From positions 167,374-231,373 of the forward strand of contig JAISVX010000003.1 of NCBI GenBank assembly GCA_031271345.1: a DNA stretch of 64,000 nt. The letters run 5' to 3'. The notes under the pieces were generated by a model. That model was not told the DNA's origin. It saw nothing but the letters and a program-made list of their open reading frames with translations, and did not search any database. The stretch comes from Lactobacillaceae bacterium. GTDB taxonomy: Bacteria > Pseudomonadota > Alphaproteobacteria > RF32 > CAG-239. Positions 1-64,000 of this stretch are shown here, one piece after another; the stretch's first letter is position 1; each line of letters starts with the position of its first letter. Made by a program: the position numbers and the translations under genes.

Positions 1-228
1 ATTTTTATCTCCGTCGCCGTATCCCATATATTCTTCTACGGTTGTAGCGTTGGCTTCAAGATAGGACTTAAACTCGGCATTTTCTTTTTCCATGTCCTGC
101 GTCAGCCATCTTCTGGCGTCTTCGCCCATAGATTTATACGCGTCGACAGAGATTCCTTTAGAGCTAAGGAAAAGTTGAAGTTCCGCATCAACTTGAATTT
201 CTGGGTTCTTTGTTTCGTCAGCCATTTT
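1..228 (-). CDS. Hypothetical protein; partial ORF whose 3' end runs off the window start
   Basis: Reverse-strand ATG at 226-228 is preceded by GGTGA. It translates as MADETKNPEIQVDAELQLFLSSKGISVDAYKSMGEDARRWLTQDMEKENAEFKSYLEANATTVEEYMGYGDGDKN... and stays open to the window edge. No recognisable family. Confidence 0.4.
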
Positions 229-398
229 ATCACCTTCTTCTTCACCTCGCGAGGAGGAAATTGCTTTTGCTCAATTTAAGATACATACTATTGTTATCAA
301 CCTTAATCGGCAATTTGTAAAGTTACAATTATATTGCTTTTATATTACTATAAAAAAACCTTTTTGTCTAATATTTTTTATTTTCTCTAAATTTTTGA

Positions 399-1361
399 CT
401 ATACTCTTAATTTCTTTAGGAATTCTCCCAGTTTTTTATTTATTCTTATACCGTCTTGCGGAGTAACTTTTATAAATCCGAAAAATCTTGGCTTTATTTT
501 GCCGAAATCTATCGGAGCAAAAGTCGCGGGGTTTGTCGTCAATGCCTTGTATGCGTTTTCCGCATCTTTTTTAGATGTTTTAAAAAAGTTTTTCACAAGT
601 CTTTCAGCGTCGATGGGGAATTTTTTCTCTCTGATTTTAACGATATATTTTTGCGCTCTTTCAGCTCTTTTCTGGTGTTCTTCCATAATTTCTTTTTCAA
701 TTTTTTTCTTTTTCGCTCTAAGCCTGCGTTTTTCATAATCTATTTCGCAGCCTTCAATTTCAATTAGTATCTCAACATAAGAAATCATTGCCAGTTGAAG
801 GTTGTCATCAGTTGTTTTTTCGGCAAAATCAAGAAGCTGCTCGTCAGTGGCTGTCGGGTCAATGCTTGATATTCTGGTCGGGTGCGCCTGAAGCATTACA
901 TCCCATCCCATTAATGTATCGGCGGCAATTTCCTGTGCCATCCTTGGTTTGTATTTGGGATATAAAACTTTTGCATTCAGCGCAAATTTGGGAAGCTTTA
1001 TATTATGTTCCTGAGCCATTGCTTTTATAGCGGATTTGAAGTTTAAATAAGCGTCAAAGAGATTTCGTTCCTGCTCTCTTAAGTTATCGATAAATTCTTC
1101 GTCGCTTTGGCTTTTTAATTCTTCTTCTTTTTTTGCCGCGGCAACAACGGCGCTCATGTTGGTTATATCAACGCTGTCTTCTTCGTCGGTATGGTTTTCA
1201 GAGAATATAAAATCTCTTAAAAGCTGGTCAAACTCATCATCTCCAGCTCCTCCGGGAACATCTTCATCGTTTGTTTTAAAAGATGAGGTGTCCTCAAAAT
1301 CAAAGTCGCCGCCTAAGAAGTCTTTTAAAAGGCTTTCGCTTGTTAAATCATTATCGCTCAC
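399..1361 (-). CDS. Hypothetical acidic protein, 320 aa, no recognisable domain
   Basis: Long ORF in an AT-rich genome. The N-terminus is D/E-rich and the C-terminus is K-rich and coiled-coil-like. No signal peptide. Confidence 0.5.
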   Translation of the reverse strand: MSDNDLTSESLLKDFLGGDFDFEDTSSFKTNDEDVPGGAGDDEFDQLLRDFIFSENHTDEEDSVDITNMSAVVAAAKKEEELKSQSDEEFIDNLREQERNLFDAYLNFKSAIKAMAQEHNIKLPKFALNAKVLYPKYKPRMAQEIAADTLMGWDVMLQAHPTRISSIDPTATDEQLLDFAEKTTDDNLQLAMISYVEILIEIEGCEIDYEKRRLRAKKKKIEKEIMEEHQKRAERAQKYIVKIREKKFPIDAERLVKNFFKTSKKDAENAYKALTTNPATFAPIDFGKIKPRFFGFIKVTPQDGIRINKKLGEFLKKLRV

Positions 1362-1398
1362 TTTTTTCCTCCCGTTTGAAAAATATGCCCTGCGCCTA

Positions 1399-1737
1399 TT
1401 AATTCAAACTTATATTTGAAACAACCCTGCCGTTATTGGTGTCGGCAATAACGATTCTATCTGCAAGGCTGCCGCCGCTTATTACAATATACAGATAATT
1501 ATCTTTTATTAAAACATTTTTTATATTGCTCCCCAAAGGCTGGTCGAGGACAATATTTTCTTCTATAAAAGCTGCGGAAGATTTGTTTTTTGCCGGTATT
1601 AGCGCTGCGAAAATAAAAAGTCCAAAAAAGATGGCAAAAGTTAACGCAAAAACCAATCCCTTCATAATTTTAACGGTTGTCATATCAAAATCCTTGCAAA
1701 TTAATACTTTGAGTGTATTTTTAGCATAATATAACAT
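1399..1737 (-). CDS. Small membrane-anchored hypothetical protein; true start is probably the internal Met (MTTVKIMKGLVF...)
   Basis: Hydrophobic N-terminal segment FALTFAIFFGLFIFAALIP followed by a ~70-aa soluble tail. No homology recognised. Confidence 0.35.
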   Translation of the reverse strand: MLYYAKNTLKVLICKDFDMTTVKIMKGLVFALTFAIFFGLFIFAALIPAKNKSSAAFIEENIVLDQPLGSNIKNVLIKDNYLYIVISGGSLADRIVIADTNNGRVVSNISLN

Positions 1738-1755
1738 AAATTTTATTTTCGCAAA

Positions 1756-2727
1756 ATGAATATAGCAGAATCTAACATATTTTTAAGCCCTGTCGTTTCG
1801 GCTGAAGAAAAAGGCGAGAGGTTGGATAAGTTTTTATCCAATGTTCTGCCTGATATGTCGCGTTCGCAAATCCAGCGTTTAATCGTGTCTGGCTATGTTA
1901 CTTCCGACGATATGACAATTGCCGACAACTCTTTTAAGGTTAAAGAAGGAGATAGTTATCAGGTTTTTGTTCCCGAAGCGGAAGAAGCCGTTCCCGAGCC
2001 GGAAAATATTCCTCTGGACGTGGTGTATGAAGATGAGGATTTAATTGTGGTTAACAAGCCCGCGGGGATGACCGTCCATCCGGCTCCGGGGGTTTACAAG
2101 GGGACGCTGGTTAACGCGCTTTTATATCACTGCAAAGATTTATCAGGTATCGGCGGTGTGAAAAGACCGGGGATTGTTCACAGAATAGACAAGGATACAA
2201 GCGGTTTATTGGTCGTTGCTAAAAATGATTTTGCCCATAGGGCTTTATCCGAACAATTTTTTGACCATTCCGTAGAAAGAACATATTGGGCGATTGTATA
2301 TGGCGTTCCATCTCCGATGAGCGGCAGAATAGAGGGAAATATCGGAAGAAGCTCTTATGATAGAAAAAAAATGGCTGTAATAAATAATGGCGGAAAGCGC
2401 GCCGTGACAAATTATAAAACCTTAAAAATGTTTGGTCAGCTGGCATCTTTGGTCGAGTGTAAACTTGAAACGGGAAGGACTCATCAGATTAGGGTTCATC
2501 TTTCTAGCATAGGTTGTAATTTGATAGGCGATAAGGTTTATGAAAAGTCAAAAAAAACCAGTTTGAGATATAAAAATGAAGAACAGAAACACTATATTGT
2601 CTTCTTTCCAAGGCAAGCTCTGCATGCAAAAACTTTAGGCTTTATTCACCCAAGAACTAAAAAGAGCGTTAGTTATAGTGCTGATTTTCCAGAAGATTTG
2701 TTAGAGCTTGAAGAAGCGTTGATTTAA
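1756..2727 (+). CDS. rluD: 23S rRNA pseudouridine synthase, RluA/RluD family
   Basis: S4-like N-terminus followed by the catalytic motif HRIDKDTSGLLVVAKN. 323 aa, typical RluD length. Confidence 0.85.
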   Translation: MNIAESNIFLSPVVSAEEKGERLDKFLSNVLPDMSRSQIQRLIVSGYVTSDDMTIADNSFKVKEGDSYQVFVPEAEEAVPEPENIPLDVVYEDEDLIVVNKPAGMTVHPAPGVYKGTLVNALLYHCKDLSGIGGVKRPGIVHRIDKDTSGLLVVAKNDFAHRALSEQFFDHSVERTYWAIVYGVPSPMSGRIEGNIGRSSYDRKKMAVINNGGKRAVTNYKTLKMFGQLASLVECKLETGRTHQIRVHLSSIGCNLIGDKVYEKSKKTSLRYKNEEQKHYIVFFPRQALHAKTLGFIHPRTKKSVSYSADFPEDLLELEEALI

Positions 2728-2857
2728 GCGTTTTGCGATAATGATAATTATTATTATGCTTTTATTATATTAGCGTCATCTGATATGTACTAAAGGATAT
2801 GTTGTACTTATTTTTAGTTGTTATAAGATAAACGCAATCTAAAAGAGGATAAAAACT

Positions 2858-3733
2858 ATGAAGTATATCAATGCTCTTAGCAATACGGATTTTTCCCCTG
2901 AACTGAACTTGTCAAGATACCTGCAGACAGTAGCAAGATTTCCCATGCTGTCTCAAGAAGAGGAGCTATATCTGACAACTGCTTACAAAAAAACAAAAGG
3001 GCAGAATGTTGCCTGCAAAATCATCACCTCGCACTTAAAATTAGTTGTTAAAATTGTTTCTCAATACAAAGGATATAAACTTTCCTTAAGCGAGATGATT
3101 TCCGAAGGCAATTTAGGCTTGTTAAATGCTTTGGAAAAATTTGACCCTGAAAAAGGCTATAGATTTTCTACTTATGCAATGTGGTGGATAAGAGCCTATG
3201 TTCAAAAATATATACTAAATTCTTGGTCTTTGGTAAAAATCGGCACGACATCGGCGCAAAAGAAACTGTTTTTCAATTTGCGCAAAATTAAAAACCACCT
3301 GGAGCTTATGGATGACAGACAGCTTTCTGATAACATAATAGAAAAAATCGCAACATCTTTGGATGTTTCTTCGCAGGAAGTAAGGGAAATGAACCAGAGA
3401 ATGAGCGGCAGAGACGGCTCGTTAAATGTTGCGATTGACGCTTCCGAAGAATCTGGAACAGAATTAATAGACTTTCTTTCTGATAAAAGACCAAACCAGG
3501 AAGAAGTTCTTGAAAAGGCGCAAATAACAAACAAAAGAAGAGGGCTGTTCAATGAGGCGGTCAAAATTCTTAATCCCCGCGAAAAAGATATTTTGTTTAA
3601 GCGCAGAATGCTGGACAAAGCTTTGACCTTGGATGAAATAAGCAAAATGTATAACATTTCAAAAGAGCGGGTTAGACAGATTGAGCTTGGCTCAATAAAG
3701 AAAATACAAAAGGTTGTTGCTTCGGCTCAATAA
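2858..3733 (+). CDS. rpoH: RNA polymerase sigma-32 heat-shock factor
   Basis: Sigma-70 region 2 (GYRFSTYAMWWIRAYVQKYIL), the RpoH box QKKLFFNLRK, and a region-4 HTH (ISKMYNISKERVRQIE). RBS AAGAGGA lies upstream. Confidence 0.9.
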   Translation: MKYINALSNTDFSPELNLSRYLQTVARFPMLSQEEELYLTTAYKKTKGQNVACKIITSHLKLVVKIVSQYKGYKLSLSEMISEGNLGLLNALEKFDPEKGYRFSTYAMWWIRAYVQKYILNSWSLVKIGTTSAQKKLFFNLRKIKNHLELMDDRQLSDNIIEKIATSLDVSSQEVREMNQRMSGRDGSLNVAIDASEESGTELIDFLSDKRPNQEEVLEKAQITNKRRGLFNEAVKILNPREKDILFKRRMLDKALTLDEISKMYNISKERVRQIELGSIKKIQKVVASAQ

Positions 3734-3815
3734 TTTTAACACAAACGGATGTTATCTGTTGTTTTTTAAAAACCTTTACTTATACTTTAGTAAAGGTTTT
3801 TTATAGGATTAAATT

Positions 3816-4883
3816 ATGCCAATAAATGATGATACAGAATTAAGCGATAATCTTGAAAATATTGAAGGAAGCGGCGTTTCGGATATTCCTGCAAATGAAA
3901 GCGGGATAAAAAGACGCGTTAATATAGATTTTGACGATTTAGAAGGGCTTGCTTCTTCAAAAGATGTTGAAATAGAACAAGTGAAAATAAAAGATGACGC
4001 AGGAAAAACGGCATATAAGCTGGATGTTAAGCTTAATGATTTAATCAATAAAATTTTTAATCCTTCTCATAATTTCTTTATTATTGTCAGGGATGACAAG
4101 ATAATTTATGCCAACCAGGCTTTTTTGGACGCTGTAGATGTAAAGAATGAAAAGTTAATACATAATAACAAATTTTTTAATTTTATAGTTAAGGAAGACT
4201 GGAATGTTTTGGCAAAAAATATTGGCGAGATGCTGACTGGAGATATATCGGTCAGCGTCAGAATAAACGCTGTAAACAATCGTATCATACCAGTTCAGTT
4301 CAAGGGTCTTTATCTGCCGGACAACAGGCATTTTACTTTTGTACTTATGGGCAAGCGTTCTTATGAAAAAGACGAGGCTCACGGTATGCTTTATGACTCC
4401 GTAATAGGTCTGCCCAACTATTATTTGTTTGAGGACAGGCTTCAAGTCGCGGTTAATAATGAAAACTACTGCAACTCTGAAACTAAAAAAAATTTGGGAG
4501 TGGCGGTTGTTTCAATTGATAATCTGCAAGACTTTGTTCAAAACGGACGCCAGAACATTATACTGCGTAAAATGGCTGAAAAACTTGTGTTTGGTTTGAG
4601 CAAATGCTATACCATAGCCGCGGGCATTAAATATCAATATTGGATTTTAATGCCGGATGTTAAAGATGAAGCGTTTTTGAAAAACGAAGTAAGAAAAATT
4701 TCTCAAATATTTGAACAGGCGGTTAATGACGGCGCCGATAATTTTGAAATGGTGGCAAGTATTGGAGTCAGCATATTCCCAAATCCGTCAAACTCCGCGC
4801 ATAAACTAACGGACAACGCGATAAAAGCGGTTGGCAAGGCTAAAGACAGCGGGGGAAACAAGGTCGTTTTTGCTTTTAGTTAG
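3816..4883 (+). CDS. PAS-like sensor fused to a degenerate GGDEF domain, probably non-catalytic
   Basis: GGDEF-type opening (DSVIGLPNYYLFEDRL) and C-terminal GGDEF-like end (AIKAVGKAKDSGGNKVVF). The GG[DE]EF signature itself is replaced (IAAGIKYQY). The N-terminal half is PAS-like. Confidence 0.55.
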   Translation: MPINDDTELSDNLENIEGSGVSDIPANESGIKRRVNIDFDDLEGLASSKDVEIEQVKIKDDAGKTAYKLDVKLNDLINKIFNPSHNFFIIVRDDKIIYANQAFLDAVDVKNEKLIHNNKFFNFIVKEDWNVLAKNIGEMLTGDISVSVRINAVNNRIIPVQFKGLYLPDNRHFTFVLMGKRSYEKDEAHGMLYDSVIGLPNYYLFEDRLQVAVNNENYCNSETKKNLGVAVVSIDNLQDFVQNGRQNIILRKMAEKLVFGLSKCYTIAAGIKYQYWILMPDVKDEAFLKNEVRKISQIFEQAVNDGADNFEMVASIGVSIFPNPSNSAHKLTDNAIKAVGKAKDSGGNKVVFAFS

Positions 4884-5614
4884 AAAAAAGCTTGTCCTTT
4901 TCGGAGTATTTCGTTCGCTTTGTCCGAATATTCTCCGTTTGAGTTGTGAACGATAAAACTTGAAACAATTGATGTCGCGGCTTTGGAATCTTTTTGCGCT
5001 ATGACAATCACTCTTTTTGCTTCTTGACCTTCTTTCGAATATATCGGAATAATCCTGATATTTCCGAGCTTGCCTTTAATACGGCATAATATTTCGTCAA
5101 GAGCTTCCGCTCTGTTAATCATATAGAAAAAGCCTTTGGGCTTTATCATTTTGATACAAAACTTTATCCATTCGCCTAAGCTGAAATCTGAATGATTATG
5201 CGCCTGAGCCTTGCTTGAGTTGGGCGATGGAAGGTCTTTTTCCGAATAAGGAGGATTTGTTATTACATGGGAAAAAGAACAAAAATCAATGCTTTCGGTT
5301 TTTTTTCTAATATCGCAGTTTATATATTTTAAACTGTCTGAAAAGCCGTTTTCCTTTGAGCTTAGGTTCGATAAATCGCACAATTCTTTTTGCAGTTCCA
5401 GCCCGGTAATTTTCACGCCGTCATTTATATAGCGGTGAGCCAAGCAGAGAGATATGGCTCCAGTTCCCGAGCCGACATCTAAAATTGTGTCGTTTTTCTT
5501 AACTTTAGAAACTACGGAAGACAATATTATAGCGTCTGTAGAAGCTCTATAACCATCTACAGGTTGAAAAATTTTAATTTGCTTATCAAGCAAATAGTCT
5601 TTAGTATAATCCAC
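4880..5614 (-). CDS. SAM-dependent N6-adenine methyltransferase, tRNA1(Val) m6A37 MTase (YfiC/TrmN6)-like
   Basis: SAM-binding motif VLDVGSGTGAISL and catalytic NPPY motif (ITNPPY). 244 aa. Confidence 0.7.
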   Translation of the reverse strand: MDYTKDYLLDKQIKIFQPVDGYRASTDAIILSSVVSKVKKNDTILDVGSGTGAISLCLAHRYINDGVKITGLELQKELCDLSNLSSKENGFSDSLKYINCDIRKKTESIDFCSFSHVITNPPYSEKDLPSPNSSKAQAHNHSDFSLGEWIKFCIKMIKPKGFFYMINRAEALDEILCRIKGKLGNIRIIPIYSKEGQEAKRVIVIAQKDSKAATSIVSSFIVHNSNGEYSDKANEILRKGQAFF

Positions 5615-5661
5615 AGTAAAGTCTCCTCTAATTGAGGTATAGTAAACAGGAATTATAAAAA

Positions 5662-6501
5662 ATGCTAGATAATATTTTGAAGATTGAAAATAAGTTTGAT
5701 GTTTTTATGTTTGATTTATACGGTGTTTTGTGGGATGGGTGCAAGCTGATTAATGAAGCCGACACAATGCTCAAAGAACTTCGCAAGCAGGGAAAAGCTG
5801 TTGTTATACTTTCGAACGCGGCGCTTAGAGCATATTCGCTTGAAGATAAATATGCCGAAAGAGGGCTGATAAAAGGCAGGCATTATGATAAATTTGTAAC
5901 ATCTGGAGAGATGGCTTACGACTATTTCAGCAATGATAAAAAAGAGCTGAAATATTATGTTTTCAGAAAGCCCAATCCGGGGATTTTTACAGACAGCAGA
6001 TATAAAAGAGTTTCAAAAGCCGAAGACGCGGATTTTATCTACGCTGGTCTGCCAAGCATATTGGAAGGGGAGGAGTGGAAAACAACAACCTCTATGGAGC
6101 CTTTTATGGATGAGCTTAATATGTTTAAAAAGCTTAAAAAACCGATGATTTGTATAAATCCAGATTTAAAAACTCCGGCTGGGGATGGAAAGCCTCCGTT
6201 CTTATGCGAAGGTTCTGTCGCTTTGGCATATCAAGAACTGGGCGGCGACGTGGAGTTTATCGGCAAGCCTTATCCAGAGGTTTTTGACTTTGCCTTACAG
6301 GATTACCCGGATACGGATGACAATAGGATACTAATGATAGGTGATACGCTGGAAACAGATATTTTAGGCGCTAATTCTTATGGAATTAAATCTGCGCTGG
6401 TAACTACCGGCATATCTTATGACAATATGATGTCGGAAGGTCTGTCAAATATTAAGGAATACGCCAAGGCGCTTGATATAGAGCCGAATTTCTACTTCTA
6501 A
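5662..6501 (+). CDS. HAD-superfamily hydrolase, subfamily IIA-like
   Basis: Motif I FMFDLYGVLWDG and C-terminal motif MIGDTLETDILGAN. Paralogous to 42697-43668. Confidence 0.7.
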   Translation: MLDNILKIENKFDVFMFDLYGVLWDGCKLINEADTMLKELRKQGKAVVILSNAALRAYSLEDKYAERGLIKGRHYDKFVTSGEMAYDYFSNDKKELKYYVFRKPNPGIFTDSRYKRVSKAEDADFIYAGLPSILEGEEWKTTTSMEPFMDELNMFKKLKKPMICINPDLKTPAGDGKPPFLCEGSVALAYQELGGDVEFIGKPYPEVFDFALQDYPDTDDNRILMIGDTLETDILGANSYGIKSALVTTGISYDNMMSEGLSNIKEYAKALDIEPNFYF

Positions 6502-7446
6502 TTACTTATTTGCCGCTCTGGTAATTCTGTCATTTATTGCCAAGCCGATGCCTTTGCTTGGTATTGGCGCGATTGCTATTTTTGAAAAATTTGTTTGTTT
6601 GTCGGCTAAATGCAGATATGCGAACAGGTTGCTGGCAGCTTCAATTAAGTCGCCGGAAGGACTTAAATCGATATTTGCGTTTGGAGTATCTCCAAAGCCG
6701 ATAAAAAACTCTCCGATTGCAGGGGCGGCTGCGTTTATTCTTAAGCTGCGGCTGGGGGAATAATGTTTCAGCATTTGACCGGGAGCCATAGGTTTATCAG
6801 GGTCGCCGTTTGAAACTAAAACTTTTTCTCCAAGGAAGTTTTCTAAAGTTTCTCTGCTTATATACCCGGCTCTTAGTATAACGGTATCTTTGCCTGTTAA
6901 GTCAACGATTGTTGACTCTAGCCCGACAATGCAGGGACCGCCGTCTAATATCATTTCTACCCTGTCTCCAAGGCTTTCTCTAACATGCTCGGCGGTTGTA
7001 GGGCTGATTGTCGTTGATAAATTTGCCGATGGAGCGGCGATTGGAACATCCGCTTTTTTAATGAGTTCTAAAGCCGCCGGGTGGTTGGGCATTCTGACCG
7101 TTATGGTTCTCAAGCCGGCGCAAACCAGGTCCAGAGCTGGATTGCTCTCAGTTCTGTTTAAGACAAATGTTAAAGGACCGGGCCAAAACCTTTTTGCAAG
7201 AGCTAAAACTCTTCCGTCTGTTTGAGCGTAAGCCGAAAGAAAATCAATATCGGCTATGTGCGATATTAAAGGATTGAAAATTGGTCTTCCTTTAATGCTG
7301 AATATATTTGCCACGGCTTTCGAATTATATACATTAGCTCCCAGTCCGTAAACTGTTTCCGTAGGCATGGCTACAACTCCGCCGTTTTTAATTAATTCGG
7401 CGGCTTTTGCTATATTTTCTTCGTTTGCAATGTATATATTACTCAT
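6502..7446 (-). CDS. tsaC: L-threonylcarbamoyladenylate synthase (Sua5/YrdC/TsaC family, long form with a Sua5 C-domain)
   Basis: YrdC-domain motifs (MPTETVYGLGANVYN; FWPGPLTFVL) plus a ~120-aa C-terminal extension typical of Sua5. Confidence 0.85.
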   Translation of the reverse strand: MSNIYIANEENIAKAAELIKNGGVVAMPTETVYGLGANVYNSKAVANIFSIKGRPIFNPLISHIADIDFLSAYAQTDGRVLALAKRFWPGPLTFVLNRTESNPALDLVCAGLRTITVRMPNHPAALELIKKADVPIAAPSANLSTTISPTTAEHVRESLGDRVEMILDGGPCIVGLESTIVDLTGKDTVILRAGYISRETLENFLGEKVLVSNGDPDKPMAPGQMLKHYSPSRSLRINAAAPAIGEFFIGFGDTPNANIDLSPSGDLIEAASNLFAYLHLADKQTNFSKIAIAPIPSKGIGLAINDRITRAANK

Positions 7447-7449
7447 AAC

Positions 7450-7860
7450 TTATACTTTAAGAATATATGAAATAGCTCTTTCAGCTTCTGGATATTCTTC
7501 TAGCACTTCCAAGTCTGATTTGTCAATGATTTGATATAAAGATTTTTCCTGATTATAAACAAGATAATCGAAATCATCAACGCCGAGAATAATATATTTA
7601 GATTTTATAAATCTTTCTTGTTTCAGATTTATGTCGAGAATATCTCCGGCAAGATTACTTGGCGGATTTATGCCGAATATTTCACCGCCTTTGTAGTTTA
7701 TTCCGTTGATACTTTCCAAAAAATCAATAAAACTGTTTGGGATTGTCGCTATTTTATTTTCTACTAAAGCTCTTTGAGTGTCGGCAATATCGGCTGAGTT
7801 AGGATATAAACCGTGAAGATTTTCAAATTCATGCTCAATAGTATGCACCAAGCGTTTCAT
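7450..7860 (-). CDS. SUKH/SMI1-KNR4-like immunity-type protein, 136 aa
   Basis: SUKH-1-like signatures (IPNSFIDFLESINGINYKGGEIFGI and YIILGVDDFDYLVYNQE). Its ATG directly abuts the stop of the upstream HNH-like gene (TAAATG). Confidence 0.55.
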   Translation of the reverse strand: MKRLVHTIEHEFENLHGLYPNSADIADTQRALVENKIATIPNSFIDFLESINGINYKGGEIFGINPPSNLAGDILDINLKQERFIKSKYIILGVDDFDYLVYNQEKSLYQIIDKSDLEVLEEYPEAERAISYILKV

Positions 7861-9174
7861 TTATCTTCTCCTCATGGATTTTCTCAAAGATTGGATAGAA
7901 AATCTTGCTTTCGCCAAGCTTTTCTGCTCCTTTGGTTTTTGCTCATTTTTATTAAACCTTTCCGCCCGTCTGGCTGCGTGGTCAGATTTTTCTTTTTCAA
8001 TATTCTCCATAATTTTTCTGGCGGCGATTTTTTCTCTTAATTCTTCCGTATCATTGGTTATAAATGAGCCGTCATAATAAAACACGTTGTTTTGCGCCCT
8101 TTTTGTTCTTGGGTCGTTTGTATAATCATAATCGAGCTGCTGAATTGGTGACAATCCGCCGACAAAAACCACATTTTTATTTTTAAATGCCATGCTGTTG
8201 CGCATAAGCCTGCCGTTTTCATTTAACGACTTATCTAATCTATGGATAATTTTTCCATGATAAGGATCGTCAATACATAGACAGAGGTTTTCAAACAGGT
8301 TTATTTCGCCCATTTTAGATTTGCTGTTTGCCTCGTTAACGGCGATTTTATGGTGGACGGATATTCTTGGTCCCTTAATTTCTATCCCGTTCTCATCAAA
8401 AACCCGAAAATTTTCGGACATGCCTTTTGATTTCATATTTTTAACAAGTTCTTTGATATATCTTTTATCAACGCCGACATCTTCCAAAATTTTTACAAAC
8501 GGTTTTTCAAAGTTTTTAATAAAATCTTTTACAAAGCTGTATTTTGCGCCAAGAAACATAGGAGCGTTTTCATCGTCTTCCGCGCGCTTGAACTGGTTGT
8601 GTATGACGTCTGTATAGTCTTCCACAGCCATGTTTTTTAAATCTTGGGGATTTACGCCGCTTTCGCTTAGCTGTCTCTTTACTCTTGTTTCAATGTTTCT
8701 AAAGTTTTTAAACTGTCTGAACAAAAGCCATGACGGAGAAGTTGATAAATCATAATCTTCGGGCTTGTATCTGTTTTTATTACCGGGGTTTTTGCATGCG
8801 CGGCTGTAAAAATCGGATAACAGCTCGGGGTCCGGCTTGGTAGTTGAGCCGTAATAATCCATGCGGATTACTCTCTTTTCGGCTCTTGTTAATGAATTGA
8901 ACTCTTGGGTCTTAAACTCTATTCCGGCTTTGTCCAAGAGGCTCAACAGTTCATCGAACTCTTTTTTGCCTTTCTTCAACTTGTTTCTTTTTGATTCAAA
9001 TGTTTTAAGGATTTCTTTGGTTAGCTCTTTTTCATTATTAAATAATTTTTTCTTTAGCTTTAAGATTTTTATTTTTTCGCTTTTTGTCATGGCGGCAAAG
9101 TCCGCTTCATCAAAGTTTGCGGGCTTTATGAAGTTTATGTAATCATCATAACTTTCTAGCTTATATTCCTCCAC
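7861..9174 (-). CDS. HNH-like nuclease-domain protein, paralog B (437 aa); candidate toxin or effector
   Basis: C-terminal HNH motif SVHHKIAVNEANSKSKMGEINLFENLCLCIDDPYHGKIIH (HH...N...NLxLC.C...H..H). Shares the central block WxxFxxFxNFxNIExxV with 9161-10510. Basic C-terminal tail. Confidence 0.5.
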   Translation of the reverse strand: MEEYKLESYDDYINFIKPANFDEADFAAMTKSEKIKILKLKKKLFNNEKELTKEILKTFESKRNKLKKGKKEFDELLSLLDKAGIEFKTQEFNSLTRAEKRVIRMDYYGSTTKPDPELLSDFYSRACKNPGNKNRYKPEDYDLSTSPSWLLFRQFKNFRNIETRVKRQLSESGVNPQDLKNMAVEDYTDVIHNQFKRAEDDENAPMFLGAKYSFVKDFIKNFEKPFVKILEDVGVDKRYIKELVKNMKSKGMSENFRVFDENGIEIKGPRISVHHKIAVNEANSKSKMGEINLFENLCLCIDDPYHGKIIHRLDKSLNENGRLMRNSMAFKNKNVVFVGGLSPIQQLDYDYTNDPRTKRAQNNVFYYDGSFITNDTEELREKIAARKIMENIEKEKSDHAARRAERFNKNEQKPKEQKSLAKARFSIQSLRKSMRRR

Positions 9175-10510
9175 TTCCTTTGCCTTTTATTTTAGAGATT
9201 GCCACAGTCGGAAGTTCCTTAGTGTTTTCCTGTTTTTTGCCAGAATACTTTATCCTGAAAAGAGGGGTCAGACTAAGCATCATATCATATACTTCTTTTT
9301 CGGGGAACAGACCGAAGACTTTATCGTTATTTGCTCCCGTATATTCTCTGTCGTTGCTGTGGATGAGCGTATGTATAAATTTTGACACGACAAGCAGGTT
9401 ATCGTCGGCATTTATATGATTGTAGTCCAAGTGTTTGCCGGCGTTGCTGACATGGACGATATGGTGGGTAGATAAATCGCCAAGCAGAAGACCTTTTGTT
9501 TTTGCAAGATGCAGCCTCAGACTTATTTCTTTTTCGCTTTTGCCTCTTAGTTTAAGATACTTCGTGTACTTTTCAGACGTTTCGTCTCCTTTGAACGCGT
9601 CCATAACTCTTTTGTTTACCGAGCCGATGAACATATATGTTCCAGCTTCGTTTTCTTTGCCAAAATATCTTCCAATCAGGTCTTTAAACTCAAAGACTCC
9701 CATATATTTGACTGTATCCGGGATAAATCTGTATTCCTGAAGCGCTTCGATGACCTTGTCTTCGATGTTTTTAAAGTTTTCAAATTTTGAAAACACATTT
9801 TTCCAAGCGTCGGATTCGTATAAATTATACTCTTCCGCTTGATAGAAAGGAGTGTCTTTCCGAAAGACCTTTTTTCCGCCGATAATTTTCTCTACTTCTT
9901 TTTTCTCTTTTTTTCCGTTTGAATTTATGATGGTTTTATGTTCTTTAACAACAATCCCATCAACAATTTCATATTTGCCCTCGTATTTGATTTCTGAAAT
10001 ATAATTTGCGTTAAGATGATATTCATCCAATGTTCTGTCTTTGCCTTCGCAATAAGGTCTTAGCTTGGAAAGATGAGGGGGATTGGGGAAAAGTCCGCTT
10101 GCGTCGAGTCTTGTAGCTTCTCTGACATCTCCTGGAGTGTCAAACATATCTTTTTCTTTGTAATATAAATCAAGAATATTAGCCGAAACCTCATCAAGAG
10201 TGCATTCGTTGTCAAAAATGTATCCCTGAATTGCTGTCTGCAATGACACTTCGCGGCAGAGCAATGAGATTTCGCCAATTGAGAAACCGCAGTTTTTGTA
10301 TTCTTCAACAAGTTTTATATCTTGTTTTGTCAGACATGCCTCGATTAACGGCATGTCGGGAAAATTTGCTATAATTGCTTTTTCGATTCTCTGGTGCTGT
10401 TTGATTTTTATTACGTCTTCGTTCTTCCTGTTGCCAGTCTTAAAGTCGTCAGCAGTTAAAGGGAAACCCTTTGTCATTTCAATATATTCGTAGTCTTCTT
10501 GATTAATCAC
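9161..10510 (-). CDS. HNH-like nuclease-domain protein, paralog A (449 aa); candidate toxin or effector
   Basis: C-terminal THHIVHVSNAGKHLDYNHINADDNLLVVSKFIHTLIH matches the HNH pattern but lacks the Zn-binding Cys pair. Central block WKNVFSKFENFKNIEDKV is homologous to paralog B. Overlaps the next gene by 14 nt. Confidence 0.5.
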   Translation of the reverse strand: MINQEDYEYIEMTKGFPLTADDFKTGNRKNEDVIKIKQHQRIEKAIIANFPDMPLIEACLTKQDIKLVEEYKNCGFSIGEISLLCREVSLQTAIQGYIFDNECTLDEVSANILDLYYKEKDMFDTPGDVREATRLDASGLFPNPPHLSKLRPYCEGKDRTLDEYHLNANYISEIKYEGKYEIVDGIVVKEHKTIINSNGKKEKKEVEKIIGGKKVFRKDTPFYQAEEYNLYESDAWKNVFSKFENFKNIEDKVIEALQEYRFIPDTVKYMGVFEFKDLIGRYFGKENEAGTYMFIGSVNKRVMDAFKGDETSEKYTKYLKLRGKSEKEISLRLHLAKTKGLLLGDLSTHHIVHVSNAGKHLDYNHINADDNLLVVSKFIHTLIHSNDREYTGANNDKVFGLFPEKEVYDMMLSLTPLFRIKYSGKKQENTKELPTVAISKIKGKGSGGI

Positions 10511-10751
10511 TTTTCACGTCCCAATGAAAATGTTTATATTTTGTCTAAATTATAGCAAATTTTTTTGTAAATGTACAAGCTAAAAATGACATTTTTTATA
10601 AAATGAGTATAATAAAGACGCATGGATTGATTAAAATTAATTTGTCCACTTTTGGTGGTGAAAGAACTGTTTATATAAATAAATAAGGTTTAAAAAAAAT
10701 AAATTAGCTACTATATTTTAATAATGCTAACTTTGTAATTATGGTGGTGAA

Positions 10752-12197
10752 ATGGTTGAATATGTTTTAAATGGAAAAAGCAAAAATGTTGATGCGAGGG
10801 TAGTTCTTGTTGATAAGAAAACTAAAAAAATATCAAAAGAGATTGCGGAGCGCTTTTCAAAAGAAGAACTGAAGTTATTTGAAAAAGTTATCAAAGATGA
10901 CATGGGCAAAAAAGATTTTATAAATGTTTATACAAATGCCAGCCCTGTTATATTGTTTTTGTTTGATTTTGCGGCAGAAAATAAAGAGCTGCAAAAATAT
11001 GGGGCAATGCTTTCAAAAGCTGTTTTTACCTTAAAGAATGTAATGGTATTTACAGATAAGATTAAAAATGGGGTGGAATATTTAATCCTTGGTCTTGAAC
11101 TTGGAAGGTACCGTTTCAATAAATATTTTACAAAGGATGTGGACAGCAAAACTTCCGCCCTAAAGAGCATAAACATTATTGACGTTGCAAAAAGCGTTAA
11201 AAAAGCGGATATATCGAAAGCCGTTATTTTATCTGGCGGAGTTAATTATGTTAAGGATTTGGTCAATGAGCCTGCCAATTATCTAAATCCTGAAACTTTT
11301 GCAAAAATTTTATCAGGCTTAGAGGAAATCGGCGTTAAAATAGAAGTCTTAGACGAGAAAAAGCTTAAGAGTCTGGGATTTAATCTGCTTTTGGCGGTTG
11401 CCAGCGGTTCTGCAAACAAGCCTAGAGTCGTGGTTTTGTCTTGGAATGGAAATGATAATAGTAAAGAATATGATATTACCCTTGTCGGCAAGGGCGTTAC
11501 GTTTGATTCCGGCGGCTTAAGTATTAAAACCGGCGGGTATATGGAAGGCATGCATACCGACATGGCTGGAGCAGGCGTTGTCTCTGGAGTTATTAAGGTG
11601 GCGGGCGAGTTAAAATTAAAGAAAAATATTCTTGGAATTGTCGGACTTGTCGAGAATATGCCTTCAGGCAGCGCATATCGTGTAAATGACATAATCAAAT
11701 CTATGTCTGGTCAAACGGTTGAAGTTTTAAACACCGACGCGGAAGGAAGGCTGGTTTTGGCTGATCTCTTAACTTATGTTCAGCAAAAATACAAAGCAAA
11801 GAGGATTGTTGATTTAGCCACATTAACAGGGGCGGTTTCAATGCTGTTTGGACCGGTTTATGCTGGTTTGTTCAGCAATAATGATAAGATGATAAAAGAT
11901 TTAACAACTGCAGGAAATAATACTGGAGACAGGCTGTGGAATCTGCCGATGGACAATTATTTTAATAAAGCGATGGATTCAACTTATGCGGATATGCAGA
12001 ACTCGGGCAAACACAGAGTAGGAGGCGGAAGCCAGGGCGCTTGTTTCTTAAAGAGATTTATCAAGGATAAGACAATCTGGTCTCACTTGGATATTGCCGG
12101 CGTTGCCAGAGAAAGCCTTGACGATGATTTGTATGCCAAAGGCGCGACAGGCTACGGTGTTAAACTTTTAATTGATTACATAGAGAATATGAAATAA
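10752..12197 (+). CDS. pepA: Leucyl aminopeptidase (M17 family)
   Basis: Signature NTDAEGRLVLAD and metal-binding residues (GKGVTFDSGG). 481 aa. Confidence 0.9.
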   Translation: MVEYVLNGKSKNVDARVVLVDKKTKKISKEIAERFSKEELKLFEKVIKDDMGKKDFINVYTNASPVILFLFDFAAENKELQKYGAMLSKAVFTLKNVMVFTDKIKNGVEYLILGLELGRYRFNKYFTKDVDSKTSALKSINIIDVAKSVKKADISKAVILSGGVNYVKDLVNEPANYLNPETFAKILSGLEEIGVKIEVLDEKKLKSLGFNLLLAVASGSANKPRVVVLSWNGNDNSKEYDITLVGKGVTFDSGGLSIKTGGYMEGMHTDMAGAGVVSGVIKVAGELKLKKNILGIVGLVENMPSGSAYRVNDIIKSMSGQTVEVLNTDAEGRLVLADLLTYVQQKYKAKRIVDLATLTGAVSMLFGPVYAGLFSNNDKMIKDLTTAGNNTGDRLWNLPMDNYFNKAMDSTYADMQNSGKHRVGGGSQGACFLKRFIKDKTIWSHLDIAGVARESLDDDLYAKGATGYGVKLLIDYIENMK

Positions 12198-12213
12198 AAG
12201 AGATAGATAAAAT

Positions 12214-12240
12214 AAAAGCCTCCATTCGGAGGCTTTTATT
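12214..12240. terminator. Bidirectional rho-independent terminator between convergent pepA and the Cys-repeat gene
   Basis: Hairpin AAAAGCCTCC-ATTC-GGAGGCTTTT followed by a T-run. Confidence 0.7.
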
Positions 12241-13350
12241 TTATCTAGGAGTGCAATCCTTATAACATGTAAGGTTTCCAAGGTTTGTCTGCGTACATCT
12301 ATATCCGACGGGAACATAAGTCGAATATCCCGCTTCCGCGCAGTTTGCTGGCTGCTTTGTTTCTTCTTGTTTTACCTTGCAGTCTTTATAACATGTTAAA
12401 GAACCTACATACACCTCGGTACACTTATTGTTTACAGGGACATAAGAAGAATATCCGGCTTCAATGCAGGTTTTTGGAGGTATATCTCTGCAGTTTGACG
12501 CATCATAACAGCTCAAACCTTTATAAGATATGGTATCGCATATTTTGTTTGATGGTTTTATCTCTGAATATCCGCCGTCAGAACATTTATATTCTCTGCA
12601 TTCATAACAATTGTTATAGTCTTCATTAACAACCTTTCTGCTGCATTTAAGGTCGGACTGGTCGGTGTCGTAATAGCCGATATCAGTGCAGGATAATGCT
12701 CTGCAGTCAGCGTAACATGTAGTGTTCAGGTACATAACTTCATCGCATTTTTCTCTGTCGGGCTGATAATGCATGTATCCGCCGCTGTTGCAAATTTCTT
12801 CGTAGCTGAAACATTCAAAGCATACCAAATTTTTGTCGGTAACTTCAAAACACTGCTGTCCAGAGACTTTTCTACTGCTAAATCCTAAGTCGGAGCAGGT
12901 TATTGTTTTGCAGTTTTTATAACAGGTATTGCCGTTAACTTTGGTTTCCGTACATGTCTTTCCCTCGGGAACAGCGCTTTTATATCCTGAGCTTTCGCAG
13001 GAGTCAGAACAGTCTTTGTAGCAGATTTTGTCGTTTAGTTTTGTTTGAATGCATTTTTGTCCGACAGGAACAGAGCTTAAAAGTCCGACATCTTCGCAGG
13101 CAGTTTCTGGAACATCCCTGCAGTTAACATAACATCTGGAACCTTCTTTGTATATGTTATCGCATTTCTGCCCGGCGGGAATGCTGGAATAAAACCCGAG
13201 CTGGTCGCATGTTTTTTTAGGAGTTGTCGGCGCGGGTCTGGCTTCGTCGCCGTATCCGTCGGTAATGAATCTGACGCGAGCGTCGGCATAACTTATGGCA
13301 AAAAGCATAAGTCCAAATATTATTAGTGTTTTTTTTCCTAGTTCAGTCAT
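12241..13350 (-). CDS. Secreted cysteine-rich tandem-repeat protein (9 x ~36 aa, 4 Cys per repeat)
   Basis: Signal peptide MTELGKKTLIIFGLMLFAISYADA. Nine repeats of C-x3-G[YF]-x5-6-P-x3-KC-x7-9-C[YF]-x-[DN]-C, e.g. CIEAGYSSYVPVNNKCTEVYVGSLTCYKDC. The DNA also carries the repeats (recurring TTATAACATGT). Confidence 0.6.
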   Translation of the reverse strand: MTELGKKTLIIFGLMLFAISYADARVRFITDGYGDEARPAPTTPKKTCDQLGFYSSIPAGQKCDNIYKEGSRCYVNCRDVPETACEDVGLLSSVPVGQKCIQTKLNDKICYKDCSDSCESSGYKSAVPEGKTCTETKVNGNTCYKNCKTITCSDLGFSSRKVSGQQCFEVTDKNLVCFECFSYEEICNSGGYMHYQPDREKCDEVMYLNTTCYADCRALSCTDIGYYDTDQSDLKCSRKVVNEDYNNCYECREYKCSDGGYSEIKPSNKICDTISYKGLSCYDASNCRDIPPKTCIEAGYSSYVPVNNKCTEVYVGSLTCYKDCKVKQEETKQPANCAEAGYSTYVPVGYRCTQTNLGNLTCYKDCTPR

Positions 13351-13799
13351 TATTCTTTATCAAAGTTGTTTAAGAATTCGTGTTTAATTTTATCCCCAAT
13401 TTTAATATTATGCTTTTGAACCTGTCCGCCGTTAAGCTCTAAAACAAGATCAAAAGGCACAGGAGACATTATAATGTCTTCAGACATTGGCTGCGCGTTT
13501 TCATAAATCCACACGACGCTGCCGTTTTCGTCAATGAAAAGCATATCTAAAGGAATGAGCGTGTCTTTCATCCACATGGCGGCTCCTTGGATACCGCTTA
13601 AATCAAAAATCATACCTTCGTTTTCAGGCATATTTTCTACAAGCATAAGACCGTTCATGAGTTCGTCTGGTTCTTGTGCGTTCTGCACCACAAACCTAAC
13701 CTCTCCGTTTTCGGTTACAACAGCAAGATTTGATTCGTCTTTACCTTTACAGCTTATAATTAGTAAGCAAACTAGAAATATTTTTAATATGTTTTTCAT
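13350..13799 (-). CDS. DUF192-family lipoprotein (COG1430-like)
   Basis: Lipobox LIISC. DUF192-like core GLMLVENMPENEGMIFD...MWMKDTLIPLDMLFIDENGSVVWIYENAQP. Its stop overlaps the ATG of the Cys-repeat gene (TAATG). Confidence 0.6.
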   Translation of the reverse strand: MKNILKIFLVCLLIISCKGKDESNLAVVTENGEVRFVVQNAQEPDELMNGLMLVENMPENEGMIFDLSGIQGAAMWMKDTLIPLDMLFIDENGSVVWIYENAQPMSEDIIMSPVPFDLVLELNGGQVQKHNIKIGDKIKHEFLNNFDKE

Positions 13800-14059
13800 T
13801 TTTTATCACCTTATATTAAAAGAAAACTCAGAATAATCCTTATTATTAGTACCAATATTTATTATGTAAATAGTACAGTATCTTTAATAATTTTCAATAT
13901 AAATTTGACGAATAATGAATAATTTTATTAGGCGTTGAATTTTTGTTTCTAATTATTCTTTTCTGCTTGTATAATGTTTTTTTATATTATATCTATATTA
14001 TAAGCTGGATAAAGCTTGGTGTCGTGTGTGACTATTCTTTTTATTGAAGGATTTTTTTC

Positions 14060-14935
14060 ATGTTAAAACTTAGAAACTTTCTTATCATATTTCTGTGCGC
14101 CGCAGCTCTTTCTTCATGTAATAAGAGCGATTTCCCCGAACTGAGAGCGGAAAACGAGGAAAATATATTTGCGGAAGCTGTCGTCATAACGCAGACGGAA
14201 GAGATAGATTTAGCATCAGCGGCAGATGATGGCAAAGTAATCATCGCTTCTGTTGCTAAAGAAGGAATTGATGAAAAAGAAATAATTGTTTCAGCTGTTA
14301 AAGATGTTCCGAAAGACGAGGGCGTCGTAATTATGGCGTCTGCCGCAAAAGAGGACAGCAGCGTTGTAAAGGCAAAGCCGATATTGAAAGAAAAAGTTAA
14401 AAAAGAAATGCCTCGCCCCGCAGCTTTAACGCCGGCGAACAAAAAGCCGATAGGCAAAATCCTTGCAAATAAGGAAATGGAAAAAATAAATACAGTCAAA
14501 ACAGATTCTAACGGCGTGGTATCAGAAACTTCCGTTATAACTTCTACGTCGTATGAAGAAGTATCTTCAGAGCCGAGCATTACATATCAGGTTGATACAT
14601 TTTATTTTGATAATGGAAGCGCTGTCATTAAAAATGAATACAAATCAAGAATTAAAACAATTGCAAAACAGGCGAAAGAGTTGAACGCCACAATTTATGT
14701 TTTGGGTTTTTCTTCAAGCAGAACAAAAGATACTGATTATGTTTCTCATAAAATGATAAATTTTCAATCGTCTCTCGCAAGAGCTGAGAATGTTTCGGAA
14801 GAGTTTATAAAAGCCGGTGTCAGAAAGGATAAGGTTGTTCTGGAAGCGCTTTCAGACTCAAGACCTTTGTATCTTGAGGTTATGCCGGAGGGCGAAAGAC
14901 TAAACCGTCGTGTAGAAGTTTATATAGGATATTAA
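14060..14935 (+). CDS. OmpA-family (C-terminal OmpA-like peptidoglycan-binding domain) lipoprotein
   Basis: Lipobox LSSC. C-terminal OmpA-like region YFDNGSAVIKNEY...NRRVEVYI. Confidence 0.75.
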   Translation: MLKLRNFLIIFLCAAALSSCNKSDFPELRAENEENIFAEAVVITQTEEIDLASAADDGKVIIASVAKEGIDEKEIIVSAVKDVPKDEGVVIMASAAKEDSSVVKAKPILKEKVKKEMPRPAALTPANKKPIGKILANKEMEKINTVKTDSNGVVSETSVITSTSYEEVSSEPSITYQVDTFYFDNGSAVIKNEYKSRIKTIAKQAKELNATIYVLGFSSSRTKDTDYVSHKMINFQSSLARAENVSEEFIKAGVRKDKVVLEALSDSRPLYLEVMPEGERLNRRVEVYIGY

Positions 14936-14940
14936 AATAG

Positions 14941-16701
14941 TTGGAATATAGTAACAAATCTTTGGGAGGCAGCCTGTGGAAACAAACCGCTGCCGATGAA
15001 AGAAAGGCAGAGGTAATATCGCAGAGATATTCTTTGCCTTTTGTTGTTTCGCGAATTCTTTCTTCCCGCGGTATTGAAGCCGATAATGTCGAACTATTTT
15101 TAAACCCGAAAATTCAAAACCTTATGCCGGATCCTTATATTTTGAAAGATATGGAAAAAGCGGCGAAAAAAATTGCCGAGGCTGTGGTAAGCAGGCAAAA
15201 CATTGCGATAATCGGCGATTATGATGTTGACGGCGCAACATCTTCGGCAATAATGAGATTGTTTTTAGAAGAATTGGGCATAAAAGTTATTGTTCATATT
15301 CCAGAAAGAGATGAAGGATACGGTCCGAGCAAATTTGCTTTCGATAAGTTTCGTTCTTTGGGGTTTAATGACCTTGTCATTACTGTCGACTGCGGGACAA
15401 CGGCTTTTGAAGTGTTTGATTATGCAAAGTCAAGAGGGTTTGAGGTAATTGTTCTCGACCATCATGAGGCTGAAATAAAACTGCCCGATGTATATGCTCT
15501 TGTTAATCCCAAAAGGCTTGACGAAGAAACCAGCGACTTATCTTTAAGGTATCTTTCCGCGGTTGGCGTCGTTTTTATGGCTATTGTCGCGATAAACAGA
15601 GAGTTAAGAGAACTCGGTTATTTTGAAAAACAAAAAGAGCCGAATTTAATGCAGTTTTTAGACTTGGTTGCCCTCGGCACTGTTTGCGATGTGGTTCCGC
15701 TGATAGGGTTGAACAGGGCTTTTGTTAAACAGGGGTTGAAGGTCTTATCGCAAAGAAGCAATATCGGGCTTAAAGCGCTGATTGATAAATCAGGGATTAC
15801 CGAAGTTCCCAAGTCGTTTCATCTTGGGTATTTACTGGGACCGAGGATTAATGCCGGCGGCCGCGTCGGAGATTCTTTTAAAGGCAGCGAGCTTTTGAGT
15901 TCAAAAGATGAAATAAAAGCGCAAAAACTTGCCGATGAATTAAATGAATATAATAATCAGCGCAAAGAGGTTGAGGCGTATGTTCTCCTAAATGCAATCG
16001 AAAAACTTGAGGGCGAGCCGCAGGAATATCCTATGGCGTTTGTTTTTGGCGAAAATTGGCATCAGGGCGTAATCGGAATTGTCGCCGGCAAGCTAAAAGA
16101 AAGATATAATCTGCCGAGTTTTGTAATGTCTGTCGAAGACGATGATGTAAAAGGTTCCGCGCGCTCAATACCTGGAGTTGATTTAGGAGCGTTAATAATA
16201 TCCGCCAAGGAAAAAGGCATAGTTGCAAAAGGCGGAGGTCACTATATGGCGGCTGGTTTTTCTTTGGAAAAAGATAAATTAGACGAGTTTAAAGCTTTTG
16301 TCGGAGAGTATATTAAGAGCAAAATCGGCAATGAAGATATAACCCCGGTTATTGAATATGACGGAATGGTGGATATATCAGGAGCAAGCATTGAGCTTGC
16401 GGAAACTATTGAAAAACTTGAGCCTTTTGGGGCAAATAATCAAGAGCCGAGAATGGTGATTAAGAATGTCAAAATAATAAAATCTGATATTGTCGGAAGC
16501 GGGCATGTAAGGTGTATATTGACATCAAGTAACGGCGGAAGCTTGAGCGCCATAGCCTTTAGGGTTGCGGATACGGATATTGGAAACGCGCTTCTGAAAA
16601 GTTCCGGCTCGATATTTGACGTTGTGGGAGTGCTGCGCAAAGATACCTGGCAGGGCAGGGTTTCCGCAAAATTTACAATTGAAGATATTATGAGGGTGTA
16701 A
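14941..16701 (+). CDS. recJ: Single-stranded-DNA-specific exonuclease RecJ
   Basis: DHH motifs (IIGDYDVDGATS; ITVDCG; LDHHE) and the DHHA1 GGGH motif. The ORF begins with TTG, so the exact start is uncertain. Confidence 0.9.
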   Translation: MEYSNKSLGGSLWKQTAADERKAEVISQRYSLPFVVSRILSSRGIEADNVELFLNPKIQNLMPDPYILKDMEKAAKKIAEAVVSRQNIAIIGDYDVDGATSSAIMRLFLEELGIKVIVHIPERDEGYGPSKFAFDKFRSLGFNDLVITVDCGTTAFEVFDYAKSRGFEVIVLDHHEAEIKLPDVYALVNPKRLDEETSDLSLRYLSAVGVVFMAIVAINRELRELGYFEKQKEPNLMQFLDLVALGTVCDVVPLIGLNRAFVKQGLKVLSQRSNIGLKALIDKSGITEVPKSFHLGYLLGPRINAGGRVGDSFKGSELLSSKDEIKAQKLADELNEYNNQRKEVEAYVLLNAIEKLEGEPQEYPMAFVFGENWHQGVIGIVAGKLKERYNLPSFVMSVEDDDVKGSARSIPGVDLGALIISAKEKGIVAKGGGHYMAAGFSLEKDKLDEFKAFVGEYIKSKIGNEDITPVIEYDGMVDISGASIELAETIEKLEPFGANNQEPRMVIKNVKIIKSDIVGSGHVRCILTSSNGGSLSAIAFRVADTDIGNALLKSSGSIFDVVGVLRKDTWQGRVSAKFTIEDIMRV

Positions 16702-17399
16702 TGAACAAAGTAAAAGAAAGAGCAGCAAGAATTAGGGAGCTTAGAAAAAAAATGAGAGAAAGAGAAAAAGCCGTTTTTATGAAGTTAGGCGCTAAAATCA
16801 GAGCTTATCTTTTTACGGGCATATTAGTTACTGCTCCAGTCGCAATAACTTTATATATGACATACAGGGTCGTTATGTATATCGATATAAGGGTCGGCAA
16901 ATTAATAAGCGGGATAATTCCCGAGCAGTATGAAGACCTTAACCCCGTTACAATACCGGGCATCGGTATAGTAGTTCTAGTGCTGGGTTTTATATTGATA
17001 GGCATGTTTGCCGCTGGTTTTATGGGAAGATTCTTCCTTAAGCTTGGTGAGTGGATAGTGTATAAAATGCCGCTTATCTCAACGGTATATTCTTTATTGA
17101 AACAAGTCTTTGAAACCTTTTTATCAAATAAAAACAACTCGTTCAAGCAAGTCGTGCTGTTTGAGTATCCGAGAAAAGGTATATGGATATATGGTTTTCT
17201 CAGCGGCGAAACTAAAGGAGAAGTGGTTAATAAGGTTGGAAAACCGATGTTAAATATTTTTGTTCCAACCACGCCAAACCCGACATCCGGCTTTTTGATT
17301 TTTGTTCCCAAAGAAGATGTGGTTTATGTCGATATTCCTGTGGAAGAAGCTCTGAAGTTCATTATCTCCTGCGGCGTTGTTGATGGTAAACAGGAGTAA
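16701..17399 (+). CDS. DUF502-family membrane protein
   Basis: Two TM segments and the conserved KMPLISTVYSLLKQV motif. Start overlaps the recJ stop (TAATG). Confidence 0.55.
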   Translation: MNKVKERAARIRELRKKMREREKAVFMKLGAKIRAYLFTGILVTAPVAITLYMTYRVVMYIDIRVGKLISGIIPEQYEDLNPVTIPGIGIVVLVLGFILIGMFAAGFMGRFFLKLGEWIVYKMPLISTVYSLLKQVFETFLSNKNNSFKQVVLFEYPRKGIWIYGFLSGETKGEVVNKVGKPMLNIFVPTTPNPTSGFLIFVPKEDVVYVDIPVEEALKFIISCGVVDGKQE

Positions 17400-17406
17400 G
17401 TTAAGT

Positions 17407-17434
17407 AAAAAACTCAGGATAATCCTGAGTTTTT
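17407..17434. terminator. Bidirectional rho-independent terminator
   Basis: AAAAAACTCAGGAT/AATCCTGAGTTTTT hairpin between convergent genes. Confidence 0.7.
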
Positions 17435-17561
17435 AAATTCGTTAAGTTATCCCTAATTCCATTTAGAGACATGTTTCATATATTATATTATGTTGTTTTA
17501 GTCAATATATATATAAAAAAACTCTGTTATTTCTAACAGAGTTTTTCTTGGTTTATTTAAT

Positions 17562-18722
17562 TTATGCCGCTTTATTTTTGCTTGCAAATTCGTTTAGGCA
17601 AGAAATGATATAATCCTGCTCTTCTTTAGTCAAATATGGGTGCATAGGAATACTGAGAACTTTCGACGCCATAGCTTCGCATATAGGAAGAGAACGGTTG
17701 TTATAATGTTTATAAGCGGACTGTGTATGAACAGGTCTTGGATAGAAGTTTGCGAAAGGAATGCCGCATTCTTTTAACCAGTTTTGCAGTTCATCTCTGT
17801 TATCGGCAAGAACAGTGTAAATTGCATAAGCAGATACAGTATTGTTTAAGATTTTTTGAGTCTTATACGCGCTGCTTAAGTTTTCGCTGTAATATTTGCC
17901 GATTTTTTCGCGGTCAGCCAATTCTTTGTTGAAAACTGTAAGTTTTTCTAAAAGAACGGCCGCTTGGAAACTATCCATGCGGGCTGTCATGCCCAAACGG
18001 ACGTTGTCATATTTATCTTCAGGGTTTGAACCATGAACGCGGCAGGATTTGATAATTGCCAATTCCCAGTCGGTATTGCAAAGAACCGCGCCGCCATCGC
18101 CATAACATGCCAAAGGCTTTGTAGGATAGAAGCTTGTAGCGGTAATGTCGGCTAATTCGGAATGTCCTATTCTTTTTCCTTTATATACAGCGCCATAGCT
18201 TTGAGCGGCGTCTGACATATATTTCATATTGTTGTCTTTAGCTGTTTTATAAATTTCGTCATAAGCTGCCGGAGCGCCGAATATATCAACAGAGATAATA
18301 GCTTTAGGAGTTAGTCTGCCTTCTTTTTTAACTTCTTCAATTGCTTTTTTAAGGTCTTTAGGGTCCATATTCCAAGTTTCAGGGTCAGAGTCAACAAATA
18401 CTGGAGTTGCTCCGACAAATGCTACGGCTTCCGCTGTTGCGACAAATGTAAATGACGGTACAAAAACCGCGTCGCCGGCTTTAATATCCCAAGCCATCAG
18501 ACCTAAGATTAACGCGTCGGTGCCGGAAGAGCAGGTTGCGCAATGCTTAATGTTGGAATACTCGGCTAACTTGCCGTCTAATTCAACAGTTTCAGGACCC
18601 TGAGCATAGCCTCCGTGGTTGAGAATTTTTTCAAAAGCTTTTAAGAACTTTTCTTGTCCGATAGCTTTTTGTTGCGACGGAATATCAAATAAACCGATTG
18701 GTTTCGCTGGTTTGTTAGTCAT
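17562..18722 (-). CDS. DegT/DnrJ/EryC1/StrS-family PLP-dependent sugar aminotransferase
   Basis: Fold-type I aminotransferase layout with family-typical blocks (GDAVFVPSFTFVATAEAV; ISVDIFGAPAAYDEI; SFYPTKPL with the PLP lysine). 386 aa. Confidence 0.85.
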   Translation of the reverse strand: MTNKPAKPIGLFDIPSQQKAIGQEKFLKAFEKILNHGGYAQGPETVELDGKLAEYSNIKHCATCSSGTDALILGLMAWDIKAGDAVFVPSFTFVATAEAVAFVGATPVFVDSDPETWNMDPKDLKKAIEEVKKEGRLTPKAIISVDIFGAPAAYDEIYKTAKDNNMKYMSDAAQSYGAVYKGKRIGHSELADITATSFYPTKPLACYGDGGAVLCNTDWELAIIKSCRVHGSNPEDKYDNVRLGMTARMDSFQAAVLLEKLTVFNKELADREKIGKYYSENLSSAYKTQKILNNTVSAYAIYTVLADNRDELQNWLKECGIPFANFYPRPVHTQSAYKHYNNRSLPICEAMASKVLSIPMHPYLTKEEQDYIISCLNEFASKNKAA

Positions 18723-18908
18723 TTTTATTTCCTTAGTTTAATTAACACTAGGAGGGATACTAATTTACTTTTGGCAATAATGCAAAACACAAAAGATTTA
18801 TATTTGTTACAATTGTTTATTATATAAAAAACAGAATTTTGTTGATTTTGTGGCGGTTATTGGTATATTTAGTAATATTTTAATAATAAGCAAAGGACTA
18901 TCAAAGTT

Positions 18909-19709
18909 ATGAAATCTTTTAAAGTATTATCAATTATGTTAATTCCTATGGCATTGCAGGCTTGTGCGCATGAATCTGCTTCAGTTGTAAACGCAGGTTC
19001 TAGTCATGCCGTGGTTGAGGAAAATTATGATAAATTTGAAGGGTTTAACAGATTTTCTTTTGAGGTTAATAATCAGCTTGATAATTATGTTTTAAGACCT
19101 TTAGCCAAAGGATATAGAGCGGTTACGACCCAGTATATCAGAGATAGAGTAAATTTGGCTCTGGCAAACCTAAAAGAGCCTATGTCTTCCGTTAACAATA
19201 TTCTGCAGGGCGAGTTTGCCTCAGGCTTAAAGAATATCGGTCGTTTTGCGATTAACTCAACTCTTGGTCTGGCTGGTATGTACGATGTTGCCGGCGGCGG
19301 GTTTGGGTTGGAGCCTCATCCCTCAAACTTTGATATGACTTTGGCAAACTGGTGCGTTAAAGACGGTCCGTTTATTGTGCTTCCGATTATAGGACCGACA
19401 ACGCCTCGAGCTATTTTGGGCGATGCATTTGACGGGCTTGGAAATCCTGTGGTCGTTGCTACATATAATGACGCTAATACCAGAGATAAAATTTTATACC
19501 CATATTTCGCGCTGTCTGCGGTTGCCGCAAGAGAAACGAATATGGAGATGCTTGACGACGTTAAAAAAAGCTCAGTTGATTTTTATGCGACGGTACGCTC
19601 GGCATTTTTACAAAACCGAAAGCAAATCAATAAATGCGGTGTAAATACGGAAACAGAAAGCCAAACGCTTGACTATGATTTTGACTTTGATATGGATGAA
19701 GAAGATTAA
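18909..19709 (+). CDS. mlaA: MlaA/VacJ outer-membrane lipoprotein
   Basis: Lipobox ALQAC. MlaA core FNRFSFEVNNQLDNYVLRPLAKGYRAV...INSTLGLAGMYDVA. Acidic C-terminal tail. Confidence 0.8.
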   Translation: MKSFKVLSIMLIPMALQACAHESASVVNAGSSHAVVEENYDKFEGFNRFSFEVNNQLDNYVLRPLAKGYRAVTTQYIRDRVNLALANLKEPMSSVNNILQGEFASGLKNIGRFAINSTLGLAGMYDVAGGGFGLEPHPSNFDMTLANWCVKDGPFIVLPIIGPTTPRAILGDAFDGLGNPVVVATYNDANTRDKILYPYFALSAVAARETNMEMLDDVKKSSVDFYATVRSAFLQNRKQINKCGVNTETESQTLDYDFDFDMDEED

Positions 19710-19730
19710 TTATAAATCTGGAGAAAATTT

Positions 19731-20336
19731 ATGAAAAAAATATTTATTGCGGTTTTGAGTTTTTTTATGCTCCTCAGCAATGTTTCTAATGCTGCCATTG
19801 ATGAAATAAAAGCAACAGATTTTGTAAAGAAGGTTGTCAAAGAAGGAATTGAGGAAATAATTGACTCAAATGTATCACAAAAAGAAAAAGTTGATAGATT
19901 TAGAACTTTGTTTAACAAGGATTTGGATTTGGACTTCATCGGAAAGTTTGTTTTAGGACGCTACTGGAGAACTTCAACTCCAGAGCAGAGAGACGCGTTT
20001 ATTGCGGCTTACAGAGAGCTTAATGTTAAAACCTGGTCGGGAAGATTTGATGATTTTACCGGCAAAGATTTTGTATTTCATGGTACAACTCCGTCAAACA
20101 ACGCCGACCAGCTTTTTGTAAATTCTTCAGTAGACATGGGGCAGGGACAGCAGCCAGCCAAAGTTATCTGGAGAGTTAAACAAAATGATGATAGTTTTAA
20201 GGTTGTAGATATAATTATCGAAAACGTAAGCTTGGCGATTACCGCAAGAAACGAATATGCGGCTTTTATTAAGAAAGCGCCCGGCGGCGTCGATGATTTG
20301 ATTAAGAATTTGCAGGCTAAAACAAAAGATAATTGA
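19731..20336 (+). CDS. mlaC: MlaC/Ttg2D-like periplasmic phospholipid-binding protein
   Basis: Signal peptide, ~200 aa, and adjacency to mlaA. Similarity to MlaC is moderate. Confidence 0.6.
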   Translation: MKKIFIAVLSFFMLLSNVSNAAIDEIKATDFVKKVVKEGIEEIIDSNVSQKEKVDRFRTLFNKDLDLDFIGKFVLGRYWRTSTPEQRDAFIAAYRELNVKTWSGRFDDFTGKDFVFHGTTPSNNADQLFVNSSVDMGQGQQPAKVIWRVKQNDDSFKVVDIIIENVSLAITARNEYAAFIKKAPGGVDDLIKNLQAKTKDN

Positions 20337-20626
20337 GATACTGCATCCTAAATCCTGTCGAAATAAAGAGGGGTGTTTTGGAAAAATCACCAGTGAAATT
20401 TATGTGGCACTACTTAAAACTGTTTAAATGGTATACCTTTGGTATTGCGGTAATGGTTTTTATAAATATTCTTGCCAGCAGGATTTTTCCTTTGTTTCTG
20501 GCAAAAGTCTACGATGCTATAACAAGATCCGACATAGACTGGCAGAGCATATATGTTCTGCTGATACTGGCTGTTGTGGCAAATTTTACAAGTTATACAA
20601 TATGCAGTCGGAAGGAATGCTGCTGA
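20333..20626 (+). pseudogene. Truncated N-terminal fragment of an ABC exporter (MsbA-like TMD start)
   Basis: MWHYLKLFKWYTFGIAVMVFINILASRIFPLFLAKVYDAI resembles the opening TM helix of ABC exporters. It ends after 97 aa, then a terminator hairpin follows at 20633-20660. No ATPase domain is downstream. Confidence 0.4.
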
Positions 20627-20661
20627 TAAAATAAAAAGGAGAGATAATTCTCTCCTTTTTG

Positions 20662-21216
20662 TTATCTGCCTTTTGTTTGCTTTACATAAGCTATTTCAGA
20701 ATGTTCGTCGCAATATGTGTGTCCAATTCTGACTTTTTTGCCGCAGAAGTGAAACTTCTCGTCTTTAGGGTCCCCGATTGGCCAGCGGCAGGTGTGCATA
20801 TCTAAATCAGTCAGTCTTATAATTCCATCGTCAGTTTTTACCTGCTCTGGTTCTTTTTTGGAGTGTTTGACTTCTTTTGTCTCTTCAATAACTTCATTTG
20901 CCTCTTTAGGAGCTTTTTCTTTCTTTGTTTCTTTTTTGGGAGCTTTTGGGGCTTCTGCTTTTTCTTCCTTTAGAACTTCAATTTTAGCTTCTGCCTTTTC
21001 TTTTTTTGGTGTTTTATGTTCTTTAGGAGTTTCTGCCTGACCTTCAACAGGCGTTTTTTTCTTAATGGGAGAAGGACGTCCGGAAAGACCCAGGCGGTGT
21101 ACTTTGCCGACAATCGAATTTTTTGACACGCTAAGTCTTTTTGCTATTTCGCCGGTAGTAAGCCCTTCCGCCCACATTTTACGTAAGTCAGCAACCATTT
21201 CATCGGTCCACGCCAT
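20662..21216 (-). CDS. gcrA: Cell-cycle regulator GcrA
   Basis: GcrA N-terminus MAWTDEMVADLRKMWAEGLTTGEIAKRLSVSKNSIVGKVHRLGL, conserved C-terminus (CRWPIGDP...FHFCG), and a K/E-rich linker. Confidence 0.85.
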   Translation of the reverse strand: MAWTDEMVADLRKMWAEGLTTGEIAKRLSVSKNSIVGKVHRLGLSGRPSPIKKKTPVEGQAETPKEHKTPKKEKAEAKIEVLKEEKAEAPKAPKKETKKEKAPKEANEVIEETKEVKHSKKEPEQVKTDDGIIRLTDLDMHTCRWPIGDPKDEKFHFCGKKVRIGHTYCDEHSEIAYVKQTKGR

Positions 21217-21354
21217 ATTAAAAATCTCCTCATATTTTAAAAACTTTAGCCAATACTATTTCAATATTTTTAACGAGTCTAGTAAAATTATCATAAATAT
21301 AAAAAAATGCCCAATTTTTAAGATTGAGCATTTTTTATATGTAATTTAATTTGC

Positions 21355-21729
21355 TTATTCGGCTTTATCTGGTTCTGCAATACCGTCTTTTAAATCCATC
21401 ATTTTTTGGTGAAATGCGACAAACTCTTTTTTTGTAACAACTCCATCAGCATTTTTATCCATTATGTCGAATAAGTTCTCAGCAGCGTCTATCTGAGCTT
21501 TTATTCTTTCATATTCAACATAAGGGTCGACATTTGGCTCATGGGTTATCAGCTCAATCGGCTGAAAATCATCTGCTGTTTCAGCTTCAGTGGGCGTAGT
21601 ATTGAGATATATTATAGGTTCGCCGACAGGCATTATATGCACCATATTTTCCTCGCCGTCCACAGCAAATGCGTCGGCGGCATAAACAATGCCGAGAGCT
21701 ATCAAAACCAAGCTTAACAATTTTCTCAT
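21355..21729 (-). CDS. Secreted EF-hand calcium-binding-motif protein
   Basis: Signal peptide MRKLLSLVLIALGIVYAADA. Canonical EF-hand loop DKNADGVVTKKEF. Confidence 0.55.
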   Translation of the reverse strand: MRKLLSLVLIALGIVYAADAFAVDGEENMVHIMPVGEPIIYLNTTPTEAETADDFQPIELITHEPNVDPYVEYERIKAQIDAAENLFDIMDKNADGVVTKKEFVAFHQKMMDLKDGIAEPDKAE

Positions 21730-21749
21730 ATAAGTTCTCCAAACAAAAA

Positions 21750-21778
21750 CAAAACCTCTATTATTATAATAGAGGTTT
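21750..21778 (-). terminator. Rho-independent terminator downstream of adhE
   Basis: AAAACCTCTATTAT/ATAATAGAGGTTTT hairpin. Confidence 0.65.
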
Positions 21779-21786
21779 TAGATTAA

Positions 21787-24459
21787 TTATAGGTTAAAGT
21801 CGGTTATACCATCATAAGCATAGCGGTATAACTGCTCTATTTCCGCAATCAGCGGGTAGCGCGGATTGGCGCTGGTGCATTGGTCGTCAAAAGCAAGAGC
21901 TGCCAAACCTTCTTTTAAAGCCTGTTCAAAGTCTTCTTTTGCAACGCCAAAGTCTTTTATTGATTTTGGAACGCCGATTTCTTCTTTAAGTTTTTCTATG
22001 GCCTTTATTAAATTGCCGACTTTCTCGTCATCATTTTTGCCGCCAAATCCCATATAATCGGAAACGCTTGCATATTTTGCCTTAACATTAGGGAACTTAT
22101 ATTGCGGGAAAGCAGCCTGTTTTACTGGAACATCAGTGGCGTTATAACGAATAACCTGGCTGATTAACAGGGCGTTTGCCCAGCCGTGCGGAATGTGAAA
22201 TCTGTTGCCCAATTTGTGCGCCATAGAGTGGCAGACGCCGAGAAAAGCATTGGCGAAAGCCATGCCGGCTATTGTCGCGGCATGATGAACTTTTTCTTTT
22301 GCTTCAAAATCTTCTCCGCCGTTTTTATAAGAACGCGGCAGGTAGTTAAAAACTAGTTTAGCCGCTTCCAATGACTGTCCGTGGGTAAAATCGCTGGACA
22401 TAACCGATACATAAGATTCTAAAGCGTGAGTCATAATATCGATGCCGGAAGCGGAGGTTAAGCCTTTTGGCATTGTAAGCACCAGGTTTGTATCGACAAT
22501 TGCCATATCAGGGGTCAGCGCATAGTCTGCAATCGCATATTTTGTACCGGTCGCATTATCTGTGATAATAGAAAAAGGAGTGACCTCGGAACCTGTGCCG
22601 GAAGTCGTCGGGATAGCTGCCATTTTGGCTTTTTTTCCAAGCTTGGGAAACTCGAAAATTCTTTTTCTAATATCCATAAAGCGCATTGCAAGGTCTTCAA
22701 ATTTAAGTTCTGGATGTTCGTACATCAGCCATATAACTTTTGCCGCATCCATTGGCGAGCCGCCGCCTAAAGCGATGATAACATCCGGATTGAAGCCGTT
22801 GACCACTTTCATCGCGCGGTTAACGGTGTCCAAGTCAGGATCAGGGTTTACATCCGAAAAGATTTGATACTGAACGCCAATATCATCAAGAACTTTAGTA
22901 ACTTTGTCGGTCAGACCTAAATCAAACAAAGGTTTATCAGTAATGATAAACGCGCGTTTTCTATCGGCAAGTTCTCTTAGCGCATACTCGGTCGAACCAG
23001 CTTTGAAATAAATATTTGACGGAACTTTATACCACAACATGTTTTCTTCTTTCATAGCAACAGTTTTAATGTTTATAAGATGTTTAATACCAACGTTTTC
23101 ACTGACGGAATTTCCTCCCCACGAACCGCATCCAAGTGTTAAGGACGGGTCTGTTTTGAAATTATATAAATCGCCGATTGCTCCTTGAGAAGCGGGGGTG
23201 TTGATTAATATGCGCCCGGTATTCATAACTTTTCCGAAAAAGCTTATTCTGTCTTTGTTGGCGTTGTTGGTATAAAGAACGGAAGTATGTCCGTTGCCGC
23301 CAAAAGAAACCAGTTGTTTTGCTTTGTTTACGGCATCGGAAAAATCATTTGCTTCATACAGCCCCAGAATTGGTGAAAGCTTTTCTTCGGATAAAGGCTC
23401 AGAATGTCCGATTTCTTTTAGCTCCGCCATAAGAACTTTTGCTTTTTCATTTACCTTAAAACCCGCCATGCCGGCGATTTTATATGCGGATTGACCGACA
23501 ATGTCGGCGTTTAATTTGCCGTCCTTGAATGCCGTATGCTCAAGTTTTTCTTTTTCTACGATATTTGTAATATATGCTCCGCGTTTTAAGAACTCCTCTT
23601 TTACTTTTTTATATGCTGATTGAACGCAGACCACAGACTGTTCGGAAGCGCAGATAACGCCGTTGTCAAAAGTTTTGCTTAAAAGAATTGAGCTTACGGC
23701 TTCTTCAATATCGGCGGTTTCATCAATGACTACAGGCGTATTCCCAGCACCCACGCCCAAAGCCGGTTTGCCGGAGCTGTATGCGGCTTTAACCATTCCC
23801 GGACCGCCGGTCGCGAGAATAACGTCAACTTTTGGGTGTTTCATTAAAAGCCCGGACATGGTTATTGTCGGGTTTTCTATCCATCCGATAATATTTTCAG
23901 GCGCTCCGGCTTTTACAGCCTCCTCAAGCATGATTTTTACTGTCTCAACGGTAGATTTCTTTGCGCGCGGGTGAGGCGAGAAGATGATGGCGTTTCTGGT
24001 TTTTAAGGCTATTAATGTTTTGAATATTGCGGTGGATGTCGGGTTTGTAGTTGGAACAACACCGGCAATAACGCCGAGAGGAGAGGCGACTTTAAGAATT
24101 TTTCTTTCAAAATCTTCATAAATAATATCGCAGGTTTTTTCATTTTTATATTTGTTATAGACATATTCGGAAGCAAAATGGTTTTTAATTACTTTGTCTT
24201 CAACAATTCCCATTCCTGTTTCTTCCACCGCCATTTGCGCAAGAGGAATACGAAAAGTACTTATTCTAAGAGCGACTTTTCTAAAAATTTCATCAACTTT
24301 TTCTTGAGGAAACGCTGCGAACTCTTTTTGCGCGTCGCTCACTTTTTCTACCAGCTCGTCAATATACTTAACTTCATCAAAAGCTTCTATATCATCGTCG
24401 TTTTTTACTATCACTTTTATCTCCATGTTTAAAAATCTATTTATCTTAATATTTGTCAT
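21787..24459 (-). CDS. adhE: Bifunctional acetaldehyde-CoA / alcohol dehydrogenase AdhE
   Basis: Collinear with E. coli AdhE throughout (GMGIVEDKVIKNHFASEY; VPTTNPTSTAIFK; GSWGGNSVSENVG; Fe-ADH motif GGGSPMDAAK; HSMAHKLG). The start may be the internal GTG preceded by GGAGA. Confidence 0.9.
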   Translation of the reverse strand: MTNIKINRFLNMEIKVIVKNDDDIEAFDEVKYIDELVEKVSDAQKEFAAFPQEKVDEIFRKVALRISTFRIPLAQMAVEETGMGIVEDKVIKNHFASEYVYNKYKNEKTCDIIYEDFERKILKVASPLGVIAGVVPTTNPTSTAIFKTLIALKTRNAIIFSPHPRAKKSTVETVKIMLEEAVKAGAPENIIGWIENPTITMSGLLMKHPKVDVILATGGPGMVKAAYSSGKPALGVGAGNTPVVIDETADIEEAVSSILLSKTFDNGVICASEQSVVCVQSAYKKVKEEFLKRGAYITNIVEKEKLEHTAFKDGKLNADIVGQSAYKIAGMAGFKVNEKAKVLMAELKEIGHSEPLSEEKLSPILGLYEANDFSDAVNKAKQLVSFGGNGHTSVLYTNNANKDRISFFGKVMNTGRILINTPASQGAIGDLYNFKTDPSLTLGCGSWGGNSVSENVGIKHLINIKTVAMKEENMLWYKVPSNIYFKAGSTEYALRELADRKRAFIITDKPLFDLGLTDKVTKVLDDIGVQYQIFSDVNPDPDLDTVNRAMKVVNGFNPDVIIALGGGSPMDAAKVIWLMYEHPELKFEDLAMRFMDIRKRIFEFPKLGKKAKMAAIPTTSGTGSEVTPFSIITDNATGTKYAIADYALTPDMAIVDTNLVLTMPKGLTSASGIDIMTHALESYVSVMSSDFTHGQSLEAAKLVFNYLPRSYKNGGEDFEAKEKVHHAATIAGMAFANAFLGVCHSMAHKLGNRFHIPHGWANALLISQVIRYNATDVPVKQAAFPQYKFPNVKAKYASVSDYMGFGGKNDDEKVGNLIKAIEKLKEEIGVPKSIKDFGVAKEDFEQALKEGLAALAFDDQCTSANPRYPLIAEIEQLYRYAYDGITDFNL

Positions 24460-24622
24460 AAAATTAGAAATAATTCAATAGTGATTTTTTTCACGATTTG
24501 TTACGTGTTGTAACAAAAGCTTCTGTTTTAGTCAGAAATATCACGGTTGAAAGAAGTTTATAATTGTAAAAGACTTTTCAGCGCATATATAAATGATAAG
24601 AAACTATAGAAGAGAGATAAAC

Positions 24623-25762
24623 ATGAAAAGGCTGTTGTCAATTTTTAAAAAGGCGGGCGATAATTCGCTTCCTTTGATATTGGGCATTGTTTTAGCGCTT
24701 GTTTGGGCGAATATGGATTACGATGGATACACAGCTTTTTGGCACAATAAAATATTTGGCGTCGTTGATTTGCATTTTCTGGTTAATGATATTTTCATGG
24801 TGTTTTTCTTTGCTTTGGCAGGGGTTGAAATTGTCAGAGCCTTATCGCCGAACGGAAGTTTGTATCCAATGAAAAACGCGGTATCAAACTTGTTTGCGAC
24901 GGCGGGGGGCGTTATTGTACCCGCCGCTGTATTCTTTTTGCTTATATACTTTTTTGGTCATCCAAAATACAGCCACGGCTGGGCAATTCCCACGGCGACG
25001 GATATTGCCATATCTTTACTGTTTGCGCGTATTGTTTTTGGGGAAAAGCACCCGGTCGTAGTGTTCTTGATTATGCTTGCGGTTTTAGATGACGCCATAG
25101 GTCTGGCTATTATTGCGGTTTTTTATCCAGACCCTTCATCGCCGGTGAGGCTGGTTTTTTTCTGTTTTGTGTTGGCGGCAATGCTTTTGGCTTTTATCTT
25201 TAACAGAATGAAAATAAAGCCGTATCTGCCGTATATATTAATTCCCGGCATTATTTCATGGTTTGGCATGTATAAAGCCAATCTGCACCCTTCTTTGGCT
25301 CTTATCTTTATTTTGCCGTTCATTCCAAACAAGAAAGTTTTGCCGTCTGATAAAACTTCTCTGGATAAATTTGAGCATAACTGGAAGTATTTTGTTAGTT
25401 TTGGGCTGGTTTTCTTTGGGCTGGCAAATGCTGGAGTTGAGCTGACAAAGGTTTCCGACTTGGCGATAATTGTTTTCTTATCATTACTGTTTGGCAAAAC
25501 AATCGGTATTTTAGGTTTTGCAAAATTAGCGGGTTTGCTGCGCTTCCCGGTACCTGCTGGGATTAAAACTTCGGAGCTTTTTATTATGAGCTTAATTGCC
25601 TCGGTCGGTCTTACCGTGTCGTTGTTTATATCAAGCATCGCTTATGTTGACTCGGAGCTTCAGGATGCCGCAAAAATGGGGGCATTGTTTAGTTTGCTCA
25701 ACGGGTTTACAGCCGTGATTGCCGCGAAGGTCTTGCTAAGAAAAAAGCCGGCTAAAGAATAG
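24623..25762 (+). CDS. nhaA: Na+/H+ antiporter NhaA
   Basis: ~12-TM protein with NhaA-typical blocks (LAVLDDAIGLAIIAVFY; discontinuous-helix region). The start was chosen at the Met preceded by AGAGA; the ORF track starts at 24593. Confidence 0.8.
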   Translation: MKRLLSIFKKAGDNSLPLILGIVLALVWANMDYDGYTAFWHNKIFGVVDLHFLVNDIFMVFFFALAGVEIVRALSPNGSLYPMKNAVSNLFATAGGVIVPAAVFFLLIYFFGHPKYSHGWAIPTATDIAISLLFARIVFGEKHPVVVFLIMLAVLDDAIGLAIIAVFYPDPSSPVRLVFFCFVLAAMLLAFIFNRMKIKPYLPYILIPGIISWFGMYKANLHPSLALIFILPFIPNKKVLPSDKTSLDKFEHNWKYFVSFGLVFFGLANAGVELTKVSDLAIIVFLSLLFGKTIGILGFAKLAGLLRFPVPAGIKTSELFIMSLIASVGLTVSLFISSIAYVDSELQDAAKMGALFSLLNGFTAVIAAKVLLRKKPAKE

Positions 25763-25825
25763 GGGATTTAAAAAGACAAAACCCCTCGGGTTATGAGAGG
25801 TTTTTATCTAAACACTTTTTAGAAA

Positions 25826-28800
25826 CTAAAATTTGTATTCAACACCGGCTTTAATTTCATAAGAACCGTCCCTCTCAATAATTTTACCCGCTTCGGTAAA
25901 CAGGTTAAGAGATTTGAAGTAATAATCTAATCTGCCTGATATTAGACCTCTGGATTTATCGCTTTCATAGCCCTTCATGTTATAATAGCCCGGCATGCCG
26001 AACATTGTCGCGTTTGAATTGCCGTAAGTATCGCCAAATTCTTGATAGAAAGTGCCGCCAATACGAACTTTTACAGAATTAAAATCGTCAATCTCAAAAG
26101 TTTTCTTCGCATATAAACCAAGCCCGCCTTCAACAGACAAGCTGTTGGAAGATTTAACGGTCAACTGCTGCTTTTCTTTGGTTTTTGTTTGGTATACGCC
26201 CAGAACATTAAACTCTGCCGTTGGTTCAAGCGTGAAGAAACCTAAATCAATGTCTTTTCTTACTTCGTTGGTAACTCCGTAGTAATAATTTTTTGTATCC
26301 GCTTTATAAATATTGCCGGAAACAACTCTGCGGTAATCGCCCCATCCGAGACCAACTCTTGGCATAGATACAAAAGCGATTGTATCTGTTTGATATTTTA
26401 ACGGCGCCAATATGTGGACTAAAGTGTCGTCTCTTTTCGAAGAATTGTCATATTCGCTGTTTAATTGGGTTATTGTGAAACCCGCGCCATAACTGAAATT
26501 GTTGTTATATCTCTTTTGAACCAATCCATAAACAGAATGCGCGTCTTCTTCATAACCCTCAACCGCTCCAGACGCTTCCTGGTCTTTTTGTATGAAGTCA
26601 TAGCCCATCATCGCAACAACTTCGCGAGGGTCGTTATTTGCAAATACGCTGTTGTTAACCTGACGGTTTAAGCTCTTAACAGCTTCAAGATTCTGTCTTG
26701 CAAAACTTGGGAAGAAGTCTAAGCCAAGAAAGTTGTTCACCGCTTTTGTCAAACCGTTTTGATTGTTTGCATTTTTTACTGCATTAAACAGAGTTAACGC
26801 ATTTTGCGCTTTTTTGCTCTCAGTCTCTCCTGACGCGTTATACAAGTCGTAGGCATTATTTAAGTATTTAGCCAGATATTTGTCGGAAACAACTTCGTCA
26901 AACTCTTTCATAGTCATTACAACATCTTTGTTTCCGTCTCTGTTTTCTACCAGTTCCGCGTTGAACATGTAAGAATTTGAAAGCAGTTCTAATTCTGAGC
27001 TGTCGCCGATAAACGCGTTTTCGCTGACAAAAGATTTGTTAAAGCTGTCCGTTGTAATATTAGAGCCGGCATAAACTATGCCTGATATTTCTGGAGCTTC
27101 GTATTTTCCGTCTTTCTCAACAACAATTTTTCCGCCTTTCAAAGTCCAGTCATTAAAGTTAATCGCTGTTGAAGATATGGTTATGCCGCCGCTTCCGGTA
27201 ACAAACTCTGCGTTGTCGCCAATAGAAATATAAGAGGATGCGTTACAATCGTCATCGCTGCAGCTGTTAGTTCCGATTTTTATTGTGCCGTCATTATAAA
27301 CATAAGATGTGTCTGTTGTGGTTCCTACCGCATAGATACCGTTGCCGCTGCCGGTTATATTGATAATACCAGTCGCGGCATTATACACTAATGCGCCGTT
27401 TAAGGCAATTATGCCGGCGCTGGCGGTGTTATTGGATGTTATATTAATAGTGCCTCTATTTACGGCTTTTGAATCTGCGCCGGTAGCATACATGCCATAA
27501 GCTTTTACGGTGTTAGTCGTACTGGAAATGTTTATTGTCGCTCCAACATCGTTTACAATTGCCGCGCCTCCGGTTGTAAACATGCCTATTAGAGAAGTAT
27601 TTGCGGTAGTGCCGCTTAAGGAAATTGTTCCTCTGTTATATGCCTTGCTGTCCGTTCCGGTAACCGCCATTCCATAAGTATCAGCGGCTGCGGTTGTTAC
27701 GGTTATTTTACCATTAGCCATATTTATCAGTTCCGCGCCGTCAACGCCATACATGCCGTATCCGCCCAGCATTCCAATTGAACCGCTGTTTACCGCCTGC
27801 GTGCCTTCGCCTTCCACATACATTCCAGAGCCGGACTGGGCGAGTTTTATAACGCCGCTGCTTAAGTTTGTAATTTTTGCGCCGTCAATAGCGACCATAC
27901 CATAACCTAGCCCTGCGCTGATATTGATTTTTCCGGCGTTTTCTGCCGAGCTTTCTCCAGAGAAAGCAGTCATACCAGTAGCCACGGCATCAATCGTGCC
28001 GTTTGTACCGTTTGTGACCTTGCCGCCCAATGTAGCCTGCATGCCGGAGGTTGTTATATAATCGTCAACGCTTCCGCCGGATATGGTAATTTGACTGTTG
28101 TTTACAGCCGTGCCGCTATTTGAAGTCTGCATGCCTATACCCTGGGATATTTTAATGGTTCCGCCTGATGAATTGGTAACAGTGCCGCCGGATGTCATCA
28201 TTCCAAATGCGTCAACACCTCCGACATATTCTATTGTTCCAGAGTTAAAACCTTCACCGTTTTCAGTATATACGCCGATTGTTCCGTTTCCAGTCAGATT
28301 TATATTTCCCATATTATAGGCTTTACCTTCATTTGCCATCATTCCATAGCTGTCCGCGCCGACAACGTTTAGCTTTCCAGAACTGGTGTTCATTACAACG
28401 CCTGTAGCTCCAGATACGCCCAATCCGACAGAGTTGATTTTGTTAATGTTTATTGTGCCGTTGTTTACGCCTTGTCCGCCATTGGCAAAGACGCCAAAGC
28501 TTTCCTGATCGTTTAATTCAATGGTTCCGTCGTTTCTTGCCGTACCTTCGGTAGTATACATGCCGTAAGAAGCAGGATCCATATCGGAGCCGGTAATGCT
28601 GATTGTAACGCCGGCGGAGTTTACGGATGAACTTCCTGCATTTCCATCAATTCCTATGCCGCCGTTGCTAAGCATTATGCCGGCTTTGTTAAGAATTGTT
28701 CCAGAGCCGGTTGCGGTAATGCCGTATCCGAAGAAACCGCTTATGGTTATGGCTGCATTGTTGGTTATTGAGCCGTTTTCGGCAGAAATGCCCGTGCCAT

Positions 28801-31390
28801 AGTTATTGTTGATGTACGCGCTGTTTCCGACGAGATTTATTTGACCGTAGTTATCAATTGTTGTCGAGCCTTCCCCAACGATACCTGCATTTTGCGTTCC
28901 ATCTAAATTGGAGTTAATGATAATTTTTCCATAGTTATAGACTTTGCCGTTTTCAACATATATGCCAGTTCCGTCCTTGCCGTTAATGTTTATCTCTGCA
29001 TTGGCATTATTTGAGGCTGTGCCGTTATACACAATGCCTGATGACTGAATGCCGGAAGAGTTATCCGCGTCAACATCAATCAATTTAAGGTTTTCAATAG
29101 TTCCGCTATCGCTTAGTATGCCGACGCCGGTTCCTTCTATTTTTACTGTTCCGTTATTAACGATATTGCCTGTCATTGAAGATATTCCATCGCCGCCGCT
29201 TTTCATAGTGATGGTGCCGTCATTGGTGACTTTGCCGTTTTCTGACAAAATGCCGACTCCTTTAAGCTCAAAAGTGATTTTTCCCGAACTTAAGTTGTTT
29301 ACGTTGGCATTTTCAGAATATATACCATAAGACGGGGTAGCAGTTGGGTCAACGTTGTTTACATTGATATTTATCTGCCCGGTATTGTTCACTGTTCCGG
29401 CTACGGCATATAGTCCGTAGTTGTTTTTGCTGACTGACGAAATAATATTTTCAACATTAACGATGCCGTTGTTGTTTAGTGTTCCATATTCAATATATAT
29501 GCCGTAAGAGTCGTCCGCTTTATTAATGTTAACCGTGCCGCTGTTATTAACCGCTGTTCCGGCAGTGTCGTAGTTTGTGCTTCCTTCTCCGACAGGGTTT
29601 CTAATGACCGTAATTCCTTTGCCGCCGCTGTTCATGGTGATAACGCCGGTATTGTTTATTGTTCCGGCGTTTGAGTGAATGCCGGTGCCTGTAGAAGCAA
29701 AATTAATCTGGTTTGTATTGCTTATGCTTCCGCCATGAAGAGAAATCATTCCATATCCGCCGATACTATCCATATTGATAGAGCCGGTATTGGTTAATGT
29801 CGGTTTGCGCACATCAAATTCAGAGTTTGTACCGTTTCCGCGAATGGCAATCATGCCGTATCCTTCGGTGCCGCCTTTAACGCTGATTGCACCTTGGTTA
29901 AGCAAAGTTCCTCCGTGAACTGACAGCATGCCTGCATGAGAACCTGTAAAATCTGCGTCGTCATTTGATTCGACCTCAACATTTACGGTCCCGGTAGAGG
30001 TGTTGGTGGCCGTAGTGTTCGCGTCAGCCCTGATACCGATAATGCCGTTGTTTGCTTCGCGAATGTTTGTGACATAGCTTGATGAGCCGACGAGAGATGA
30101 TTTTACGCTTATTTGACCACTGTTGGTGATTTCAACATAACCGGCTCTGCTTAGAAGTTTTTTACCATTAGTGAAATCTTCTTCAATGTAGCTTCCCATA
30201 CCAACCAGAGCGGTCGCATTAGAAGACGATGTTGAAGTGTTGCTCAAATCGATTACTCCCGTTACCCCGTTAGTAAGTTTTGTAGCGTAAGCTGGAGTTG
30301 GATTGTCTTCCTGGTTTATAATTCTTCCCTGCATGCCGACCAATGTGCCTGCCGTAGCGTTAGAGCTTATGGTTTTGATGTTTTTGTTGTTTAGTATTAA
30401 TCCGTTTGTGTCCGAATATATGCCGATAATTTGGTGTGTGTCAAAAGAACCTTCAAAGCTCATTAATATATCGCCGCCGTTTGTTGCCTGTCCGTTATCG
30501 CTGGCAATCATTCCCACAGTTCCGCTTGCGGCATTGATTTGGATTATATTGTTATTAAATGCTGTGGCTCCATTTCCCAAAGCTACCAAGCCTGCGGTAA
30601 CGTTTTTAAGGTTTATTGTTCCGTTATTCGTTAGGGAAGTGTTTTGGTATGCTTTAAATGCGACCTGAATATATTTTGCATATTCAAGAATGTTGCTGTT
30701 AAAATCCATCCAGGAAAGAAGGTATTTGCCATCCTCGAACATTCTGTCATTATCAAAAGTTAAACTTTCTGTATTTGTGTATGACGAGCCATTTTGAGCT
30801 TTTTTATATATTGCCTGGTATCCGGCTGGAGCATCATAAGGTTTTAATGTTCCGGCAAAATCTCCGAGGTTGTCGTTTGTAGCTTTGTATCCATGACCAC
30901 CACCGCCTCCGCCGCCTCCGCCACCGCCAGCGGCAAGGGCAACTCCCGCGCCGGCAAGCAATAATCCGCCGATAACCCAGGTTTTGGTAGAAATAACGAA
31001 CTCACCTTTGTCAAACCTTGTGTAAGCGGCTCTTGGCGTTTCTTCCAGCCCGACCACGCCGCTTGAGTTCATGAAAGAATTGTATTGTTGTCTTGGAATA
31101 TTTTGGGTACATCCGTGTTTTGGGTTGGAGCCTGCGGCTCTAAAAGCATTATATGCTGTTTTATTGTTTCTTTTTATGGCATAACATAAACCAGTGTCCC
31201 CGTTTCTGTCTACGGTATCAATATTCATTCCGCGCTGGACAGCCGCTCTCAATGCCCTTACGTTTCCAGAAGAAGCGTAGCCGTACATTTGTGAAAGATT
31301 TAGAGGAGGAATATTTGCATGACTTGCAGTACTGGTAAAATAGAAACACACTGCAGTAATTATTGAAATACTTTTACGAAAATTTCCCAT
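25826..31390 (-). CDS. Giant type Va autotransporter (1854 aa) with an ankyrin-like N-terminal module, a Gly11 tract, a long beta-helix passenger and a C-terminal beta-barrel
   Basis: N-terminal signal peptide. 1.5 ANK-like repeats (NGDTGLCYAIKRNNKTAYNAFRAAGSNP). A second hydrophobic segment then G11 (DNA 30896-30928). Hundreds of G-x-G/NxGTI beta-helix repeats. The C-terminal barrel ends ...IKAGVEYKF. Confidence 0.8.
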   Translation of the reverse strand: MGNFRKSISIITAVCFYFTSTASHANIPPLNLSQMYGYASSGNVRALRAAVQRGMNIDTVDRNGDTGLCYAIKRNNKTAYNAFRAAGSNPKHGCTQNIPRQQYNSFMNSSGVVGLEETPRAAYTRFDKGEFVISTKTWVIGGLLLAGAGVALAAGGGGGGGGGGGHGYKATNDNLGDFAGTLKPYDAPAGYQAIYKKAQNGSSYTNTESLTFDNDRMFEDGKYLLSWMDFNSNILEYAKYIQVAFKAYQNTSLTNNGTINLKNVTAGLVALGNGATAFNNNIIQINAASGTVGMIASDNGQATNGGDILMSFEGSFDTHQIIGIYSDTNGLILNNKNIKTISSNATAGTLVGMQGRIINQEDNPTPAYATKLTNGVTGVIDLSNTSTSSSNATALVGMGSYIEEDFTNGKKLLSRAGYVEITNSGQISVKSSLVGSSSYVTNIREANNGIIGIRADANTTATNTSTGTVNVEVESNDDADFTGSHAGMLSVHGGTLLNQGAISVKGGTEGYGMIAIRGNGTNSEFDVRKPTLTNTGSINMDSIGGYGMISLHGGSISNTNQINFASTGTGIHSNAGTINNTGVITMNSGGKGITVIRNPVGEGSTNYDTAGTAVNNSGTVNINKADDSYGIYIEYGTLNNNGIVNVENIISSVSKNNYGLYAVAGTVNNTGQININVNNVDPTATPSYGIYSENANVNNLSSGKITFELKGVGILSENGKVTNDGTITMKSGGDGISSMTGNIVNNGTVKIEGTGVGILSDSGTIENLKLIDVDADNSSGIQSSGIVYNGTASNNANAEININGKDGTGIYVENGKVYNYGKIIINSNLDGTQNAGIVGEGSTTIDNYGQINLVGNSAYINNNYGTGISAENGSITNNAAITISGFFGYGITATGSGTILNKAGIMLSNGGIGIDGNAGSSSVNSAGVTISITGSDMDPASYGMYTTEGTARNDGTIELNDQESFGVFANGGQGVNNGTININKINSVGLGVSGATGVVMNTSSGKLNVVGADSYGMMANEGKAYNMGNINLTGNGTIGVYTENGEGFNSGTIEYVGGVDAFGMMTSGGTVTNSSGGTIKISQGIGMQTSNSGTAVNNSQITISGGSVDDYITTSGMQATLGGKVTNGTNGTIDAVATGMTAFSGESSAENAGKINISAGLGYGMVAIDGAKITNLSSGVIKLAQSGSGMYVEGEGTQAVNSGSIGMLGGYGMYGVDGAELINMANGKITVTTAAADTYGMAVTGTDSKAYNRGTISLSGTTANTSLIGMFTTGGAAIVNDVGATINISSTTNTVKAYGMYATGADSKAVNRGTINITSNNTASAGIIALNGALVYNAATGIINITGSGNGIYAVGTTTDTSYVYNDGTIKIGTNSCSDDDCNASSYISIGDNAEFVTGSGGITISSTAINFNDWTLKGGKIVVEKDGKYEAPEISGIVYAGSNITTDSFNKSFVSENAFIGDSSELELLSNSYMFNAELVENRDGNKDVVMTMKEFDEVVSDKYLAKYLNNAYDLYNASGETESKKAQNALTLFNAVKNANNQNGLTKAVNNFLGLDFFPSFARQNLEAVKSLNRQVNNSVFANNDPREVVAMMGYDFIQKDQEASGAVEGYEEDAHSVYGLVQKRYNNNFSYGAGFTITQLNSEYDNSSKRDDTLVHILAPLKYQTDTIAFVSMPRVGLGWGDYRRVVSGNIYKADTKNYYYGVTNEVRKDIDLGFFTLEPTAEFNVLGVYQTKTKEKQQLTVKSSNSLSVEGGLGLYAKKTFEIDDFNSVKVRIGGTFYQEFGDTYGNSNATMFGMPGYYNMKGYESDKSRGLISGRLDYYFKSLNLFTEAGKIIERDGSYEIKAGVEYKF

Positions 31391-31558
31391 TAACGGTTCA
31401 CCTATATAGTTTCATTAAATGCTCGCACTATACAACATCAAAATAATTCCTGTTACAAACAAGGCTTATTTTGTTGTGTATCATACTTTTTGTGTAATAT
31501 ACTAACATCAACTTCTTAAAAATCTAGTTAATTTTTATAAAAAATACAGGAGAGCTTC

Positions 31559-32719
31559 ATGAATTTATTAAAGAAAATAGACCTTTGGCAAAATGAAGGG
31601 ATTATCAGCTCCGATCAGGCTTCGGCAATTAGGACATTCGAAGCCAAAGACAAAAAGCCGACATTGATATATATGTTGTTGTTTTTAAGCGTTTTTTGTA
31701 TAGGCGTCGGGATAGTTTCTTTAATTGCATCAAATTGGAAAATGATACCGGCAGGCGTAAAACTAACAATAGATTTTGCCATTTTAATCAGCGCGGCATT
31801 AGGGATTTATTGGTCGGAAATTAATAAGAAAAACTTTATAAAAGAGAGCTTAATCATCCTGTTCGCAATTTTGGTTATTGCGACAATAGGTCTTGTCGCG
31901 CAAATTTATCATTTAAAATCCAACGGTTACAGCGCGGCTTTATTCTGGTCCATAATGATTGCCCCTTTGTTTTTTATCACCAGAAAAAGCATTTTGCCTT
32001 TTGTCTGGCTGTTTGTCTTTAACTATGCTTTTTTTGCCTGGATGTTTGCAAATTTTCCTGCTTTGAGAGAGATTGTGTCTGCGGTTGCAAGCAGAAATGA
32101 TATGATAATTACCGGCTATTATTTATCATTGCTGGCGCTTTTTGGATGCTTTATGCTTGGAAAATATAAAGATAAGGTTTCATATTTAATTAAGCCGGTT
32201 TTTGTTTGGCTGATAATTTCTATTATAATCCAGTCGGTTTTCATGGAGTTTAAGTATAACTGGTATAAAAGTCTGCAATATTATGATGGAGGAATATCTT
32301 ATTCATCCGCGGCTTTACTGATAATCGGGTTGTTTTCTCTGGCTGTCGTGTCCGCATATTTATATAGAAAAGAAGCGGCTGCTTATATATTTTATTCCAT
32401 AATGGTTTTAATGCTGTTTTCGCTGTTTATTGATGCCGCCGGTTATTCAAAATTAGTAAAAGCCGCTTCAACATTTTCAATGCTGGCTTTGTTAATGGCA
32501 TACGCGCATAAAAACAATGCCGCAAAGCTGTTTAACTTTGCCGGAGCTTTGGCGGCGGTTAGAATATTTATTATATATCTGCAGGTTTTCGGCTCATTGC
32601 TCACTACAGGCGTCGGTCTTATAATTTCCGGGCTGATTCTGCTCGGCATAATTATAGTTTGGCATAAAATAAGCATAAGAGTAAAAAGCAAATTTAAGGA
32701 GAAAACAAATGAAGCGTAA
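31559..32719 (+). CDS. Polytopic membrane protein, DUF2157/DUF4401-like (low-confidence family call)
   Basis: The N-terminus LLKKIDLWQNEGIISSDQASAI resembles DUF2157 starts. ~10 TM helices. First gene of a tightly overlapping + strand operon. Confidence 0.4.
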   Translation: MNLLKKIDLWQNEGIISSDQASAIRTFEAKDKKPTLIYMLLFLSVFCIGVGIVSLIASNWKMIPAGVKLTIDFAILISAALGIYWSEINKKNFIKESLIILFAILVIATIGLVAQIYHLKSNGYSAALFWSIMIAPLFFITRKSILPFVWLFVFNYAFFAWMFANFPALREIVSAVASRNDMIITGYYLSLLALFGCFMLGKYKDKVSYLIKPVFVWLIISIIIQSVFMEFKYNWYKSLQYYDGGISYSSAALLIIGLFSLAVVSAYLYRKEAAAYIFYSIMVLMLFSLFIDAAGYSKLVKAASTFSMLALLMAYAHKNNAAKLFNFAGALAAVRIFIIYLQVFGSLLTTGVGLIISGLILLGIIIVWHKISIRVKSKFKEKTNEA

Positions 32720-33158
32720 CTATATTGTAGCGGCTATATTGGCTTTTCCAGTCTTTATGCTGTTTTTCTGGGTGCTGTCCGTGCAGAATAAAATTAATAA
32801 CGCGGAGACTGTAATGGTCGCCGTAACCGGATATGACCCGAGAGACCTTCTTTCCGGGCATTATGTTGTACTGAGACCTGTATGGGATGATACGGATTAT
32901 GAGCAGTTTAACAATAATAAATTTTCCAGAAATGATTTTGATTACAGCTATAGATTCTATCTTCCCGAAGAAGATGCGGAGTATCTTGACAGAGTCGTCG
33001 GACGTACGCGTGATTTGAAGATGTTTTTGGAATTTGCTATGCCGGCAAACTCTAAGCCGATTGTTAAAGAACTTTACATTGAAGGATTGAAGTGGAAAGA
33101 GTGGCTGGATAAAAACCCTGCTCCCAAGAATGAAAATGACCGTTATGACAGATGGTAA
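32709..33158 (+). CDS. GDYXXLXY-domain-like protein (low confidence)
   Basis: N-terminal TM anchor, then SGHYVVLRPVW, which resembles the GDYxxLxY motif. Overlaps both neighbouring genes. Confidence 0.3.
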   Translation: MKRNYIVAAILAFPVFMLFFWVLSVQNKINNAETVMVAVTGYDPRDLLSGHYVVLRPVWDDTDYEQFNNNKFSRNDFDYSYRFYLPEEDAEYLDRVVGRTRDLKMFLEFAMPANSKPIVKELYIEGLKWKEWLDKNPAPKNENDRYDRW

Positions 33159-33804
33159 AAAAATTGTTTTTGTCAGCGACTTCGACGGCACAATAACGGA
33201 CGAAGATTTTTTCACCTATACGTCAAACGAATATTTTGATAATAATGCTCTAAAGCCATGGAGAGAATATCTTGCCGGCAAAAAGACGCATTTTCAGGCA
33301 TTGAAAGAAATGTTTGCGCAAATCCGAGTGCCGGAAGAAAGTCTTGAAAAACTTATATCGGAAATCAATGTGGATAGTAGAATTGATGATGTTTTTAGGC
33401 TGTGTAATGAAAAAAATATAAAAATTTATATTTGCAGCGCGGGAAATGATTATTATATAAAAAAGATGATAGGAAAAAAACTTGCGGACTATGATATTAC
33501 TTTGGTGACAAACAAAGGAGAATATTCTCAAAACAATGGTTTGGCAATGACTGCTCCGCTAAAGAGTGATAAGTTTTATGATAAAAATATCGGCATATCA
33601 AAATTTGCGCTGGTCAATTCTTTGAAAGAAGATGGGGACTTTGTTATCTTTGCCGGAGATGGTCCGCCAGATTTTGAGCCGGCAAAAATAGCGGATGTCG
33701 TCTTTGCCCGAAAAATGCTTTTGGAAGAATGCAGAAAAGCGGGGATAAAGACTGAAAAGTTCAATAACTTTGCCGATATTTATAATTATATTAGGGAGAT
33801 ATAA
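33130..33804 (+). CDS. HAD-superfamily phosphatase (MtnX/PSP-like subfamily IB)
   Basis: Motif I VFVSDFDGTITDEDF. Motif IV FAGDGPPD. 224 aa. Confidence 0.6.
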   Translation: MKMTVMTDGKKIVFVSDFDGTITDEDFFTYTSNEYFDNNALKPWREYLAGKKTHFQALKEMFAQIRVPEESLEKLISEINVDSRIDDVFRLCNEKNIKIYICSAGNDYYIKKMIGKKLADYDITLVTNKGEYSQNNGLAMTAPLKSDKFYDKNIGISKFALVNSLKEDGDFVIFAGDGPPDFEPAKIADVVFARKMLLEECRKAGIKTEKFNNFADIYNYIREI

Positions 33805-34881
33805 ATGAAACCATATCCGACATATACAAACAAGCAGATAAATATTCCGTATCTCTTGAAGATAGGAAACGGAAAAACTCAGAAAATAGGAAAGTATCTG
33901 TTTGATAAAGACATGAATAATATTGCTTTGTTTACGGGATATGGAATAGACGAGCTTTTAGGCGACAAGCTTTACGGCGGCTTGGAAATTCAGAATATTA
34001 AAATATTGCATAAAGAAATAATAGACGACATCAGCATTGAAAAAATAACCCATACGGCTTTTAATCTGCCGCCGGTCATTGATGCCGTTGTGGGCATCGG
34101 CGGCGGCAAAGCTTTGGATTTTGCAAAATATTGCGCATATCTTTTGAAAATTCCGTTTATAAGCGTTCCGACTTCAACTTCCAATGACGGCTTTTGCAGT
34201 CCTTCTTCATCGCTGACGGTTGACGGGAAACGAAAATCGGTAAAATCCGGCATACCTTATGGTGTGGTAATAGATTTGGATATAATAAAAGGCTGTCCGA
34301 AAATATTTTTATATTCGGGTGTTGGGGATATGGTTTCTAAAATTACCGCATTGTGGGATTGGAAAGAAGCTTTTAATAAAGGTTTTGAGCGTTTTAATGA
34401 TTTTGCGTCTCTTCTCGCTTATAATTCTTTGGATTTATTGTTTAATAAGCATTCTTTTAATGTTGAAAGCCCTGAGTTTCAAAGAAGCCTTTCCAACTCG
34501 CTGCTCGTCAGCGGAATAGCTATGGAAGTTGCGGGAACATCCCGCCCTGCCAGCGGTTCCGAACACTTAATATCCCATGCGCTGGACAGCGTATGCAAAA
34601 AACCGAAAATGCACGGAATTCAAGTCGGCGTTGCAACATATTTATGCGCGCTCCTGCAGAAAAATGAAAACACGGAAGGCGTTAAAACTATCTTGTCAAA
34701 AACTGGTTTTTTTGAATTTGCCAAGGGCGATACGTTTGCTAAAAAAGAATTTATCGAAGCATTGAAGATAGCTTCAGGAATTAAGCAGGATTATTATACC
34801 ATACTTTCCGAAGTTGATAGTTTTGAACGCGCGGTAAAATTTATTGAAACAGACGGCATATTAAAAACCATTATAAAATAG
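33805..34881 (+). CDS. DHQS-fold iron-containing ADH-family enzyme, glycerol dehydrogenase / glycerol-1-phosphate dehydrogenase (AraM/EgsA)-like
   Basis: GIGGGKALDFAKY (GGGxxxD nucleotide motif), VPTSTSNDGFCS, and metal-binding SGSEHLISHALD. ATG immediately follows the HAD gene's stop. Confidence 0.6.
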   Translation: MKPYPTYTNKQINIPYLLKIGNGKTQKIGKYLFDKDMNNIALFTGYGIDELLGDKLYGGLEIQNIKILHKEIIDDISIEKITHTAFNLPPVIDAVVGIGGGKALDFAKYCAYLLKIPFISVPTSTSNDGFCSPSSSLTVDGKRKSVKSGIPYGVVIDLDIIKGCPKIFLYSGVGDMVSKITALWDWKEAFNKGFERFNDFASLLAYNSLDLLFNKHSFNVESPEFQRSLSNSLLVSGIAMEVAGTSRPASGSEHLISHALDSVCKKPKMHGIQVGVATYLCALLQKNENTEGVKTILSKTGFFEFAKGDTFAKKEFIEALKIASGIKQDYYTILSEVDSFERAVKFIETDGILKTIIK

Positions 34882-34899
34882 TTATATGCTTTAAAAGGC

Positions 34900-34934
34900 G
34901 AAGCGACCAAAACCGTTTTGGTTTTGGTCGCTTC
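34900..34934. terminator. Rho-independent terminator downstream of 33805-34881
   Basis: Perfect 15-bp stem GAAGCGACCAAAACC / GGTTTTGGTCGCTTC with loop GTTTT. Confidence 0.65.
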
Positions 34935-35018
34935 TGGTAAAAGTCCGCCCGATTTGAACCTTACGTTCGGTCCCTTATACGGGGCAGGCGAATTGCCGAA
35001 ATTCGGCAGGCGTTGTTT

Positions 35019-35560
35019 TTCATGATCGTTTTTTTTGCGGGGTGGAAGCGGCTTGGTCGTATTCGCGCTTCATCTTTCGTCCCCGGATTCTACATTTTCG
35101 CCGATTTTTTATAGGATAAGCTATATTTTATAACTTTTTTGGACCTACGGTTGACTAGGGCATTGCTCTAATCTGGGCGAGATTTTTTCGTTTCATGCGA
35201 TCGGTTTTTGCGGGGATGGCGCGCGGTTTTTTGTTTCGCGGTCCATATCGTTCCCCAGTTCTACACTATTTGCCGCATCTGGCGTTGGAATTTTTTGGGC
35301 GATAAAAGCTTAGGTGTCTGCTCTTATCTTGACGAAATTTTTCTTCTTCATAAGACGGGATTTTTTCCAGTTTTTTTTGCTTTTTCCCGGGACGGCATCA
35401 TTTGGGTGCGTCTCGGATAGGAGCGAAGTTTTTGTTTTTCATCATAAATCGTTTTTGTCAGTTGGGGAATCTTGTTTGCTGTTTCTTGGTAGCAATTACG
35501 GTCCCCTGATTTTCAAAACGTTTTTCTGCGTCATATACGGGCGGTTTTTATGTTATTTGT
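35019..35560. repeat. ORF-free region with 3-4 degenerate direct repeats (~95-170 nt units beginning TTTCATG...GCGGGG...TCCCCGGATTCTACA)
   Basis: Unit 1 (35019-35113) and unit 2 (35191-35285) align at roughly 75% identity by eye. Weaker copies start near 35345 and 35436. GC is visibly higher than the flanks. Only spurious ORFs under 85 aa are present. Confidence 0.45.
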
Positions 35561-35720
35561 AAATATAAATCTAAAATTGTAACTTGTTAAGAATATATAT
35601 AACAATATTTTTAGACAAAAGCAAGTGGTTTTTTGAAAATTTTTCAAAAAAAATTGTTTATCATTAAAAATCAATATGTTATTGTCAATATTTATTCGAC
35701 TCATTCTGGCTTATAAACAA

Positions 35721-35747
35721 AAAAGTAAGCTTTGAGAGCTTACTTTT
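35721..35747. terminator. Rho-independent terminator downstream of 35767-36261
   Basis: Perfect 11-bp stem AAAAGTAAGCT / AGCTTACTTTT with T/A runs on both sides. Confidence 0.65.
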
Positions 35748-35766
35748 TTGTTTTTCGTGTTGTTTT

Positions 35767-36261
35767 TTACACAACCGCGCAATACTCGGCTTTAGCTGAA
35801 GTTTGGCGCTTGGAACCTTGTTCAATGCTTTTTTTGGCAGTGATAAGGTCGTTGAGAGACTTTGCGTATTCTCCCAGTTCCGAAAACCGTTTTTTCTTAC
35901 CCTCAATCCCAAGTGTTTCAGCGAGTTTCTCTTGTTCTTTGATGCGGTTGTTTGCGTCAAGCATTACTCGGTAAAAAACTTTTGAGGAAATAGCCTTGAG
36001 AAGGTGCTGTTTGAAAACATGGTTGCTGTTTAACCAGAAACGACGGTTCAAATGCGTGGATTTTTGTCTTTTTCTTCCGATTCTATCAGAGAAAACGGTT
36101 GAAACGATAAATCCGTTCAAAGCTTTTCGGGCTTCCTGAGTGAATTTCCTTTCGTCATTTGGGGCTGCGGCAGCTTCTTTAATTTCATTAACTGCTTTCT
36201 CAGTGTTTCTGAGTTCAACCTTTTCGATAAGGTTTGTTTTTGCTATTACATCCATAAGCAA
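35767..36261 (-). CDS. Hypothetical protein, 164 aa, no recognisable family; GC somewhat above background
   Basis: Clean ORF with a terminator downstream. Charged, helical-looking sequence. Confidence 0.4.
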   Translation of the reverse strand: MLMDVIAKTNLIEKVELRNTEKAVNEIKEAAAAPNDERKFTQEARKALNGFIVSTVFSDRIGRKRQKSTHLNRRFWLNSNHVFKQHLLKAISSKVFYRVMLDANNRIKEQEKLAETLGIEGKKKRFSELGEYAKSLNDLITAKKSIEQGSKRQTSAKAEYCAVV

Positions 36262-36427
36262 TGTTATTTGGTTTTGAAATTAGACAATAGTAATCCGCAA
36301 GGATTTTTGAATTAAATATAAAAGATTATGTAAAGGTTAGCACCAGGGGAAAATAAAATCAAGGCTTAAAAAAACAAAAAAGCAGATAACCCATTATTTA
36401 TCTGCTTTTGCGTAAATTAGAGTTTTA

Positions 36428-37036
36428 TTATAAATCGGCGACAACCCTAATGGTTATAATTTCGTCAGGATACTGGACCTGACCGTTTGGACCTTTGCCT
36501 TTTGTAATCATATCGACATATTCCATTCCCGATGTAACTTCGCCCCATATTGTATATTGCCCGTCGAGCCATTCGCAATTGTTAAAGCATATAAAAAACT
36601 GGCTGTCGGCAGAGTGTGGGTGCATGGCTCTCGCCATTGAAACCGTTCCTCTTTTATGCGGAAGATTAGAAAATTCCGCGGGGATCTTCTGACCGCTTCC
36701 GCCTGTTCCTGTTCCAAGAGGACATCCTGTCTGCGCCATAAAACCTTCGATAACTCTGTGAAATTTTAATCCGTCATAGAATTTGCTTCTGACCAGTTCT
36801 TTTATTCTGGCAACATGATTAGGCGCCGCGTCTGCAAACATTTCTATAACAACGTCGCCGTCTTTAAGTTTCAGCACCAAAGAGTTCTCGGGGTCTTTGA
36901 CCTTATATGAATGTTTAATCTTTTTTGCGCGTGCTTCGCTTACGCCGATTTGTTTTGTTTCGGATTTTGGTATTGATGTGGTTTTTTTTGCCGCTAATTT
37001 TTTTGGTTCATCCGCTTTTTTAATTTCTTTTGTCAT
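36428..37036 (-). CDS. ppiB: Cyclophilin-type peptidyl-prolyl cis-trans isomerase with a K-rich N-terminal extension
   Basis: Cyclophilin motifs FHRVIEGFMAQTGCP and GQYTIWGEVTSGMEYVD. Confidence 0.85.
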   Translation of the reverse strand: MTKEIKKADEPKKLAAKKTTSIPKSETKQIGVSEARAKKIKHSYKVKDPENSLVLKLKDGDVVIEMFADAAPNHVARIKELVRSKFYDGLKFHRVIEGFMAQTGCPLGTGTGGSGQKIPAEFSNLPHKRGTVSMARAMHPHSADSQFFICFNNCEWLDGQYTIWGEVTSGMEYVDMITKGKGPNGQVQYPDEIITIRVVADL

Positions 37037-37097
37037 TATCTATGCCTCCTAATAATCTAATTCAGAGAAAACTTCTTTATTAATATAGTTATCATTA

Positions 37098-38060
37098 TTA
37101 AAATTTCCCACCATTTAATACGAAATCGACCCGCTCTTTAGCATTTAGGTTTTTGGGATAGTGTTTGTCAATGTTCTTAAGAACTTTTTGCAATCCGATG
37201 CCGTTGGCGATTTGTATCGCCAGTCCAGGTCTTGCGTTAAGCTCTAACATCATCGGACCTTTGTCTTTATCAAGCACAATATCCGCGCCGATATATCCAA
37301 GCCCTGTCATGTCATACGCTTTGGAGCCAATATCAAGGTGTTCTCTCCATAGGGGGACAGCTAAATCCATAAGGTTTGCGTTTGTATCTGGATGGATGGT
37401 AACGGGCTTGTCTTTTAATACGGCGTTTAAAGCTTTTCCCGTGCTTATATCCAATCCGACGCCGACCGCTCCCTGGTGGAGGTTTGCTCTTCCTCCAGAC
37501 ATTTTTGTCGCCAACCTCATCATTGTCATCGCGGGAAAGCCCTTATAAACAATAATCCTGACATCGGGAACTCCCTGATAGCTGAAATTATTGAAAATGC
37601 TGCTGAAATGAACCAGTTCTTCAATCACGACATTATCATATCTGCCGCCCAAACTGTATAATCCGCTCAAAATATTGGAAATATGCTGGTACACTTCATT
37701 ATAGGTTATTTTTCTTCCCGAAGCAGTGGTGAAAATTTCTTTATTGTGTTCCGTAACAACCAGAATGCCGCGTCCGCCGCTTCCCTGAGCCGGTTTTATA
37801 ACAAACTCTTTATAATCTCCTATAATATCCAGAATATTTTTTGCTTCGTGCTGATATTCGATTATTCCGATGAGCTTAGGAGTGTTTATTTCATGTTCTT
37901 GAGCCAGCGTTTTTGTAATAACCTTATTGTCAACCAGAGGATATAAGCTTCTTTTGTTGCATTTGGATATAAATTTATAATTGCGGGCATTCATGCCGAG
38001 AACTCCATTTTCGTGAAGTTCTTTCGGGGTCGCAAAAATTTTGGAAAGCAGCTTAAACAT
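37098..38060 (-). CDS. RimK-like ATP-grasp ligase (alpha-L-glutamate-ligase-related)
   Basis: ATP-grasp motifs (FVIKPAQGSGGRGI; MLELNARPGLAIQ). Sits in an operon with the 7TM-transglutaminase-like and retropepsin-like genes. Confidence 0.75.
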   Translation of the reverse strand: MFKLLSKIFATPKELHENGVLGMNARNYKFISKCNKRSLYPLVDNKVITKTLAQEHEINTPKLIGIIEYQHEAKNILDIIGDYKEFVIKPAQGSGGRGILVVTEHNKEIFTTASGRKITYNEVYQHISNILSGLYSLGGRYDNVVIEELVHFSSIFNNFSYQGVPDVRIIVYKGFPAMTMMRLATKMSGGRANLHQGAVGVGLDISTGKALNAVLKDKPVTIHPDTNANLMDLAVPLWREHLDIGSKAYDMTGLGYIGADIVLDKDKGPMMLELNARPGLAIQIANGIGLQKVLKNIDKHYPKNLNAKERVDFVLNGGKF

Positions 38061-38063
38061 CTG

Positions 38064-39599
38064 TTATCCCTTAACCAAAGGAGCAAATCTGGTCAGCTCC
38101 AGCAGTCTGTATCCCGTGTAAGTGCCGAGAAGCATAACAAGGAACAGGATTACGTAGTTTATTTCGCCAAAAGCGTAAGTTATGTGTCTTATATATTCAT
38201 TGCTCACAACAAGATATGTCATAACGGCGGTTATTAGGCTGAAGACAATCTCTCTGGTCGCGTTTGCCGCGCCGTCTTCTTCCCAGGTGATTGAAGCTCT
38301 CTCAATAATCCATGCCATAATGATTATCGGGAAAAACACGGCAGATAAACCTATGTTTAAGCTGAACTTTTGACCGATGATAGTCATTGCCTGCATGATT
38401 ATTATGACAAAAATAACCACGGCGGATATTCTGGGAACCAGCAGAAGGTTAAGTTTTGACAGCAGTCCGCGCAGGAGCATGCCTATAATAAGGATGATTG
38501 AAAACGAAATCATGCCGCTTACAAAGCCTGTCTGCACCAGTGACATTGCAATCAGCATAGGGGTAAATGTTCCCATTGTTTTCAAGCCGATTACGTTGCG
38601 GATTATCACAATAATTAATATTGCGAGAGGGAACACGCTTAACCATTTGATAATGTTTTGTTCGTTGAGCGGCAGGCTGAAAATTGAAGAGTCAAAATAT
38701 GCCTGCTGGTCGGCAATTCTTGCTCTGTGGGAGGCTAAGTCAAAGTTTGAGCTTAAAGACTTTAATACGGAAAACTGGATTGAAGAATCTTCTCCGCCCT
38801 CAATATCGACCAAGCCTTTATCACCTCTTTGAAAAATGACAAAATCTCCGGGAATGCCGCGCTTTCCCGTTCCGATATTGTATACTCTCCATTTGTTTCT
38901 AATATATGCTTCGACCATCAAATCCGCTTCGAGAGATTTTTTTCCTTCTTCAAGCTTTACGCCCTTAACCACGCGTGACGAAACCTTTTCTATTGCCAAA
39001 AGCTCCCTTATTGCCGCGGCGATTTCTTCCTGTGATATTTTAAACGGCAGATAAGAAGATACTAACGGGTGGGCAGGCTTTTGATTAAATATATGTATAA
39101 GCTTTTCAGGCAGATCGCCTTCCATTTCCTTTGTCAGTTCGATAATTTCTTTCGCAATTGCTATTTGCCTCTCGTCAAGCTGTGGTATTTTAGGAGCCTG
39201 AGGTTTAATGTCTTTTGTCAGACCTTTTGTATCTTCATTATCAAACAGCATAACCCGATAATAGATGTTTTGTTCGGAGTTTCTGGGGTTAGATGTTAAT
39301 ATAAGCTTTTTTTGTCCATTTTTTTCGGTCTTAACAACATACCCGGTTGCAATAATGCTGTCGTCAAGGACTTTAAAATTATCAGAGTCTTCTGGAGTCG
39401 TTATTGAAACTTTTATTTTTTCGCCGGTAGGCATAAAGGATATATGTTCTTCAATTGACCAAACGCCTGTGCTTTGCTTTGGCTTGAAGCTAAAGCCCCA
39501 GTATTTTACTTTATAGTACGTGCTTGTTGCCGCAACAATTATTGAGATGAGCAGACATACAAATAAAACAAATCTGACAGACTTTATTTTTTTTATCAT
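38064..39599 (-). CDS. Inactive-transglutaminase-like domain fused to a C-terminal 7TM module (7TM_transglut-like)
   Basis: N-terminal TM anchor, ~280-aa extracytoplasmic domain, then 7 predicted TM helices at the C-terminus. 4-nt gap to the RimK-like gene. Confidence 0.55.
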   Translation of the reverse strand: MIKKIKSVRFVLFVCLLISIIVAATSTYYKVKYWGFSFKPKQSTGVWSIEEHISFMPTGEKIKVSITTPEDSDNFKVLDDSIIATGYVVKTEKNGQKKLILTSNPRNSEQNIYYRVMLFDNEDTKGLTKDIKPQAPKIPQLDERQIAIAKEIIELTKEMEGDLPEKLIHIFNQKPAHPLVSSYLPFKISQEEIAAAIRELLAIEKVSSRVVKGVKLEEGKKSLEADLMVEAYIRNKWRVYNIGTGKRGIPGDFVIFQRGDKGLVDIEGGEDSSIQFSVLKSLSSNFDLASHRARIADQQAYFDSSIFSLPLNEQNIIKWLSVFPLAILIIVIIRNVIGLKTMGTFTPMLIAMSLVQTGFVSGMISFSIILIIGMLLRGLLSKLNLLLVPRISAVVIFVIIIMQAMTIIGQKFSLNIGLSAVFFPIIIMAWIIERASITWEEDGAANATREIVFSLITAVMTYLVVSNEYIRHITYAFGEINYVILFLVMLLGTYTGYRLLELTRFAPLVKG

Positions 39600-39614
39600 T
39601 ATGAACCTTCTTTA

Positions 39615-40169
39615 CTATTTTAGTGTGTTTTTTAAGGCTGTATCAACGACAGCGCGGCCGGTTAAAAGATTTCTTCCGACAAGGATTTGATAGTTAAACT
39701 TATCTCTTTGGGCTAAAGAAACTTTTTCTTTTATCACCATGTCTCCAATCTTTATATCCATAACAACAAAAATTCTTTCCTCGCTGTCATCAATTCTTTT
39801 AATTTTTTTAATTTCTTCAATCTTTTTCTCAAAAGTATGTTTTTCCCCGGTTTCTCTGTTTATCACGCCGAAAGAAACCCATTTTTTGCCGTCTCTTTCA
39901 AATATTTTTTGGCTGTAAACGTCAATTGAAGTAGTTTGAGCGCCGGTGTCAATTCTGGAAATAAACGGAGATTTTATCGGAGGAAGATAAATAGGTTCAA
40001 TTTCGCCGATTATTCCTAAAGGCTGCTTTACCTCATGCTTAACTTCAATTCCGGGAACAATTCTTGGCACGTCCTGCGTCGCTGTATCAGGGTGCGAACA
40101 GGAAGAAACAAAAAGCATTGATATAATCAACAATATTTTATTCAGTTTTAGTACATGATTTTTATTCAT
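39615..40169 (-). CDS. Retropepsin-like aspartic protease lipoprotein (RimK-associated 'putative ATP-dependent zinc protease' family)
   Basis: Lipobox FVSSC. Aspartic-protease active-site motif RIDTGAQTTSID (D-T-G-A). Confidence 0.6.
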   Translation of the reverse strand: MNKNHVLKLNKILLIISMLFVSSCSHPDTATQDVPRIVPGIEVKHEVKQPLGIIGEIEPIYLPPIKSPFISRIDTGAQTTSIDVYSQKIFERDGKKWVSFGVINRETGEKHTFEKKIEEIKKIKRIDDSEERIFVVMDIKIGDMVIKEKVSLAQRDKFNYQILVGRNLLTGRAVVDTALKNTLK

Positions 40170-40353
40170 TTTTACGGTCTCGACCTTTTGATTAGTTAAG
40201 GATTTTCAGAACAGTAACTATTTAGAGTTAATATTAAAGAAAAGTAAAGATAAATTTTGATTATATGCAAAAAAATAGTTTGAATGTCCATAAACTTTAT
40301 GCTATAATCTGTACAAATAAACGACAAATAGACAAATCCATAGGGCAAGAGTT

Positions 40354-41790
40354 ATGACACGAGAGCAGATAGAGAACAAAGATAAGATTGCGCGAATAAA
40401 GAGAATCAAAGAAAAAGCCAGAAAAAAGATGACTGCGTTAAAGAAAAAGAAGAAGAATATATTCGCGCGGTTGAAAGATAATGCCGCGGGCTACCTGCGA
40501 AGAGGCGGCTTATATGTCATGACGTTTTTTATCAGTGCTGGTCCGGCATCGGCGGCTCCCAGAAATTCTTTTGGTGACGATGACAAGGCAAAAGCGAACG
40601 CAATTGAAATGACAAGCGGTGCGGTAAAAGAGATTGCCATGAAAAAATCTATAAATTATGAGGAAACCGTTTCTGTTAATATTGATGAAATGAAAAGAGA
40701 GATTATAAATAACCACATTGCAGGCACAATAGAATATTCATACAATGCTTATCGCTCGGTTTTAGGGAACAGAACCCGAGTTCTTTCAAGGGAATACAGA
40801 GATACATATAATACGGAAAGAGGAAAGTATTATTATTGCTTAAGGTCCCATACTAAGGCAATTGAAAATTATAGAAATGATAACGGCTTAACTTATCTTG
40901 ATGATATTTTTCCTGATATAACAGTTGGAAGAGGGCGCGGAAAGATGAATCTGGCCGGATGCACCCAATTTATCGACCAGATGAGAACGACGAAATATCT
41001 TGATGATTTTCAGTGTAAGACGACCACTATAAACAGCGGAAGAACAGTATACTCGCATCCGATTAAGTTGGAGATAGACGACATAAAAGTCGGAGATATT
41101 ATTTTTCTTAAGTCTTCAAGGAACAGCGTGTCAGGTCTACACGCAGTTAAAGCCATCGGTCATGAGTATGACGCGGAAGGAAAGATAACGTCTGCAATAA
41201 TGCTTAGCTTAAACAGCGAAAGCTTTATCCGTTTTGGGACAGAGGGCGAGTTTTCGACCGTAATTATTCCAGATTATAAAAAAGAGAAGTTTAACAATGT
41301 GAGTTCGGCAACTGGAATTATTGCTAATATGTCGGATATTATGATGAAAAATCTCGATGAAGAAATAGCGTCTAATTATACGGAAAATATGTCTGAAGAA
41401 GAGAAACGCGATGTTGCCGTCGAAATTCTTGAAAAATATGAAGAGGGCATTGAAGAAGGCAATCATATAGCGGAGCTTTATAATATGGAAGGTCCTGAAT
41501 TGATAGCTGGACTTACTCATCAGGAATCTCCAGAAAGAATAGTCGCGGCGGGAACCAATATTTCCGATGATATATTGCGTACCGCCAGCGTAAAGCCTGA
41601 TGTCGAGCTTGTCAGAAAAAAGCTGAACGCCAATACAACCGCTTCTTCTAGTCAGGTTGAGGTATCGCAGAATGTTTATCATGTCGACGGCAGAAGAGAG
41701 GAGGAAAATTCTACTTCTGTTCAAAATGAAGAATTAAATAACCGCAGCACAAAAGATGTTAGAAGAACTAGGTATAATACGAGAACATAG
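40354..41790 (+). CDS. Hypothetical membrane-anchored protein; possible papain-fold (CHAP/NlpC-P60-like) Cys-His domain
   Basis: Basic N-terminus then hydrophobic anchor LYVMTFFISAGPASAA. Candidate catalytic Cys (NLAGCTQFIDQM) and His (GDIIFLKSS...GLHAVKAIG) lie ~60 aa apart. Tentative. Confidence 0.35.
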   Translation: MTREQIENKDKIARIKRIKEKARKKMTALKKKKKNIFARLKDNAAGYLRRGGLYVMTFFISAGPASAAPRNSFGDDDKAKANAIEMTSGAVKEIAMKKSINYEETVSVNIDEMKREIINNHIAGTIEYSYNAYRSVLGNRTRVLSREYRDTYNTERGKYYYCLRSHTKAIENYRNDNGLTYLDDIFPDITVGRGRGKMNLAGCTQFIDQMRTTKYLDDFQCKTTTINSGRTVYSHPIKLEIDDIKVGDIIFLKSSRNSVSGLHAVKAIGHEYDAEGKITSAIMLSLNSESFIRFGTEGEFSTVIIPDYKKEKFNNVSSATGIIANMSDIMMKNLDEEIASNYTENMSEEEKRDVAVEILEKYEEGIEEGNHIAELYNMEGPELIAGLTHQESPERIVAAGTNISDDILRTASVKPDVELVRKKLNANTTASSSQVEVSQNVYHVDGRREEENSTSVQNEELNNRSTKDVRRTRYNTRT

Positions 41791-41805
41791 ATTGTTTTAG
41801 TTAAG

Positions 41806-41834
41806 AAAAAACCTGCTGAACAGCAGGTTTTTTT
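41806..41834. terminator. Bidirectional rho-independent terminator between convergent genes
   Basis: AAAAAACCTGCTG-AA-CAGCAGGTTTTTT. Confidence 0.7.
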
Positions 41835-41844
41835 AGTATCTCTA

Positions 41845-42531
41845 TTATTTTTTCTCATCTGGATCACGGAGAACATATCCGCGACCCCAAACAGTCTCAA
41901 TATAATTTTTGCCGTTAGACGCTTTTTCAAGTTTTTTGCGAAGCTTGCAAATAAACACGTCAATAATTTTTAGCTCCGGCTCGTCAATGCCGCCGTATAG
42001 GTGGTTTAAGAACTGGTCTTTGTTCAGTGTAGAGCCTTTTCTTAATGATAGCAGCTCCATAATGCCGTATTCTTTGCCTGTCAGGTGGATTGCCTTATTG
42101 CTGACATTAACGCTTTGCGTATCCAGATTAACCTCAATATCGCCGGTTTTTATAACAGAATTTGAATGTCCTTTAGAACGGCGGACGATAGCATGAATTC
42201 TTGCCAGCAGTTCTGCTCTGTCAAAAGGCTTTGTCAAATAGTCGTCGGCTCCGAACCCAAGACCTTTTACTTTTTTATCAGGCTCCGATAGTCCGGATAA
42301 AATTAATACAGGCGTATTAACTTTTGCGGATCTTAAGTTTTTAAGAACTTCATATCCGTTCATGTCTGGCAGCATTAAGTCAAGGATAATGATGTCATAA
42401 TCGTATAATTTGCCTATCTCTAAGCCGTCTTCGCCCAAGTCGGTCGTATCAACTATCATACCTTCTTTTTTGAGCATAGTTTCAATGCTTTGAGATACTG
42501 CGTAGTCGTCTTCAACAAGTAGTACTCGCAT
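41845..42531 (-). CDS. ctrA: Cell-cycle master response regulator CtrA (OmpR family)
   Basis: Near-collinear with Caulobacter CtrA: MRVLLVEDD..., [60 protein letters not shown]. Confidence 0.9.
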
Positions 42532-42696
42532 TAATTAATCCCTCCATTTTTTTTCTTCGTGGTTTGATAATAGCCGTTTAAATTTAATTTGTTAACTTTT
42601 TTGACTGCCCTGTTAATAATTATTAATTTTTTTCCAAAATTTGAAAAATGATAGCCAAAAGCAAAAAAACATGTATGATTAGAATAGTTTATTTTT

Positions 42697-43668
42697 TTGT
42701 ATGGAGGAAATATGATACATAATAATCTGCTGGAAATAAAAGACGATTTTGACGTTTTTTTGTTTGATGCGTACGGAGTTTTTAATTTTGGCAAAGATGT
42801 CTCGCCGACCGCAATAGATGTGATGAAGCAGCTGATGTCTATGGGGAAAAAAGTCTCAATAGTTTCGAACGCTACGGGTACAAGCGAGCAGGCTGAGGCA
42901 AGTTATGCGAAAAAAGGACTTGTCAAGGGCGAGCATTACATTGAGCTTCTTACATCAGGGCAGTATGCTTATGAAGACATTCAAAAAGGCAACTTGAAAG
43001 TTCCCGGGAATAAAATATATGTTGCCTGGACCGCAAATTTCAAAAAGCCTGAAGACAAAGTTCCAGTATTGTTTAAGAACTCTTCTTATGAAATTGTTGA
43101 AAATATTGCGGACGCGGATTTCGCTTATGTTGGGATTCCTCAAATCAATTATGAAGACAGGCTCGAAATTGATGATTTTTTACCAGAATTAAAAAAAATC
43201 AAAGATTTTGGTTTGGTAATGGTCTGCGCTAATCCAGACATGAAAGCACTTGAAGAGAAGGGCTTTGTGGTAAGGCAGGGTTTGGTGTCCGCGGAATATG
43301 AAAAAATGGGCGGTAAAGTAGTTTATTACGGAAAACCGGCGCCCGGCATTTTTTATAGAGCTTTAGAAACTTTCGGCGCTCCTGACAAAGACAGGGTTTT
43401 GATGATTGGAGATACGGACAGAACGGATATTAAGGGCGCCAACCTGGCGGGTATCAAGAGCTGTCTGGTTCTTGACAAAGGAGTGACGGGAGACGCGCTG
43501 GCGAAAGAAAATATAAAGTTTAATCCTAAGGATATTAACGGTTATCTTGCAAGAAAAGGGATTAAGGCAGATTATTTAATGGAAAAAATAACTGCTCTGC
43601 CATTATTTTCAAATATTGAAAATAATATATCGCAGCATATATCTTCTTTAAGAGATAATAAAAGATAG
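42697..43668 (+). CDS. HAD-superfamily hydrolase, subfamily IIA-like (paralog of 5662-6501)
   Basis: FLFDAYGVFNFG motif I and MIGDTDRTDIKGAN. Confidence 0.7.
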   Translation: MYGGNMIHNNLLEIKDDFDVFLFDAYGVFNFGKDVSPTAIDVMKQLMSMGKKVSIVSNATGTSEQAEASYAKKGLVKGEHYIELLTSGQYAYEDIQKGNLKVPGNKIYVAWTANFKKPEDKVPVLFKNSSYEIVENIADADFAYVGIPQINYEDRLEIDDFLPELKKIKDFGLVMVCANPDMKALEEKGFVVRQGLVSAEYEKMGGKVVYYGKPAPGIFYRALETFGAPDKDRVLMIGDTDRTDIKGANLAGIKSCLVLDKGVTGDALAKENIKFNPKDINGYLARKGIKADYLMEKITALPLFSNIENNISQHISSLRDNKR

Positions 43669-43678
43669 GAGAAAATAA

Positions 43679-44248
43679 ATGGCTTTTGAATTACCGGCTC
43701 TGCCATATCAAACGAATGCTCTGGAGCCATACATGTCAGAGAAAACTCTTGGGTTTCACTACGGCAAACACCATAAAGCTTATGTCGATAATTTAAATAA
43801 ATTTATTGAAAACACCGTGTTTGCTAAAATGCCTTTAGAGCAGATAATTTCTGAAACTTTTGGAAAACCAGAGTATACGCCGATTTTTAATAATGCCGCG
43901 CAGACATGGAATCACACGTTTTTTTGGAACTCGATGAAACCTGCCGGCGGCGGTTTGCCCTGCGATGAGCTTTTAAGAAAAATTGAGCGCGATTTTGGCT
44001 CTTTTGATAAGTTTCGCGAAGAGTTTAAGAATGCCGCGGCGTCTCAATTTGGCAGCGGATGGGCTTGGCTGGTGGAAAAAGACGACAAATTAAGCGTTCT
44101 GAAAACTTCAAATGCGGATACGCCGATAGCGCATGGCTTAAAGCCAATAGTTGTGATAGACGTTTGGGAGCATGCGTATTATTTAGACTATCAAAACCTA
44201 AGGGCAAATTTTATCGATGCGTACCTTGGTCACTTGGTAAAATGGTAA
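43679..44248 (+). CDS. sodB: Fe/Mn superoxide dismutase
   Basis: LPALPY..., HHGKHHKAYV, DVWEHAYYLDYQNLR. Confidence 0.9.
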   Translation: MAFELPALPYQTNALEPYMSEKTLGFHYGKHHKAYVDNLNKFIENTVFAKMPLEQIISETFGKPEYTPIFNNAAQTWNHTFFWNSMKPAGGGLPCDELLRKIERDFGSFDKFREEFKNAAASQFGSGWAWLVEKDDKLSVLKTSNADTPIAHGLKPIVVIDVWEHAYYLDYQNLRANFIDAYLGHLVKW

Positions 44249-44382
44249 TTTTATAATAAAAATTTGGTAAAAATATCAGCTCTAAAAATAAATGTGTTTT
44301 TAGAGCTAAATAATTATTGACAAATTTTGTCCAAAAAAGTAAAATCAGTATATATTAATAAAAACCCAGTGAGGCGAATCAA

Positions 44383-45081
44383 ATGACAGAAAGAATAATT
44401 CCAAGCGATCAAGAGCTTCTTGAAGAGATGAAAAGAACAACCGTTTATCCCAGTGGCTCGGAAAATATTGGTAAAGAACCGGTAACAGGTGAAAAAGTCC
44501 TTGAGCAGGATAAAGACTCAAAACTATATAAAGGCATAAGGGTTGCGGCAGGTATTACAGCATTTTTAACTTATTGTTCCATGATGGGGCCTGATGAAAG
44601 TATTGCCGACTATGTCAATCAAGACCCTACATGGTTAAACCAGATGTTTGGGACAGCGGGCGAGGTAACGCTGTTTTTGGGCAGTATAGCTGTGGCTGGA
44701 GGCAAACATACGCAAGAAATAGTGTCAGATGTAGCTAAAGCGACAAAAGAGTATTTTCAAGAAGAAGGACCAAAATTAAAAGAAGGCTTTGTTAAGTCTC
44801 TTGTTAACGCTCGAGCCGGCGGCGCTAAATTAAGCAAAAGAGCAAAGAGTTACGCCAAAAGAACAATTGAGGCCATCAAAGGGGACAAAACCGAAGAATT
44901 TTCAATTTACCGCCCAAGGGAAAACGGGGAAGAAGGCGTTGAGCTTGATACGAAAATAGTTACGACAACAAATAAAAAGAAAGATACGAAAACCGAAGCA
45001 ACCTATAAAATGGATAATGGAAATTTAAGATTATCTACGGTGCTTTTTGAAAAAATGAAGAATGGAGGCAAGAATGTCTGA
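44383..45081 (+). CDS. Hypothetical membrane protein (two hydrophobic helices), 232 aa
   Basis: No family recognised. Overlaps the next ORF by 20 nt. Confidence 0.4.
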   Translation: MTERIIPSDQELLEEMKRTTVYPSGSENIGKEPVTGEKVLEQDKDSKLYKGIRVAAGITAFLTYCSMMGPDESIADYVNQDPTWLNQMFGTAGEVTLFLGSIAVAGGKHTQEIVSDVAKATKEYFQEEGPKLKEGFVKSLVNARAGGAKLSKRAKSYAKRTIEAIKGDKTEEFSIYRPRENGEEGVELDTKIVTTTNKKKDTKTEATYKMDNGNLRLSTVLFEKMKNGGKNV

Positions 45082-45400
45082 TTTAGATTTTAGCCCTCTG
45101 AATAATTTTATGATAGCTGAAGGCTCAAAAGGGCAGCTGTATGTTTTTATGGAGGCTAAAGGCGAGAACCTTGAAGCACCGCATATCGTTTATGATGGTA
45201 AAGAACACGCGATATTGTTTATGAATGAAAGCAGCGGCGTTATTTTAGACTATATAAACCCAGAGGTCAGGAAAAAACTGGCTAATTCCAGAGAAGTTGT
45301 TGTAGTTGAAACTATTTTGGAAGATGTAAAAAAGACATATTATGCAAGTATGAAGTTTGTTAAAGAGCTTGATTTTGACTTTTCAGGCGCTCTTCAATAA
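45062..45400 (+). CDS. Hypothetical small acidic protein, 112 aa
   Basis: Translationally coupled to 44383-45081. No family recognised. Confidence 0.35.
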   Translation: MEARMSDLDFSPLNNFMIAEGSKGQLYVFMEAKGENLEAPHIVYDGKEHAILFMNESSGVILDYINPEVRKKLANSREVVVVETILEDVKKTYYASMKFVKELDFDFSGALQ

Positions 45401-45481
45401 AAAAGTTCTTGCTAAAAATAAATAAATATAATAAAAAGCTCCAAGAAAAGGGAGCTTTTTTCAAGAGCTTCCCTTTATACT

Positions 45482-45557
45482 GGTCCCATCGTCTAGAGGC
45501 CTAGGACGAGACCCTCTCAAGGTTTAAACACGAGTTCGAATCTCGTTGGGATCACCA
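45482..45557 (+). tRNA. tRNA-Glu (anticodon CUC as folded by hand)
   Basis: 76 nt. Acceptor GGTCCCA/TGGGATC. D-loop AGAGGCCTA. Anticodon stem AGACC/GGTTT with loop CTCTCAA. T-arm ACGAG-TTCGAAT-CTCGT. Encoded CCA. Confidence 0.8.
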
Positions 45558-45594
45558 ATACAAAACAGCCCCCTTTGCGGGGCTGTTTTGTATT
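45558..45594. terminator. Bidirectional terminator abutting the tRNA-Glu 3' end
   Basis: 16-bp perfect stem AATACAAAACAGCCCC / GGGGCTGTTTTGTATT with loop CTTTGC. Confidence 0.7.
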
Positions 45595-45756
45595 GGTGGT
45601 AATTCAAACAGAGGTTTGAACTCGGAAAAAGAGTTCGACTGCCAGACCATGCAAAATGTGAGCAGAGGCGAGGAGCTTTAGCGACACCCAGCCAATCTCG
45701 TTGTCGCTGCAAAGCGGTGAAGATTGCTATCCGCTGGGATTACCATCCTGAAAATA

Positions 45757-46788
45757 TCATTCTATTGGTTTTATATATTTTTTATGAGTTTCCTCAGATG
45801 TTGGCAGGTAAGTATAAATAGACTCATTTGCAAAGCTGTATCTGCAGTTATCTTCTTTATATCTATAGAAAAATGCAGCCATCCGCTTTAATCCTTTAAA
45901 GCTTAATTCGTAAAATGAAACGATGTCTTTTTTATCAAGGTCAATACCTACTTGTTTTATATTATATAATGACACAATCCCCGCGTTCTTTTGCAGCAGG
46001 ACTGGACAGGTTTCTTTGCCGGTTTTTTCCGCAAATTCCTGACAATTATAAATAATATCATACTCCATGCATAACACAATATTTCCATTGTCTATCAAAT
46101 CCTTGGTTGTTTTCTTATCATCGGTATGTCCGCAGTTTTTAAACAAATAAACTATATTAGACTTTGCTTCCGCCAAAATCGCGGAATGGTACGAATCTAT
46201 GGGGTCATCAAAATAAAGATAGCCGGACGGATAAGAATCTACAACTTCTACATTTGGATATAATTCGTTATCTGCGCCTTTATGAAAAAACTTTTTTGGC
46301 AGATAAATCGCATTATATTCGGGAGCGGGAGTATCCATTTCACAGGTTTTAAAAAAATCTTGGGTGCTTGTATAATCAATTAAACATGCAAGAACGGGAA
46401 TTCCCAAAATTGTCAAGAAAGGAATTGCCAAATATTTTTTTGCCTTCCAAAAAGTGATTGCGGCAATCATCAGCAATGGAAGTATAAAAAGAGGACGGAA
46501 CATTGCTTCCGGGTTGCTGTTTGAAACAAGTTTTAGATACGGAATATAAAGAAATACGATAGATAGTGTTCCAAGCAAAATATATTTTGTTTTCCGCTCT
46601 GTTTTATGATGTATTAAAAGTCTTGCGGTCGCCGCCATTGCGAAAGCAATATAGCATATAAGTATAAACACCTTCTCCATGTTCATATACATGTTTAGTG
46701 TCGACAAATAAAGCAGCGATAAACCGAGCATAAACATAAATATGTTTAAGATTTTATCACTACCTTTTTCTTTGTTTGTTTCAGCCAT
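45757..46788 (-). CDS. Hypothetical polytopic membrane protein with a C-terminal soluble domain (343 aa from MAETNKEK)
   Basis: The ORF track extends to 47091. The ATG at 46788 is preferred because AAAGGGGG lies 4 nt upstream. ~6 TM helices. Confidence 0.45.
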   Translation of the reverse strand: MAETNKEKGSDKILNIFMFMLGLSLLYLSTLNMYMNMEKVFILICYIAFAMAATARLLIHHKTERKTKYILLGTLSIVFLYIPYLKLVSNSNPEAMFRPLFILPLLMIAAITFWKAKKYLAIPFLTILGIPVLACLIDYTSTQDFFKTCEMDTPAPEYNAIYLPKKFFHKGADNELYPNVEVVDSYPSGYLYFDDPIDSYHSAILAEAKSNIVYLFKNCGHTDDKKTTKDLIDNGNIVLCMEYDIIYNCQEFAEKTGKETCPVLLQKNAGIVSLYNIKQVGIDLDKKDIVSFYELSFKGLKRMAAFFYRYKEDNCRYSFANESIYTYLPTSEETHKKYIKPIE

Positions 46789-47210
46789 ATTTCCCCCTTT
46801 GAATATCATAAATAATCTATAGCCAATCTTGTATAAAATCAAGGCTGTCTTTACAAACAAAATATAGTGTTGACGCCGGAAAATATCAGGGTAATATATT
46901 TTTATGTAACTAACGGAGGTTTTTATGAAAAAAATACTTATAGTCTGCTTTATAATTTTATTGTCTGGCTGTACTAAAGCCGGTCCTTTTGTAACTAATA
47001 TTTCTTCGGACGGCGCTGGCGGTTTAAATATAGAAAAATGCAACGTACATTTGAACGCTTTTATGGGTACCGTATCAAACGATAACTGCATTTCTTCTTA
47101 TATAAAAGTTAAATAAGATGATTTTTTATTTTATATAGCCGTAAAAGTTGACAAAAAAGTTGAAAAGGTGTATTATTAAACATACGCAATTATCTTTTGG
47201 GATAAAATAA

Positions 47211-48383
47211 ATGGAAGAAACTGAAAACAAAAAAGAAAAAGAAGTAAAGTCGGATAATTCTTTTGAAGAAGCAAAAGAAAAGAAAGCCGCAAGAACAGGC
47301 AAAATCATGGGTTTCTTTGCAGGTTTGACGGCATTTGGCGCCATGGCGGCTAATGCCGGAAATCTTCCAAATATTGAAGAAACCGCGGATAAAGAGCTTA
47401 ATGATCCAAAAAACAAAAAAGAAGTGGTTGTTGAAAATAAAAAAGGCGATGTCGTATATTCAAGATCAGATACGTCGGATAGATATTACGTCAACCCGGA
47501 GGACTATGCTCAGGCGGCGGCAGCATTAAAAGCAGAGGCGTCTTCTCGAGAATATAAATCCCCTGAAGAATTTAAAAAGCTAAGCAAGGAAGAAAAAGCC
47601 GACCATCTTAGAAGCGGAACAAGCGATGGTTTGAACTTTGTGACAACAAAGATGGAAGCTCATGAAGAGGCAAATCAGGAAAAATATACTTTCTTGGAAA
47701 AATGGTATAAAAAGGGAAAAGAAAAGAAGAGTTTGGAAACAGACTACAGTAGAACCGATGTATCCCCAAGCTTAAGCGAGATTTTTGATAAAGGCAAATA
47801 TAACAGGGATCATGAGCAGGTTAGCGTTGACCAAAGAGAGGTCAATCTGCGCGGCAGCGGCATACCAAAAGACAACACCAAGACGGTATTTAGGCAGATT
47901 ACGCCGCATGAATCATCCGACAGACAGCGTCCTCTTAACAAAGTGGACGAGTTCGTTCAGAGAGACGAGTTCCGTTCCGACGGTACGCTCAAGAGGGAAA
48001 TAGGCGGCGATACGCATGCTTCCATTGATAGAAATGGCGGTTATAAAGTTGAAACCTCAAGTTCTGTAAAAGATTTTAAGAGGGATGGAGAGACTGTAAG
48101 AAAAACTACGGAAGAACGAGTTACGGAGACTCCGACAAGCCGTGAGAGTGTAAAAACAGTTTCAAAGGCTAGAAAAGACAAAACCAAGGTCAGAGAGCTT
48201 GTCGAAACGCTTAGAGGAACAAGAAGAACCAAAGGCACTTATGATGCGGAAGGAAAGCCGATTGGAAAAGTGAAAACAAAAACCAAAGACTTTGATGACA
48301 AGCAGGTTGAGCAGAATATTCAAGAGCAGCAGGAAAAAGGTCTGTCTCCTGCAATGAAGCACTTCATGGAGGTTAGCCGTTAG
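47211..48383 (+). CDS. Highly charged low-complexity (K/E/R/D/T-rich) protein with one hydrophobic segment
   Basis: Clean 390-aa ORF with a terminator at 48408-48434 downstream. No family recognised. Confidence 0.4.
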   Translation: MEETENKKEKEVKSDNSFEEAKEKKAARTGKIMGFFAGLTAFGAMAANAGNLPNIEETADKELNDPKNKKEVVVENKKGDVVYSRSDTSDRYYVNPEDYAQAAAALKAEASSREYKSPEEFKKLSKEEKADHLRSGTSDGLNFVTTKMEAHEEANQEKYTFLEKWYKKGKEKKSLETDYSRTDVSPSLSEIFDKGKYNRDHEQVSVDQREVNLRGSGIPKDNTKTVFRQITPHESSDRQRPLNKVDEFVQRDEFRSDGTLKREIGGDTHASIDRNGGYKVETSSSVKDFKRDGETVRKTTEERVTETPTSRESVKTVSKARKDKTKVRELVETLRGTRRTKGTYDAEGKPIGKVKTKTKDFDDKQVEQNIQEQQEKGLSPAMKHFMEVSR

Positions 48384-48532
48384 TCAGGCGTGTCAATAAA
48401 ATATTTTAAGGGAGCTTAACAAGCTCCCTTTTTCGTGTATCAATTATCAACATAAACTTTATTTATCTTTTATTTTTGGTTTTGCTGTGGTAATTTTCTT
48501 ATACTTAAATAATGAGTTAAGGGAGAAAATCA

Positions 48533-48841
48533 TTGAAATTTAAAATAGCGTTAATTGCGGCAATATCTGTGTTAGGAGCTTGCTCAATACTTTCAGATAC
48601 TGGAACAGCGGTACCAACCACAACGACTGGCAAATTAAAGGCCTGTTCATTTGAAGAAGCAGGCAGCATGATAAAAAGCGGCAAAGCTTTTACTCAAAGC
48701 ATAAGCGTCAGCGCTGATGAAATATCCGAGGCTTGTTTAAAGAAACTGGCTCTTCAATCCGCTGGTCTTGAAGGTCAAGCAACATCTGATGCGACAAGCG
48801 CCCTTCAGACTCTGTTGAATGCTGCGTCTGGTAAAAAATAA
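48533..48841 (+). CDS. Small lipoprotein
   Basis: Lipobox VLGACS. 102 aa. Terminator downstream. Confidence 0.4.
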   Translation: MKFKIALIAAISVLGACSILSDTGTAVPTTTTGKLKACSFEEAGSMIKSGKAFTQSISVSADEISEACLKKLALQSAGLEGQATSDATSALQTLLNAASGKK

Positions 48842-48903
48842 GATTGCTAAAAAACATTAAAACCTCCATATTTGGAGGTTTTTTTATATGAAAAGAGACA
48901 CGA

Positions 48904-49584
48904 TTAGTGGAGTTTAATGCGCTTTTTGCATACTTTGTTTTCTATCTCGCGCCCTTTATCGCCGTCTAGCTTTTCGTGTTCGATGTCGGTTTCATCCTGA
49001 AGCTGCTGAGTGAAGTTTTGAACAATGTAGTTGTATTCCTGGGTTTGCTGGTCTACGGCTTCCTGCATTGTATATTTGGAGCTTTTCTTTACCAAAATCG
49101 GTTTTATATCTTTATACGCCTTTTTTAGATTTGGCGGCACAACTCGTAAAAAATGCTCAAAAGTTCTAACATTAATCTGCATGTGTGTTTCTTCATGCCT
49201 TAAAACTAAATTAAAGTTGCACGAGCCTGATTCTAAGTCATTTGAGACATATATGGTGGGGGTCGTCATGCCGATATATATTTCTATTTCTTTAGGCACA
49301 AGACATTCGCCGCCGTTTCTTTCTCTTAACGAGTATGTGGATTTTGAGGAGCTTTTATATTTTACCGAGGCAAGTCCCCAAATTTTTTTTCCAGACATTT
49401 TTTGCAGTTCTTTGTTTGATTTTGTGTAATCATATTTGAGTTTGCCATAAGACGATTTAAAGATAATTTTGGGGTTTACTGAAATATTGCATCTTTCAAA
49501 AGTTGTGTTTGCAAAACTCTCAGAAGAGTTTACAATTAAAAGAATAGCGGCTATTATAAATAAAAATTTTCTCATGAAAATCAA
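48904..49584 (-). CDS. Secreted HExxH-motif protein (DUF922-like predicted Zn-metallopeptidase)
   Basis: Signal peptide MIFMRKFLFIIAAILLIVNSSESFA. LRHEETHMQIN contains HEETH (HExxH). Confidence 0.45.
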   Translation of the reverse strand: MIFMRKFLFIIAAILLIVNSSESFANTTFERCNISVNPKIIFKSSYGKLKYDYTKSNKELQKMSGKKIWGLASVKYKSSSKSTYSLRERNGGECLVPKEIEIYIGMTTPTIYVSNDLESGSCNFNLVLRHEETHMQINVRTFEHFLRVVPPNLKKAYKDIKPILVKKSSKYTMQEAVDQQTQEYNYIVQNFTQQLQDETDIEHEKLDGDKGREIENKVCKKRIKLH

Positions 49585-49611
49585 TATAACATAAATTTTC
49601 TTAATATAGAA

Positions 49612-50055
49612 TTGAAAATGATAAAATATTTGTTCAAGTATGCGCTAATATCTTTTTTTGTCTTTGCTGGCTCGACGGCTTTAGCTCAGGGAGCTTATGT
49701 GAGAAAACAACAACAGCCGAGTTTTTTTGTTCCCGAGGGAGAGATTACTCAAAAGGAGGAGCTTCCTCCGGCGCAATTTAGAGCCGCGCTTCCGCCCGCA
49801 CCCGAGGTTTCGACAAACAAATATGACAAAGGCGTCAGGATGGATAAAAAAAACGTATACAGCGACGAACCGCTTGATGTTGAAGAATATAAGTACTATT
49901 CTTCCAATGAAAAGGTTTCCCCATATAAAAAAGCATTTGACGAATATGTCAGAGATTTGCAGTATATGAAGAATTATAATGAAATACCGATTAATCAGCA
50001 AAAAGAAAAAGATTTGGGAAAAATGAACTCTGAAGGAATTTTTAGAGTTTGGTGA
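49612..50055 (+). CDS. Secreted hypothetical protein, 147 aa
   Basis: Signal peptide ending ALAQGA. Pro-rich N-terminal region. Confidence 0.35.
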   Translation: MKMIKYLFKYALISFFVFAGSTALAQGAYVRKQQQPSFFVPEGEITQKEELPPAQFRAALPPAPEVSTNKYDKGVRMDKKNVYSDEPLDVEEYKYYSSNEKVSPYKKAFDEYVRDLQYMKNYNEIPINQQKEKDLGKMNSEGIFRVW

Positions 50056-50120
50056 TAAAAATGTGGTTGATTATGATATTTATATCGTATATAAACTCCT
50101 GACAAACAAGGAGTTTAAAG

Positions 50121-50510
50121 ATGAAAAAAAGACTTATTGATGAAGCAAACAAAATTGTTGGTAAGTTTCAATTAGATGGATTTCGAGGAAACTCTGCGGG
50201 TACAGTAGCTTCCGCATTGATAACAAAAGACGGAAATATTTATACGGGTATATGCATAAGCATGGCATGCGGGATCGGTTTTTGCGCAGAAGCTTCGGCT
50301 GTCGCTGAAATGCTTAAAAACAGAGAAACAAAAATAGAAATGATTGTAGCCGTCAGCAACGAAGGCAAAATAATACCTCCATGCGGAAGATGCCGCGAGT
50401 TATTGGCGCAGGTCGACAAAGACAATCTTTCTACCAAAATCGTTGTTGATGACGGCGAGATAAAAACGTTGAAAGAAATTTTCCCTGACATCTGGATAGA
50501 TAAATTTTAA
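50121..50510 (+). CDS. cdd: Cytidine deaminase, small tetrameric (CDA / blasticidin-S-deaminase-like) family
   Basis: Zn ligands CAEASA and PCGRCRE. 129 aa. Confidence 0.75.
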   Translation: MKKRLIDEANKIVGKFQLDGFRGNSAGTVASALITKDGNIYTGICISMACGIGFCAEASAVAEMLKNRETKIEMIVAVSNEGKIIPPCGRCRELLAQVDKDNLSTKIVVDDGEIKTLKEIFPDIWIDKF

Positions 50511-50621
50511 AAAGAAAATTTTAATAATATGGGGTTGACAAAATAGTGAAAAAAACACATAATCAAGTGTTTTTTACGCATTAATTCACTCTTATTTTAA
50601 AAACTTTTAAATCTCAACTTT

Positions 50622-51269
50622 ATGAATTTGAAAAATGATGGGACCATTGCCTTAATCGTTGGCAAAGGTAATTCAGGAAAAGGAACCCAGAACCAAAAAC
50701 TGCGTGACAGGTATGACTACGGGTATTTCTCCAGCGGAGATATACTGCGTGAGGTAGCCAAAGGTGATACGGGAATCGGCCGTATAGTAAAAGGCTACAT
50801 GGAAAAGGGCATGAATGTCCCCGATGAGCATGTCAACCCCGCAGCCTTGCAGTTTCTTCAAGGGGGAGCAAGGCACAAGCTTCTGGACGGCTATTCGCGT
50901 AACATCGAACAAGCAAAGTTCCTTCTTGAGAACTTCGGGAAGGACAGGATTGTTATCGTGAATCTGCTGTGTTCCGACCAGCTGTGCATCGACCGCGCTT
51001 CGAACCGCCGACAGTGTAAGTTCTGCAAGGAAACACAAGTCGAGAACACCAGCGGAACCTGCGTTTTCTGCCGCACCGAAGAAGCTCTCGTCATCCGACC
51101 CGACGACGCGATAATCAGAGATCGTCTGATTACGTATCGGAGGGAGACGGTTCCGATGATTGAGTATTTCAGGGAACAGGGCGTGACGATTTTCGACATC
51201 GACGTCGAAGCGGGAACCGAAGCTACGGCTCCCATAATCGCGGAGTTCCTCAAGCCGTATTTCGGCTAG
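50622..51269 (+). CDS. Adenylate kinase-like NMP kinase with a Cys4 LID domain; compositionally atypical (GC-rich)
   Basis: P-loop GKGNSGKGTQ. NMP-bind FSSGDILREVAKGDTGIG. LID CIDRASNRRQCKFC...CVFC...RPDD. GC is clearly higher than the flanks. Confidence 0.65.
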   Translation: MNLKNDGTIALIVGKGNSGKGTQNQKLRDRYDYGYFSSGDILREVAKGDTGIGRIVKGYMEKGMNVPDEHVNPAALQFLQGGARHKLLDGYSRNIEQAKFLLENFGKDRIVIVNLLCSDQLCIDRASNRRQCKFCKETQVENTSGTCVFCRTEEALVIRPDDAIIRDRLITYRRETVPMIEYFREQGVTIFDIDVEAGTEATAPIIAEFLKPYFG

Positions 51270-51297
51270 TCCAAATGAGCGCTTAAGACACTTGAGA

Positions 51298-51345
51298 AAT
51301 AAAGCCTTATCCCAACGCAAGTTGGCATAAGGCTTTATTTTTTTA
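51298..51345. terminator. Compound bidirectional terminator
   Basis: 13-bp stem AATAAAGCCTTAT / ATAAGGCTTTATT enclosing a mini-hairpin CCAAC-GCAA-GTTGG, followed by a T-run. Confidence 0.65.
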
Positions 51346-52239
51346 AATTAACCGGCTTATTTCTTCAGCGTAGTCGGTTATTATATCAATTTCTAAGTTT
51401 GGATATTTTTTTGAAAAAGCGGCTAATGTTAATACGTCTTGTTTTGCCAGCTCATTTTCCTCAGGGTTTCTTTCCATATATTTCCATGTTCTTACAGCAA
51501 TTTTGTTATCATTGCAAAATCGCATGTTTATATCGTTTAATGAGTCTATTGCAGCATGAAAAGCATTTATATCCGTCTTGTTTACAACCTTTTTTATATT
51601 CTCAAGGGTAAATGTCAGATATTTATCGTCAGTGTCTGGATAAACAGGCTGTCCTCCCGCCTCATGAAAGGTGAATAACTGGGCGGTGTCGGCGTCTTTT
51701 TTTAAAGTTTTCAGCTTTATTAAATTAGACGTCGCAAAGGATGACCATATTATTCTTGAAAACAAGCGGGAAGGGGTCAGTTTAACGATTTGCTCAATTA
51801 TTGATGGATTTTGCAGTTCGGGCAGCGAATTTTTCGGTTCAATCGTTCCTTTGATTTCGATATTTACGCTTAGGTTGGGATATTCTTCAAGCAGACCCAT
51901 AAGCTTTTCATAAGTAAGAAATTCGCTTGTTTTTCCGCCCATGCCTGTTTTCATTTTCATTATTTGTTCAAACGTCATATTGCTGGCATAGTCGCCTTTT
52001 TTCGCCTGAAAAGAATGGAGGCTTAGGTCGTTTGTATGGGTGGCGATGAGTTTTCTGTCTTTTGTCATTACAACGTCTGTTTCAACGCAAAAGCCGCTGG
52101 TAAAAGCGGCTTTTATAGACTCTTCAGAATTTTCCGGCGGCAGATTTTTAAGGTTTAATCCCTTTGCGTCGTTTGATGTAAGATATTCTCGGTTTATATC
52201 TGTGCATCCAAATTTTCCGCGATGACAGAATATTTTCAT
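51343..52239 (-). CDS. Glycerophosphodiester phosphodiesterase (GDPD family)
   Basis: N-terminal IFCHRG catalytic His motif. TIM-barrel GDPD layout. Confidence 0.75.
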   Translation of the reverse strand: MKIFCHRGKFGCTDINREYLTSNDAKGLNLKNLPPENSEESIKAAFTSGFCVETDVVMTKDRKLIATHTNDLSLHSFQAKKGDYASNMTFEQIMKMKTGMGGKTSEFLTYEKLMGLLEEYPNLSVNIEIKGTIEPKNSLPELQNPSIIEQIVKLTPSRLFSRIIWSSFATSNLIKLKTLKKDADTAQLFTFHEAGGQPVYPDTDDKYLTFTLENIKKVVNKTDINAFHAAIDSLNDINMRFCNDNKIAVRTWKYMERNPEENELAKQDVLTLAAFSKKYPNLEIDIITDYAEEISRLI

Positions 52240-52877
52240 TATTCTGTCACTCCATCACAATAACGCTGCAGGGTTTCAAAAATTTTTGTATAATATTTCT
52301 CGCCGTGGGGAGCCATATCGCCTGTTGTTATATCTTTTTCTTCTTTTTTGTAAGAATTGTCGTCATTGCGATATAAACCGTTTATTTTAGCATGCTTTTT
52401 TCTGCCGGAAACCAGCTCAAGCAAATCTTGAATAACCGCTTCGTAGACGCCGTCAACTTCTTCCGGCTGCATCTTTAAGTTTTCGAGTTTGGCGTCTGTT
52501 TTTAAAACATAAGTGGGATTAAACTCTTTATTTATCATATTCTCTACCATAATGTTTTGAATATTTGTAAACAGTTTTACCAGTTTCTCCGGCTCAACTT
52601 TTAAGCCGATTTCTTCCTCAATTTCTCTAATGCCTTGTTTTGCGGTTTCTCCAGCCGCTAAATGCCCGGCGGATGAAATGTCCAGCATATTAGGGTAGAG
52701 ATCCTTATCTTTGCCTCTTAACTGAAGCCACACAATGTGTTTGCCATCTTTTGAAGGTTTAACAATCCAGCAGTGAAATGCCTTGTGCCATAATCCTTCA
52801 TGATGAGCCTGAGATTTCATTGCCGTGCCAAGAAAGTTCATCTCGCTATCAAAAATATCAATTAATTCATCAGCCAT
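52239..52877 (-). CDS. NUDIX hydrolase
   Basis: Nudix box GHLAAGETAKQGIREIEEEIGL. Stop overlaps the GDPD start. Confidence 0.8.
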   Translation of the reverse strand: MADELIDIFDSEMNFLGTAMKSQAHHEGLWHKAFHCWIVKPSKDGKHIVWLQLRGKDKDLYPNMLDISSAGHLAAGETAKQGIREIEEEIGLKVEPEKLVKLFTNIQNIMVENMINKEFNPTYVLKTDAKLENLKMQPEEVDGVYEAVIQDLLELVSGRKKHAKINGLYRNDDNSYKKEEKDITTGDMAPHGEKYYTKIFETLQRYCDGVTE

Positions 52878-52894
52878 GAGATTTTCCTAAATTA

Positions 52895-53095
52895 TTATCT
52901 TTTTTCGTAATCATAATCTTCGTTAACAATCGTTTTAATCGCTCTTTTTGCCGCCGTAGAGTTATCATCAGTCTGCATATTGGCAACGCTGTTGTTTCCG
53001 CTTAATTTATCGGCTTCAATTTTCTGCATTAGGAAGTAGCCTCCGACGCCGATTAAAGCAAGTAATAAAATATATTTGAACATGTTCTTCTCCAT
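52895..53095 (-). CDS. Small single-TM protein, 66 aa
   Basis: Hydrophobic helix YILLLALIGVGGYFLM. Weakly supported. Confidence 0.3.
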   Translation of the reverse strand: MEKNMFKYILLLALIGVGGYFLMQKIEADKLSGNNSVANMQTDDNSTAAKRAIKTIVNEDYDYEKR

Positions 53096-53199
53096 AAAAA
53101 TATTGTTCTGTTTGAATAGTATATTACCTTCAAGCTTATTGTAAACAGAAATACTTTTGCCAGTGTAAAAAGGACTGTCGTTGCGGCAGGCTTTTTTTA

Positions 53200-53547
53200 T
53201 TATTTGCTATGGAGTTCGGAAATTTGCTCTATCACTTTGTTTTTATATTCATTTCCCCATTCAAGGGCAGAATCGATTATGGGTTTAAGGCTTTCTCCGA
53301 GCGTAGTCAATGAATATTCTACGCGGGGAGGAATCTGCGCATAAGCTTCGCGGATTAGAAGCCCGTATTCTTCCAAAGCCTTGAGATTCTCTGTAAGAAC
53401 CTTCTGGGTAATGTCTCCAATATCTTTTTTGAGTTCTCCAAAACGCTTGGTTCCATGCATAAGTCTGTTTATTATAATCAGCTTCCAACGAGTGCCAATT
53501 AAGTCTAAGATTATGTTATCTTTAAAAAATAAATTTTCATCCACCAT
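53200..53547 (-). CDS. HxlR-family winged-helix transcriptional regulator
   Basis: NRLMHGTKRFGEL...TQKVLTENLKALEEYGLI matches the HxlR HTH signature. Confidence 0.75.
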   Translation of the reverse strand: MVDENLFFKDNIILDLIGTRWKLIIINRLMHGTKRFGELKKDIGDITQKVLTENLKALEEYGLLIREAYAQIPPRVEYSLTTLGESLKPIIDSALEWGNEYKNKVIEQISELHSK

Positions 53548-53686
53548 TTTTAAATCTCGCTATTAGTTGAAAAACCAGCGTTAGTACCTTTTGGATACTA
53601 TAACACTTAAAAGTACCTACTTTACACAGATTATAATAACCAATTATATATATCAATAAAATTTGTAAATTATCCAAAATTAAGGA

Positions 53687-54931
53687 GTGAAGATGGGAAA
53701 AAAACTAAATTTTTTATTGATGTGCGGACTTGGTTTGGCTGCTGCAAGCACAGCTAAAGCAAGCGGTTATCAATTAAACGAATATTCTGTAACAAACTTG
53801 GGTCGTGCGTTTGCCGGTGTCGGCGTGGTTGGTGACGACTACTCTGCCATAGCGTTCAACCCTGCTGGAATGACCTTAAAAGGCTCAGGCGGTCAGCTTG
53901 GCGTCAGCGTTGTCGAGATGAACTCTGATACCAGAGGAAAACTTAACCTCAATGGCGGCGGTGTAATTGGCGACAGTCCAAAAGGAAGATTAAGATTATA
54001 TAAAGTTCTTCCTCACGGTTTTGGTCAATACAAAATCAATGACAAGGCTTATGTCGGTTTAGGTGTATATTCTCCTTTTGGTCTCGCATCAAAATATAAC
54101 GCTTATTGGTTTGGCGCAAACCATGGTATAAGAACTGAGCTTGAAGTTGTTGACGTGGCTGCAAGTTTTGCGTATAAATTTACTAACCAATGGTCAGCCG
54201 GCGGCGCTGTTATTTACAGATATGTTCACGGCAACCTAATCAATACTCCGTCTCCTCTTTTTCCTAAATCAAGAAATCAGATGGATTTGGACGGCTGGGG
54301 CTGGGCATATAACTTTGGCGTTATGTATGAGCCTGTTCAGGATACTCGTTTTGGCGTGGCATACAGGCTGAACTCAGGTCATACCGTTAAAGGAAAGCAT
54401 AAAATTAAAAAACTTAATCCTGCGGTAAATGGCGCATATCCTGCTGAAACAACTATGACTCTTCCTAACCAGCTGACATTATCCGCATACCATAAGCTGA
54501 ACTCTAAGTTTGGATTGTCTGGTACTGCGCGCTGGACTAAATGGGATGTGTTTGATGATTTCGTTCTGCACTCACAGTATAATGGCGGTACAACAGAGAT
54601 TATACCTGAAAACTGGAAAAATGTCTGGACATTCTCTGCCGGCGTGGATTACTACTACAGCCCGGAATGGACATTTAGATTCGGAGTTTCGACAGATCCT
54701 ACACCGATTAAAAGCCCTGAATTCCGCACAGCCAGAATTCCTGACGCGGACAGAACTTGGACAACGCTTGGCGTTTCATACAAATATAACAATATGACAT
54801 TTGATGTCGGTTATGCTCACTTGTTTATGAAAACTGCAGAAATCAGAAACCGTAATGCTGTTACAACGTTGAATGCGAAAGCTGTCGGTTTGAGCAATAT
54901 GTATGCAATCCAGTTCCAATATGATTTTTAA
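53687..54931 (+). CDS. fadL: FadL/OmpP1-family outer-membrane transporter for long-chain fatty acids and other hydrophobic compounds
   Basis: Signal peptide. N-terminal hatch motif (NLGRAFAGVG). C-terminal ...FQYDF ends in Phe. Confidence 0.8.
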   Translation: MKMGKKLNFLLMCGLGLAAASTAKASGYQLNEYSVTNLGRAFAGVGVVGDDYSAIAFNPAGMTLKGSGGQLGVSVVEMNSDTRGKLNLNGGGVIGDSPKGRLRLYKVLPHGFGQYKINDKAYVGLGVYSPFGLASKYNAYWFGANHGIRTELEVVDVAASFAYKFTNQWSAGGAVIYRYVHGNLINTPSPLFPKSRNQMDLDGWGWAYNFGVMYEPVQDTRFGVAYRLNSGHTVKGKHKIKKLNPAVNGAYPAETTMTLPNQLTLSAYHKLNSKFGLSGTARWTKWDVFDDFVLHSQYNGGTTEIIPENWKNVWTFSAGVDYYYSPEWTFRFGVSTDPTPIKSPEFRTARIPDADRTWTTLGVSYKYNNMTFDVGYAHLFMKTAEIRNRNAVTTLNAKAVGLSNMYAIQFQYDF

Positions 54932-54973
54932 TATCTGTTAAACCAAAATAAACCAATGAATTAAAAATCAATA

Positions 54974-54998
54974 GAAAGCCTCCATTAAGGAGGCTTTC
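54974..54998. terminator. Bidirectional rho-independent terminator
   Basis: GAAAGCCTCC-ATTAA-GGAGGCTTTC; near-identical stem to the terminator at 12214. Confidence 0.7.
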
Positions 54999-55013
54999 TA
55001 TTTTGGTTCTTAC

Positions 55014-55268
55014 CTAACGATTTAACTCTCTTATTCCTTCATAAGTGTCGTCGTAAATTTCTCTTCCAGCCTCTTTTGCTGAATTTTCAATATCTTGCTC
55101 AAGCTGACGCAGTTGGTTTTCAGCCTCGTTTTCAATTGAATTTTCGGTTTGCTCGATTTGGTTTTCCACATTTTGCTTAAGTTCCTGGATATTCTGTTTG
55201 CCAGAGCTGCCGCCAAACCAATAATAAAGCCCCATTGCTATTGCCGCGATTATTATTATCCTAATCAT
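55014..55268 (-). CDS. Small membrane protein with a coiled-coil tail
   Basis: Start moved to MIRIIII..., which has GGGGG upstream; the track ORF extends to 55349. TM helix IIIIAAIAMGLYYWF, then a Q/E-rich helical tail. Confidence 0.4.
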   Translation of the reverse strand: MIRIIIIAAIAMGLYYWFGGSSGKQNIQELKQNVENQIEQTENSIENEAENQLRQLEQDIENSAKEAGREIYDDTYEGIRELNR

Positions 55269-55411
55269 CTTTGCCCCCATGAAAATTGATATTGAGCATA
55301 ATATAATACTTTCGTTAAAAAATTCAAGCGGGCGCTTGCGTATCGTCAATTAAATCCAAAAACAACATTTAAAACAAAAAAATGACCGCAAGGGTCACAT
55401 TTTTGTTTTGA

Positions 55412-55487
<76 letters not shown>

Positions 55488-55747
55488 ATTCGCTTACGAG
55501 AAAAGTATATAAAGCATATTTTTTTCGTTGTCTAGTACATTTTTCTATTTTTTTATATAAAATGCCGTAATTTGCAAAATTTACCCGATTTTTAAAAATA
55601 AAAAAAGTTCAAAAATTGAGTAAAATCAGCAAAAAATAGCTCATTTTCTATTAATTATCACCAATTTTTTAATATTTTTGTTGTTTTTATGTGAAATTGA
55701 GAGTATTACTTTTATGAAGTTTTTTTAACATTATGAAAGAGTGTAAA

Positions 55748-56239
55748 ATGTCTAATAATTTGGATACTAAAGTTATTGGTAAGCTGGCTGAGATTCTTGA
55801 TAAAAACAATCTTACAGAAATTGAATACGAAAGCGAAGATTGCAGAATTTGCATAACTCGAGACTTTTCTAACCATGCGGCGCCAGTTTATGCTGCTCCG
55901 GCTCCTGTTATGCCGGTTTCAGCTCCAGTAACAGCTCCAGTTTATGCTGCGCCTGCTCCTGCGGAAGCTGCTGTGTGCGCTGCGAGCGTAGATTATAGCA
56001 AGCACCCTGGTGCGGTTAAATCTCCGATGGTCGGCGTTGTTTATTTATCAAGCGCGCCTAACCAGCCGGACTATGTAAGTGTCGGCGATAATGTTAAAGA
56101 AGGCGATACAGTTTGTTTGATTGAAGCGATGAAGACTTTCAATCCTGTTAAAGCTGCCAAAGCAGGTAAAGTAAAAGAAATTTTAGTTACAAGCGGCGAC
56201 CCGGTGGAATATGGCGAACCATTAGTCATTATTGAGTAG
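55748..56239 (+). CDS. accB: Biotin carboxyl carrier protein of acetyl-CoA carboxylase
   Basis: Ala/Pro-rich linker and biotinyl motif CLIEAMKTFN. Start chosen at the second ATG, which has AAGAG upstream; the track starts at 55733. Confidence 0.85.
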   Translation: MSNNLDTKVIGKLAEILDKNNLTEIEYESEDCRICITRDFSNHAAPVYAAPAPVMPVSAPVTAPVYAAPAPAEAAVCAASVDYSKHPGAVKSPMVGVVYLSSAPNQPDYVSVGDNVKEGDTVCLIEAMKTFNPVKAAKAGKVKEILVTSGDPVEYGEPLVIIE

Positions 56240-56258
56240 TTTTTTATAGGACAATAAT

Positions 56259-57611
56259 ATGTTTGAAAAAATATTAATAGCAAACAGAGGCGAAATAGCT
56301 CTTAGAATACACCGCGCATGCAAAGAGATGGGTATTAAGACTGTTGCCGTCCACTCTGAAGCCGACGCTGACGCTATGCATGTAAGGCTTGCCGACGAAG
56401 CTGTGTGCATTGGACCGGCTCGCTCAAGCGATTCATATCTCAATAAATCCGCGATTATATCTGCGGCTGTTATAACCGGCGCGGATGCAATACATCCGGG
56501 TTTCGGGTTTTTATCGGAGAACGCCGATTTTGCCGAGATGGTTGAATCTCACGGTATTAAATTTATTGGACCTACTGCCGCTCAAATGCGTAAAATGGGC
56601 GATAAAATCACTGCGCGTCAGGCCGCGGTTGACGCCGGTATTCCAGTTACTCCAGGCTCTCCATCGTTAGATACGGTTGAAGACGCGGTAAAATGGGCAA
56701 ATAAAATCGGCTATCCTGTCATTATCAAAGCAAAAGACGGCGGCGGCGGAAAAGGCATGAAGACGGCTTTTAGCGACGAGGAAATAAAAGAAGCATATAC
56801 AATGGCAAGAGCGGAAGCAAAAGCCGCGTTTCCAAGCGATGTTGTTTATATGGAAAAATATCTTCAAAAACCGCGCCATATTGAAATGCAGATTTTAGCC
56901 GATGAACACGGCAATGTTGTTCACTTGGGCGAAAGAGACTGTTCTATTCAGCGCAATCACCAGAAAGTTATTGAAGAATCTCCGTCTCCGGCTTTAAATG
57001 CGGAACAAAGAGCAGAGATTGGCGATATTGTTCGTAAAGCGATTGAAAAAATTGGTTATTATAACGCCGGAACTTTAGAGTTTTTATATGAAGACGGTCG
57101 TTTTTATTTCTTGGAAATGAACACCCGTCTTCAAGTTGAGCATCCTGTTACCGAGGCTGTAACCGGCATTGACATTGTTCGTGAACAAATCAGAATAGCT
57201 AACGGCGCAACTTTGGGATATACTCAGGAAGACATTAAATTCAACGGTCATGCGATTGAGTGCCGTATCAATGCCGAAGACCCTGAAACATTTACTCCAT
57301 GCCCGGGAAAAATTACTGACTGGCATGCTCCTGGCGGTTTAGGGGTTCGCGTTGACTCGGCGATTTATTCCGGATACACAATTCCTCCTTATTATGACAG
57401 CATGATAGCGAAACTAATCGTTTTCGGCACCAACCGCAACGCCTGCTTGATGAGGCTGCGCCGCGCTTTGGAGGAGTTTGTAATCGGCGGTCCGAAAACC
57501 ACAATACCTCTTCAGGAAGAAATTATTTCTCAGGGTGATTTTATTGATGGCAACTATAACATCCATTGGCTGGAAAAGTACATGGCTAGTAAGAAGTTTG
57601 AGCCGAAATAA
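56259..57611 (+). CDS. accC: Biotin carboxylase subunit of acetyl-CoA carboxylase
   Basis: [17 protein letters not shown]..., ATP-grasp [21 protein letters not shown]. 450 aa. Confidence 0.95.
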
Positions 57612-57642
57612 ATTTCAATTCGAAAAGATAGCTTCTTAGGAG

Positions 57643-58572
57643 CTATTTTTTTTGTTTGTAGATAAATTTATATGCTTTTAGGTAGGTAACAAACGCAAAT
57701 AATATCATAAAAGCATTGATAACCTTTTGCGGAATATTTATCTCCCATGGGATTATGCGCAGCAAGTATGCGGTTCCGACAGTAATAACATATATTGAAA
57801 TGATGATTAAGGCTAATCTGTAGAAGTTCTTTCCCAGTTTGAATATAGCGTGAGAAACGGAGTTTTCGCCCTCGTCAATAACTCCGACCCAGGCAAAGCA
57901 TGAAGAAATAAAAACAGAAAATATAATGGCATATATTGCCGTTGTCCCTGTATATCTTGCATATCTTACGAAGGTGTCGTGAGTTATTATGTTATCCTGA
58001 ATAAAAGCAGGAATTGCGGCGTATTGCAAAATAAAAATCAAAAACTCGTATACGAAGTACATCATCATAAATCCAGCGAAAATTATTAACATTATTGCCG
58101 CCATTTTCTTTATTGAGGCAGCGAATATTTTTTTGCTGAACAAGGTCTTCTTTTTAAATAGCGTCCTGATAAGGAAGAAAAAAGCTACGTATAAAGACGC
58201 TCCTAGAAACATATAATAAAACAGCATTGCCTCATAAATGTCATATAAAACAAAGAACATCAGAACAACTCCGGCATATATTAAGCCGGAAAACGCATAC
58301 CTTTTTACAAAGATGGTAGGACTTTCGCTTTCTTTAATTGAAAACAGAGGGTTTATAAATGCATAGTAAAACAAAAAAGCGACGCCGAATATAAATGCGT
58401 GTTTAGGGTTTATGAAAGATGTAAGATATTGTGAATACTGCACTAAAGTAAAAGCCAAAATGAAACTTATGGAAAGTTTATAGTTCTTAATTATAAAGTT
58501 AAGGCTGTTTTTTATTGTTTTAAAAACCGGCAATTTATGCATGCTGCATCTCCAAAGAATTTTCCATTTCAT
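57643..58572 (-). CDS. Hypothetical polytopic membrane protein (~8 TM)
   Basis: No family recognised. The start may be the second Met. Confidence 0.4.
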   Translation of the reverse strand: MKWKILWRCSMHKLPVFKTIKNSLNFIIKNYKLSISFILAFTLVQYSQYLTSFINPKHAFIFGVAFLFYYAFINPLFSIKESESPTIFVKRYAFSGLIYAGVVLMFFVLYDIYEAMLFYYMFLGASLYVAFFFLIRTLFKKKTLFSKKIFAASIKKMAAIMLIIFAGFMMMYFVYEFLIFILQYAAIPAFIQDNIITHDTFVRYARYTGTTAIYAIIFSVFISSCFAWVGVIDEGENSVSHAIFKLGKNFYRLALIIISIYVITVGTAYLLRIIPWEINIPQKVINAFMILFAFVTYLKAYKFIYKQKK

Positions 58573-58655
58573 TACATATTAATCGATTTTTATAAATAAA
58601 GTGTTATTTTTTTGATATTTTTTTGAAAAATGTCGGAGTAAACAAAGAAATTGTT

Positions 58656-59570
58656 TTATGAGTTTCCGTCTTTGCTTTTTACGGTTAAAAGGCTTTGCAA
58701 AACTCCAGATAATTCTTTGTCTCTTTTGGGCTTGTTTATTTTGTTCAGCGCTATGCTCAGTATGTTTTCGGCAACGTGTTTTGTATATGCTTTATATTGC
58801 ATTAGCGCCTGACCTTTTAGGTCTTTCAGTTCTTTTCTGCCCGCAAGTCTTTTCTCCGCGAGTTCAATAAGTTTTGCCCTGTCTTTATTTGGAGTGTTTA
58901 TTATTAGACTGACTGGGCTTTTGTTGTCTCTGATAAAGTTCAAAAACTTTTCATTTTTAACCAAATCGTCAAGCCTTTCATTAAAATCTTTTGCAAGAGT
59001 GTTTACTTCTGCCTTAAGCGCAAATTGATTTTCCCGCTTTTGGTTAAACTGGGTGATAGGTCTTTTCTGGTTAAGGATTTTTAATAAATCTCTGGGTTTT
59101 ACTCGTTGCTCAATATCAATTTCGCCTATGGCAAGGTCGGTGATAAAGTTAAACAAATATCTGTTTAAGCCGTTCAAATTTTGTTTTACAATTTTATTGT
59201 TGGAGTTTATGACCAAGTCGCTGTCTTTTTCTTTTTTGCCGATTTTAACTTCTGGAGGCAGCTTGTTTTTGAAAGACTGGGCATTGGGATATTGTCTAAT
59301 ATGTTGTTTTATTGCTTCGTCTCTCTTGTCAACCTGGTCTTGCAAAGCATTTTTGATAAAGTTATATAAAGATTTTGTCTGTTCATGTTCGTATAAAGGG
59401 CTGGTTTCATAATCTTCAGATGAAATTTCTTCAAGGCTGCCCAGCTTAACTGGAGCGATTTTTCTTCCGCTTTGTTTGATATTTAAATCAATCCATAAGT
59501 CTTTTTTGGCATCCAAAAGAAACTTTGTTCCAGGATAGGCGTGTTTATTTAAATCTCTCAGCAAAACCAT
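58656..59570 (-). CDS. Hypothetical soluble K/E/N-rich protein, 304 aa
   Basis: Clean ORF. No family recognised. Confidence 0.4.
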   Translation of the reverse strand: MVLLRDLNKHAYPGTKFLLDAKKDLWIDLNIKQSGRKIAPVKLGSLEEISSEDYETSPLYEHEQTKSLYNFIKNALQDQVDKRDEAIKQHIRQYPNAQSFKNKLPPEVKIGKKEKDSDLVINSNNKIVKQNLNGLNRYLFNFITDLAIGEIDIEQRVKPRDLLKILNQKRPITQFNQKRENQFALKAEVNTLAKDFNERLDDLVKNEKFLNFIRDNKSPVSLIINTPNKDRAKLIELAEKRLAGRKELKDLKGQALMQYKAYTKHVAENILSIALNKINKPKRDKELSGVLQSLLTVKSKDGNS

Positions 59571-59708
59571 GATTCAGTCCCTTTACATCAGCATGTTATG
59601 CATTTTATATTAAGTTGAGGATTATTTCAATAGACAAAGTGTGAAAAGCTCTTGATTTTATAAGATAAAGCTATTAATTTTTATGAAGAGTTAAAAAAGG
59701 AGTTTGTT

Positions 59709-60161
59709 ATGCTGAGAGATGAAATTCAAAACGCTTTGAAAGAAGCTATGAAAAACAAAGATGTGAAAACGGTTGCCGCAACAAGGCTTATTATTGCGGG
59801 CATTAAAGAAAAAGACGTCGTGGCTCGCGGTAAAGGCGAAAAAGAAGCCGTCGAGGCGGATATTCTGGCATTGATGCAGTCAATGATTAAGCAGAGAAAA
59901 GAATCTCAAAAAATTTACGAAGACGCTGACCGTCATGATTTGGCGCAAAAAGAAATGGACGAGATTGAAGTAATACAGTCCTTCCTGCCAAACCAATTGT
60001 CTGAAGAAGAAACCGTTAAGGTTATTAAAGATGTGATTTCCGCGGTTAAAGCAAGCTCAATGAAAGATATGGGCGTTGTTATGGCGGAGCTTCGCGGAAA
60101 ATATGCGGGTAAGATGGATTTTTCAATTGCTTCGACAAAAGTAAAAGAACTGCTTTCATAA
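59709..60161 (+). CDS. yqeY: GatB/YqeY-domain protein
   Basis: YqeY-like sequence plus the conserved position immediately upstream of dnaG. Confidence 0.75.
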   Translation: MLRDEIQNALKEAMKNKDVKTVAATRLIIAGIKEKDVVARGKGEKEAVEADILALMQSMIKQRKESQKIYEDADRHDLAQKEMDEIEVIQSFLPNQLSEEETVKVIKDVISAVKASSMKDMGVVMAELRGKYAGKMDFSIASTKVKELLS

Positions 60162-60174
60162 AGAAGTTTGTTTA

Positions 60175-61959
60175 ATGGCGGATTTACAAAAATTTATTGA
60201 TGAATTAAGGTCGAAAGTCTCAATCGTTGAAGTGGTTGGAGATAAGGTTAAACTCACCCGCAAGGGTAGGGAATATACCGGCTTATGTCCTTTTCACAAT
60301 GAGAAAACCCCGTCATTTACAGTCAATGAGGCAAAAGGTTTTTATCACTGTTTTGGCTGCGGCGCCCATGGCGATATTGTAAAGTTTGAAATGGAAGCAA
60401 ACCATCTTCCGTTTATGGATGCTTTGAATAAACTTTCATCAAAAGCCGGCGTGGCTATGCCAAGTTTTTCCAGCGAGAACAAAGAGCATACTGAGAAGCG
60501 GAAGTCCTATTATGATATAATGGAACTGGCGGCGAAATATTTTGAAAAGAACCTTCATCTGACAGCGGGAAAAGAGGCTCAGACCTATCTTTATAACCGC
60601 GGTCTTGATGATGAAATAATTGCAAAATTCAGATTGGGATATGCGCCGGGCAATAACGGTCTGAAAGCCTTGCTGATTTCAAAAGGCATTGCCGAAACGG
60701 ATATAATTGAGCTTGGTTTAGCCTCTATATCGGATAATACCAGCCGAAGAGTTTTTGACTTCTTTCGAGACAGGGTCATTATCCCGATAATGGATAAGCA
60801 GGGAAGGGTAATCGCCTTTGGCGGAAGGATTTTGGGCGAAGGGCAGCCAAAATATCTCAACTCTCCGGAAACGCCGGTGTTCAATAAAAGACTTACCCTG
60901 TATAATCTTCACAATGCCAGGGAAAAGGGTTACGAAAGCAAAGAGCTTATTGTTTGCGAAGGCTATATGGATGTCATTGCCTTGGATAAATATGGTTTTT
61001 CCAATGCAGTCGCGCCTCTTGGAACAGCCTTGACCGAAGACCAAATTATGGCTGCGTGGAGGGTTTGCCCGGAGCCGACATTGTGTTTCGACGGCGACAG
61101 TGCCGGCATAAGGGCGGCAACCCGCTCTGCGGACAGGGTTTTGCCGATATTAAAAGCTGGAAATTCGCTAAAATTTGCGTTTCTTCCCGATAAAATGGAC
61201 CCGGATGATTTTTTAAGAGCCAGAGGCAGGGATGAATTCCTGAAAATACTTAAAGATACCAAGCCATTGGCGGATATTATATGGAAGAAAAATGTCGACG
61301 GCGTGGATATTAATACTCCCGAACAAAAAGCATTGTTTGAGAAAAATGTTTTGGCGGATGTCGCAAAAATCGGCGATGAAAGCGTAAGAAACTATTATTA
61401 CCGCGAAATGAAAAACAGGGTTTTTGCCGAGTTTACCAATAAGAACACAGCAGATGGTCAAAGGCAGTCGTATAAAAAAGAAACCAAGCCAAAGATAAAC
61501 AGACCGGGCATTGACAACAGAAGCCTGCATTTTGTTGTCTCCGCGGTGATTTATATGCCCGAACTTTTATCGGAGTATGAAGAAAAGCTGTTGATGTTTG
61601 ATATTAGAGACTCGAGGATTAAAGAGTTTATAAATAAAATTATAGAAATTTATATCGAAAATAATGATATAAAACACAGCGAACTGCTTGCGAGGTTAAA
61701 AGCCGGCGGCTTTGAAAAAGAGCTGAACAGCCTGCTTGAGATTCAGATGTTAAAGCAGCAAAACCCGTATATCGTAAAATTAAGAAAAGATATAGATTCA
61801 ACTATTTTGGAAGCCCAGGTCAAGCACATCGATGCGGAAATGCGCGAGTGCCAGAGAATTATTGATAAATCAGAAGATTTCCCCGATGATGTATATGAAA
61901 AATATACAAGCCTGAAAAAGGAAAGGGAACTGCTTTTGATGGAAAATGATGAAGCTTAG
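60175..61959 (+). CDS. dnaG: DNA primase
   Basis: Zn-ribbon CPFHNEKTPSFTV...HCFGCGAHGD. TOPRIM domain (EGYMDVIAL; DGDSAG). Confidence 0.9.
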   Translation: MADLQKFIDELRSKVSIVEVVGDKVKLTRKGREYTGLCPFHNEKTPSFTVNEAKGFYHCFGCGAHGDIVKFEMEANHLPFMDALNKLSSKAGVAMPSFSSENKEHTEKRKSYYDIMELAAKYFEKNLHLTAGKEAQTYLYNRGLDDEIIAKFRLGYAPGNNGLKALLISKGIAETDIIELGLASISDNTSRRVFDFFRDRVIIPIMDKQGRVIAFGGRILGEGQPKYLNSPETPVFNKRLTLYNLHNAREKGYESKELIVCEGYMDVIALDKYGFSNAVAPLGTALTEDQIMAAWRVCPEPTLCFDGDSAGIRAATRSADRVLPILKAGNSLKFAFLPDKMDPDDFLRARGRDEFLKILKDTKPLADIIWKKNVDGVDINTPEQKALFEKNVLADVAKIGDESVRNYYYREMKNRVFAEFTNKNTADGQRQSYKKETKPKINRPGIDNRSLHFVVSAVIYMPELLSEYEEKLLMFDIRDSRIKEFINKIIEIYIENNDIKHSELLARLKAGGFEKELNSLLEIQMLKQQNPYIVKLRKDIDSTILEAQVKHIDAEMRECQRIIDKSEDFPDDVYEKYTSLKKERELLLMENDEA

Positions 61960-62080
61960 ATTAAAAAAACATGAATTTTGTCAAAAAAACGCGTTAACCT
62001 ATTGACAAAATGGTTATTAATTCATAAATAGATATGAATTGTTTTGCTAGCACAAAAAAGTACTTTTTTTAAGGAATGAC

Positions 62081-64000
62081 ATGTCTGAATTAGAAAATCA
62101 AGAAATCTACGACGGAACAAGTGGAGATACTCCGCTGATTGATTCATTGGGAACGGCAGTTAAAAAGCTGATTGATAAAGGAAAATCAAGAGGTTTTATC
62201 ACTGTTGAAGAACTAAATAAAGCACTTCCTTCCGAGCGCGAGACTTCCGAACAAATCGAAGATATTATGGCGGAGATTTCTGATATGGGCATAAGCCTGA
62301 TTTCAGAAACAGATGTTGATAACTTTGAAGCAGAAGCTGTTGAAGAAGACGATGACTATGATGATTCCGGCAACTTTGACGAGAAAGATTTAGGCCGCAA
62401 TGACGACCCTGTCCGCATGTATCTTAAAGAAATGGGAACAGTCGAGTTATTATCCCGCGAAGGCGAGATTGCGATTGCAAAACGTATTGAAGCAGGCAAA
62501 ATTGTTATGATTGACGGTTTGTGTGCAAGCCCGATGACGATTAAAGCTATCGCAAAATGGAAAGACGATCTTCTTGACGGAAATATGCAGCTTCGCGATA
62601 TTGTTGATTTAGAAATGATGTATGGCGCGGATGAAGAAGCCATAAGCTTTGAAGACGAGGAAGATTCGGTTGAAGATTTTGAAAAAGTTGCGGCAGAACT
62701 GGTTAAAGAAGAAGATTTGGACGTTATCGACGACGATTTAGACAGCGATATAGAAATAGCCAATGACGGCGGCGAAGAGCCGGAGGACGAGGAAGAAGAG
62801 CTAGCCGAAGGCGCCGAGGGCAGCGAGACCGGCGAAGGAGACGATGATGAAGAAGGTTCCGGCAGCAGAAGCGTAGCTTCAATATCAGCTATGGAGCAGG
62901 CTTTGCTGGAGCCGGTTTTAGAAATACTGACAAAAATCTCCGGGTATTATGACACTTTAAAGAAAATTCAAAAACAACGCGTAGAAGCAATACTTTCAGG
63001 TAAAGAAGTCGCTCCTAATGTTGAAAAAAAATATCTTCAAATTAAAAAAGAATTAGTTGATTTGATGAGTTCAATCCAGCTTAACACTGTCAGAGTCCAG
63101 CAGCTGGTTGAGCAGCTGAACGAGATAAACAAACGCTTGATGGGTTTTGAAGGAAAGCTTCTTAGATATGCGACCTCATGCAAAATTAAGCGCGAAGATT
63201 TTTTAGGCGCATACCAAAAATCCGAACTGGATCCAAAATGGCTGGAAAACATGTCTAAAAAGGATAAAAACTGGGCATGTTTTGCAGAAAGACACGGTAA
63301 AGAAGTTCAGGCATTAAGAGAAAATATCGCGGATATGGCGTATGAATGCGGACTTCCAATCAGCGAATACCGCCGCATGGTTGAGACCATCAAAAAAGGC
63401 GAGCGCGAGGCGGAACGCGCAAAGAAAGAGATGATTGAAGCCAATCTGCGTTTGGTTATCTCTATTGCCAAAAAATATACCAACCGCGGTTTGCAGTTTT
63501 TGGATTTAATTCAGGAAGGCAACATCGGTTTGATGAAAGCCGTAGATAAGTTTGAATACCGCCGCGGTTATAAGTTTTCCACTTATGCGACATGGTGGAT
63601 TAGACAGGCGATTACCCGTTCGATTGCCGACCAGGCACGCACAATACGTATTCCCGTACACATGATTGAAACAATCAATAAACTGGTGAGAACTTCCCGT
63701 CAGATGTTGTCTGAAATGGGCAGGGAGCCAATTCCTGAAGAGCTTGCAGAAAGACTTTCTATGCCGCTTGAAAAAGTTCGTAAAGTTATGAAAATTGCCA
63801 AAGAGCCAGTCAGCTTGGAAGCCCCGGTAGGCGATGAAGAAGATTCATCACTGGGAGATTTTATCGCTGACGAAGGAGCTTTACAGCCTGTAGACAGCGC
63901 AATTCATTCTAACTTGAAAGAGACATGCACAAAAATCTTATCAACATTAACTCCAAGAGAAGAAAGGGTTCTCCGCATGCGTTTTGGCATCGGCATGAAT
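62081..64000 (+). CDS. rpoD: RNA polymerase sigma-70 RpoD; 3' end runs off the window
   Basis: Region 1.1, an acidic non-conserved insert, region 2 ([47 protein letters not shown]) and region 3. Open to the window edge. Confidence 0.9.

Follow-up and report, generated by a model that had tools for sequence, protein, structure and literature searches.

Gene order at the locus

Within the window, the 64,000-nucleotide stretch of DNA analysed here, the minus strand carries four closely packed genes: gene A (9161–10510; 449 aa, GTG start; MDR1694195.1, LBR70_03265), gene B (7861–9174; 437 aa, GTG start; MDR1694194.1, LBR70_03260), gene C (7450–7860; 136 aa, ATG start; MDR1694193.1, LBR70_03255) and tsaC/sua5 (6502–7446; 314 aa). 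A and B encode paralogues, which we term A-type and B-type, and C encodes a YrhA-type SUKH protein. A and B overlap by 14 nt (GTGGAGGAATATAA), the stop codon of B abuts the start of C (junction TAAATG), and the start of sua5 lies 3 nt beyond the stop of C (TAA GTT ATG). The initial annotation described a tightly packed, co-oriented operon of A, B and C; the overlap, the abutting junction and the tight coupling are as it gave them, but sua5, the fourth gene of the operon, makes the unit one of four genes rather than three. Its placing of the locus among housekeeping genes also holds, with Sua5/TsaC on one side and, on the other, the M17 leucyl aminopeptidase PepA (10752–12197, plus strand), a divergent syntenic flank outside the module.

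A consensus scan returned a promoter-like site some 39 nt ahead of the start codon of A (TGTACA-17 nt-TATAAT with a TG extension; 10549–10577, minus strand). Comparable sites are not enriched over shuffled sequence, so we regard it only as a candidate. An Rfam scan of the window gave two distant tRNAs and nothing at the A–B–C locus.

Domain architecture of proteins A and B

A and B share 28% identity over 184 aa (BLASTP, E = 1e-12), confirming their proposed paralogy, in an alignment that spans a W..F..F.NF.NIE..V block and an HH...N..NL...H...H block. The former had been put forward as a common WxxFxxFxNFxNIExxV signature; it is present in both proteins, but the first spacing in A is W-x3-F, not W-x2-F.

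Three parts make up protein A: an N-terminal region specific to its lineage, then the helical domain of the family, and finally an HNH-like C-terminal domain without Cys. The part of its conserved N-domain common to B, judged by BLASTP and the family alignment, covers residues ~223–340 (9491–9844, minus strand). The AF2 model of B places a family-specific α-helical N-domain at residues ~92–255 (8410–8901, minus strand) and an HNH/His-Me finger domain at residues 239–365 (8080–8460, minus strand). A helical, strongly basic tail follows (residues 366–437; 7864–8079, minus strand), with a net charge of +10 over the last 40 residues. Relatives possess a variable number of helical repeats downstream of the N-domain. 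The 969–975 aa single proteins of some lineages were considered as A–B fusions and rejected as such: they are of B-type and contain a long insertion of helical repeats.

A profile of the N-domain searched against the PDB and Pfam found just designed helical repeats and scattered single sub-threshold matches; judged by these sequence comparisons, the N-domain of the family is undescribed, with no relative in either database. The full-length family profile gave only a chance match to LrpA among PDB sequences, and direct scans of A and B with Pfam, NCBIfam, PADLOC and PHROGs returned nothing useful. The initial annotation had remarked on the lack of a signal peptide and of a delivery module, and our checks agree: a Pfam scan of A, B and ten long relatives returned none of the known trafficking, pre-toxin or secretion domains, and A and B have no signal peptide, transmembrane or hydrophobic segment (Kyte–Doolittle 19-residue window maximum below 1).

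The core HNH motif of B (residues 274–311; 8242–8355, minus strand) lies in a domain modelled as a β-strand ending in HH, a second β-strand (NLCLC) and an α-helix (PYHGKIIH). The equivalent in A, HHIVHVSNAGKHLDYNHINADDNLLVVSKFIHTLIH (residues 349–384; 9359–9466, minus strand), keeps all of H, H, N, N, H and H and is without the Cys residues of NLCLC. The domain follows an invariant HH..N..N..H..H pattern, whose residues are present in A, B and every orthologue; across 38 diverse members H36, H37, N58, H68 and H73 never vary, and the conservation of N54 is 90% or higher.

No Pfam HNH model matches A or B directly, and family members reach five HNH-clan families (HNH, HNH_2, HNH_3, AHH and Col-Pyo_DNase) at sub-threshold scores. 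Among PDB sequences the domain matches the colicin E7 DNase best, with the match falling on the HH motif. Using hhalign, the HH, N, H and H of the domain fall in register with H102/H103, N118, H127 and H131 of ColE9, the sequence used for ColE9 being partly corroborated by the 2erh_B alignment. The AF2 domain model (pLDDT 93.5) has the β-β-α order of elements; a FoldSeek search with it against the PDB gave no match with E below 5. Profile–profile comparison linked the domain to four toxin C-terminal domains (97.0%, E = 9e-11) and to that of a Listeria LXG toxin (95.4%, E = 1.7e-8). The C-terminal domain of a Bacillus subtilis toxin itself clears PF01844 (22.1 bits, cut-off 21.4), providing a transitive link to HNH. 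The C terminus of A and B is a predicted HNH-superfamily nuclease domain of toxin type, and the HNH-like motif first noted there, Cys-less in A, is borne out.

Protein C and related toxin–immunity pairs

Protein C falls just short of the NCBIfam YrhA model (NF038335; 54.4 bits, E = 1.2e-14, cut-off 55) and scores 18.8–21.1 bits against Pfam SUKH models with curated cut-offs of 25.4–27. Eight of ten C orthologues match all three SUKH Pfam families (SUKH_5, SUKH_6 and SMI1_KNR4; best E = 3.9e-7). Aligned with hhalign to YrhA of Listeria, Bacillus and Pantoea, the C-family profile matches at 98.3% (E = 2.6e-14) over 129 columns, its full length, and Bacillus YrhA itself clears the cut-offs of the same three families. 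A C-terminal block, YQIIDKxDxEVLEEY, is invariant in C. We therefore assign C, from its sequence relationships, as a SUKH protein of the YrhA type in the immunity position. The initial annotation had it as SUKH-1; the SUKH assignment stands and the subtype does not, the best match being YrhA/SUKH_5, with the Pfam SUKH scores of C itself below cut-off. C is acidic (pI 4.65) and B basic (pI 9.4), giving the two charge complementarity.

In the toxins whose C-terminal domains are matched above, delivery is through an LXG or Hcp domain, and in each case a YrhA gene comes next. One is an Hcp-fused T6SS effector of Escherichia coli (tssD, 'Hcp1 family type VI secretion system effector'; yhhZ in K-12), which shares the motif VHHK..(L/V)..D.G..N.F.NL.L...PYH with A and B and, as at the A–B–C locus, is immediately followed by a YrhA-type SUKH gene. 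This Hcp–yrhA pair is chromosomally conserved (3807 of 5426 E. coli genomes), and the window locus is likewise conserved. The two differ in that the E. coli toxin domain sits on Hcp, whereas in A and B it is joined to a helical N-domain that is new and has no recognized tie to secretion; the window locus also has two nuclease paralogues per immunity gene and a tsaC operon, unlike Hcp–yrhA. The last motif His of the A/B family is Thr or Asn in the toxin relatives, E. coli included, and hence the two active sites are not identical. This effector may correspond to the Hcp-ET1 described by Ma et al. 2017. As an experimental precedent, Hcp-ET1 has been characterized as a DNase of Hcp-HNH type (PMC9990079).

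LXG (T7SS) toxins provide a second comparison. Those encoded by pLIS4 of Listeria seeligeri and, at the yokI position of SPbeta, by B. subtilis SH1 have C-terminal domains homologous to those of A and B (95.4–97%), immunity proteins homologous to C over its full length, including a (Y/F)QI(I/L)DK..(E/D)V(L/M)EEY block, and the same toxin-to-immunity gene order as in the window. Their LXG and PT-TG delivery and pre-toxin domains are absent from the window family; they lie on plasmids or prophages beside T7SS helper genes and vary in C-terminal domain between strains, whereas the window family does neither. YokI/YokJ of B. subtilis 3610 is a validated toxin–antitoxin pair that depletes chromosomal DNA in vivo (PMC8321402), its tie to the SH1 toxin being the SPbeta position.

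Colicin/pyocin DNases and Tox-AHH resemble the A/B family in being Cys-less HNH domains with an HH...N...H...H metal/general-base arrangement. The AHH and Col-Pyo_DNase matches of some A/B-family members are weak and never at the curated threshold, and the residue before HH is V, I or T in this family rather than A or G. Immunity in the colicin/pyocin DNases is of Im type; in the window it would be provided by a SUKH protein. Tox-REHH (Rehh) toxins set a precedent for HNH toxins missed by sequence and whole-fold searches alike; acidic immunity proteins, SUKH included, neutralize them by occluding the basic active site (bioRxiv 10.64898/2026.09.22.753552). They form a separate family with its own motif, known secretion-system delivery and polymorphism, and are likened to A and B here by description.

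Conservation and interpretation of the cassette

A survey of homologue neighbourhoods places the SUKH gene directly after a nuclease gene in nearly all of 43 related loci, other genomic contexts included, which agrees with the toxin-then-immunity pairing read from the window alone. In nearly every lineage gene C overlaps sua5 or directly adjoins it, and the nuclease–SUKH–sua5 unit keeps its position across lineages whose PepA proteins are only ~40% identical; the nuclease–SUKH pair is also found without sua5, in another context. In one lineage (loci L003, L004 and L009) both nuclease genes persist and their motifs are intact, yet the locus contains neither a SUKH gene nor remnants of one. For a lethal toxin this is difficult to explain, except if immunity is supplied from another locus or if the nuclease is non-toxic by itself. 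Downstream of the related loci there are no standalone toxin cassettes or orphan immunity arrays, sua5 coming directly and the neighbours being housekeeping genes. The sole exception is L042, with two tandem SUKH genes.

The same N-domain is joined to the same HNH C-terminal domain in 119 of 145 family representatives, and N-only cases are mostly fragments. Among ten assemblies of one human-gut species, nucleotide identity is 99.1% for the nuclease gene, 98.8% for the SUKH gene and 97.2–97.4% for the flanks, making the pair no more variable than its neighbours. Over longer distances A and B evolve faster, at 45–48% identity (48% for the A orthologues of L001 and L002) versus 67–77% for neighbouring genes; C changes at a housekeeping rate (70–79%, against 66–67% for PepA). 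With B as the query, no relatives turned up in viral contigs, phage genomes or plasmids. The neighbourhoods examined around related loci contain no secretion genes, and the relatives belong to MAGs assembled from human gut, rumen and other metagenomes that carry chemotaxis and flagellar genes. PADLOC-DB v2 gave no significant match for the locus, B reaching only PDC-M24A (E = 0.0039, 15 bits). A homing-endonuclease or mobile-intron reading was rejected, the chromosomal slot being fixed and no target gene interrupted. Our literature searches on SUKH with Sua5, and on yrhA with immunity, found nothing relevant.

These data are probably best explained by a toxin–immunity cassette that has become fixed in the tsaC/sua5 core operon and is vertically inherited, with C masking the nucleases. 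A and B would be made in the cytoplasm as two-domain proteins, helical N-domain plus HNH/His-Me finger domain, from a nuclease gene that appears to have duplicated into A-type and B-type in the lineage of the window. By homology, acidic C may bind the basic nuclease domains of both and hold them inactive in the producer, DNA being cut only where C is absent; that a single C neutralizes two paralogues of 28% identity is an assumption. The cassette would have passed vertically through a clade of gut-associated Alphaproteobacteria, neither polymorphic nor mobile, unlike its relatives. Freed nuclease could act either after export by an unrecognized route or inside the cell, in defence, addiction or regulated DNA cleavage. 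More tentatively, the cassette may be of polymorphic-toxin origin and domesticated in the tsaC operon, with the N-domain and repeats forming either a previously unknown delivery/targeting module or a nucleic-acid recognition module, the latter making the HNH domain a regulated cellular nuclease switched by the SUKH protein.

The initial annotation had suggested a polymorphic-toxin module. In a canonical system, A and B would be exported for interbacterial competition, the N-domain and repeats serving as an unrecognized trafficking module and C protecting producer and kin. The architecture is alike (conserved N-domain, variable repeats, C-terminal toxin, then immunity gene), both C and the C-terminal domain have homologues among the parts of T6SS/T7SS cassettes, and the faster evolution of A and B, their basic C-terminal tails and the tandem SUKH genes of one relative fit such a system; the E. 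coli Hcp–yrhA pair means that a conserved core effector is not unprecedented. Against this, A, B and the ten long relatives have no known trafficking or secretion domain and no secretion genes nearby, C-terminal swapping, strain polymorphism, downstream cassettes and mobile-element association are all absent, the sua5 synteny is strictly vertical to order-level depth, and one lineage has lost the SUKH gene. We consider a canonical system of this kind unlikely and do not retain the suggestion. Another of its proposals, host-directed nuclease effectors of a reduced-genome symbiont, we regard as highly improbable. The source contig is small and of low GC, and the basic C-terminal tails resemble some T4SS signals. 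However, no secretion system is seen near the locus, the relatives include gut, rumen and other MAGs with motility genes, and immunity is conserved here, whereas a comparative survey found that eukaryote-directed effectors characteristically lack immunity genes (PMC3482391).

Two intracellular roles are, in our judgement, each rather doubtful. In a defence or addiction module, nuclease and C would be produced together with tsaC at all times, and the DNase would be freed once C is lost or titrated, as might happen on phage shut-off. No PADLOC model matches, phage or plasmid copies were not found, and the locus occurs throughout its clade in conserved synteny, whereas defence systems tend to be patchily distributed and carried on islands; nor are SUKH immunity proteins known to be labile. 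Alternatively, A and B might be a domesticated housekeeping enzyme that repairs or processes DNA, or that cleaves RNA or tRNA in connection with tsaC; C would then serve as its chaperone or regulatory subunit. The clade-wide, vertical inheritance of the pair, the slow rate of C, translational coupling with sua5 in many lineages, retention of the locus on an 829-kb contig (829,090 bp), the catalytic residues kept in the lineage without C and the non-immunity roles of SUKH proteins such as Syd (PMC3113570) all suit this role. Yet the pair occurs without sua5 in another context, the nearest identifiable relatives of both partners lie in toxin–immunity cassettes, no link to a repair or tRNA pathway was found and N-domain homology is uninformative.

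On the preferred reading, a toxin–immunity cassette fixed in the core operon, the locus extends what is known of its parts. HNH–SUKH pairs are familiar as mobile, hypervariable weapons on secretion domains; here the same HNH and SUKH parts are combined with an undescribed N-domain, the nuclease is duplicated, and the whole is species-invariant and would for long have been a fixed part of the operon of an essential gene for tRNA modification, in barely studied alphaproteobacteria of the human gut and other guts. Were the nuclease exported, its N-domain would mark an unrecognized delivery route; if it is not, the locus would be a clear case of a conflict system become a core cellular function. 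Either way, the analysis offers a testable annotation for ~150 sequence clusters of 'hypothetical' proteins.

Operon anatomy and synteny

The locus is a tightly packed minus-strand unit. The ORF list gives gene A (9161..10510, 449 aa, GTG start), gene B (7861..9174, 437 aa, GTG start) and gene C (7450..7860, 136 aa, ATG start), A and B encoding HNH-like proteins and C a SUKH/YrhA-type protein. Read from the sequence, A shares 14 nt with B (GTGGAGGAATATAA), and the stop codon of B directly adjoins the C start (TAAATG). The initial annotation had described these three genes, and its ORFs, overlap and junction stand; it missed that tsaC/sua5 (6502..7446, minus strand) starts 3 nt past the C stop (TAA GTT ATG), so that the packed unit comprises four genes. 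A candidate promoter, a consensus match only (TGTACA-17-TATAAT), lies ~39 nt upstream of A, and pepA is transcribed divergently from the unit. Neighbours in the window are of a housekeeping kind (pseudouridine synthase, sigma factor, GGDEF, methyltransferase, HAD hydrolase, OmpA, RecJ). A and B are paralogous, as had been proposed (BLASTP 28% identity over 184 aa, E 1e-12), and both lack a hydrophobic segment or signal-like N terminus. B is basic (pI 9.4, net +10 in the last 40 residues); C is acidic (pI 4.65).

To survey the neighbourhood, we searched the ORFs of 43 related genomic and metagenomic loci (among them MAGs from human gut, rumen and elsewhere that carry the label Alphaproteobacteria) with HMMs for the nuclease family, the SUKH protein, Sua5 and PepA. 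The order nuclease–SUKH–sua5 recurs in nearly all 43, usually with a divergent pepA upstream, bearing out the pairing of nuclease and immunity-like genes that the initial annotation had suggested looking for. The order is kept where PepA is only ~40%, and the nuclease ~31%, identical to those of the window. In two lineages that have just one A-type gene, the upstream neighbour encodes an M29 peptidase and SUKH–sua5 is retained; one lineage carries the nuclease–SUKH pair in an unrelated context without sua5. Within one human-gut species (ten independent assemblies), nuclease and SUKH genes (99.1% and 98.8% nucleotide identity) vary no more than pepA and sua5 (97.2% and 97.4%). The pair is nearly universal at these loci, vertically fixed and free of polymorphism.

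One lineage (L003, L004 and L009; MAG GCA_028706255.1) has lost SUKH at the locus, leaving a 65-nt gap from the B orthologue to sua5; no SUKH gene is present there and tblastn found no remnant of one, and the A and B motifs are intact, with every catalytic residue kept in both paralogues. This SUKH-less lineage is the main unexplained point. At L042 (4250..4941), two tandem SUKH paralogues, the second cut by the contig end, follow a single A-type gene, the only hint of immunity-gene expansion. In the human-gut assemblies L038 (3979..5816), L039 and L041, the nuclease is split (385 + 202 aa) or truncated, with SUKH and sua5 intact, reflecting either assembly errors or occasional pseudogenization.

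The NCBI label of the source MAG is 'Lactobacillaceae bacterium' (MDR1694193-5, LBR70_03255-65). Its syntenic relatives are without exception MAGs of Alphaproteobacteria, and the CheR/GGDEF/RpoH-like gene content is in keeping with them, so the label looks wrong. Elsewhere in the window, a 369-aa minus-strand ORF (12241..13350) with a hydrophobic N terminus and about nine Cys-rich repeats (C..xGYxSxxPxGxxC....CY.DC) may be a repeat protein that is secreted or a lipoprotein; it has neither a Pfam match nor a DNA-level tandem repeat. For a very large minus-strand ORF (25826..31390, 1854 aa), searches turned up neither a Pfam family (E ≤1e-5) nor a related PDB sequence (E ≤1e-3).

The A/B family and its C-terminal domain

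When A and B themselves were scanned against Pfam, NCBIfam, PADLOC and PHROGs, no significant match came up, and near homologues of A, B and C are scarce. An exhaustive profile search gathered an A/B family of 155 representative clusters (130 at E ≤1e-10), with lengths from 344 to ~1050 aa. A family-specific α-helical N-domain occurs together with the same HNH domain in 119 of 145 representatives; those with the N-domain only are mostly fragments. Proteins of the single-gene lineages span 344–975 aa. We considered whether the long ones are A–B fusions and rejected this: they are B-type proteins with an inserted helical-repeat array. Members of ~970–1050 aa (L005 5089..7998; L011 5146..8073; P0020, P0023, P0027 and P0031) expand a unit of ~35–45 residues (F[IV]..N...F..[YF][LI]....I....I..L) between the N-domain and the HNH domain, and ten long members gave no Pfam domains. 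B holds a single copy of this unit, FLGAKYSFVKDFIKNFEKPFVKILEDVGVDKRYIKELVKNMK, the source of its matches to designed helical-repeat proteins.

Several lines of sequence evidence point to the HNH superfamily for the C-terminal domain, the affiliation first read from its motif. The family pattern is HH[KI]..V.D[AS]G...N.F.NL.L....(Y)H...(L)H; aligning the domain from 38 sequences shows H36, H37, N58, H68 and H73 to be invariant and N54 to be at least 90% conserved. The Pfam families matched by the largest numbers of members, all sub-threshold, are HNH (4), HNH_2 (3), AHH (2, best E 9.6e-4), HNH_3 (2) and Col-Pyo_DNase (2), the sole family from outside the HNH clan being DUF5643 (2 members). The best PDB sequence match of the domain profile is the colicin E7 DNase, weakly (E 0.59) and at the HH motif, and in hhalign the HH, N, H and H residues line up with the ColE9 catalytic residues. 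Foldseek with the domain model found no match in the PDB.

Homology to delivered toxins and their YrhA partners

The evidence that proved decisive for a toxin link came via C. Its matches to Pfam SUKH_5, SUKH_6 and SMI1_KNR4 are sub-threshold; that to NCBIfam YrhA is statistically strong (54.4 bits, E 1.2e-14), just under the curated cut-off of 55. In a tblastn search of plasmids, C matched (28.7% identity, E 5e-6) a 'YrhA family protein' of Listeria seeligeri pLIS4, encoded directly 3′ of an LXG/PT-TG T7SS polymorphic toxin whose C-terminal domain is matched by the A/B domain profile (95.4% probability, E 1.7e-8). Toxin domains of the pLIS4 type occur in 460 records of the plasmid collection, labelled 'HNH endonuclease' or 'T7SS effector LXG polymorphic toxin'. 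YrhA follows the toxin domain in a Pantoea record and, among SPbeta genes, in a record from B. subtilis; in that species YokI/YokJ, the LXG pair at the SPbeta position, is a functional toxin–antitoxin whose action depletes cells of chromosomal DNA (PMC8321402). The toxin tip from Bacillus alone clears the Pfam HNH cut-off (22.1 bits, cut-off 21.4), and the YrhA protein that goes with it passes three SUKH models.

In E. coli the toxin domain sits at the tip of an Hcp-fused protein of 392 aa, with yrhA as the next gene, in 3,807 of 5,426 complete genomes (annotated 'tssD: Hcp1 family type VI secretion system effector | yrhA'). Hcp-ET1 is an Hcp–HNH DNase effector (PMC9990079), and in E. coli K-12 yhhZ and yrhA share one operon (PMC12428005). 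The pair (L045) occupies one chromosomal place in those 3,807 genomes, mostly with at least 99% identity, so this best-known relative of the cassette is also largely fixed and not polymorphic within the species.

Profile–profile comparison relates the A/B domain to four toxin tips (97.0%, E 9e-11) and the C family to three cognate YrhA proteins (98.3%, E 2.6e-14, 129 columns), with a common C-terminal block, (Y/F)QI(I/L)DK..(E/D)V(L/M)EEY. By these matches both partners of the window pair are homologues of the partners in delivered-toxin/immunity cassettes, the C-terminal domain of the HNH toxin tips and C of their YrhA immunity proteins, in line with the earlier readings of an HNH-like C terminus and of a SUKH protein in the immunity position, directly after the nuclease gene.

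Candidate roles of the locus

Judged from homology, the locus probably works like an HNH–SUKH toxin–immunity pair, with E. coli Hcp-CTD/YrhA and the LXG-CTD/YrhA cassettes as its nearest known counterparts. Unlike these, the window family has a new N-domain in place of their delivery domain, lacks variability and mobility, and resides in the tsaC operon across the clade, and the window locus has two nuclease paralogues per immunity gene. By analogy with immunity proteins of HNH toxins, C would bind A and B at their nuclease domains and block DNA access, and the nuclease would cut DNA wherever C is missing. An acidic C opposite a basic B would agree with the acidic-surface mode of immunity described for other HNH toxins (bioRxiv 10.64898/2026.09.22.753552).

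The initial annotation had proposed a polymorphic-toxin module or host-directed nuclease effectors. We found no known trafficking domain, C-terminal domain variability, cassette arrays or linkage to mobile elements or secretion loci, and no relatives of B in viral contigs, phage genomes or plasmids; by their definition, the locus falls outside the polymorphic toxin systems. Effectors aimed at hosts usually come without immunity genes (PMC3482391), which argues against the host-directed reading, and because the immunity gene is conserved here we rate it least likely. A role in conflict is possible, given that A and B evolve faster (45–48% identity), the repeat expansion and the toxin ancestry. 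A and B may be exported via an unrecognized route, carried by the N-domain; they may act in defence or addiction inside the cell; or they may be a domesticated cellular nuclease that C regulates. The deep synteny, the housekeeping-like conservation of C (70–79% identical where PepA is 66–67%) and the translational coupling with sua5 make a fixed, core role for the locus more likely.

Follow-up and report, generated by a model that had tools for sequence, protein, structure and literature searches.

A nine-module Cys4-repeat protein encoded behind a DUF192 lipoprotein gene represents a proposed new family of uncultured gut Alphaproteobacteria

A gene directly behind a DUF192 lipoprotein gene encodes a predicted secreted protein of nine Cys4 modules, and the protein belongs to a family of Cys-rich repeat proteins that falls outside the known families searched. 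The gene was studied within a 64-kb stretch of DNA (64,000 nucleotides), which is called the window here. The family is proposed as a small, undescribed one, whose Cys-rich secreted members come from uncultured Alphaproteobacteria, mostly of the gut and rumen. The balance of the evidence tips somewhat toward the reading that the Cys-repeat protein is a fast-evolving, disulfide-stapled rod of the envelope or the cell surface. The features of the locus are collected in Table 1.

Table 1 Positions of the Cys-repeat gene, its modules, its DUF192 partner, and the flanking elements within the window.
Feature	Position	Strand	Description
Cys4-repeat protein gene	12241..13350 (stop codon included)	-	ATG start, 369 aa, 36 Cys, nine modules
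Sec signal peptide, predicted from sequence	13279..13350	-	aa 1-24, MTELGKKTLIIFGLMLFAISYADA
Family motif ARVRFITD	13258..13281	-	aa 24-31; conserved, N-terminal
R1	13120..13209	-	aa 48-77
R2	13009..13098	-	aa 85-114
R3	12910..12999	-	aa 118-147
R4	12811..12897	-	aa 152-180; C-x2-C variant
R5	12703..12792	-	aa 187-216
R6	12598..12690	-	aa 221-251; longer hairpin loop, C-x2-C ending
R7	12490..12585	-	aa 256-287; final module of 7-repeat orthologues
R8	12379..12468	-	aa 295-324; only in 9-repeat forms (window protein, P0009)
R9	12253..12342	-	aa 337-366; only in 9-repeat forms (window protein, P0009)
DUF192 (PF02643) lipoprotein gene	13350..13799	-	149 aa; first gene of the pair, upstream of the Cys-repeat gene
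TAATG junction	13348..13352	-	DUF192 TAA and Cys-repeat ATG overlap by one base; ...GAATAATGACT
Hairpin terminator	12204..12247	.	from a consensus scan; GC-rich core GCCTCC-GAAT-GGAGGC
Divergent intergenic region	13800..14059	.	between the DUF192 gene (-) and the OmpA-domain lipoprotein gene (+)

The earlier note described a secreted protein of 369 aa with nine repeats and 36 Cys. The open reading frame, the Cys count, and the spacing were all borne out. The Cys spacing is 15/10/4, nine times over (C-x14-C-x9-C-x3-C), with variant endings of C-x2-C in R4 and R6 and of C-x5-C in R7. The Sec-type signal is read from the sequence. The N-terminus, MTELGKKTLIIFGLMLFAISYADA followed by RVRF, has the n-region (KK), the hydrophobic core of the h-region, and the A-x-A region of a Sec/SPase I signal, and cleavage would take place after A-D-A, where small residues occupy positions -3 and -1. 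The same reading found no lipobox Cys in this signal peptide. No anchor was recognizable on the protein, whether a lipobox, a beta-barrel, or a C-terminal sorting signal, and the protein could be periplasmic, outer-membrane-bound, or released. An artefact or a non-coding open reading frame was ruled out, as four other assemblies hold intact orthologues with every Cys conserved.

The orthologues (P0001, P0002, P0003, and P0009) contain 7 or 9 modules, and the modules correspond one to one. This comparison of repeat number across relatives was a check that the earlier note had proposed. Between the window protein and the 9-repeat orthologue P0009, 36 of the 36 Cys are kept, and the identity at non-Cys positions is 39%. 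This indicates that the Cys pattern is selected and is not due to chance. Measured against locus L007, the identity of the Cys-repeat gene is 45%, compared with 80% for RecJ, 68% for DUF192, 66% for M17, and 63% for OmpA. The Cys-repeat gene is the most diverged and fastest-evolving gene in its neighborhood.

A profile search of 1.84e9 representatives found 148 clusters at E<=1e-3. The named family members are hypothetical proteins from Alphaproteobacteria MAGs, each MAG encoding several paralogues. So far, the family is known only from uncultured Alphaproteobacteria of the gut and rumen that are relatives of Candidatus Scatocola and CAG:495. The family module has the pattern C-x14-C-x9-C-[YF]-x2-3-C, in which C1 is followed by G-[YF] and the hairpin turns at a Gly. 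Modules recur with a canonical period of 34 aa, and the linkers are 3-5 aa. The window protein fits this pattern with nine modules, and, as in the family arrangement, its predicted signal peptide leads into the N-terminal motif (ARVRFITD). The general form of the motif, A[RKG]xx[FW][LI][PT]D, was found in 32 of 152 family proteins, compared with 0.05 expected from shuffling. All 13 occurrences in 786 kb of related loci are at the N-terminus of Cys-rich proteins. Larger family members show an Lcl_C domain (E ~4e-5) and a pectate-lyase-like adhesive domain (E 1e-4), both below the Pfam gathering thresholds. The adhesin or surface role raised in the earlier note fits these sub-threshold domains of the relatives and the fast evolution of the gene, and it is retained here as a conditional reading. 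The orthologue alignment A3 returned no relative in GTDB genomes or JGI metagenomes. A word-indexed search with the three-repeat alignment A4 gave no match, although A4 was built from family members. The literature searched on Cys-rich repeats in Alphaproteobacteria, RF32, and DUF192 held nothing on a Cys4-repeat family.

The family was compared with the curated libraries at the sequence and the fold level. The NCBIfam scan of the Cys-repeat protein gave no family at E<=1, and the Pfam scan gave only one spurious match of 13.7 bits at E<=1. The repeat region of ten other family members was also without a match in Pfam and NCBIfam. When the PDB was searched by sequence with the protein and the repeat profile, the search returned CopZ (E 0.92) and polyphemusin (E 0.25) and nothing else. 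The Foldseek check of the protein models found no significant fold match. The top matches, all non-significant, were DcR3 (E 0.41), Pvs25 (E 1.4-2), and RSPO2 (E ~6), and the best match of the full-length model was the Entamoeba lectin (E 0.31, non-significant). The earlier note could not place the repeat in the EGF, TNFR, or Kazal families, and testing of each family led to the same result. The EGF-like domain has six Cys in ~35-40 aa with 1-3/2-4/5-6 pairing, and the TNFR cysteine-rich domain has six Cys (TNFR_c6) in ~40 aa, whereas the window modules have four Cys. The EGF-like family gave no Pfam match at E<=1, with Pvs25 as the non-significant Foldseek match; TNFR gave no Pfam match, and the Foldseek values for DcR3/DR6 were E 0.41-2.8 with TM<0.2. 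The Kazal domain, with six Cys, the Kazal spacing, and a reactive-site loop, gave no match in Pfam and no match in the PDB by sequence or fold.

In the AlphaFold models, a short helix and a beta-hairpin make up each module. The AF2 model of the R4-R7 fragment has a pLDDT of 90.1 with one predicted hairpin per module. The full-length AF2 model has a pLDDT of 77.7 and a pTM of 0.32, as expected of beads on a string. In the DSSP register of the R4-R7 model, C2 and C4 are placed cross-strand or diagonal. Variant family modules keep C1 and C3; their C2 and C4 either disappear as a pair or give way to a Cys at position 10. The co-loss of the Cys and the DSSP register of the model suggest that each module would form the disulfides C1-C3 and C2-C4. 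The C2-C4 assignment is further supported by the alignment with the polyphemusin hairpin, which is non-significant (E 0.25). No Dsb gene is present within the 64-kb window, and the organism, which encodes AdhE, looks anaerobic; the oxidative folding of the Cys-repeat protein is therefore an assumption.

The gene upstream of the Cys-repeat gene belongs to DUF192 (COG1430) and matches Pfam PF02643 with E 4e-28 and 97.8 bits (cut-off 27) over profile positions 3-96 of 96, and it matches the PDB entries 3PJY (E 3.7e-21) and 3M7A (E 2.9e-13). Its signal peptide ends in the lipobox LLIIS-C17, which fits [LVI][ASTVI][GAS]C, and the product is a predicted lipoprotein. The lipobox Cys is invariant in the 4 orthologues and is also found in ~17 more distant DUF192 genes at the equivalent locus, namely those with N-termini shown. 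3PJY, titled 'hypothetical signal peptide protein', also has a signal peptide; here the protein is a predicted lipoprotein. In the titles and abstracts of the papers mentioning DUF192 among the matches listed, no function of DUF192 is established.

The overlap of the DUF192 stop codon and the Cys-repeat start codon in TAATG, as read in the earlier note, was confirmed. No strong Shine-Dalgarno sequence was seen by inspection upstream of the Cys-repeat start. The spacing between the two genes in four orthologous loci is -1, -1, 0, and +8 nt; L007 has the same -1 overlap, L001 has a 0-nt gap, and L002 has an 8-nt gap. Since the two genes stay this close together in the four orthologous loci, the co-expression put forward in the earlier note is plausible, and the pair is probably translationally coupled. 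The pairing was found in one small clade, on 4 further contigs.

The two-gene unit is closed by a candidate terminator that would also serve the M17 aminopeptidase gene, which converges on the Cys-repeat gene. Including the A/T-rich flanks of its stem, the terminator is AAAAGCCTCC-GAAT-GGAGGCTTTT, running on into T runs. The divergent intergenic region is likely the promoter region of the gene pair; promoter-like hexamers at 13870-13842 are no more numerous than in shuffled sequence. Mobile-element or phage cargo was ruled out by the housekeeping neighbors (RecJ, M17, Sua5, GcrA, Mla, and DnaG) and the unremarkable GC content. The presence of MlaA, MlaC, FadL, and an OmpA-domain lipoprotein in the window indicates a diderm envelope.

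A model of the rod can be outlined from these results. In the clade of the window, the Cys-repeat gene would be transcribed together with the preceding gene for an outer-membrane-type DUF192 lipoprotein. After export via Sec, the product would take up its fold outside the cytoplasm, as a chain of nine ~30-aa modules, each with a short N-terminal turn or helix and then a beta-hairpin. C2-C4 would close the hairpin, and C1-C3 would staple the N-terminal loop to strand 2. Two disulfides per module would give a semi-rigid, protease-resistant rod. In larger family members, Cys4 modules are joined to non-repeat regions with adhesin-like domains, and the modules there may serve as a stalk. In the window protein, the modules themselves would be the exposed, fast-evolving surface. 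The location in the envelope or at the surface and the stalk or adhesive role are thus conditional parts of the model.

The four Cys of each module also have to be considered as ligands or thiols. A periplasmic protein that binds Zn, Cu, or Fe, or that works as a redox buffer or thiol sink, along the lines of a modular metallothionein or zinc-ribbon array, would be in line with four invariant Cys per ~30-aa module, with the C-x2-C endings of R4 and R6, and with the anaerobic look of the AdhE-encoding organism and the lack of a Dsb gene in the window. However, a zinc-ribbon or Cys4 metal site has two CxxC knuckles and needs all four ligands, whereas the modules have C-x14-C-x9-C-x3-C without paired CxxC knuckles, and variants with only C1 and C3 persist. 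The persistence of two-Cys modules argues against a four-ligand metal site. The keeping of C1/C3 while C2/C4 are lost or moved as a pair points to two independent disulfides and not to a tetrahedral site. The His, Asp, and Met co-ligands are not conserved, and no metal-binding family was matched in Pfam, NCBIfam, or the PDB. We infer that the modules hold disulfides rather than metal sites, and the metal or redox reading is distinctly unlikely. A multivalent inhibitor or toxin-like array, in which each module is an independent binding knot (such as one that inhibits a protease or binds a receptor) and the protein is released into the lumen of the gut, can be compared with tandem Kazal proteins and with the SCREP concept (PMC6262176). 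The secreted tandem of small disulfide-rich domains, the quick divergence of the non-Cys surface, and the weak likeness of the second half of the module to polyphemusin are in its favor. It is very unlikely on the whole, as no inhibitor or toxin fold gave a significant match, the 3-5 aa linkers and the one-to-one module positions fit a rod better, and in relatives large adhesin-like regions are fused to the modules.

The remaining two explanations concern the locus. The earlier note held that the repeats are also present in the DNA and would permit recombinational expansion or contraction. Neither part stood. Tandem Repeats Finder reported no tandem repeat in the gene, the longest direct DNA repeats are 14-38 nt with 60-93% identity, and the pairwise DNA identity between modules is 47-66% with exact shared DNA of <=11 nt. 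The recurring TTATAACATGT is an 11-mer with two exact copies and one copy with one mismatch; on the opposite strand, it simply spells codons for T-C-Y-K. The module copies differ too much at the DNA level for recombination, and each module has a one-to-one orthologue in the relatives. A contingency or antigenic-variation locus, with repeat number shifting by recombination between DNA repeats, is thus largely refuted and extremely improbable. The 7 versus 9 modules among the orthologues speak for it, as does the pair R8/R9, the most similar of all module pairs (67% aa and 64% nt identity). However, P0009 already has both R8 and R9 in diverged form, which indicates that the 7-versus-9 difference is old. 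The Cys-repeat protein could also be a dedicated client of DUF192, with the RVRFITD strand docking and DUF192 tethering or chaperoning the rod at the outer membrane. This would agree with the tight gene pair conserved on the 4 further contigs and with three other species (L012, L013, and L043) in which a different Cys-rich secreted gene follows DUF192; two of these genes are orthologues of the family member P0037 and carry the FLPD motif. However, in ~25 related species the locus has the DUF192 lipoprotein gene but lacks the Cys-repeat gene, which weakens an obligate partnership, and ~22 of them have unrelated genes downstream of DUF192. The distant family members examined have no DUF192 neighbor, and DUF192 itself is widespread far outside the Cys4 family (PF02643, 3PJY, and 3M7A). 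A general partnership of DUF192 with Cys-repeat proteins, for which the earlier note had suggested a co-occurrence analysis, did not hold up, and a dedicated client is unlikely. Any physical link between the two proteins is hypothetical.

The domain family and the N-terminal signature motif are new in that both are absent from the curated libraries, and the host group, relatives of Candidatus Scatocola/CAG:495, has almost no functional characterization. To our knowledge, heavily disulfide-bonded multi-module exported proteins appear to be uncommon in bacteria. If they are disulfide-stapled surface rods, these proteins are candidates for resistance to gut proteases and for attachment to substrates or hosts. 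Few testable routes exist to a function for the widespread DUF192 family, and the conserved pairing is among them. In a bolder version, the N-terminal tag and the Cys4 modules could together form a lineage-specific surface-protein system of uncultured gut Alphaproteobacteria, a multigene repertoire of protease-resistant, fast-evolving, Cys-rich coat or adhesin proteins, in which the tag is a new sorting or anchoring signal that possibly docks on DUF192. Such a system is quite improbable; if true, docking of the tag to the co-translated DUF192 lipoprotein would be the first assigned function of DUF192. The practical value is modest, namely a family that is a candidate for Pfam and a scaffold that is small and stable, and current understanding is not overturned.

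Several known systems resemble the Cys4 family in part. Polyphemusin/tachyplesin (PDB 2B5K) aligns with the second half of the module, C-x-V-x-Y-x-G-x-x-C-Y-x-x-C, with the outer Cys pair closing the strands. However, it is a single 18-aa arthropod antimicrobial peptide and no repeat domain, and the position of its inner disulfide is not Cys in the module. Among bacteria, the Myxococcus cysteine-rich repeat and DUF4215 are secreted tandem Cys-rich modules; the Cys4 repeat was set apart from them by the whole-library Pfam and NCBIfam scans. The heavy chain of the Entamoeba Gal/GalNAc lectin and the Giardia VSPs, like the Cys4 family, are highly Cys-rich, exported, and fast-evolving and come from gut-dwellers. 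Each genome has several paralogues of them, and they are regarded as giving protease-resistant surfaces. The protozoan proteins differ in their CXXC or CXC motifs and membrane anchor and have no detectable homology to the Cys4 protein; the surface-protein system raised above would be a bacterial counterpart of such Cys-rich variant surface proteins. Eukaryotic repeats of the furin-like (R-spondin Fu), EGF-like (Pvs25/Pfs25), and TNFR kinds share with the Cys4 modules an architecture of tandem extracellular units of ~30-40 aa, each a beta-hairpin held by disulfides, that build elongated rods.

The 369-aa nine-module Cys4-repeat protein (the Cys protein) is most likely a rod of nine hairpin modules that is exported and stapled by disulfides. 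On this most likely reading its family is undescribed and restricted to one lineage, a DUF192 lipoprotein is co-expressed with it, and the protein serves in the envelope or at the surface, in what may be a structural or an adhesive role. The 36 Cys in nine four-Cys repeats described in the earlier note were all borne out by the sequence in ORF, count and spacing. Successive Cys gaps of 15, 10 and 4 recur nine times over, giving the module C-x14-C-x9-C-x3-C. The module endings differ in R4 and R6 (C-x2-C) and in R7 (C-x5-C), the modules being numbered R1 to R9 from the N-terminus. The N-terminus, MTELGKKTLIIFGLMLFAISYADA followed by RVRF, has the features of a predicted Sec/SPase I signal, namely a KK n-region, a hydrophobic core and A-x-A.

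Features in the window and in related loci (L-numbered contigs)
Feature	Position	Strand	Remarks
Cys-repeat ORF	12241..13350	-	ATG start, 369 aa, 36 Cys
N-terminal motif ARVRFITD of the Cys protein	13258-13281	-	aa 24-31
DUF192 ORF	13350..13799	-	PF02643, E 4e-28, 97.8 bits (cut-off 27); directly upstream of the Cys gene
OmpA-domain protein	14060-14935	+	own lipobox ALSS-C; divergent from the DUF192 gene
437-aa ORF	7861-9174	-	no Pfam match; overlaps the 449-aa ORF
449-aa ORF	9161-10510	-	no Pfam match
AdhE-type bifunctional aldehyde/alcohol dehydrogenase	21787-24459	-
Giant ORF	25826-31390	-	1854 aa
Three-gene cluster	37098-40169	-	ATP-grasp (ATPgrasp_ST); 7TM-inactive transglutaminase fusion; putative Zn protease (PF05618)
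Fe/Mn superoxide dismutase	43679-44248	+
L043 Cys-rich gene	L043:4095-5303	-	402 aa, 49 Cys
L012 Cys-rich gene	L012:5116-5514	-	cut short
L013 further Cys-rich gene	L013:5220-5741	-
L008 gene pair, first gene	L008:215-3376		1053 aa, ~98 Cys
L008 gene pair, second gene	L008:3579-5546		655 aa, ~78 Cys
N-terminal motif in related loci	L004:6160, L008:284, L008:3648, L043:5150, L053:296, L054:5082

The A1 profile, built on 51 modules, was searched by HMMER against 1.84 billion representatives, and 148 proteins were found at E<=1e-3 (60 at E<=1e-10). The named members are all hypothetical proteins from 'Alphaproteobacteria bacterium' MAGs, and MAG J6A33 alone holds at least three of them, spread over two clusters. 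Members carry 1-9 modules, and the canonical period of 34 aa is made up of 30 aa of core and 4 aa of linker. Certain larger members also match Lcl_C (DUF1566) at E about 4e-5 or, at E 1e-4, a pectate-lyase-like adhesive domain; the two matches lie under the gathering thresholds, which leaves an adhesive link in these members only suggestive. Unexpectedly, many Cys-rich proteins that otherwise diverge share a motif at the mature N-terminus, A[RKG]xx[FW][LI][PT]D, with AGVYWLPD, ARSHFLPD and AKTTFLPD among its forms outside the Cys protein. It was found in 32 of 152 sequences (0.05 expected from shuffling), many of the non-carriers being N-terminally truncated, and a KLAAVC variant occurs in 11 others. 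The motif turns up 13 times in 786 kb of related loci, each time directly past the signal peptide of a Cys-rich protein, and in no other ORF. It may serve as a tag for sorting or anchoring. The two adjoining L008 genes both carry YWLPD, which suggests tandem paralogues in some MAGs.

The pairing of the four Cys of a module (C1 to C4) was approached through variant modules and models. All four Cys are present in 300 of 411 module instances, and the variants keep C1 and C3. C2 and C4 are lost jointly in, for example, the last module of the homologue P0003 and the CxCx class, and other variants swap C2 or C4 for a new Cys at position 10 (CxCC and CCCx classes). The DSSP register of the AF2 model sets C2 and C4 cross-strand where the hairpin is open, and in a weak alignment with polyphemusin they fall on its outer disulfide. 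Together, the Cys co-loss, the register and the alignment point to a C2-C4 bond that would close the hairpin and a C1-C3 bond that would staple the N-terminal loop. This evidence argues against a single four-ligand metal site; a metal-binding array is less likely, since C1 and C3 are kept where C2 and C4 go jointly. Readings of the protein as a multivalent inhibitor or toxin-like protein, or as a dedicated client of DUF192, are likewise less likely than the disulfide-stapled rod.

Only eight homologues were returned by a word-indexed search of 5.8 billion proteins; such a search with a three-repeat alignment gave no matches even though family members had gone into it, possibly through composition filtering of Cys-rich repeats. 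The orthologues number four: P0001 and P0002 (286 aa and 7 modules each), P0003 (283 aa, 6 complete modules and a final one with C1 and C3 only) and P0009 (371 aa, 9 modules). The orthologue group was seen in five SRA-derived assemblies only, and in none of the GTDB representative genomes or JGI metagenomes. Orthologue modules pair one to one with R1-R7 (R1-R9 in P0009), and P0009 keeps 36/36 Cys at 39% identity outside Cys. Compared with the closest relative locus, L007, identities were 85% for DUF502, 80% for RecJ, 68% for DUF192, 66% for M17, 63% for OmpA, 48% for orf449 and 45% for the Cys protein, the fastest-evolving of the neighbourhood. An invariant Cys skeleton under a quickly changing surface is what would be expected of an exposed, disulfide-braced protein. 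On these comparisons the gene is genuine and its scaffold selected.

The earlier note had also seen repeats in the DNA that would permit expansion or contraction, which did not hold. Tandem Repeats Finder found no repeats in the Cys gene; TTATAACATGT, with two exact copies and one mismatched copy, is just the reverse complement of T-C-Y-K codons. Direct repeats of 14-38 nt are 60-93% identical, and modules share only 47-66% DNA identity. Module number does vary among relatives (7 vs 9), but the modules align one to one, and the difference is old because R8 and R9 have already diverged (64% nt identity) and both occur in P0009. A recombination-driven variable locus is essentially refuted by the diverged module DNA and the one-to-one orthologue modules.

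The DUF192 protein has a lipobox (LIIS-C17), and two structural-genomics entries, 3PJY (E 3.7e-21) and 3M7A, match it as well. Its TAA stop shares one base with the ATG of the Cys gene (GAATAATGACT), and a putative hairpin terminator, which also serves the convergent M17 gene, closes the two-gene unit. The overlap on which the earlier note based co-expression is thus real, and the pair is retained in four orthologous contigs, where the junction is -1 nt in L007, 0 in L001 and +8 in L002. About 25 related species have a DUF192 lipoprotein gene at the equivalent place, divergent from OmpA-RecJ, with no Cys4-repeat gene beside it, and next to the distant family members there is no DUF192 gene. 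In three of the 25 or so species (L043, L012 and L013) DUF192 is followed, 370-580 nt downstream, by a different Cys-rich secreted gene. Those of L043 and L012 are orthologues (49-72% identity) of family member P0037, which has three canonical modules and in which the motif reads GICFLPDC (AGICFLPDC in its L012 and L043 orthologues); the shortened L012 copy suggests a pseudogene. Taken together, the orthologous pairs and the three Cys-rich cases, set against the species without a Cys4-repeat gene, indicate that the DUF192 link recurs and is not obligatory. An ancestral locus, a preferred site of insertion and a true interaction could each account for it.

The window comes from a diderm alphaproteobacterium and is unremarkable chromosomal sequence, encoding GcrA, MlaA, MlaC, FadL, DnaG, RecJ, Sua5 and AdhE. 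Scanning GTDB species genomes for RecJ placed it close to Candidatus Scatocola faecigallinarum, Proteobacteria bacterium CAG:495 and numerous gut/rumen MAGs (RecJ identity 56-66%). The OmpA-RecJ-DUF502 order is kept in about 20 related species, with OmpA detected in about 21 of 25 loci and DUF502 in L001 and L007. AdhE and superoxide dismutase suggest a fermenting anaerobe that tolerates oxygen, a lifestyle that bears on the availability of periplasmic disulfide formation. In L007, a 439-aa gene adjoining the M17 gene is 48% identical to the 449-aa ORF and is followed by an unannotated 465-aa gene; the end of the 449-aa protein has an H-H...N...H pattern that may recall HNH nucleases. The giant ORF has only a weak, sub-threshold ankyrin match (Ank_4, E 3e-4), and the three-gene cluster looks like a recognised, poorly understood conserved triad.

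Pfam and NCBIfam gave no family for the Cys protein or over the repeat region in ten relatives, and searching PDB sequences with the protein and with A1 gave non-significant matches only (CopZ, E 0.92; polyphemusin, E 0.25). The full-length AlphaFold model (pLDDT 77.7) has a low pTM of 0.32, as expected of beads on a string; the R4-R7 fragment (pLDDT 90.1, pTM 0.55) was modelled with a short helix or turn past C1 and a beta-hairpin from C2 to C4 in each module. Foldseek matched neither model to the PDB at E<=0.001, the top matches being Entamoeba Gal/GalNAc lectin (E 0.31), DcR3 (0.41), Pvs25 (1.4) and R-spondin Fu (~6). The repeat thus stays outside known families, as the earlier note had read it by eye. 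From these sequence and Foldseek results, the module is therefore alike in general class to the eukaryotic disulfide-stapled hairpin repeats, with membership in none detectable. As sequence entities, both the family and the N-terminal tag are new; as a kind of protein, the Cys-rich extracellular repeat is familiar.

Follow-up and report, generated by a model that had tools for sequence, protein, structure and literature searches.

A conserved ankyrin-helix-glycine module predicted between the signal peptide and the passenger of type Va autotransporters from gut Alphaproteobacteria

Described systems closest to the locus

The autotransporter is the textbook example of a “simple” secretion system, in whose passengers neither pre-folded domains nor transmembrane-like helices would be expected. 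In type Va, whatever lies between signal peptide and barrel counts as passenger by definition, and folded elements are tolerated only if they are small. Members such as pertactin, Ag43 and the BigA-like giant adhesins share a Sec signal peptide, a single-chain passenger of ~24-aa rungs, which in type Va is typically a right-handed beta-helix, and a PF03797 barrel with a terminal Phe. The passenger of VacA from Helicobacter pylori carries at its N-terminal end a hydrophobic segment, uncharged and rich in Gly, that becomes inserted into target membranes (PMC6452728). This segment lies at the very N-terminus of the mature toxin, contains three tandem GxxxG motifs, passes Sec without arrest and belongs to a hexameric channel. 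Another conserved N-terminal element is the ESPR (PF13018), which is independent of the passenger and forms part of the signal peptide itself, with about 25 aa on the N-in side of a signal peptide of ~50 aa; it has been proposed to tether the N-terminus of the passenger at the inner membrane and thereby to prevent misfolding (PMC3564066). The ESPR correlates with long passengers and has been reported missing from both the trimeric and the type Va autotransporters of Alphaproteobacteria (bioRxiv 10.64898/2026.01.22.700529). In trimeric autotransporters, extension domains (coiled-coil, SLH, OmpA-like) stabilise the adhesin from within the periplasm, where they remain (bioRxiv 10.64898/2026.01.22.700529), but these are C-terminal to a type Vc barrel and almost absent from Proteobacteria, whereas the module described here lies near the N-terminus of an alphaproteobacterial type Va protein. 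Finally, small Sec-exported ankyrin domains are found in Pseudomonas aeruginosa AnkB (9iq8), A. baumannii ABAYE2397 (5d66) and Bdellovibrio Bd3460 (5cer), which are stand-alone proteins of three to five repeats.

A single intact gene in the window, by which we mean the whole 64-kb stretch of DNA analysed, encodes a classical (type Va) autotransporter of an uncultured gut alphaproteobacterium (Table 1). Rung periodicity and barrel end, and by inspection also the putative Sec signal peptide, are like those of pertactin and its relatives, but unlike them the protein has an ankyrin domain, a hydrophobic helix and a poly-Gly hinge between signal peptide and passenger. The ORF starts with ATG and ends with ...GVEYKF, and no second copy (paralogue) of the autotransporter is present within the window. 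An internal Met is located at aa 107, not at aa 105 as stated in an earlier note on this DNA, which was right that it has no ribosome-binding site; as it lacks a Shine-Dalgarno sequence and is absent from some homologues, an internal start at this position was rejected.

Table 1. Positions of the autotransporter gene, its flanking signals and the protein segments within the window
Feature	Positions	Strand	Remarks
Promoter-like match	31456-31427	-	consensus match only
Shine-Dalgarno-like AGGTGA	31398..31403	-	7 nt upstream of ATG, read from sequence
Complete ORF, type Va autotransporter	25826..31390	-	1854 aa, stop codon included
Sec-type signal peptide, aa 1-24 (MGNFRKSISIITAVCFYFTSTASHA, then NIPP)	31319..31390	-	n/h/c regions by inspection
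Ankyrin-type domain, aa ~30-128	31007..31303	-	invariant Cys69, Cys94
Uncharged Gly/Ala-rich hydrophobic helix, aa 135-154; core WVIGGLLLAGAGVALAA = aa 138-154	30929..30988	-	predicted
Gly11 tract, aa 155-165	30896..30928	-	mixed GGC/GGT/GGA codons; presumed flexible hinge
Poorly conserved linker, aa 166-260	30611..30895	-	pLDDT 25-33; 31-58% identity to closest homologues
Repetitive passenger, aa 261-1400	27191..30610	-	G-x-G-[IM]...N-x-G-x-I rungs, period ~23-25 aa
Pre-barrel region, aa 1401-1560	26711..27190	-	weak BigA_beta-like stretch included
C-terminal translocator, aa 1561-1854	25829..26710	-	PF03797 covers aa ~1603-1832; ends ...EYKF
Terminator-like hairpin + T-run	25778..25804	-	directly 3' of stop codon; consensus scan only

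Architecture of the protein

By inspection, the signal peptide has a basic n-region, the hydrophobic core ISIITAVCFYF and an S-H-A site before NIPP, and an equivalent signal peptide with an AxA-type (small-x-small) site was likewise seen in all 23 aligned homologues. The domain that follows has helices at aa 32-40, 44-52, 67-73, 77-85, 93-97, 100-107 and 119-127. Pfam Ank_4 matches aa 39-77 with 24.7-25.7 bits when the N-terminus is scanned alone (gathering score 22.7) and with 21.5 bits, slightly under the gathering score, in the full-length scan; all 13 family members compared match Ank_4 at E <= 0.01. A single-sequence search of the PDB returned mostly ankyrin proteins, together with weak unrelated matches at E >= 0.1 that are driven by Gly-rich sequence, and a search with the family profile returned ankyrin or DARPin chains only (best E = 1.5e-10). 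Among the sequence and fold matches are 9iq8 and 5d66, while 5cer was found by the single-sequence search only, at E = 1. In contrast to these stand-alone proteins, to which it is only ~14-21% identical, the domain described here has 2.5-3 repeats and an invariant Cys pair and is fused to a hydrophobic helix and an autotransporter. An AlphaFold2 model of aa 25-175, based on a 39-sequence alignment, reaches pLDDT 89-96 over aa 35-124; an earlier model of aa 1-260 from 15 mostly truncated sequences had a mean pLDDT of 45 and no significant Foldseek matches. Because of the Ank_4 match, the PDB searches and the AlphaFold2 model, the N-terminal region is predicted to be a stacked-helix ankyrin fold of about 2.5-3 ankyrin-type helix pairs. 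The earlier note had placed an ankyrin module between the signal peptide and a second hydrophobic segment, with which Ank_4 and the profile search agree, and the AlphaFold check of the N-terminus that it proposed did give an ankyrin fold; only its count of 1.5 repeats was too low. Cys69 and Cys94 are invariant across the family and would enclose a 25-residue loop if a disulfide forms.

The segment around WVIGGLLLAGAGVALAA is the sole hydrophobic one in the mature protein, every other 19-mer having an additive Hessa dG of at least 3. Its best 19-mer has a dG of +1.65 kcal/mol and the family median is +1.57 kcal/mol, with only 8% of the members below 0, all values coming from a simple additive approximation of the Hessa scale and not from DeepTMHMM. 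AlphaFold2 gives a helix at aa 135-154 with low confidence (pLDDT ~55). The helices are uncharged in 93 of 96 members and consist of 23% G and 21% A, and their flanks carry K+R of 0.83 on the C-terminal versus 1.72 on the N-terminal side, thus there is no positive-inside bias on the C-terminal side. Exactly eleven glycines follow the helix, as had been noted before, for which the chance expectation is about 8e-7 at the 14% Gly of this protein. A run of at least three Gly occupies the hinge position in 84 of 93 members, and a few members have a D/K/S/H-rich linker in its place. By analogy, VacA can be regarded as a precedent for the role of the helix, since there a comparable segment of a type Va passenger passes Sec. 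However, in the protein described here an ankyrin domain of ~100 aa precedes the helix, the poly-Gly hinge comes after it, and glycine-zipper-like small-xxx-small-xxx-small spacing, present in 68 of 96 helices (71%) versus 58% in shuffled controls, is not enriched. With regard to homology, the protein has no VacA-related Pfam or PDB match. Three other readings of the region were rejected. A lipobox (L-[AS]-[GA]-C), as in NalP/SphB1-like or Gly-linker lipoproteins, does not fit, as ...VALAA-GGGG has no Cys and none of 23 homologues has a Cys at this place; the Glu of a type IV prepilin-like “G-E-F” motif is wrongly placed; and slipped-strand ON/OFF switching at the Gly tract is incompatible with its mixed codons and with slippage by GGN units, which keeps the frame.

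Since both flanks must be extracytoplasmic and the hydrophobicity is sub-threshold, the helix is predicted to be no stable inner-membrane span. The flanks are placed outside the cytoplasm because the signal peptide and the Cys pair lie upstream and the passenger downstream, the latter containing Cys-rich EGF-like modules downstream of the helix in 19 of 93 members. It is therefore very unlikely that the second hydrophobic segment is a stop-transfer sequence or a second signal peptide, with the inner membrane separating ankyrin domain from passenger, or that the cell makes the ankyrin part as a small protein of its own. In some homologues the 19-mer dG is indeed <= 0 and the Gly run is followed by basic residues (KKHH, KKKKK), and K/R residues are often found just before the helix and A-x-A-like residues at its end, like in a fossil signal peptide. 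Moreover, in two lineages there are alleles in which an in-frame TAA comes 6-16 codons behind the Gly run, which would make a tail-anchored periplasmic ankyrin protein, but beyond this TAA the reading frame offers no start codon with a signal peptide behind it. A cleaved signal peptide followed by a stop-transfer sequence would strand passenger and barrel in the cytoplasm, and this is incompatible with the conserved PF03797 barrel because no further hydrophobic segment restarts export; a cytoplasmic ankyrin domain would be at odds with a signal peptide that is canonical and conserved and with the invariant Cys pair. The median dG of the family and the missing Shine-Dalgarno sequence and conservation at Met107 also speak against it. 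The idea of an inner-membrane arrangement is thus largely refuted by topology, and of the “unusual topology” suggested in the earlier note a stable inner-membrane span drops out, leaving the suggestion in a restricted form only.

The passenger shows protein autocorrelation peaks at lags 24, 48 and 23, with which the spacing of the motifs agrees, and its rung motifs are rich in G/N/T/S/I. Judged by this periodicity and composition it is presumably a beta-helix stalk. A period of 23-25 aa over about 1140 aa amounts to roughly 45-50 rungs, so that the “hundreds” counted previously are an overestimate. The passenger has no Pfam or PDB sequence match and no DNA-level tandem repeat. In the pre-barrel region PF25783 (BigA_beta) is matched with E = 0.001 and 19.2 bits, below the cut-off of 24.3, and weak matches to BigA-type passenger domains occur both in this protein and in its homologues. 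The barrel was missed by the full-length scan and found when the C-terminus was scanned alone, with PF03797 matching in the last 350 aa (E = 2.1e-20, 74 bits, cut-off 26, profile positions 11-252 of 255); a PDB sequence search of the barrel region gave no match. The C-terminal Phe is an OMP/BAM signature and is shared by the homologues, which end with ...Y[RKA]F, in accordance with the canonical autotransporter barrel ending in Phe that had been proposed from the sequence.

A subfamily with a fixed N-terminal module

The same architecture is encoded by one intact ORF of 1764-3320 aa at 19 of 22 genome loci from gut Alphaproteobacteria MAGs, with barrel termini of the G-x-x-Y-[RK]-F type and 42-60% identity to the barrel of the window over 300 aa. 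In the databases, a word-indexed search yielded short fragments only, and the full-length members come from an exhaustive search of representative sequences, which gave about 100 clusters at 50% identity that contain the complete module, located at aa ~25-160. It is present once per protein in 104 database proteins and starts nearly always at aa 21-36. An HMM built from the barrel of the window's family also detects this barrel in 70 of the 72 module proteins of at least 1100 aa (E = 1e-24 to 1e-155). Judged by sequence, these proteins form a large unnamed subfamily with a fixed module of ~135 aa between a Sec signal peptide and a variable passenger. The fixed parts are a small ankyrin domain with two invariant Cys, an uncharged Gly/Ala/Leu/Trp-rich helix of ~19 aa and a Gly/Ser-rich hinge, whereas the passenger behind them varies in content and in length from 0 to ~4000 aa without any change in the position of the module. 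With identities of 64-77% for the ankyrin domain, 60-71% for the barrel and 24-65% for the passenger, the module is the most conserved part of the protein, and this highest conservation together with the invariant Cys pair indicates that it is functional.

Truncation or a frameshifted end is seen in several homologues from the databases (P0001, P0002, P0004, L020), which could point to an assembly, frameshift or gene-fusion artefact peculiar to the window. We regard this as extremely improbable, because the ORF of the window is uninterrupted, independent MAGs show the identical architecture at 19 intact loci, as do 70 long database proteins, and the junction region is conserved in sequence across the homologues. 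The check for frameshift or assembly error proposed in the earlier note therefore turned out in favour of its “one ORF, no mis-fused pair”, as module and barrel lie in one intact ORF at 19 of 22 loci and none of the 22 has module and passenger-barrel as separate genes, each with its own start and signal peptide. Orthologs lacking the first 130 aa, which it had named as contrary evidence, are not what was found at these loci and in the 70 of 72 long members.

All labelled relatives are gut or faecal Alphaproteobacteria MAGs, e.g., Candidatus Scatocola faecipullorum, a water-deer caecum MAG and UMGS63, and the other members are metagenome relatives without a taxonomic label. There is no sign of an intracellular lifestyle among them, which does not fit the previous framing in terms of intracellular bacteria and host targeting. 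Among the Pfam and NCBIfam models, the module matches generic Ank models only and none that is specific to autotransporters, and the architecture is absent from the searched literature on autotransporters with ankyrin, on RF32 gut Alphaproteobacteria and on N-terminal hydrophobic GxxxG segments. The conserved ankyrin-helix-glycine module is thus undescribed in the papers and family libraries searched; the arrangement had been called “uncommon”, which holds in this sense, but it is a large conserved subfamily and no one-off. The ankyrin matches in the autotransporter literature are co-mentions in papers on Rickettsia and Orientia. As to gene neighbourhood, DUF2157 and GDYXXLXY were rejected as conserved partner genes, being neighbours in close relatives only.

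Possible sites of action of the module

The most likely reading of function, to which we give tentative preference, is that the module is the distal head of the passenger. In this case the signal peptide would carry the whole chain through SecYEG and then be cleaved, and the helix, hydrophobic but under the stop-transfer threshold, would follow the ankyrin domain into the periplasm without arrest in the inner membrane. The C-terminal barrel would be inserted by BAM and the passenger threaded outwards C-terminus first, so that the N-terminal module would be last out and arrive at the distal tip of a stalk of roughly 45-50 rungs, with the glycine hinge as the joint. The ankyrin domain would be a conserved binding head, the Gly/Ala-rich helix at the tip a membrane-active or self-associating element and the stalk a spacer, variable in length and fast-evolving. 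One complete member of 532 aa (P0093) consists only of the module, an acidic linker of ~70 aa and the barrel, and therefore the module alone can be cargo, although P0093 is a single cluster that may be a deletion remnant. Several points speak against a head. The exposed tip of an adhesin usually evolves faster than the rest of the protein, but the module is the slowest-evolving part, slower than the barrel, which is easier to reconcile with a conserved bacterial partner than with a host ligand. An ankyrin domain locked by Cys69-Cys94, if oxidised, would be hard to pass through the outer membrane. Furthermore, the module is constant whatever the passenger, which by analogy resembles secretion devices like the ESPR or the TPS domain. 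The zipper-like spacing of the helix, not enriched over the shuffled controls, and its low pLDDT also weigh against this reading.

A serious alternative, though somewhat less likely, is a periplasmic biogenesis device, in which the module acts inside the envelope and keeps a passenger of 1,800-4,300 aa secretion-competent until the barrel is assembled. The ankyrin domain would fold fast, may be oxidised, and together with the helix would fix the N-terminus to the inner membrane on its periplasmic side or to a conserved periplasmic partner or chaperone. The device would be a functional analogue of the ESPR, which Alphaproteobacteria are reported to lack and which has no match in this protein at E <= 1. 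Both are conserved, passenger-independent N-terminal elements associated with very long passengers, but here an ordinary signal peptide of ~24 aa is followed by the conserved element, made up of a folded domain that is exported and of a separate helix. Fixed position, conservation above that of the barrel whatever the passenger length or content, helix hydrophobicity just under the integration threshold, and the reported absence from alphaproteobacterial autotransporters of a tether that goes with long passengers are all consistent with such a device, as are the PDB matches AnkB and Bd3460, which we take to be periplasmic. However, we know of no precedent for a folded domain as a biogenesis device of this kind, no conserved partner gene adjoins the autotransporter in the more distant member L033, and a tether that is only peripheral is conceptually weaker than a true signal-anchor. 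P0093 would moreover have a secretion device and nothing to secrete.

The constancy of the ankyrin domain is also what would be expected of a part shielded from the outside, as in an arrangement that we consider improbable, in which the passenger is held at both ends. Here the disulfide-locked ankyrin domain would stay in the periplasm as a stopper, and the helix, left in the seam of BAM and barrel or partitioning sideways from it, would span the outer membrane, with the glycine tract exiting to the surface. The helix, ~19-20 aa long and uncharged with a conserved Trp at its N-terminal end, matches about one membrane thickness; the N-terminal flank, periplasmic in such an arrangement, has more K/R, while the C-terminal flank is Gly/Ser/acidic; the Cys pair is invariant, and in a crowded pore no chain would take up less room than a run of glycines. 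Yet a rigid stalk of 45 to >100 rungs puts the N-terminus tens of nm from the membrane, a distance that a linker of ~95 aa cannot bridge in members of 3000 aa. Alpha-helical outer-membrane spans are rare, to our knowledge no mechanism of this kind has been described, and the arguments for it are purely sequence-based.

In a wider sense, it is conceivable, but we think rather unlikely, that the module is an unrecognised envelope device of the ESPR-less Alphaproteobacteria, in which a periplasmic disulfide-locked ankyrin knob and a sub-threshold helix retain the N-terminus of giant autotransporters. Such retention may be temporary, with the inner membrane or a conserved periplasmic partner as the holding site, or lasting, if the helix leaves the BAM-barrel seam sideways and spans the outer membrane. 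The module poses a testable topology question, namely the final place of ankyrin domain and helix. It also merits a family model of its own, as the single member with a source name, from a Pseudomonadota bacterium, is a “hypothetical protein” at NCBI and the barrel is missed by full-length Pfam scans. If the module is a surface head, it would be a conserved, antibody-accessible handle on an abundant uncultured gut lineage and an ankyrin domain at work outside the cell. As a periplasmic device, it may account for the handling of passengers of 2000-4000 aa in a clade reported to be without ESPR and would add a new step to type V secretion. Were the module indeed to retain the N-terminus in the envelope, type V secretion in this clade would use an undescribed N-terminal retention step.

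The gene and its relatives

The window gene codes, in one reading frame, for a barrel of type Va and for a conserved N-terminal module made up of an exported ankyrin domain, a hydrophobic helix and a glycine hinge. The ORF has the position and length that the earlier note had given; it starts with ATG and ends in ...GVEYKF. A Shine-Dalgarno sequence (AGGTGA) is located 7 nt 5' of the ATG, a terminator-like hairpin with a T-run lies 3' of the stop codon, and the ORF looks like a monocistronic unit. The internal Met indeed lacks a Shine-Dalgarno sequence, and it is found at aa 107 instead of the aa 105 named before. When the C-terminal 350 aa were scanned alone, the autotransporter beta-domain PF03797 matched with E = 2.1e-20 (74 bits, cut-off 26). 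The domain was unreported in the Pfam scan of the full-length 1854-aa protein, and NCBIfam gave no match to the full-length protein either. Domain annotation may systematically overlook giant repetitive autotransporters of this kind.

Features of the window autotransporter, its surroundings and two homologous loci
Feature	Protein position	Nucleotide position	Strand	Remarks
Autotransporter ORF	aa 1-1854	25826-31390	-	
Sec-type signal peptide	aa 1-24			MGNFRKS, then core ISIITAVCFYF, then TSTASHA before NIPP; by inspection only
Ank_4 match	aa 39-77			N-terminus scanned alone
Ankyrin domain helices	aa 32-40, 44-52, 67-73, 77-85, 93-97, 100-107, 119-127			AlphaFold model
Second hydrophobic stretch	aa 138-154			WVIGGLLLAGAGVALAA
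Gly run, exactly eleven	aa 155-165			mixed GGC/GGT/GGA codons
Most divergent segment	aa ~1101-1400	27191-28090	-	last third of the stalk
PF03797 scan region	C-terminal 350 aa	25829-26878	-	
Hairpin and T-run		25804-25778		terminator-like
NhaA-type Na+/H+ antiporter and 890-aa ORF		within 21787-25762		directly downstream of the autotransporter stop; PF06965, E = 3e-63 (antiporter)
DUF2157 membrane protein (386 aa) and GDYXXLXY protein (149 aa)		31559-33158	+	divergent from the autotransporter
Region homologous to the in-frame stops		~30860-30890		
Stop in locus L025		6500-6520 of L025		TAT to TAA, 171-aa product
Stop in locus L030		6560-6570 of L030		GAA to TAA, 188-aa product

In a genome scan of one genome per species, 22 homologous loci were found, all from gut or faecal samples, in metagenome-assembled genomes (MAGs) labelled Alphaproteobacteria, "uncultured proteobacterium", "Azospirillum sp. 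UMGS63" or Candidatus Scatocola faecipullorum. The NCBI taxonomy lists Ca. Scatocola under the Rhodospirillales; in GTDB these MAGs would fall in the order RF32. One intact ORF of 1764-3320 aa with a barrel-type ...Y[RKA]F end begins with the module at 19 of the 22 loci; two of the others run off their contigs (L005, L018) and the third (L020) is frameshifted. Aligned over their first 230 aa, the proteins show the signal peptide, followed by LPPISLAQMY-x-ASxGNVRALRAAVQRGLNID-x2-DR-x-GNTGLC-x-I-x3-N-x-TAYNAF-x-A-x-GANP-x3-C-x-QNIP, then by R-x-AY, GEF, W-x2-GG-x-LL-x-GG-x2-AL and the Gly run. When aa 27-154 were compared by phmmer with 1.84 billion cluster representatives, 244 of these matched at E <= 1e-10, and the strong matches outside the family were ordinary multi-repeat ankyrin proteins. 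According to local HMMs, 104 proteins, most of them from the phmmer search, contain the whole module as a single stretch, nearly always starting at aa 21-36. Of the 72 members of at least 1100 aa, 70 are also recognised by an HMM of the barrel that was derived from the window's family (E = 1e-24 to 1e-155). The only member with a source name is a "hypothetical protein [Pseudomonadota bacterium]". The relatives thus keep the first 130 aa, the opposite of the pattern expected for a mis-called start, as the earlier claim of a single gene had it, and an assembly or fusion artefact is essentially excluded. The module occurs once in the window and once per homologous locus.

Regarding the neighbourhood, the DUF2157 and GDYXXLXY genes are syntenic with the autotransporter in the close relatives L002, L025 and L030-L032, and they are not beside the autotransporter of the distant member in L033. 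They are followed by genes for a HAD phosphatase and an Fe-ADH. On the other side, the 890-aa ORF looks by eye like a bifunctional aldehyde/alcohol dehydrogenase. The GC content of the window is ~38-40%, and that of the autotransporter gene is slightly higher at 42-44%.

The ankyrin domain and the hydrophobic helix

The ankyrin assignment of the earlier note is backed by both sequence and fold evidence. Ank_4 scored 24.7-25.7 bits in the window protein (gathering score 22.7) and was found in 13 of 13 family members at E <= 0.01. With the single N-terminal sequence as query, the PDB returned mostly ankyrin proteins, next to weak unrelated matches (antibody fragments, spike proteins; E >= 0.1) that came from the Gly-rich region, and a profile of 13 members returned ankyrin or DARPin chains only (best E = 1.5e-10). 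AlphaFold modelled the N-terminus poorly from a shallow alignment; with 39 diverse homologues, aa 25-175 gave a pLDDT of 89-96 across aa 35-124, and Foldseek matched this model to ankyrin-repeat proteins alone, with weak E-values. Therefore, the domain is a compact stack of about 2.5-3 ankyrin repeats. In the same model aa 135-154 form a separate helix (pLDDT ~55) with a disordered Gly tract behind it. Two cysteines do not vary among 39 diverse members: Cys69, at the His position of the "TPLH" motif of repeat 2, and Cys94, in the hairpin that comes next. Since this invariance points to a disulfide, the ankyrin domain can be assumed to reside in an oxidising, extracytoplasmic location.

The sequence sets limits to the earlier suggestion that the ankyrin part may be kept on one side of a membrane. 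The helix is preceded by a canonical conserved signal peptide and the invariant Cys pair, and it is followed by an autotransporter passenger, which in some members has closely spaced Cys, and by a barrel bound for the outer membrane. The window protein has no further hydrophobic segment able to restart export. Both flanks are accordingly extracytoplasmic, which leaves no room for a stable span of the inner membrane by the helix; we regard such a span as highly improbable and, by topology, essentially excluded. In line with this, among 96 members the best 19-mer has a median additive Hessa dG of +1.57 kcal/mol (IQR 0.7-2.6; the scale is a simple approximation), with values below 0 in only 8%. 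The helix is uncharged in 93 of the 96 and consists of G (23%), A (21%), L (18%), I (10%), W (9%) and V (8.5%), and its N-terminal flank carries more basic residues than its C-terminal flank (1.72 and 0.83). Glycine-zipper spacing is not significantly enriched (71% vs 58% in shuffles). Judged by these values, the helix appears to be hydrophobic enough for membranes and tuned against arrest in SecYEG. The VacA N-terminus and viral fusion peptides share such a membrane-liking and non-arresting hydrophobicity.

A conserved module before a variable passenger

No other part of the protein is as well conserved as the module. Between the window protein and four relatives, identity is 64-77% in the ankyrin domain, 45-80% in the helix and 60-71% in the barrel, and it is 31-58% in the linker past the Gly run and 24-65% in the stalk. 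The chance expectation for a run of eleven glycines is ~8e-7 (the window protein contains 14% Gly); in the family this run varies as a low-complexity hinge of 3-11 Gly, replaced in some members by a D/K/S/H-rich stretch. Beyond the module the sequence varies widely, and stalks bring the total length to up to 4291 aa. The passenger had been described as hundreds of beta-helix rungs, which is too many: a periodicity of 23-25 aa across ~1140 aa corresponds to roughly 45-50 rungs. From periodicity and composition we infer a beta-helix; the passenger has no Pfam or PDB sequence match backing this fold and no tandem repetition at the DNA level. By far the most divergent segment is the last third of the stalk, which shows 24-40% identity to the same relatives and also holds the one remaining Cys pair (CSDDDC). 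A Cys-rich EGF-like stretch such as CVHGTMSDGVCTCSTGYSGEKCDTC comes immediately after the Gly run in 19 of 93 members (at aa ~165-300, among others in P0113, P0122, P0123, P0124, P0129 and P0147). It is unusual for an autotransporter passenger to carry disulfide-rich modules.

In metagenome assemblies the homologous genes often appear frameshifted or split (P0001, P0002, P0004 of L002, L020, L001), usually within the first few hundred passenger codons, and many short contigs end 50-130 aa past the Gly run. Such a pattern fits a conserved head with a strain-variable passenger behind it that breaks the assemblies. Two lineages in metagenome contigs have an in-frame TAA 6-16 codons past the Gly run, behind which the frame stays open for at least 321 codons in L025 and at least 1447 codons in L030. 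We compared the contig ends of L026-L029, L031 and L032 at both sites. At the first, four contigs from four different samples stop exactly one base short of the polymorphic site; at the second, L032 ends exactly on the polymorphic base and L031 extends one base further. Therefore, the assembly graphs branch there, which suggests either that ON and OFF alleles coexist in the samples or that strain-specific passengers diverge or recombine at this junction. The truncated product could plausibly be a tail-anchored periplasmic ankyrin protein.

Possible roles of the module

As a type Va autotransporter the window protein has the barrel and the terminal Phe, with a signal peptide recognised by inspection only. 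It differs from ESPR proteins by its short signal peptide and the lack of an ESPR match, and from lipoprotein autotransporters by the lack of a lipobox Cys. The architecture was not found in the literature that we searched on autotransporters with ankyrin, on RF32 gut Alphaproteobacteria or on N-terminal hydrophobic GxxxG segments, in which ankyrin matches were co-mentions in Rickettsia and Orientia papers, and the module has no Pfam or NCBIfam model past the generic Ank. What the earlier note observed is hence confirmed, and its interpretation is supported only in part: nothing backs the proposed link to intracellular bacteria or eukaryote targeting, and the labelled relatives are all MAGs from gut contents.

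Our tentative reading is that the module would emerge after the rest of the passenger and would form the distal head of the variable stalk, since this is the default for type Va proteins and since the complete 532-aa member P0093 has no stalk, but only a signal peptide, the module with its helix, a linker of ~70 aa rich in S/G/D/E/T and the barrel (aa 233-532). In such a head the ankyrin domain may serve as binding surface, and the Gly/Ala helix, hinged by glycines, may act on membranes or associate with itself. A precedent is VacA, of which the window protein is not a homologue: at the N-terminal end of the VacA passenger, an uncharged segment rich in GxxxG inserts into target membranes (PMC6452728). 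The position of the module is invariant, whatever the passenger type, and its conservation exceeds that of the barrel, which would be odd for an exposed adhesin tip. These points favour a periplasmic device for biogenesis or tethering, a role that we consider somewhat less likely but a serious alternative. A further argument comes from the ESPR, which is regarded as a tether that holds the passenger at the inner membrane and guards against misfolding (PMC3564066). According to a recent survey, the ESPR correlates with long passengers and is missing from the trimeric and type Va autotransporters of Alphaproteobacteria, where no alternative long signal peptide was detected (bioRxiv 10.64898/2026.01.22.700529). 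It is improbable that the folded ankyrin knob remains periplasmic permanently while the helix crosses the outer membrane, as this is opposed by the geometry of long rigid stalks. In any case, a conserved, TM-like and ankyrin-bearing N-terminal module in ~100 autotransporter clusters would be surprising to specialists in type V secretion, and it raises a directly testable question of topology.
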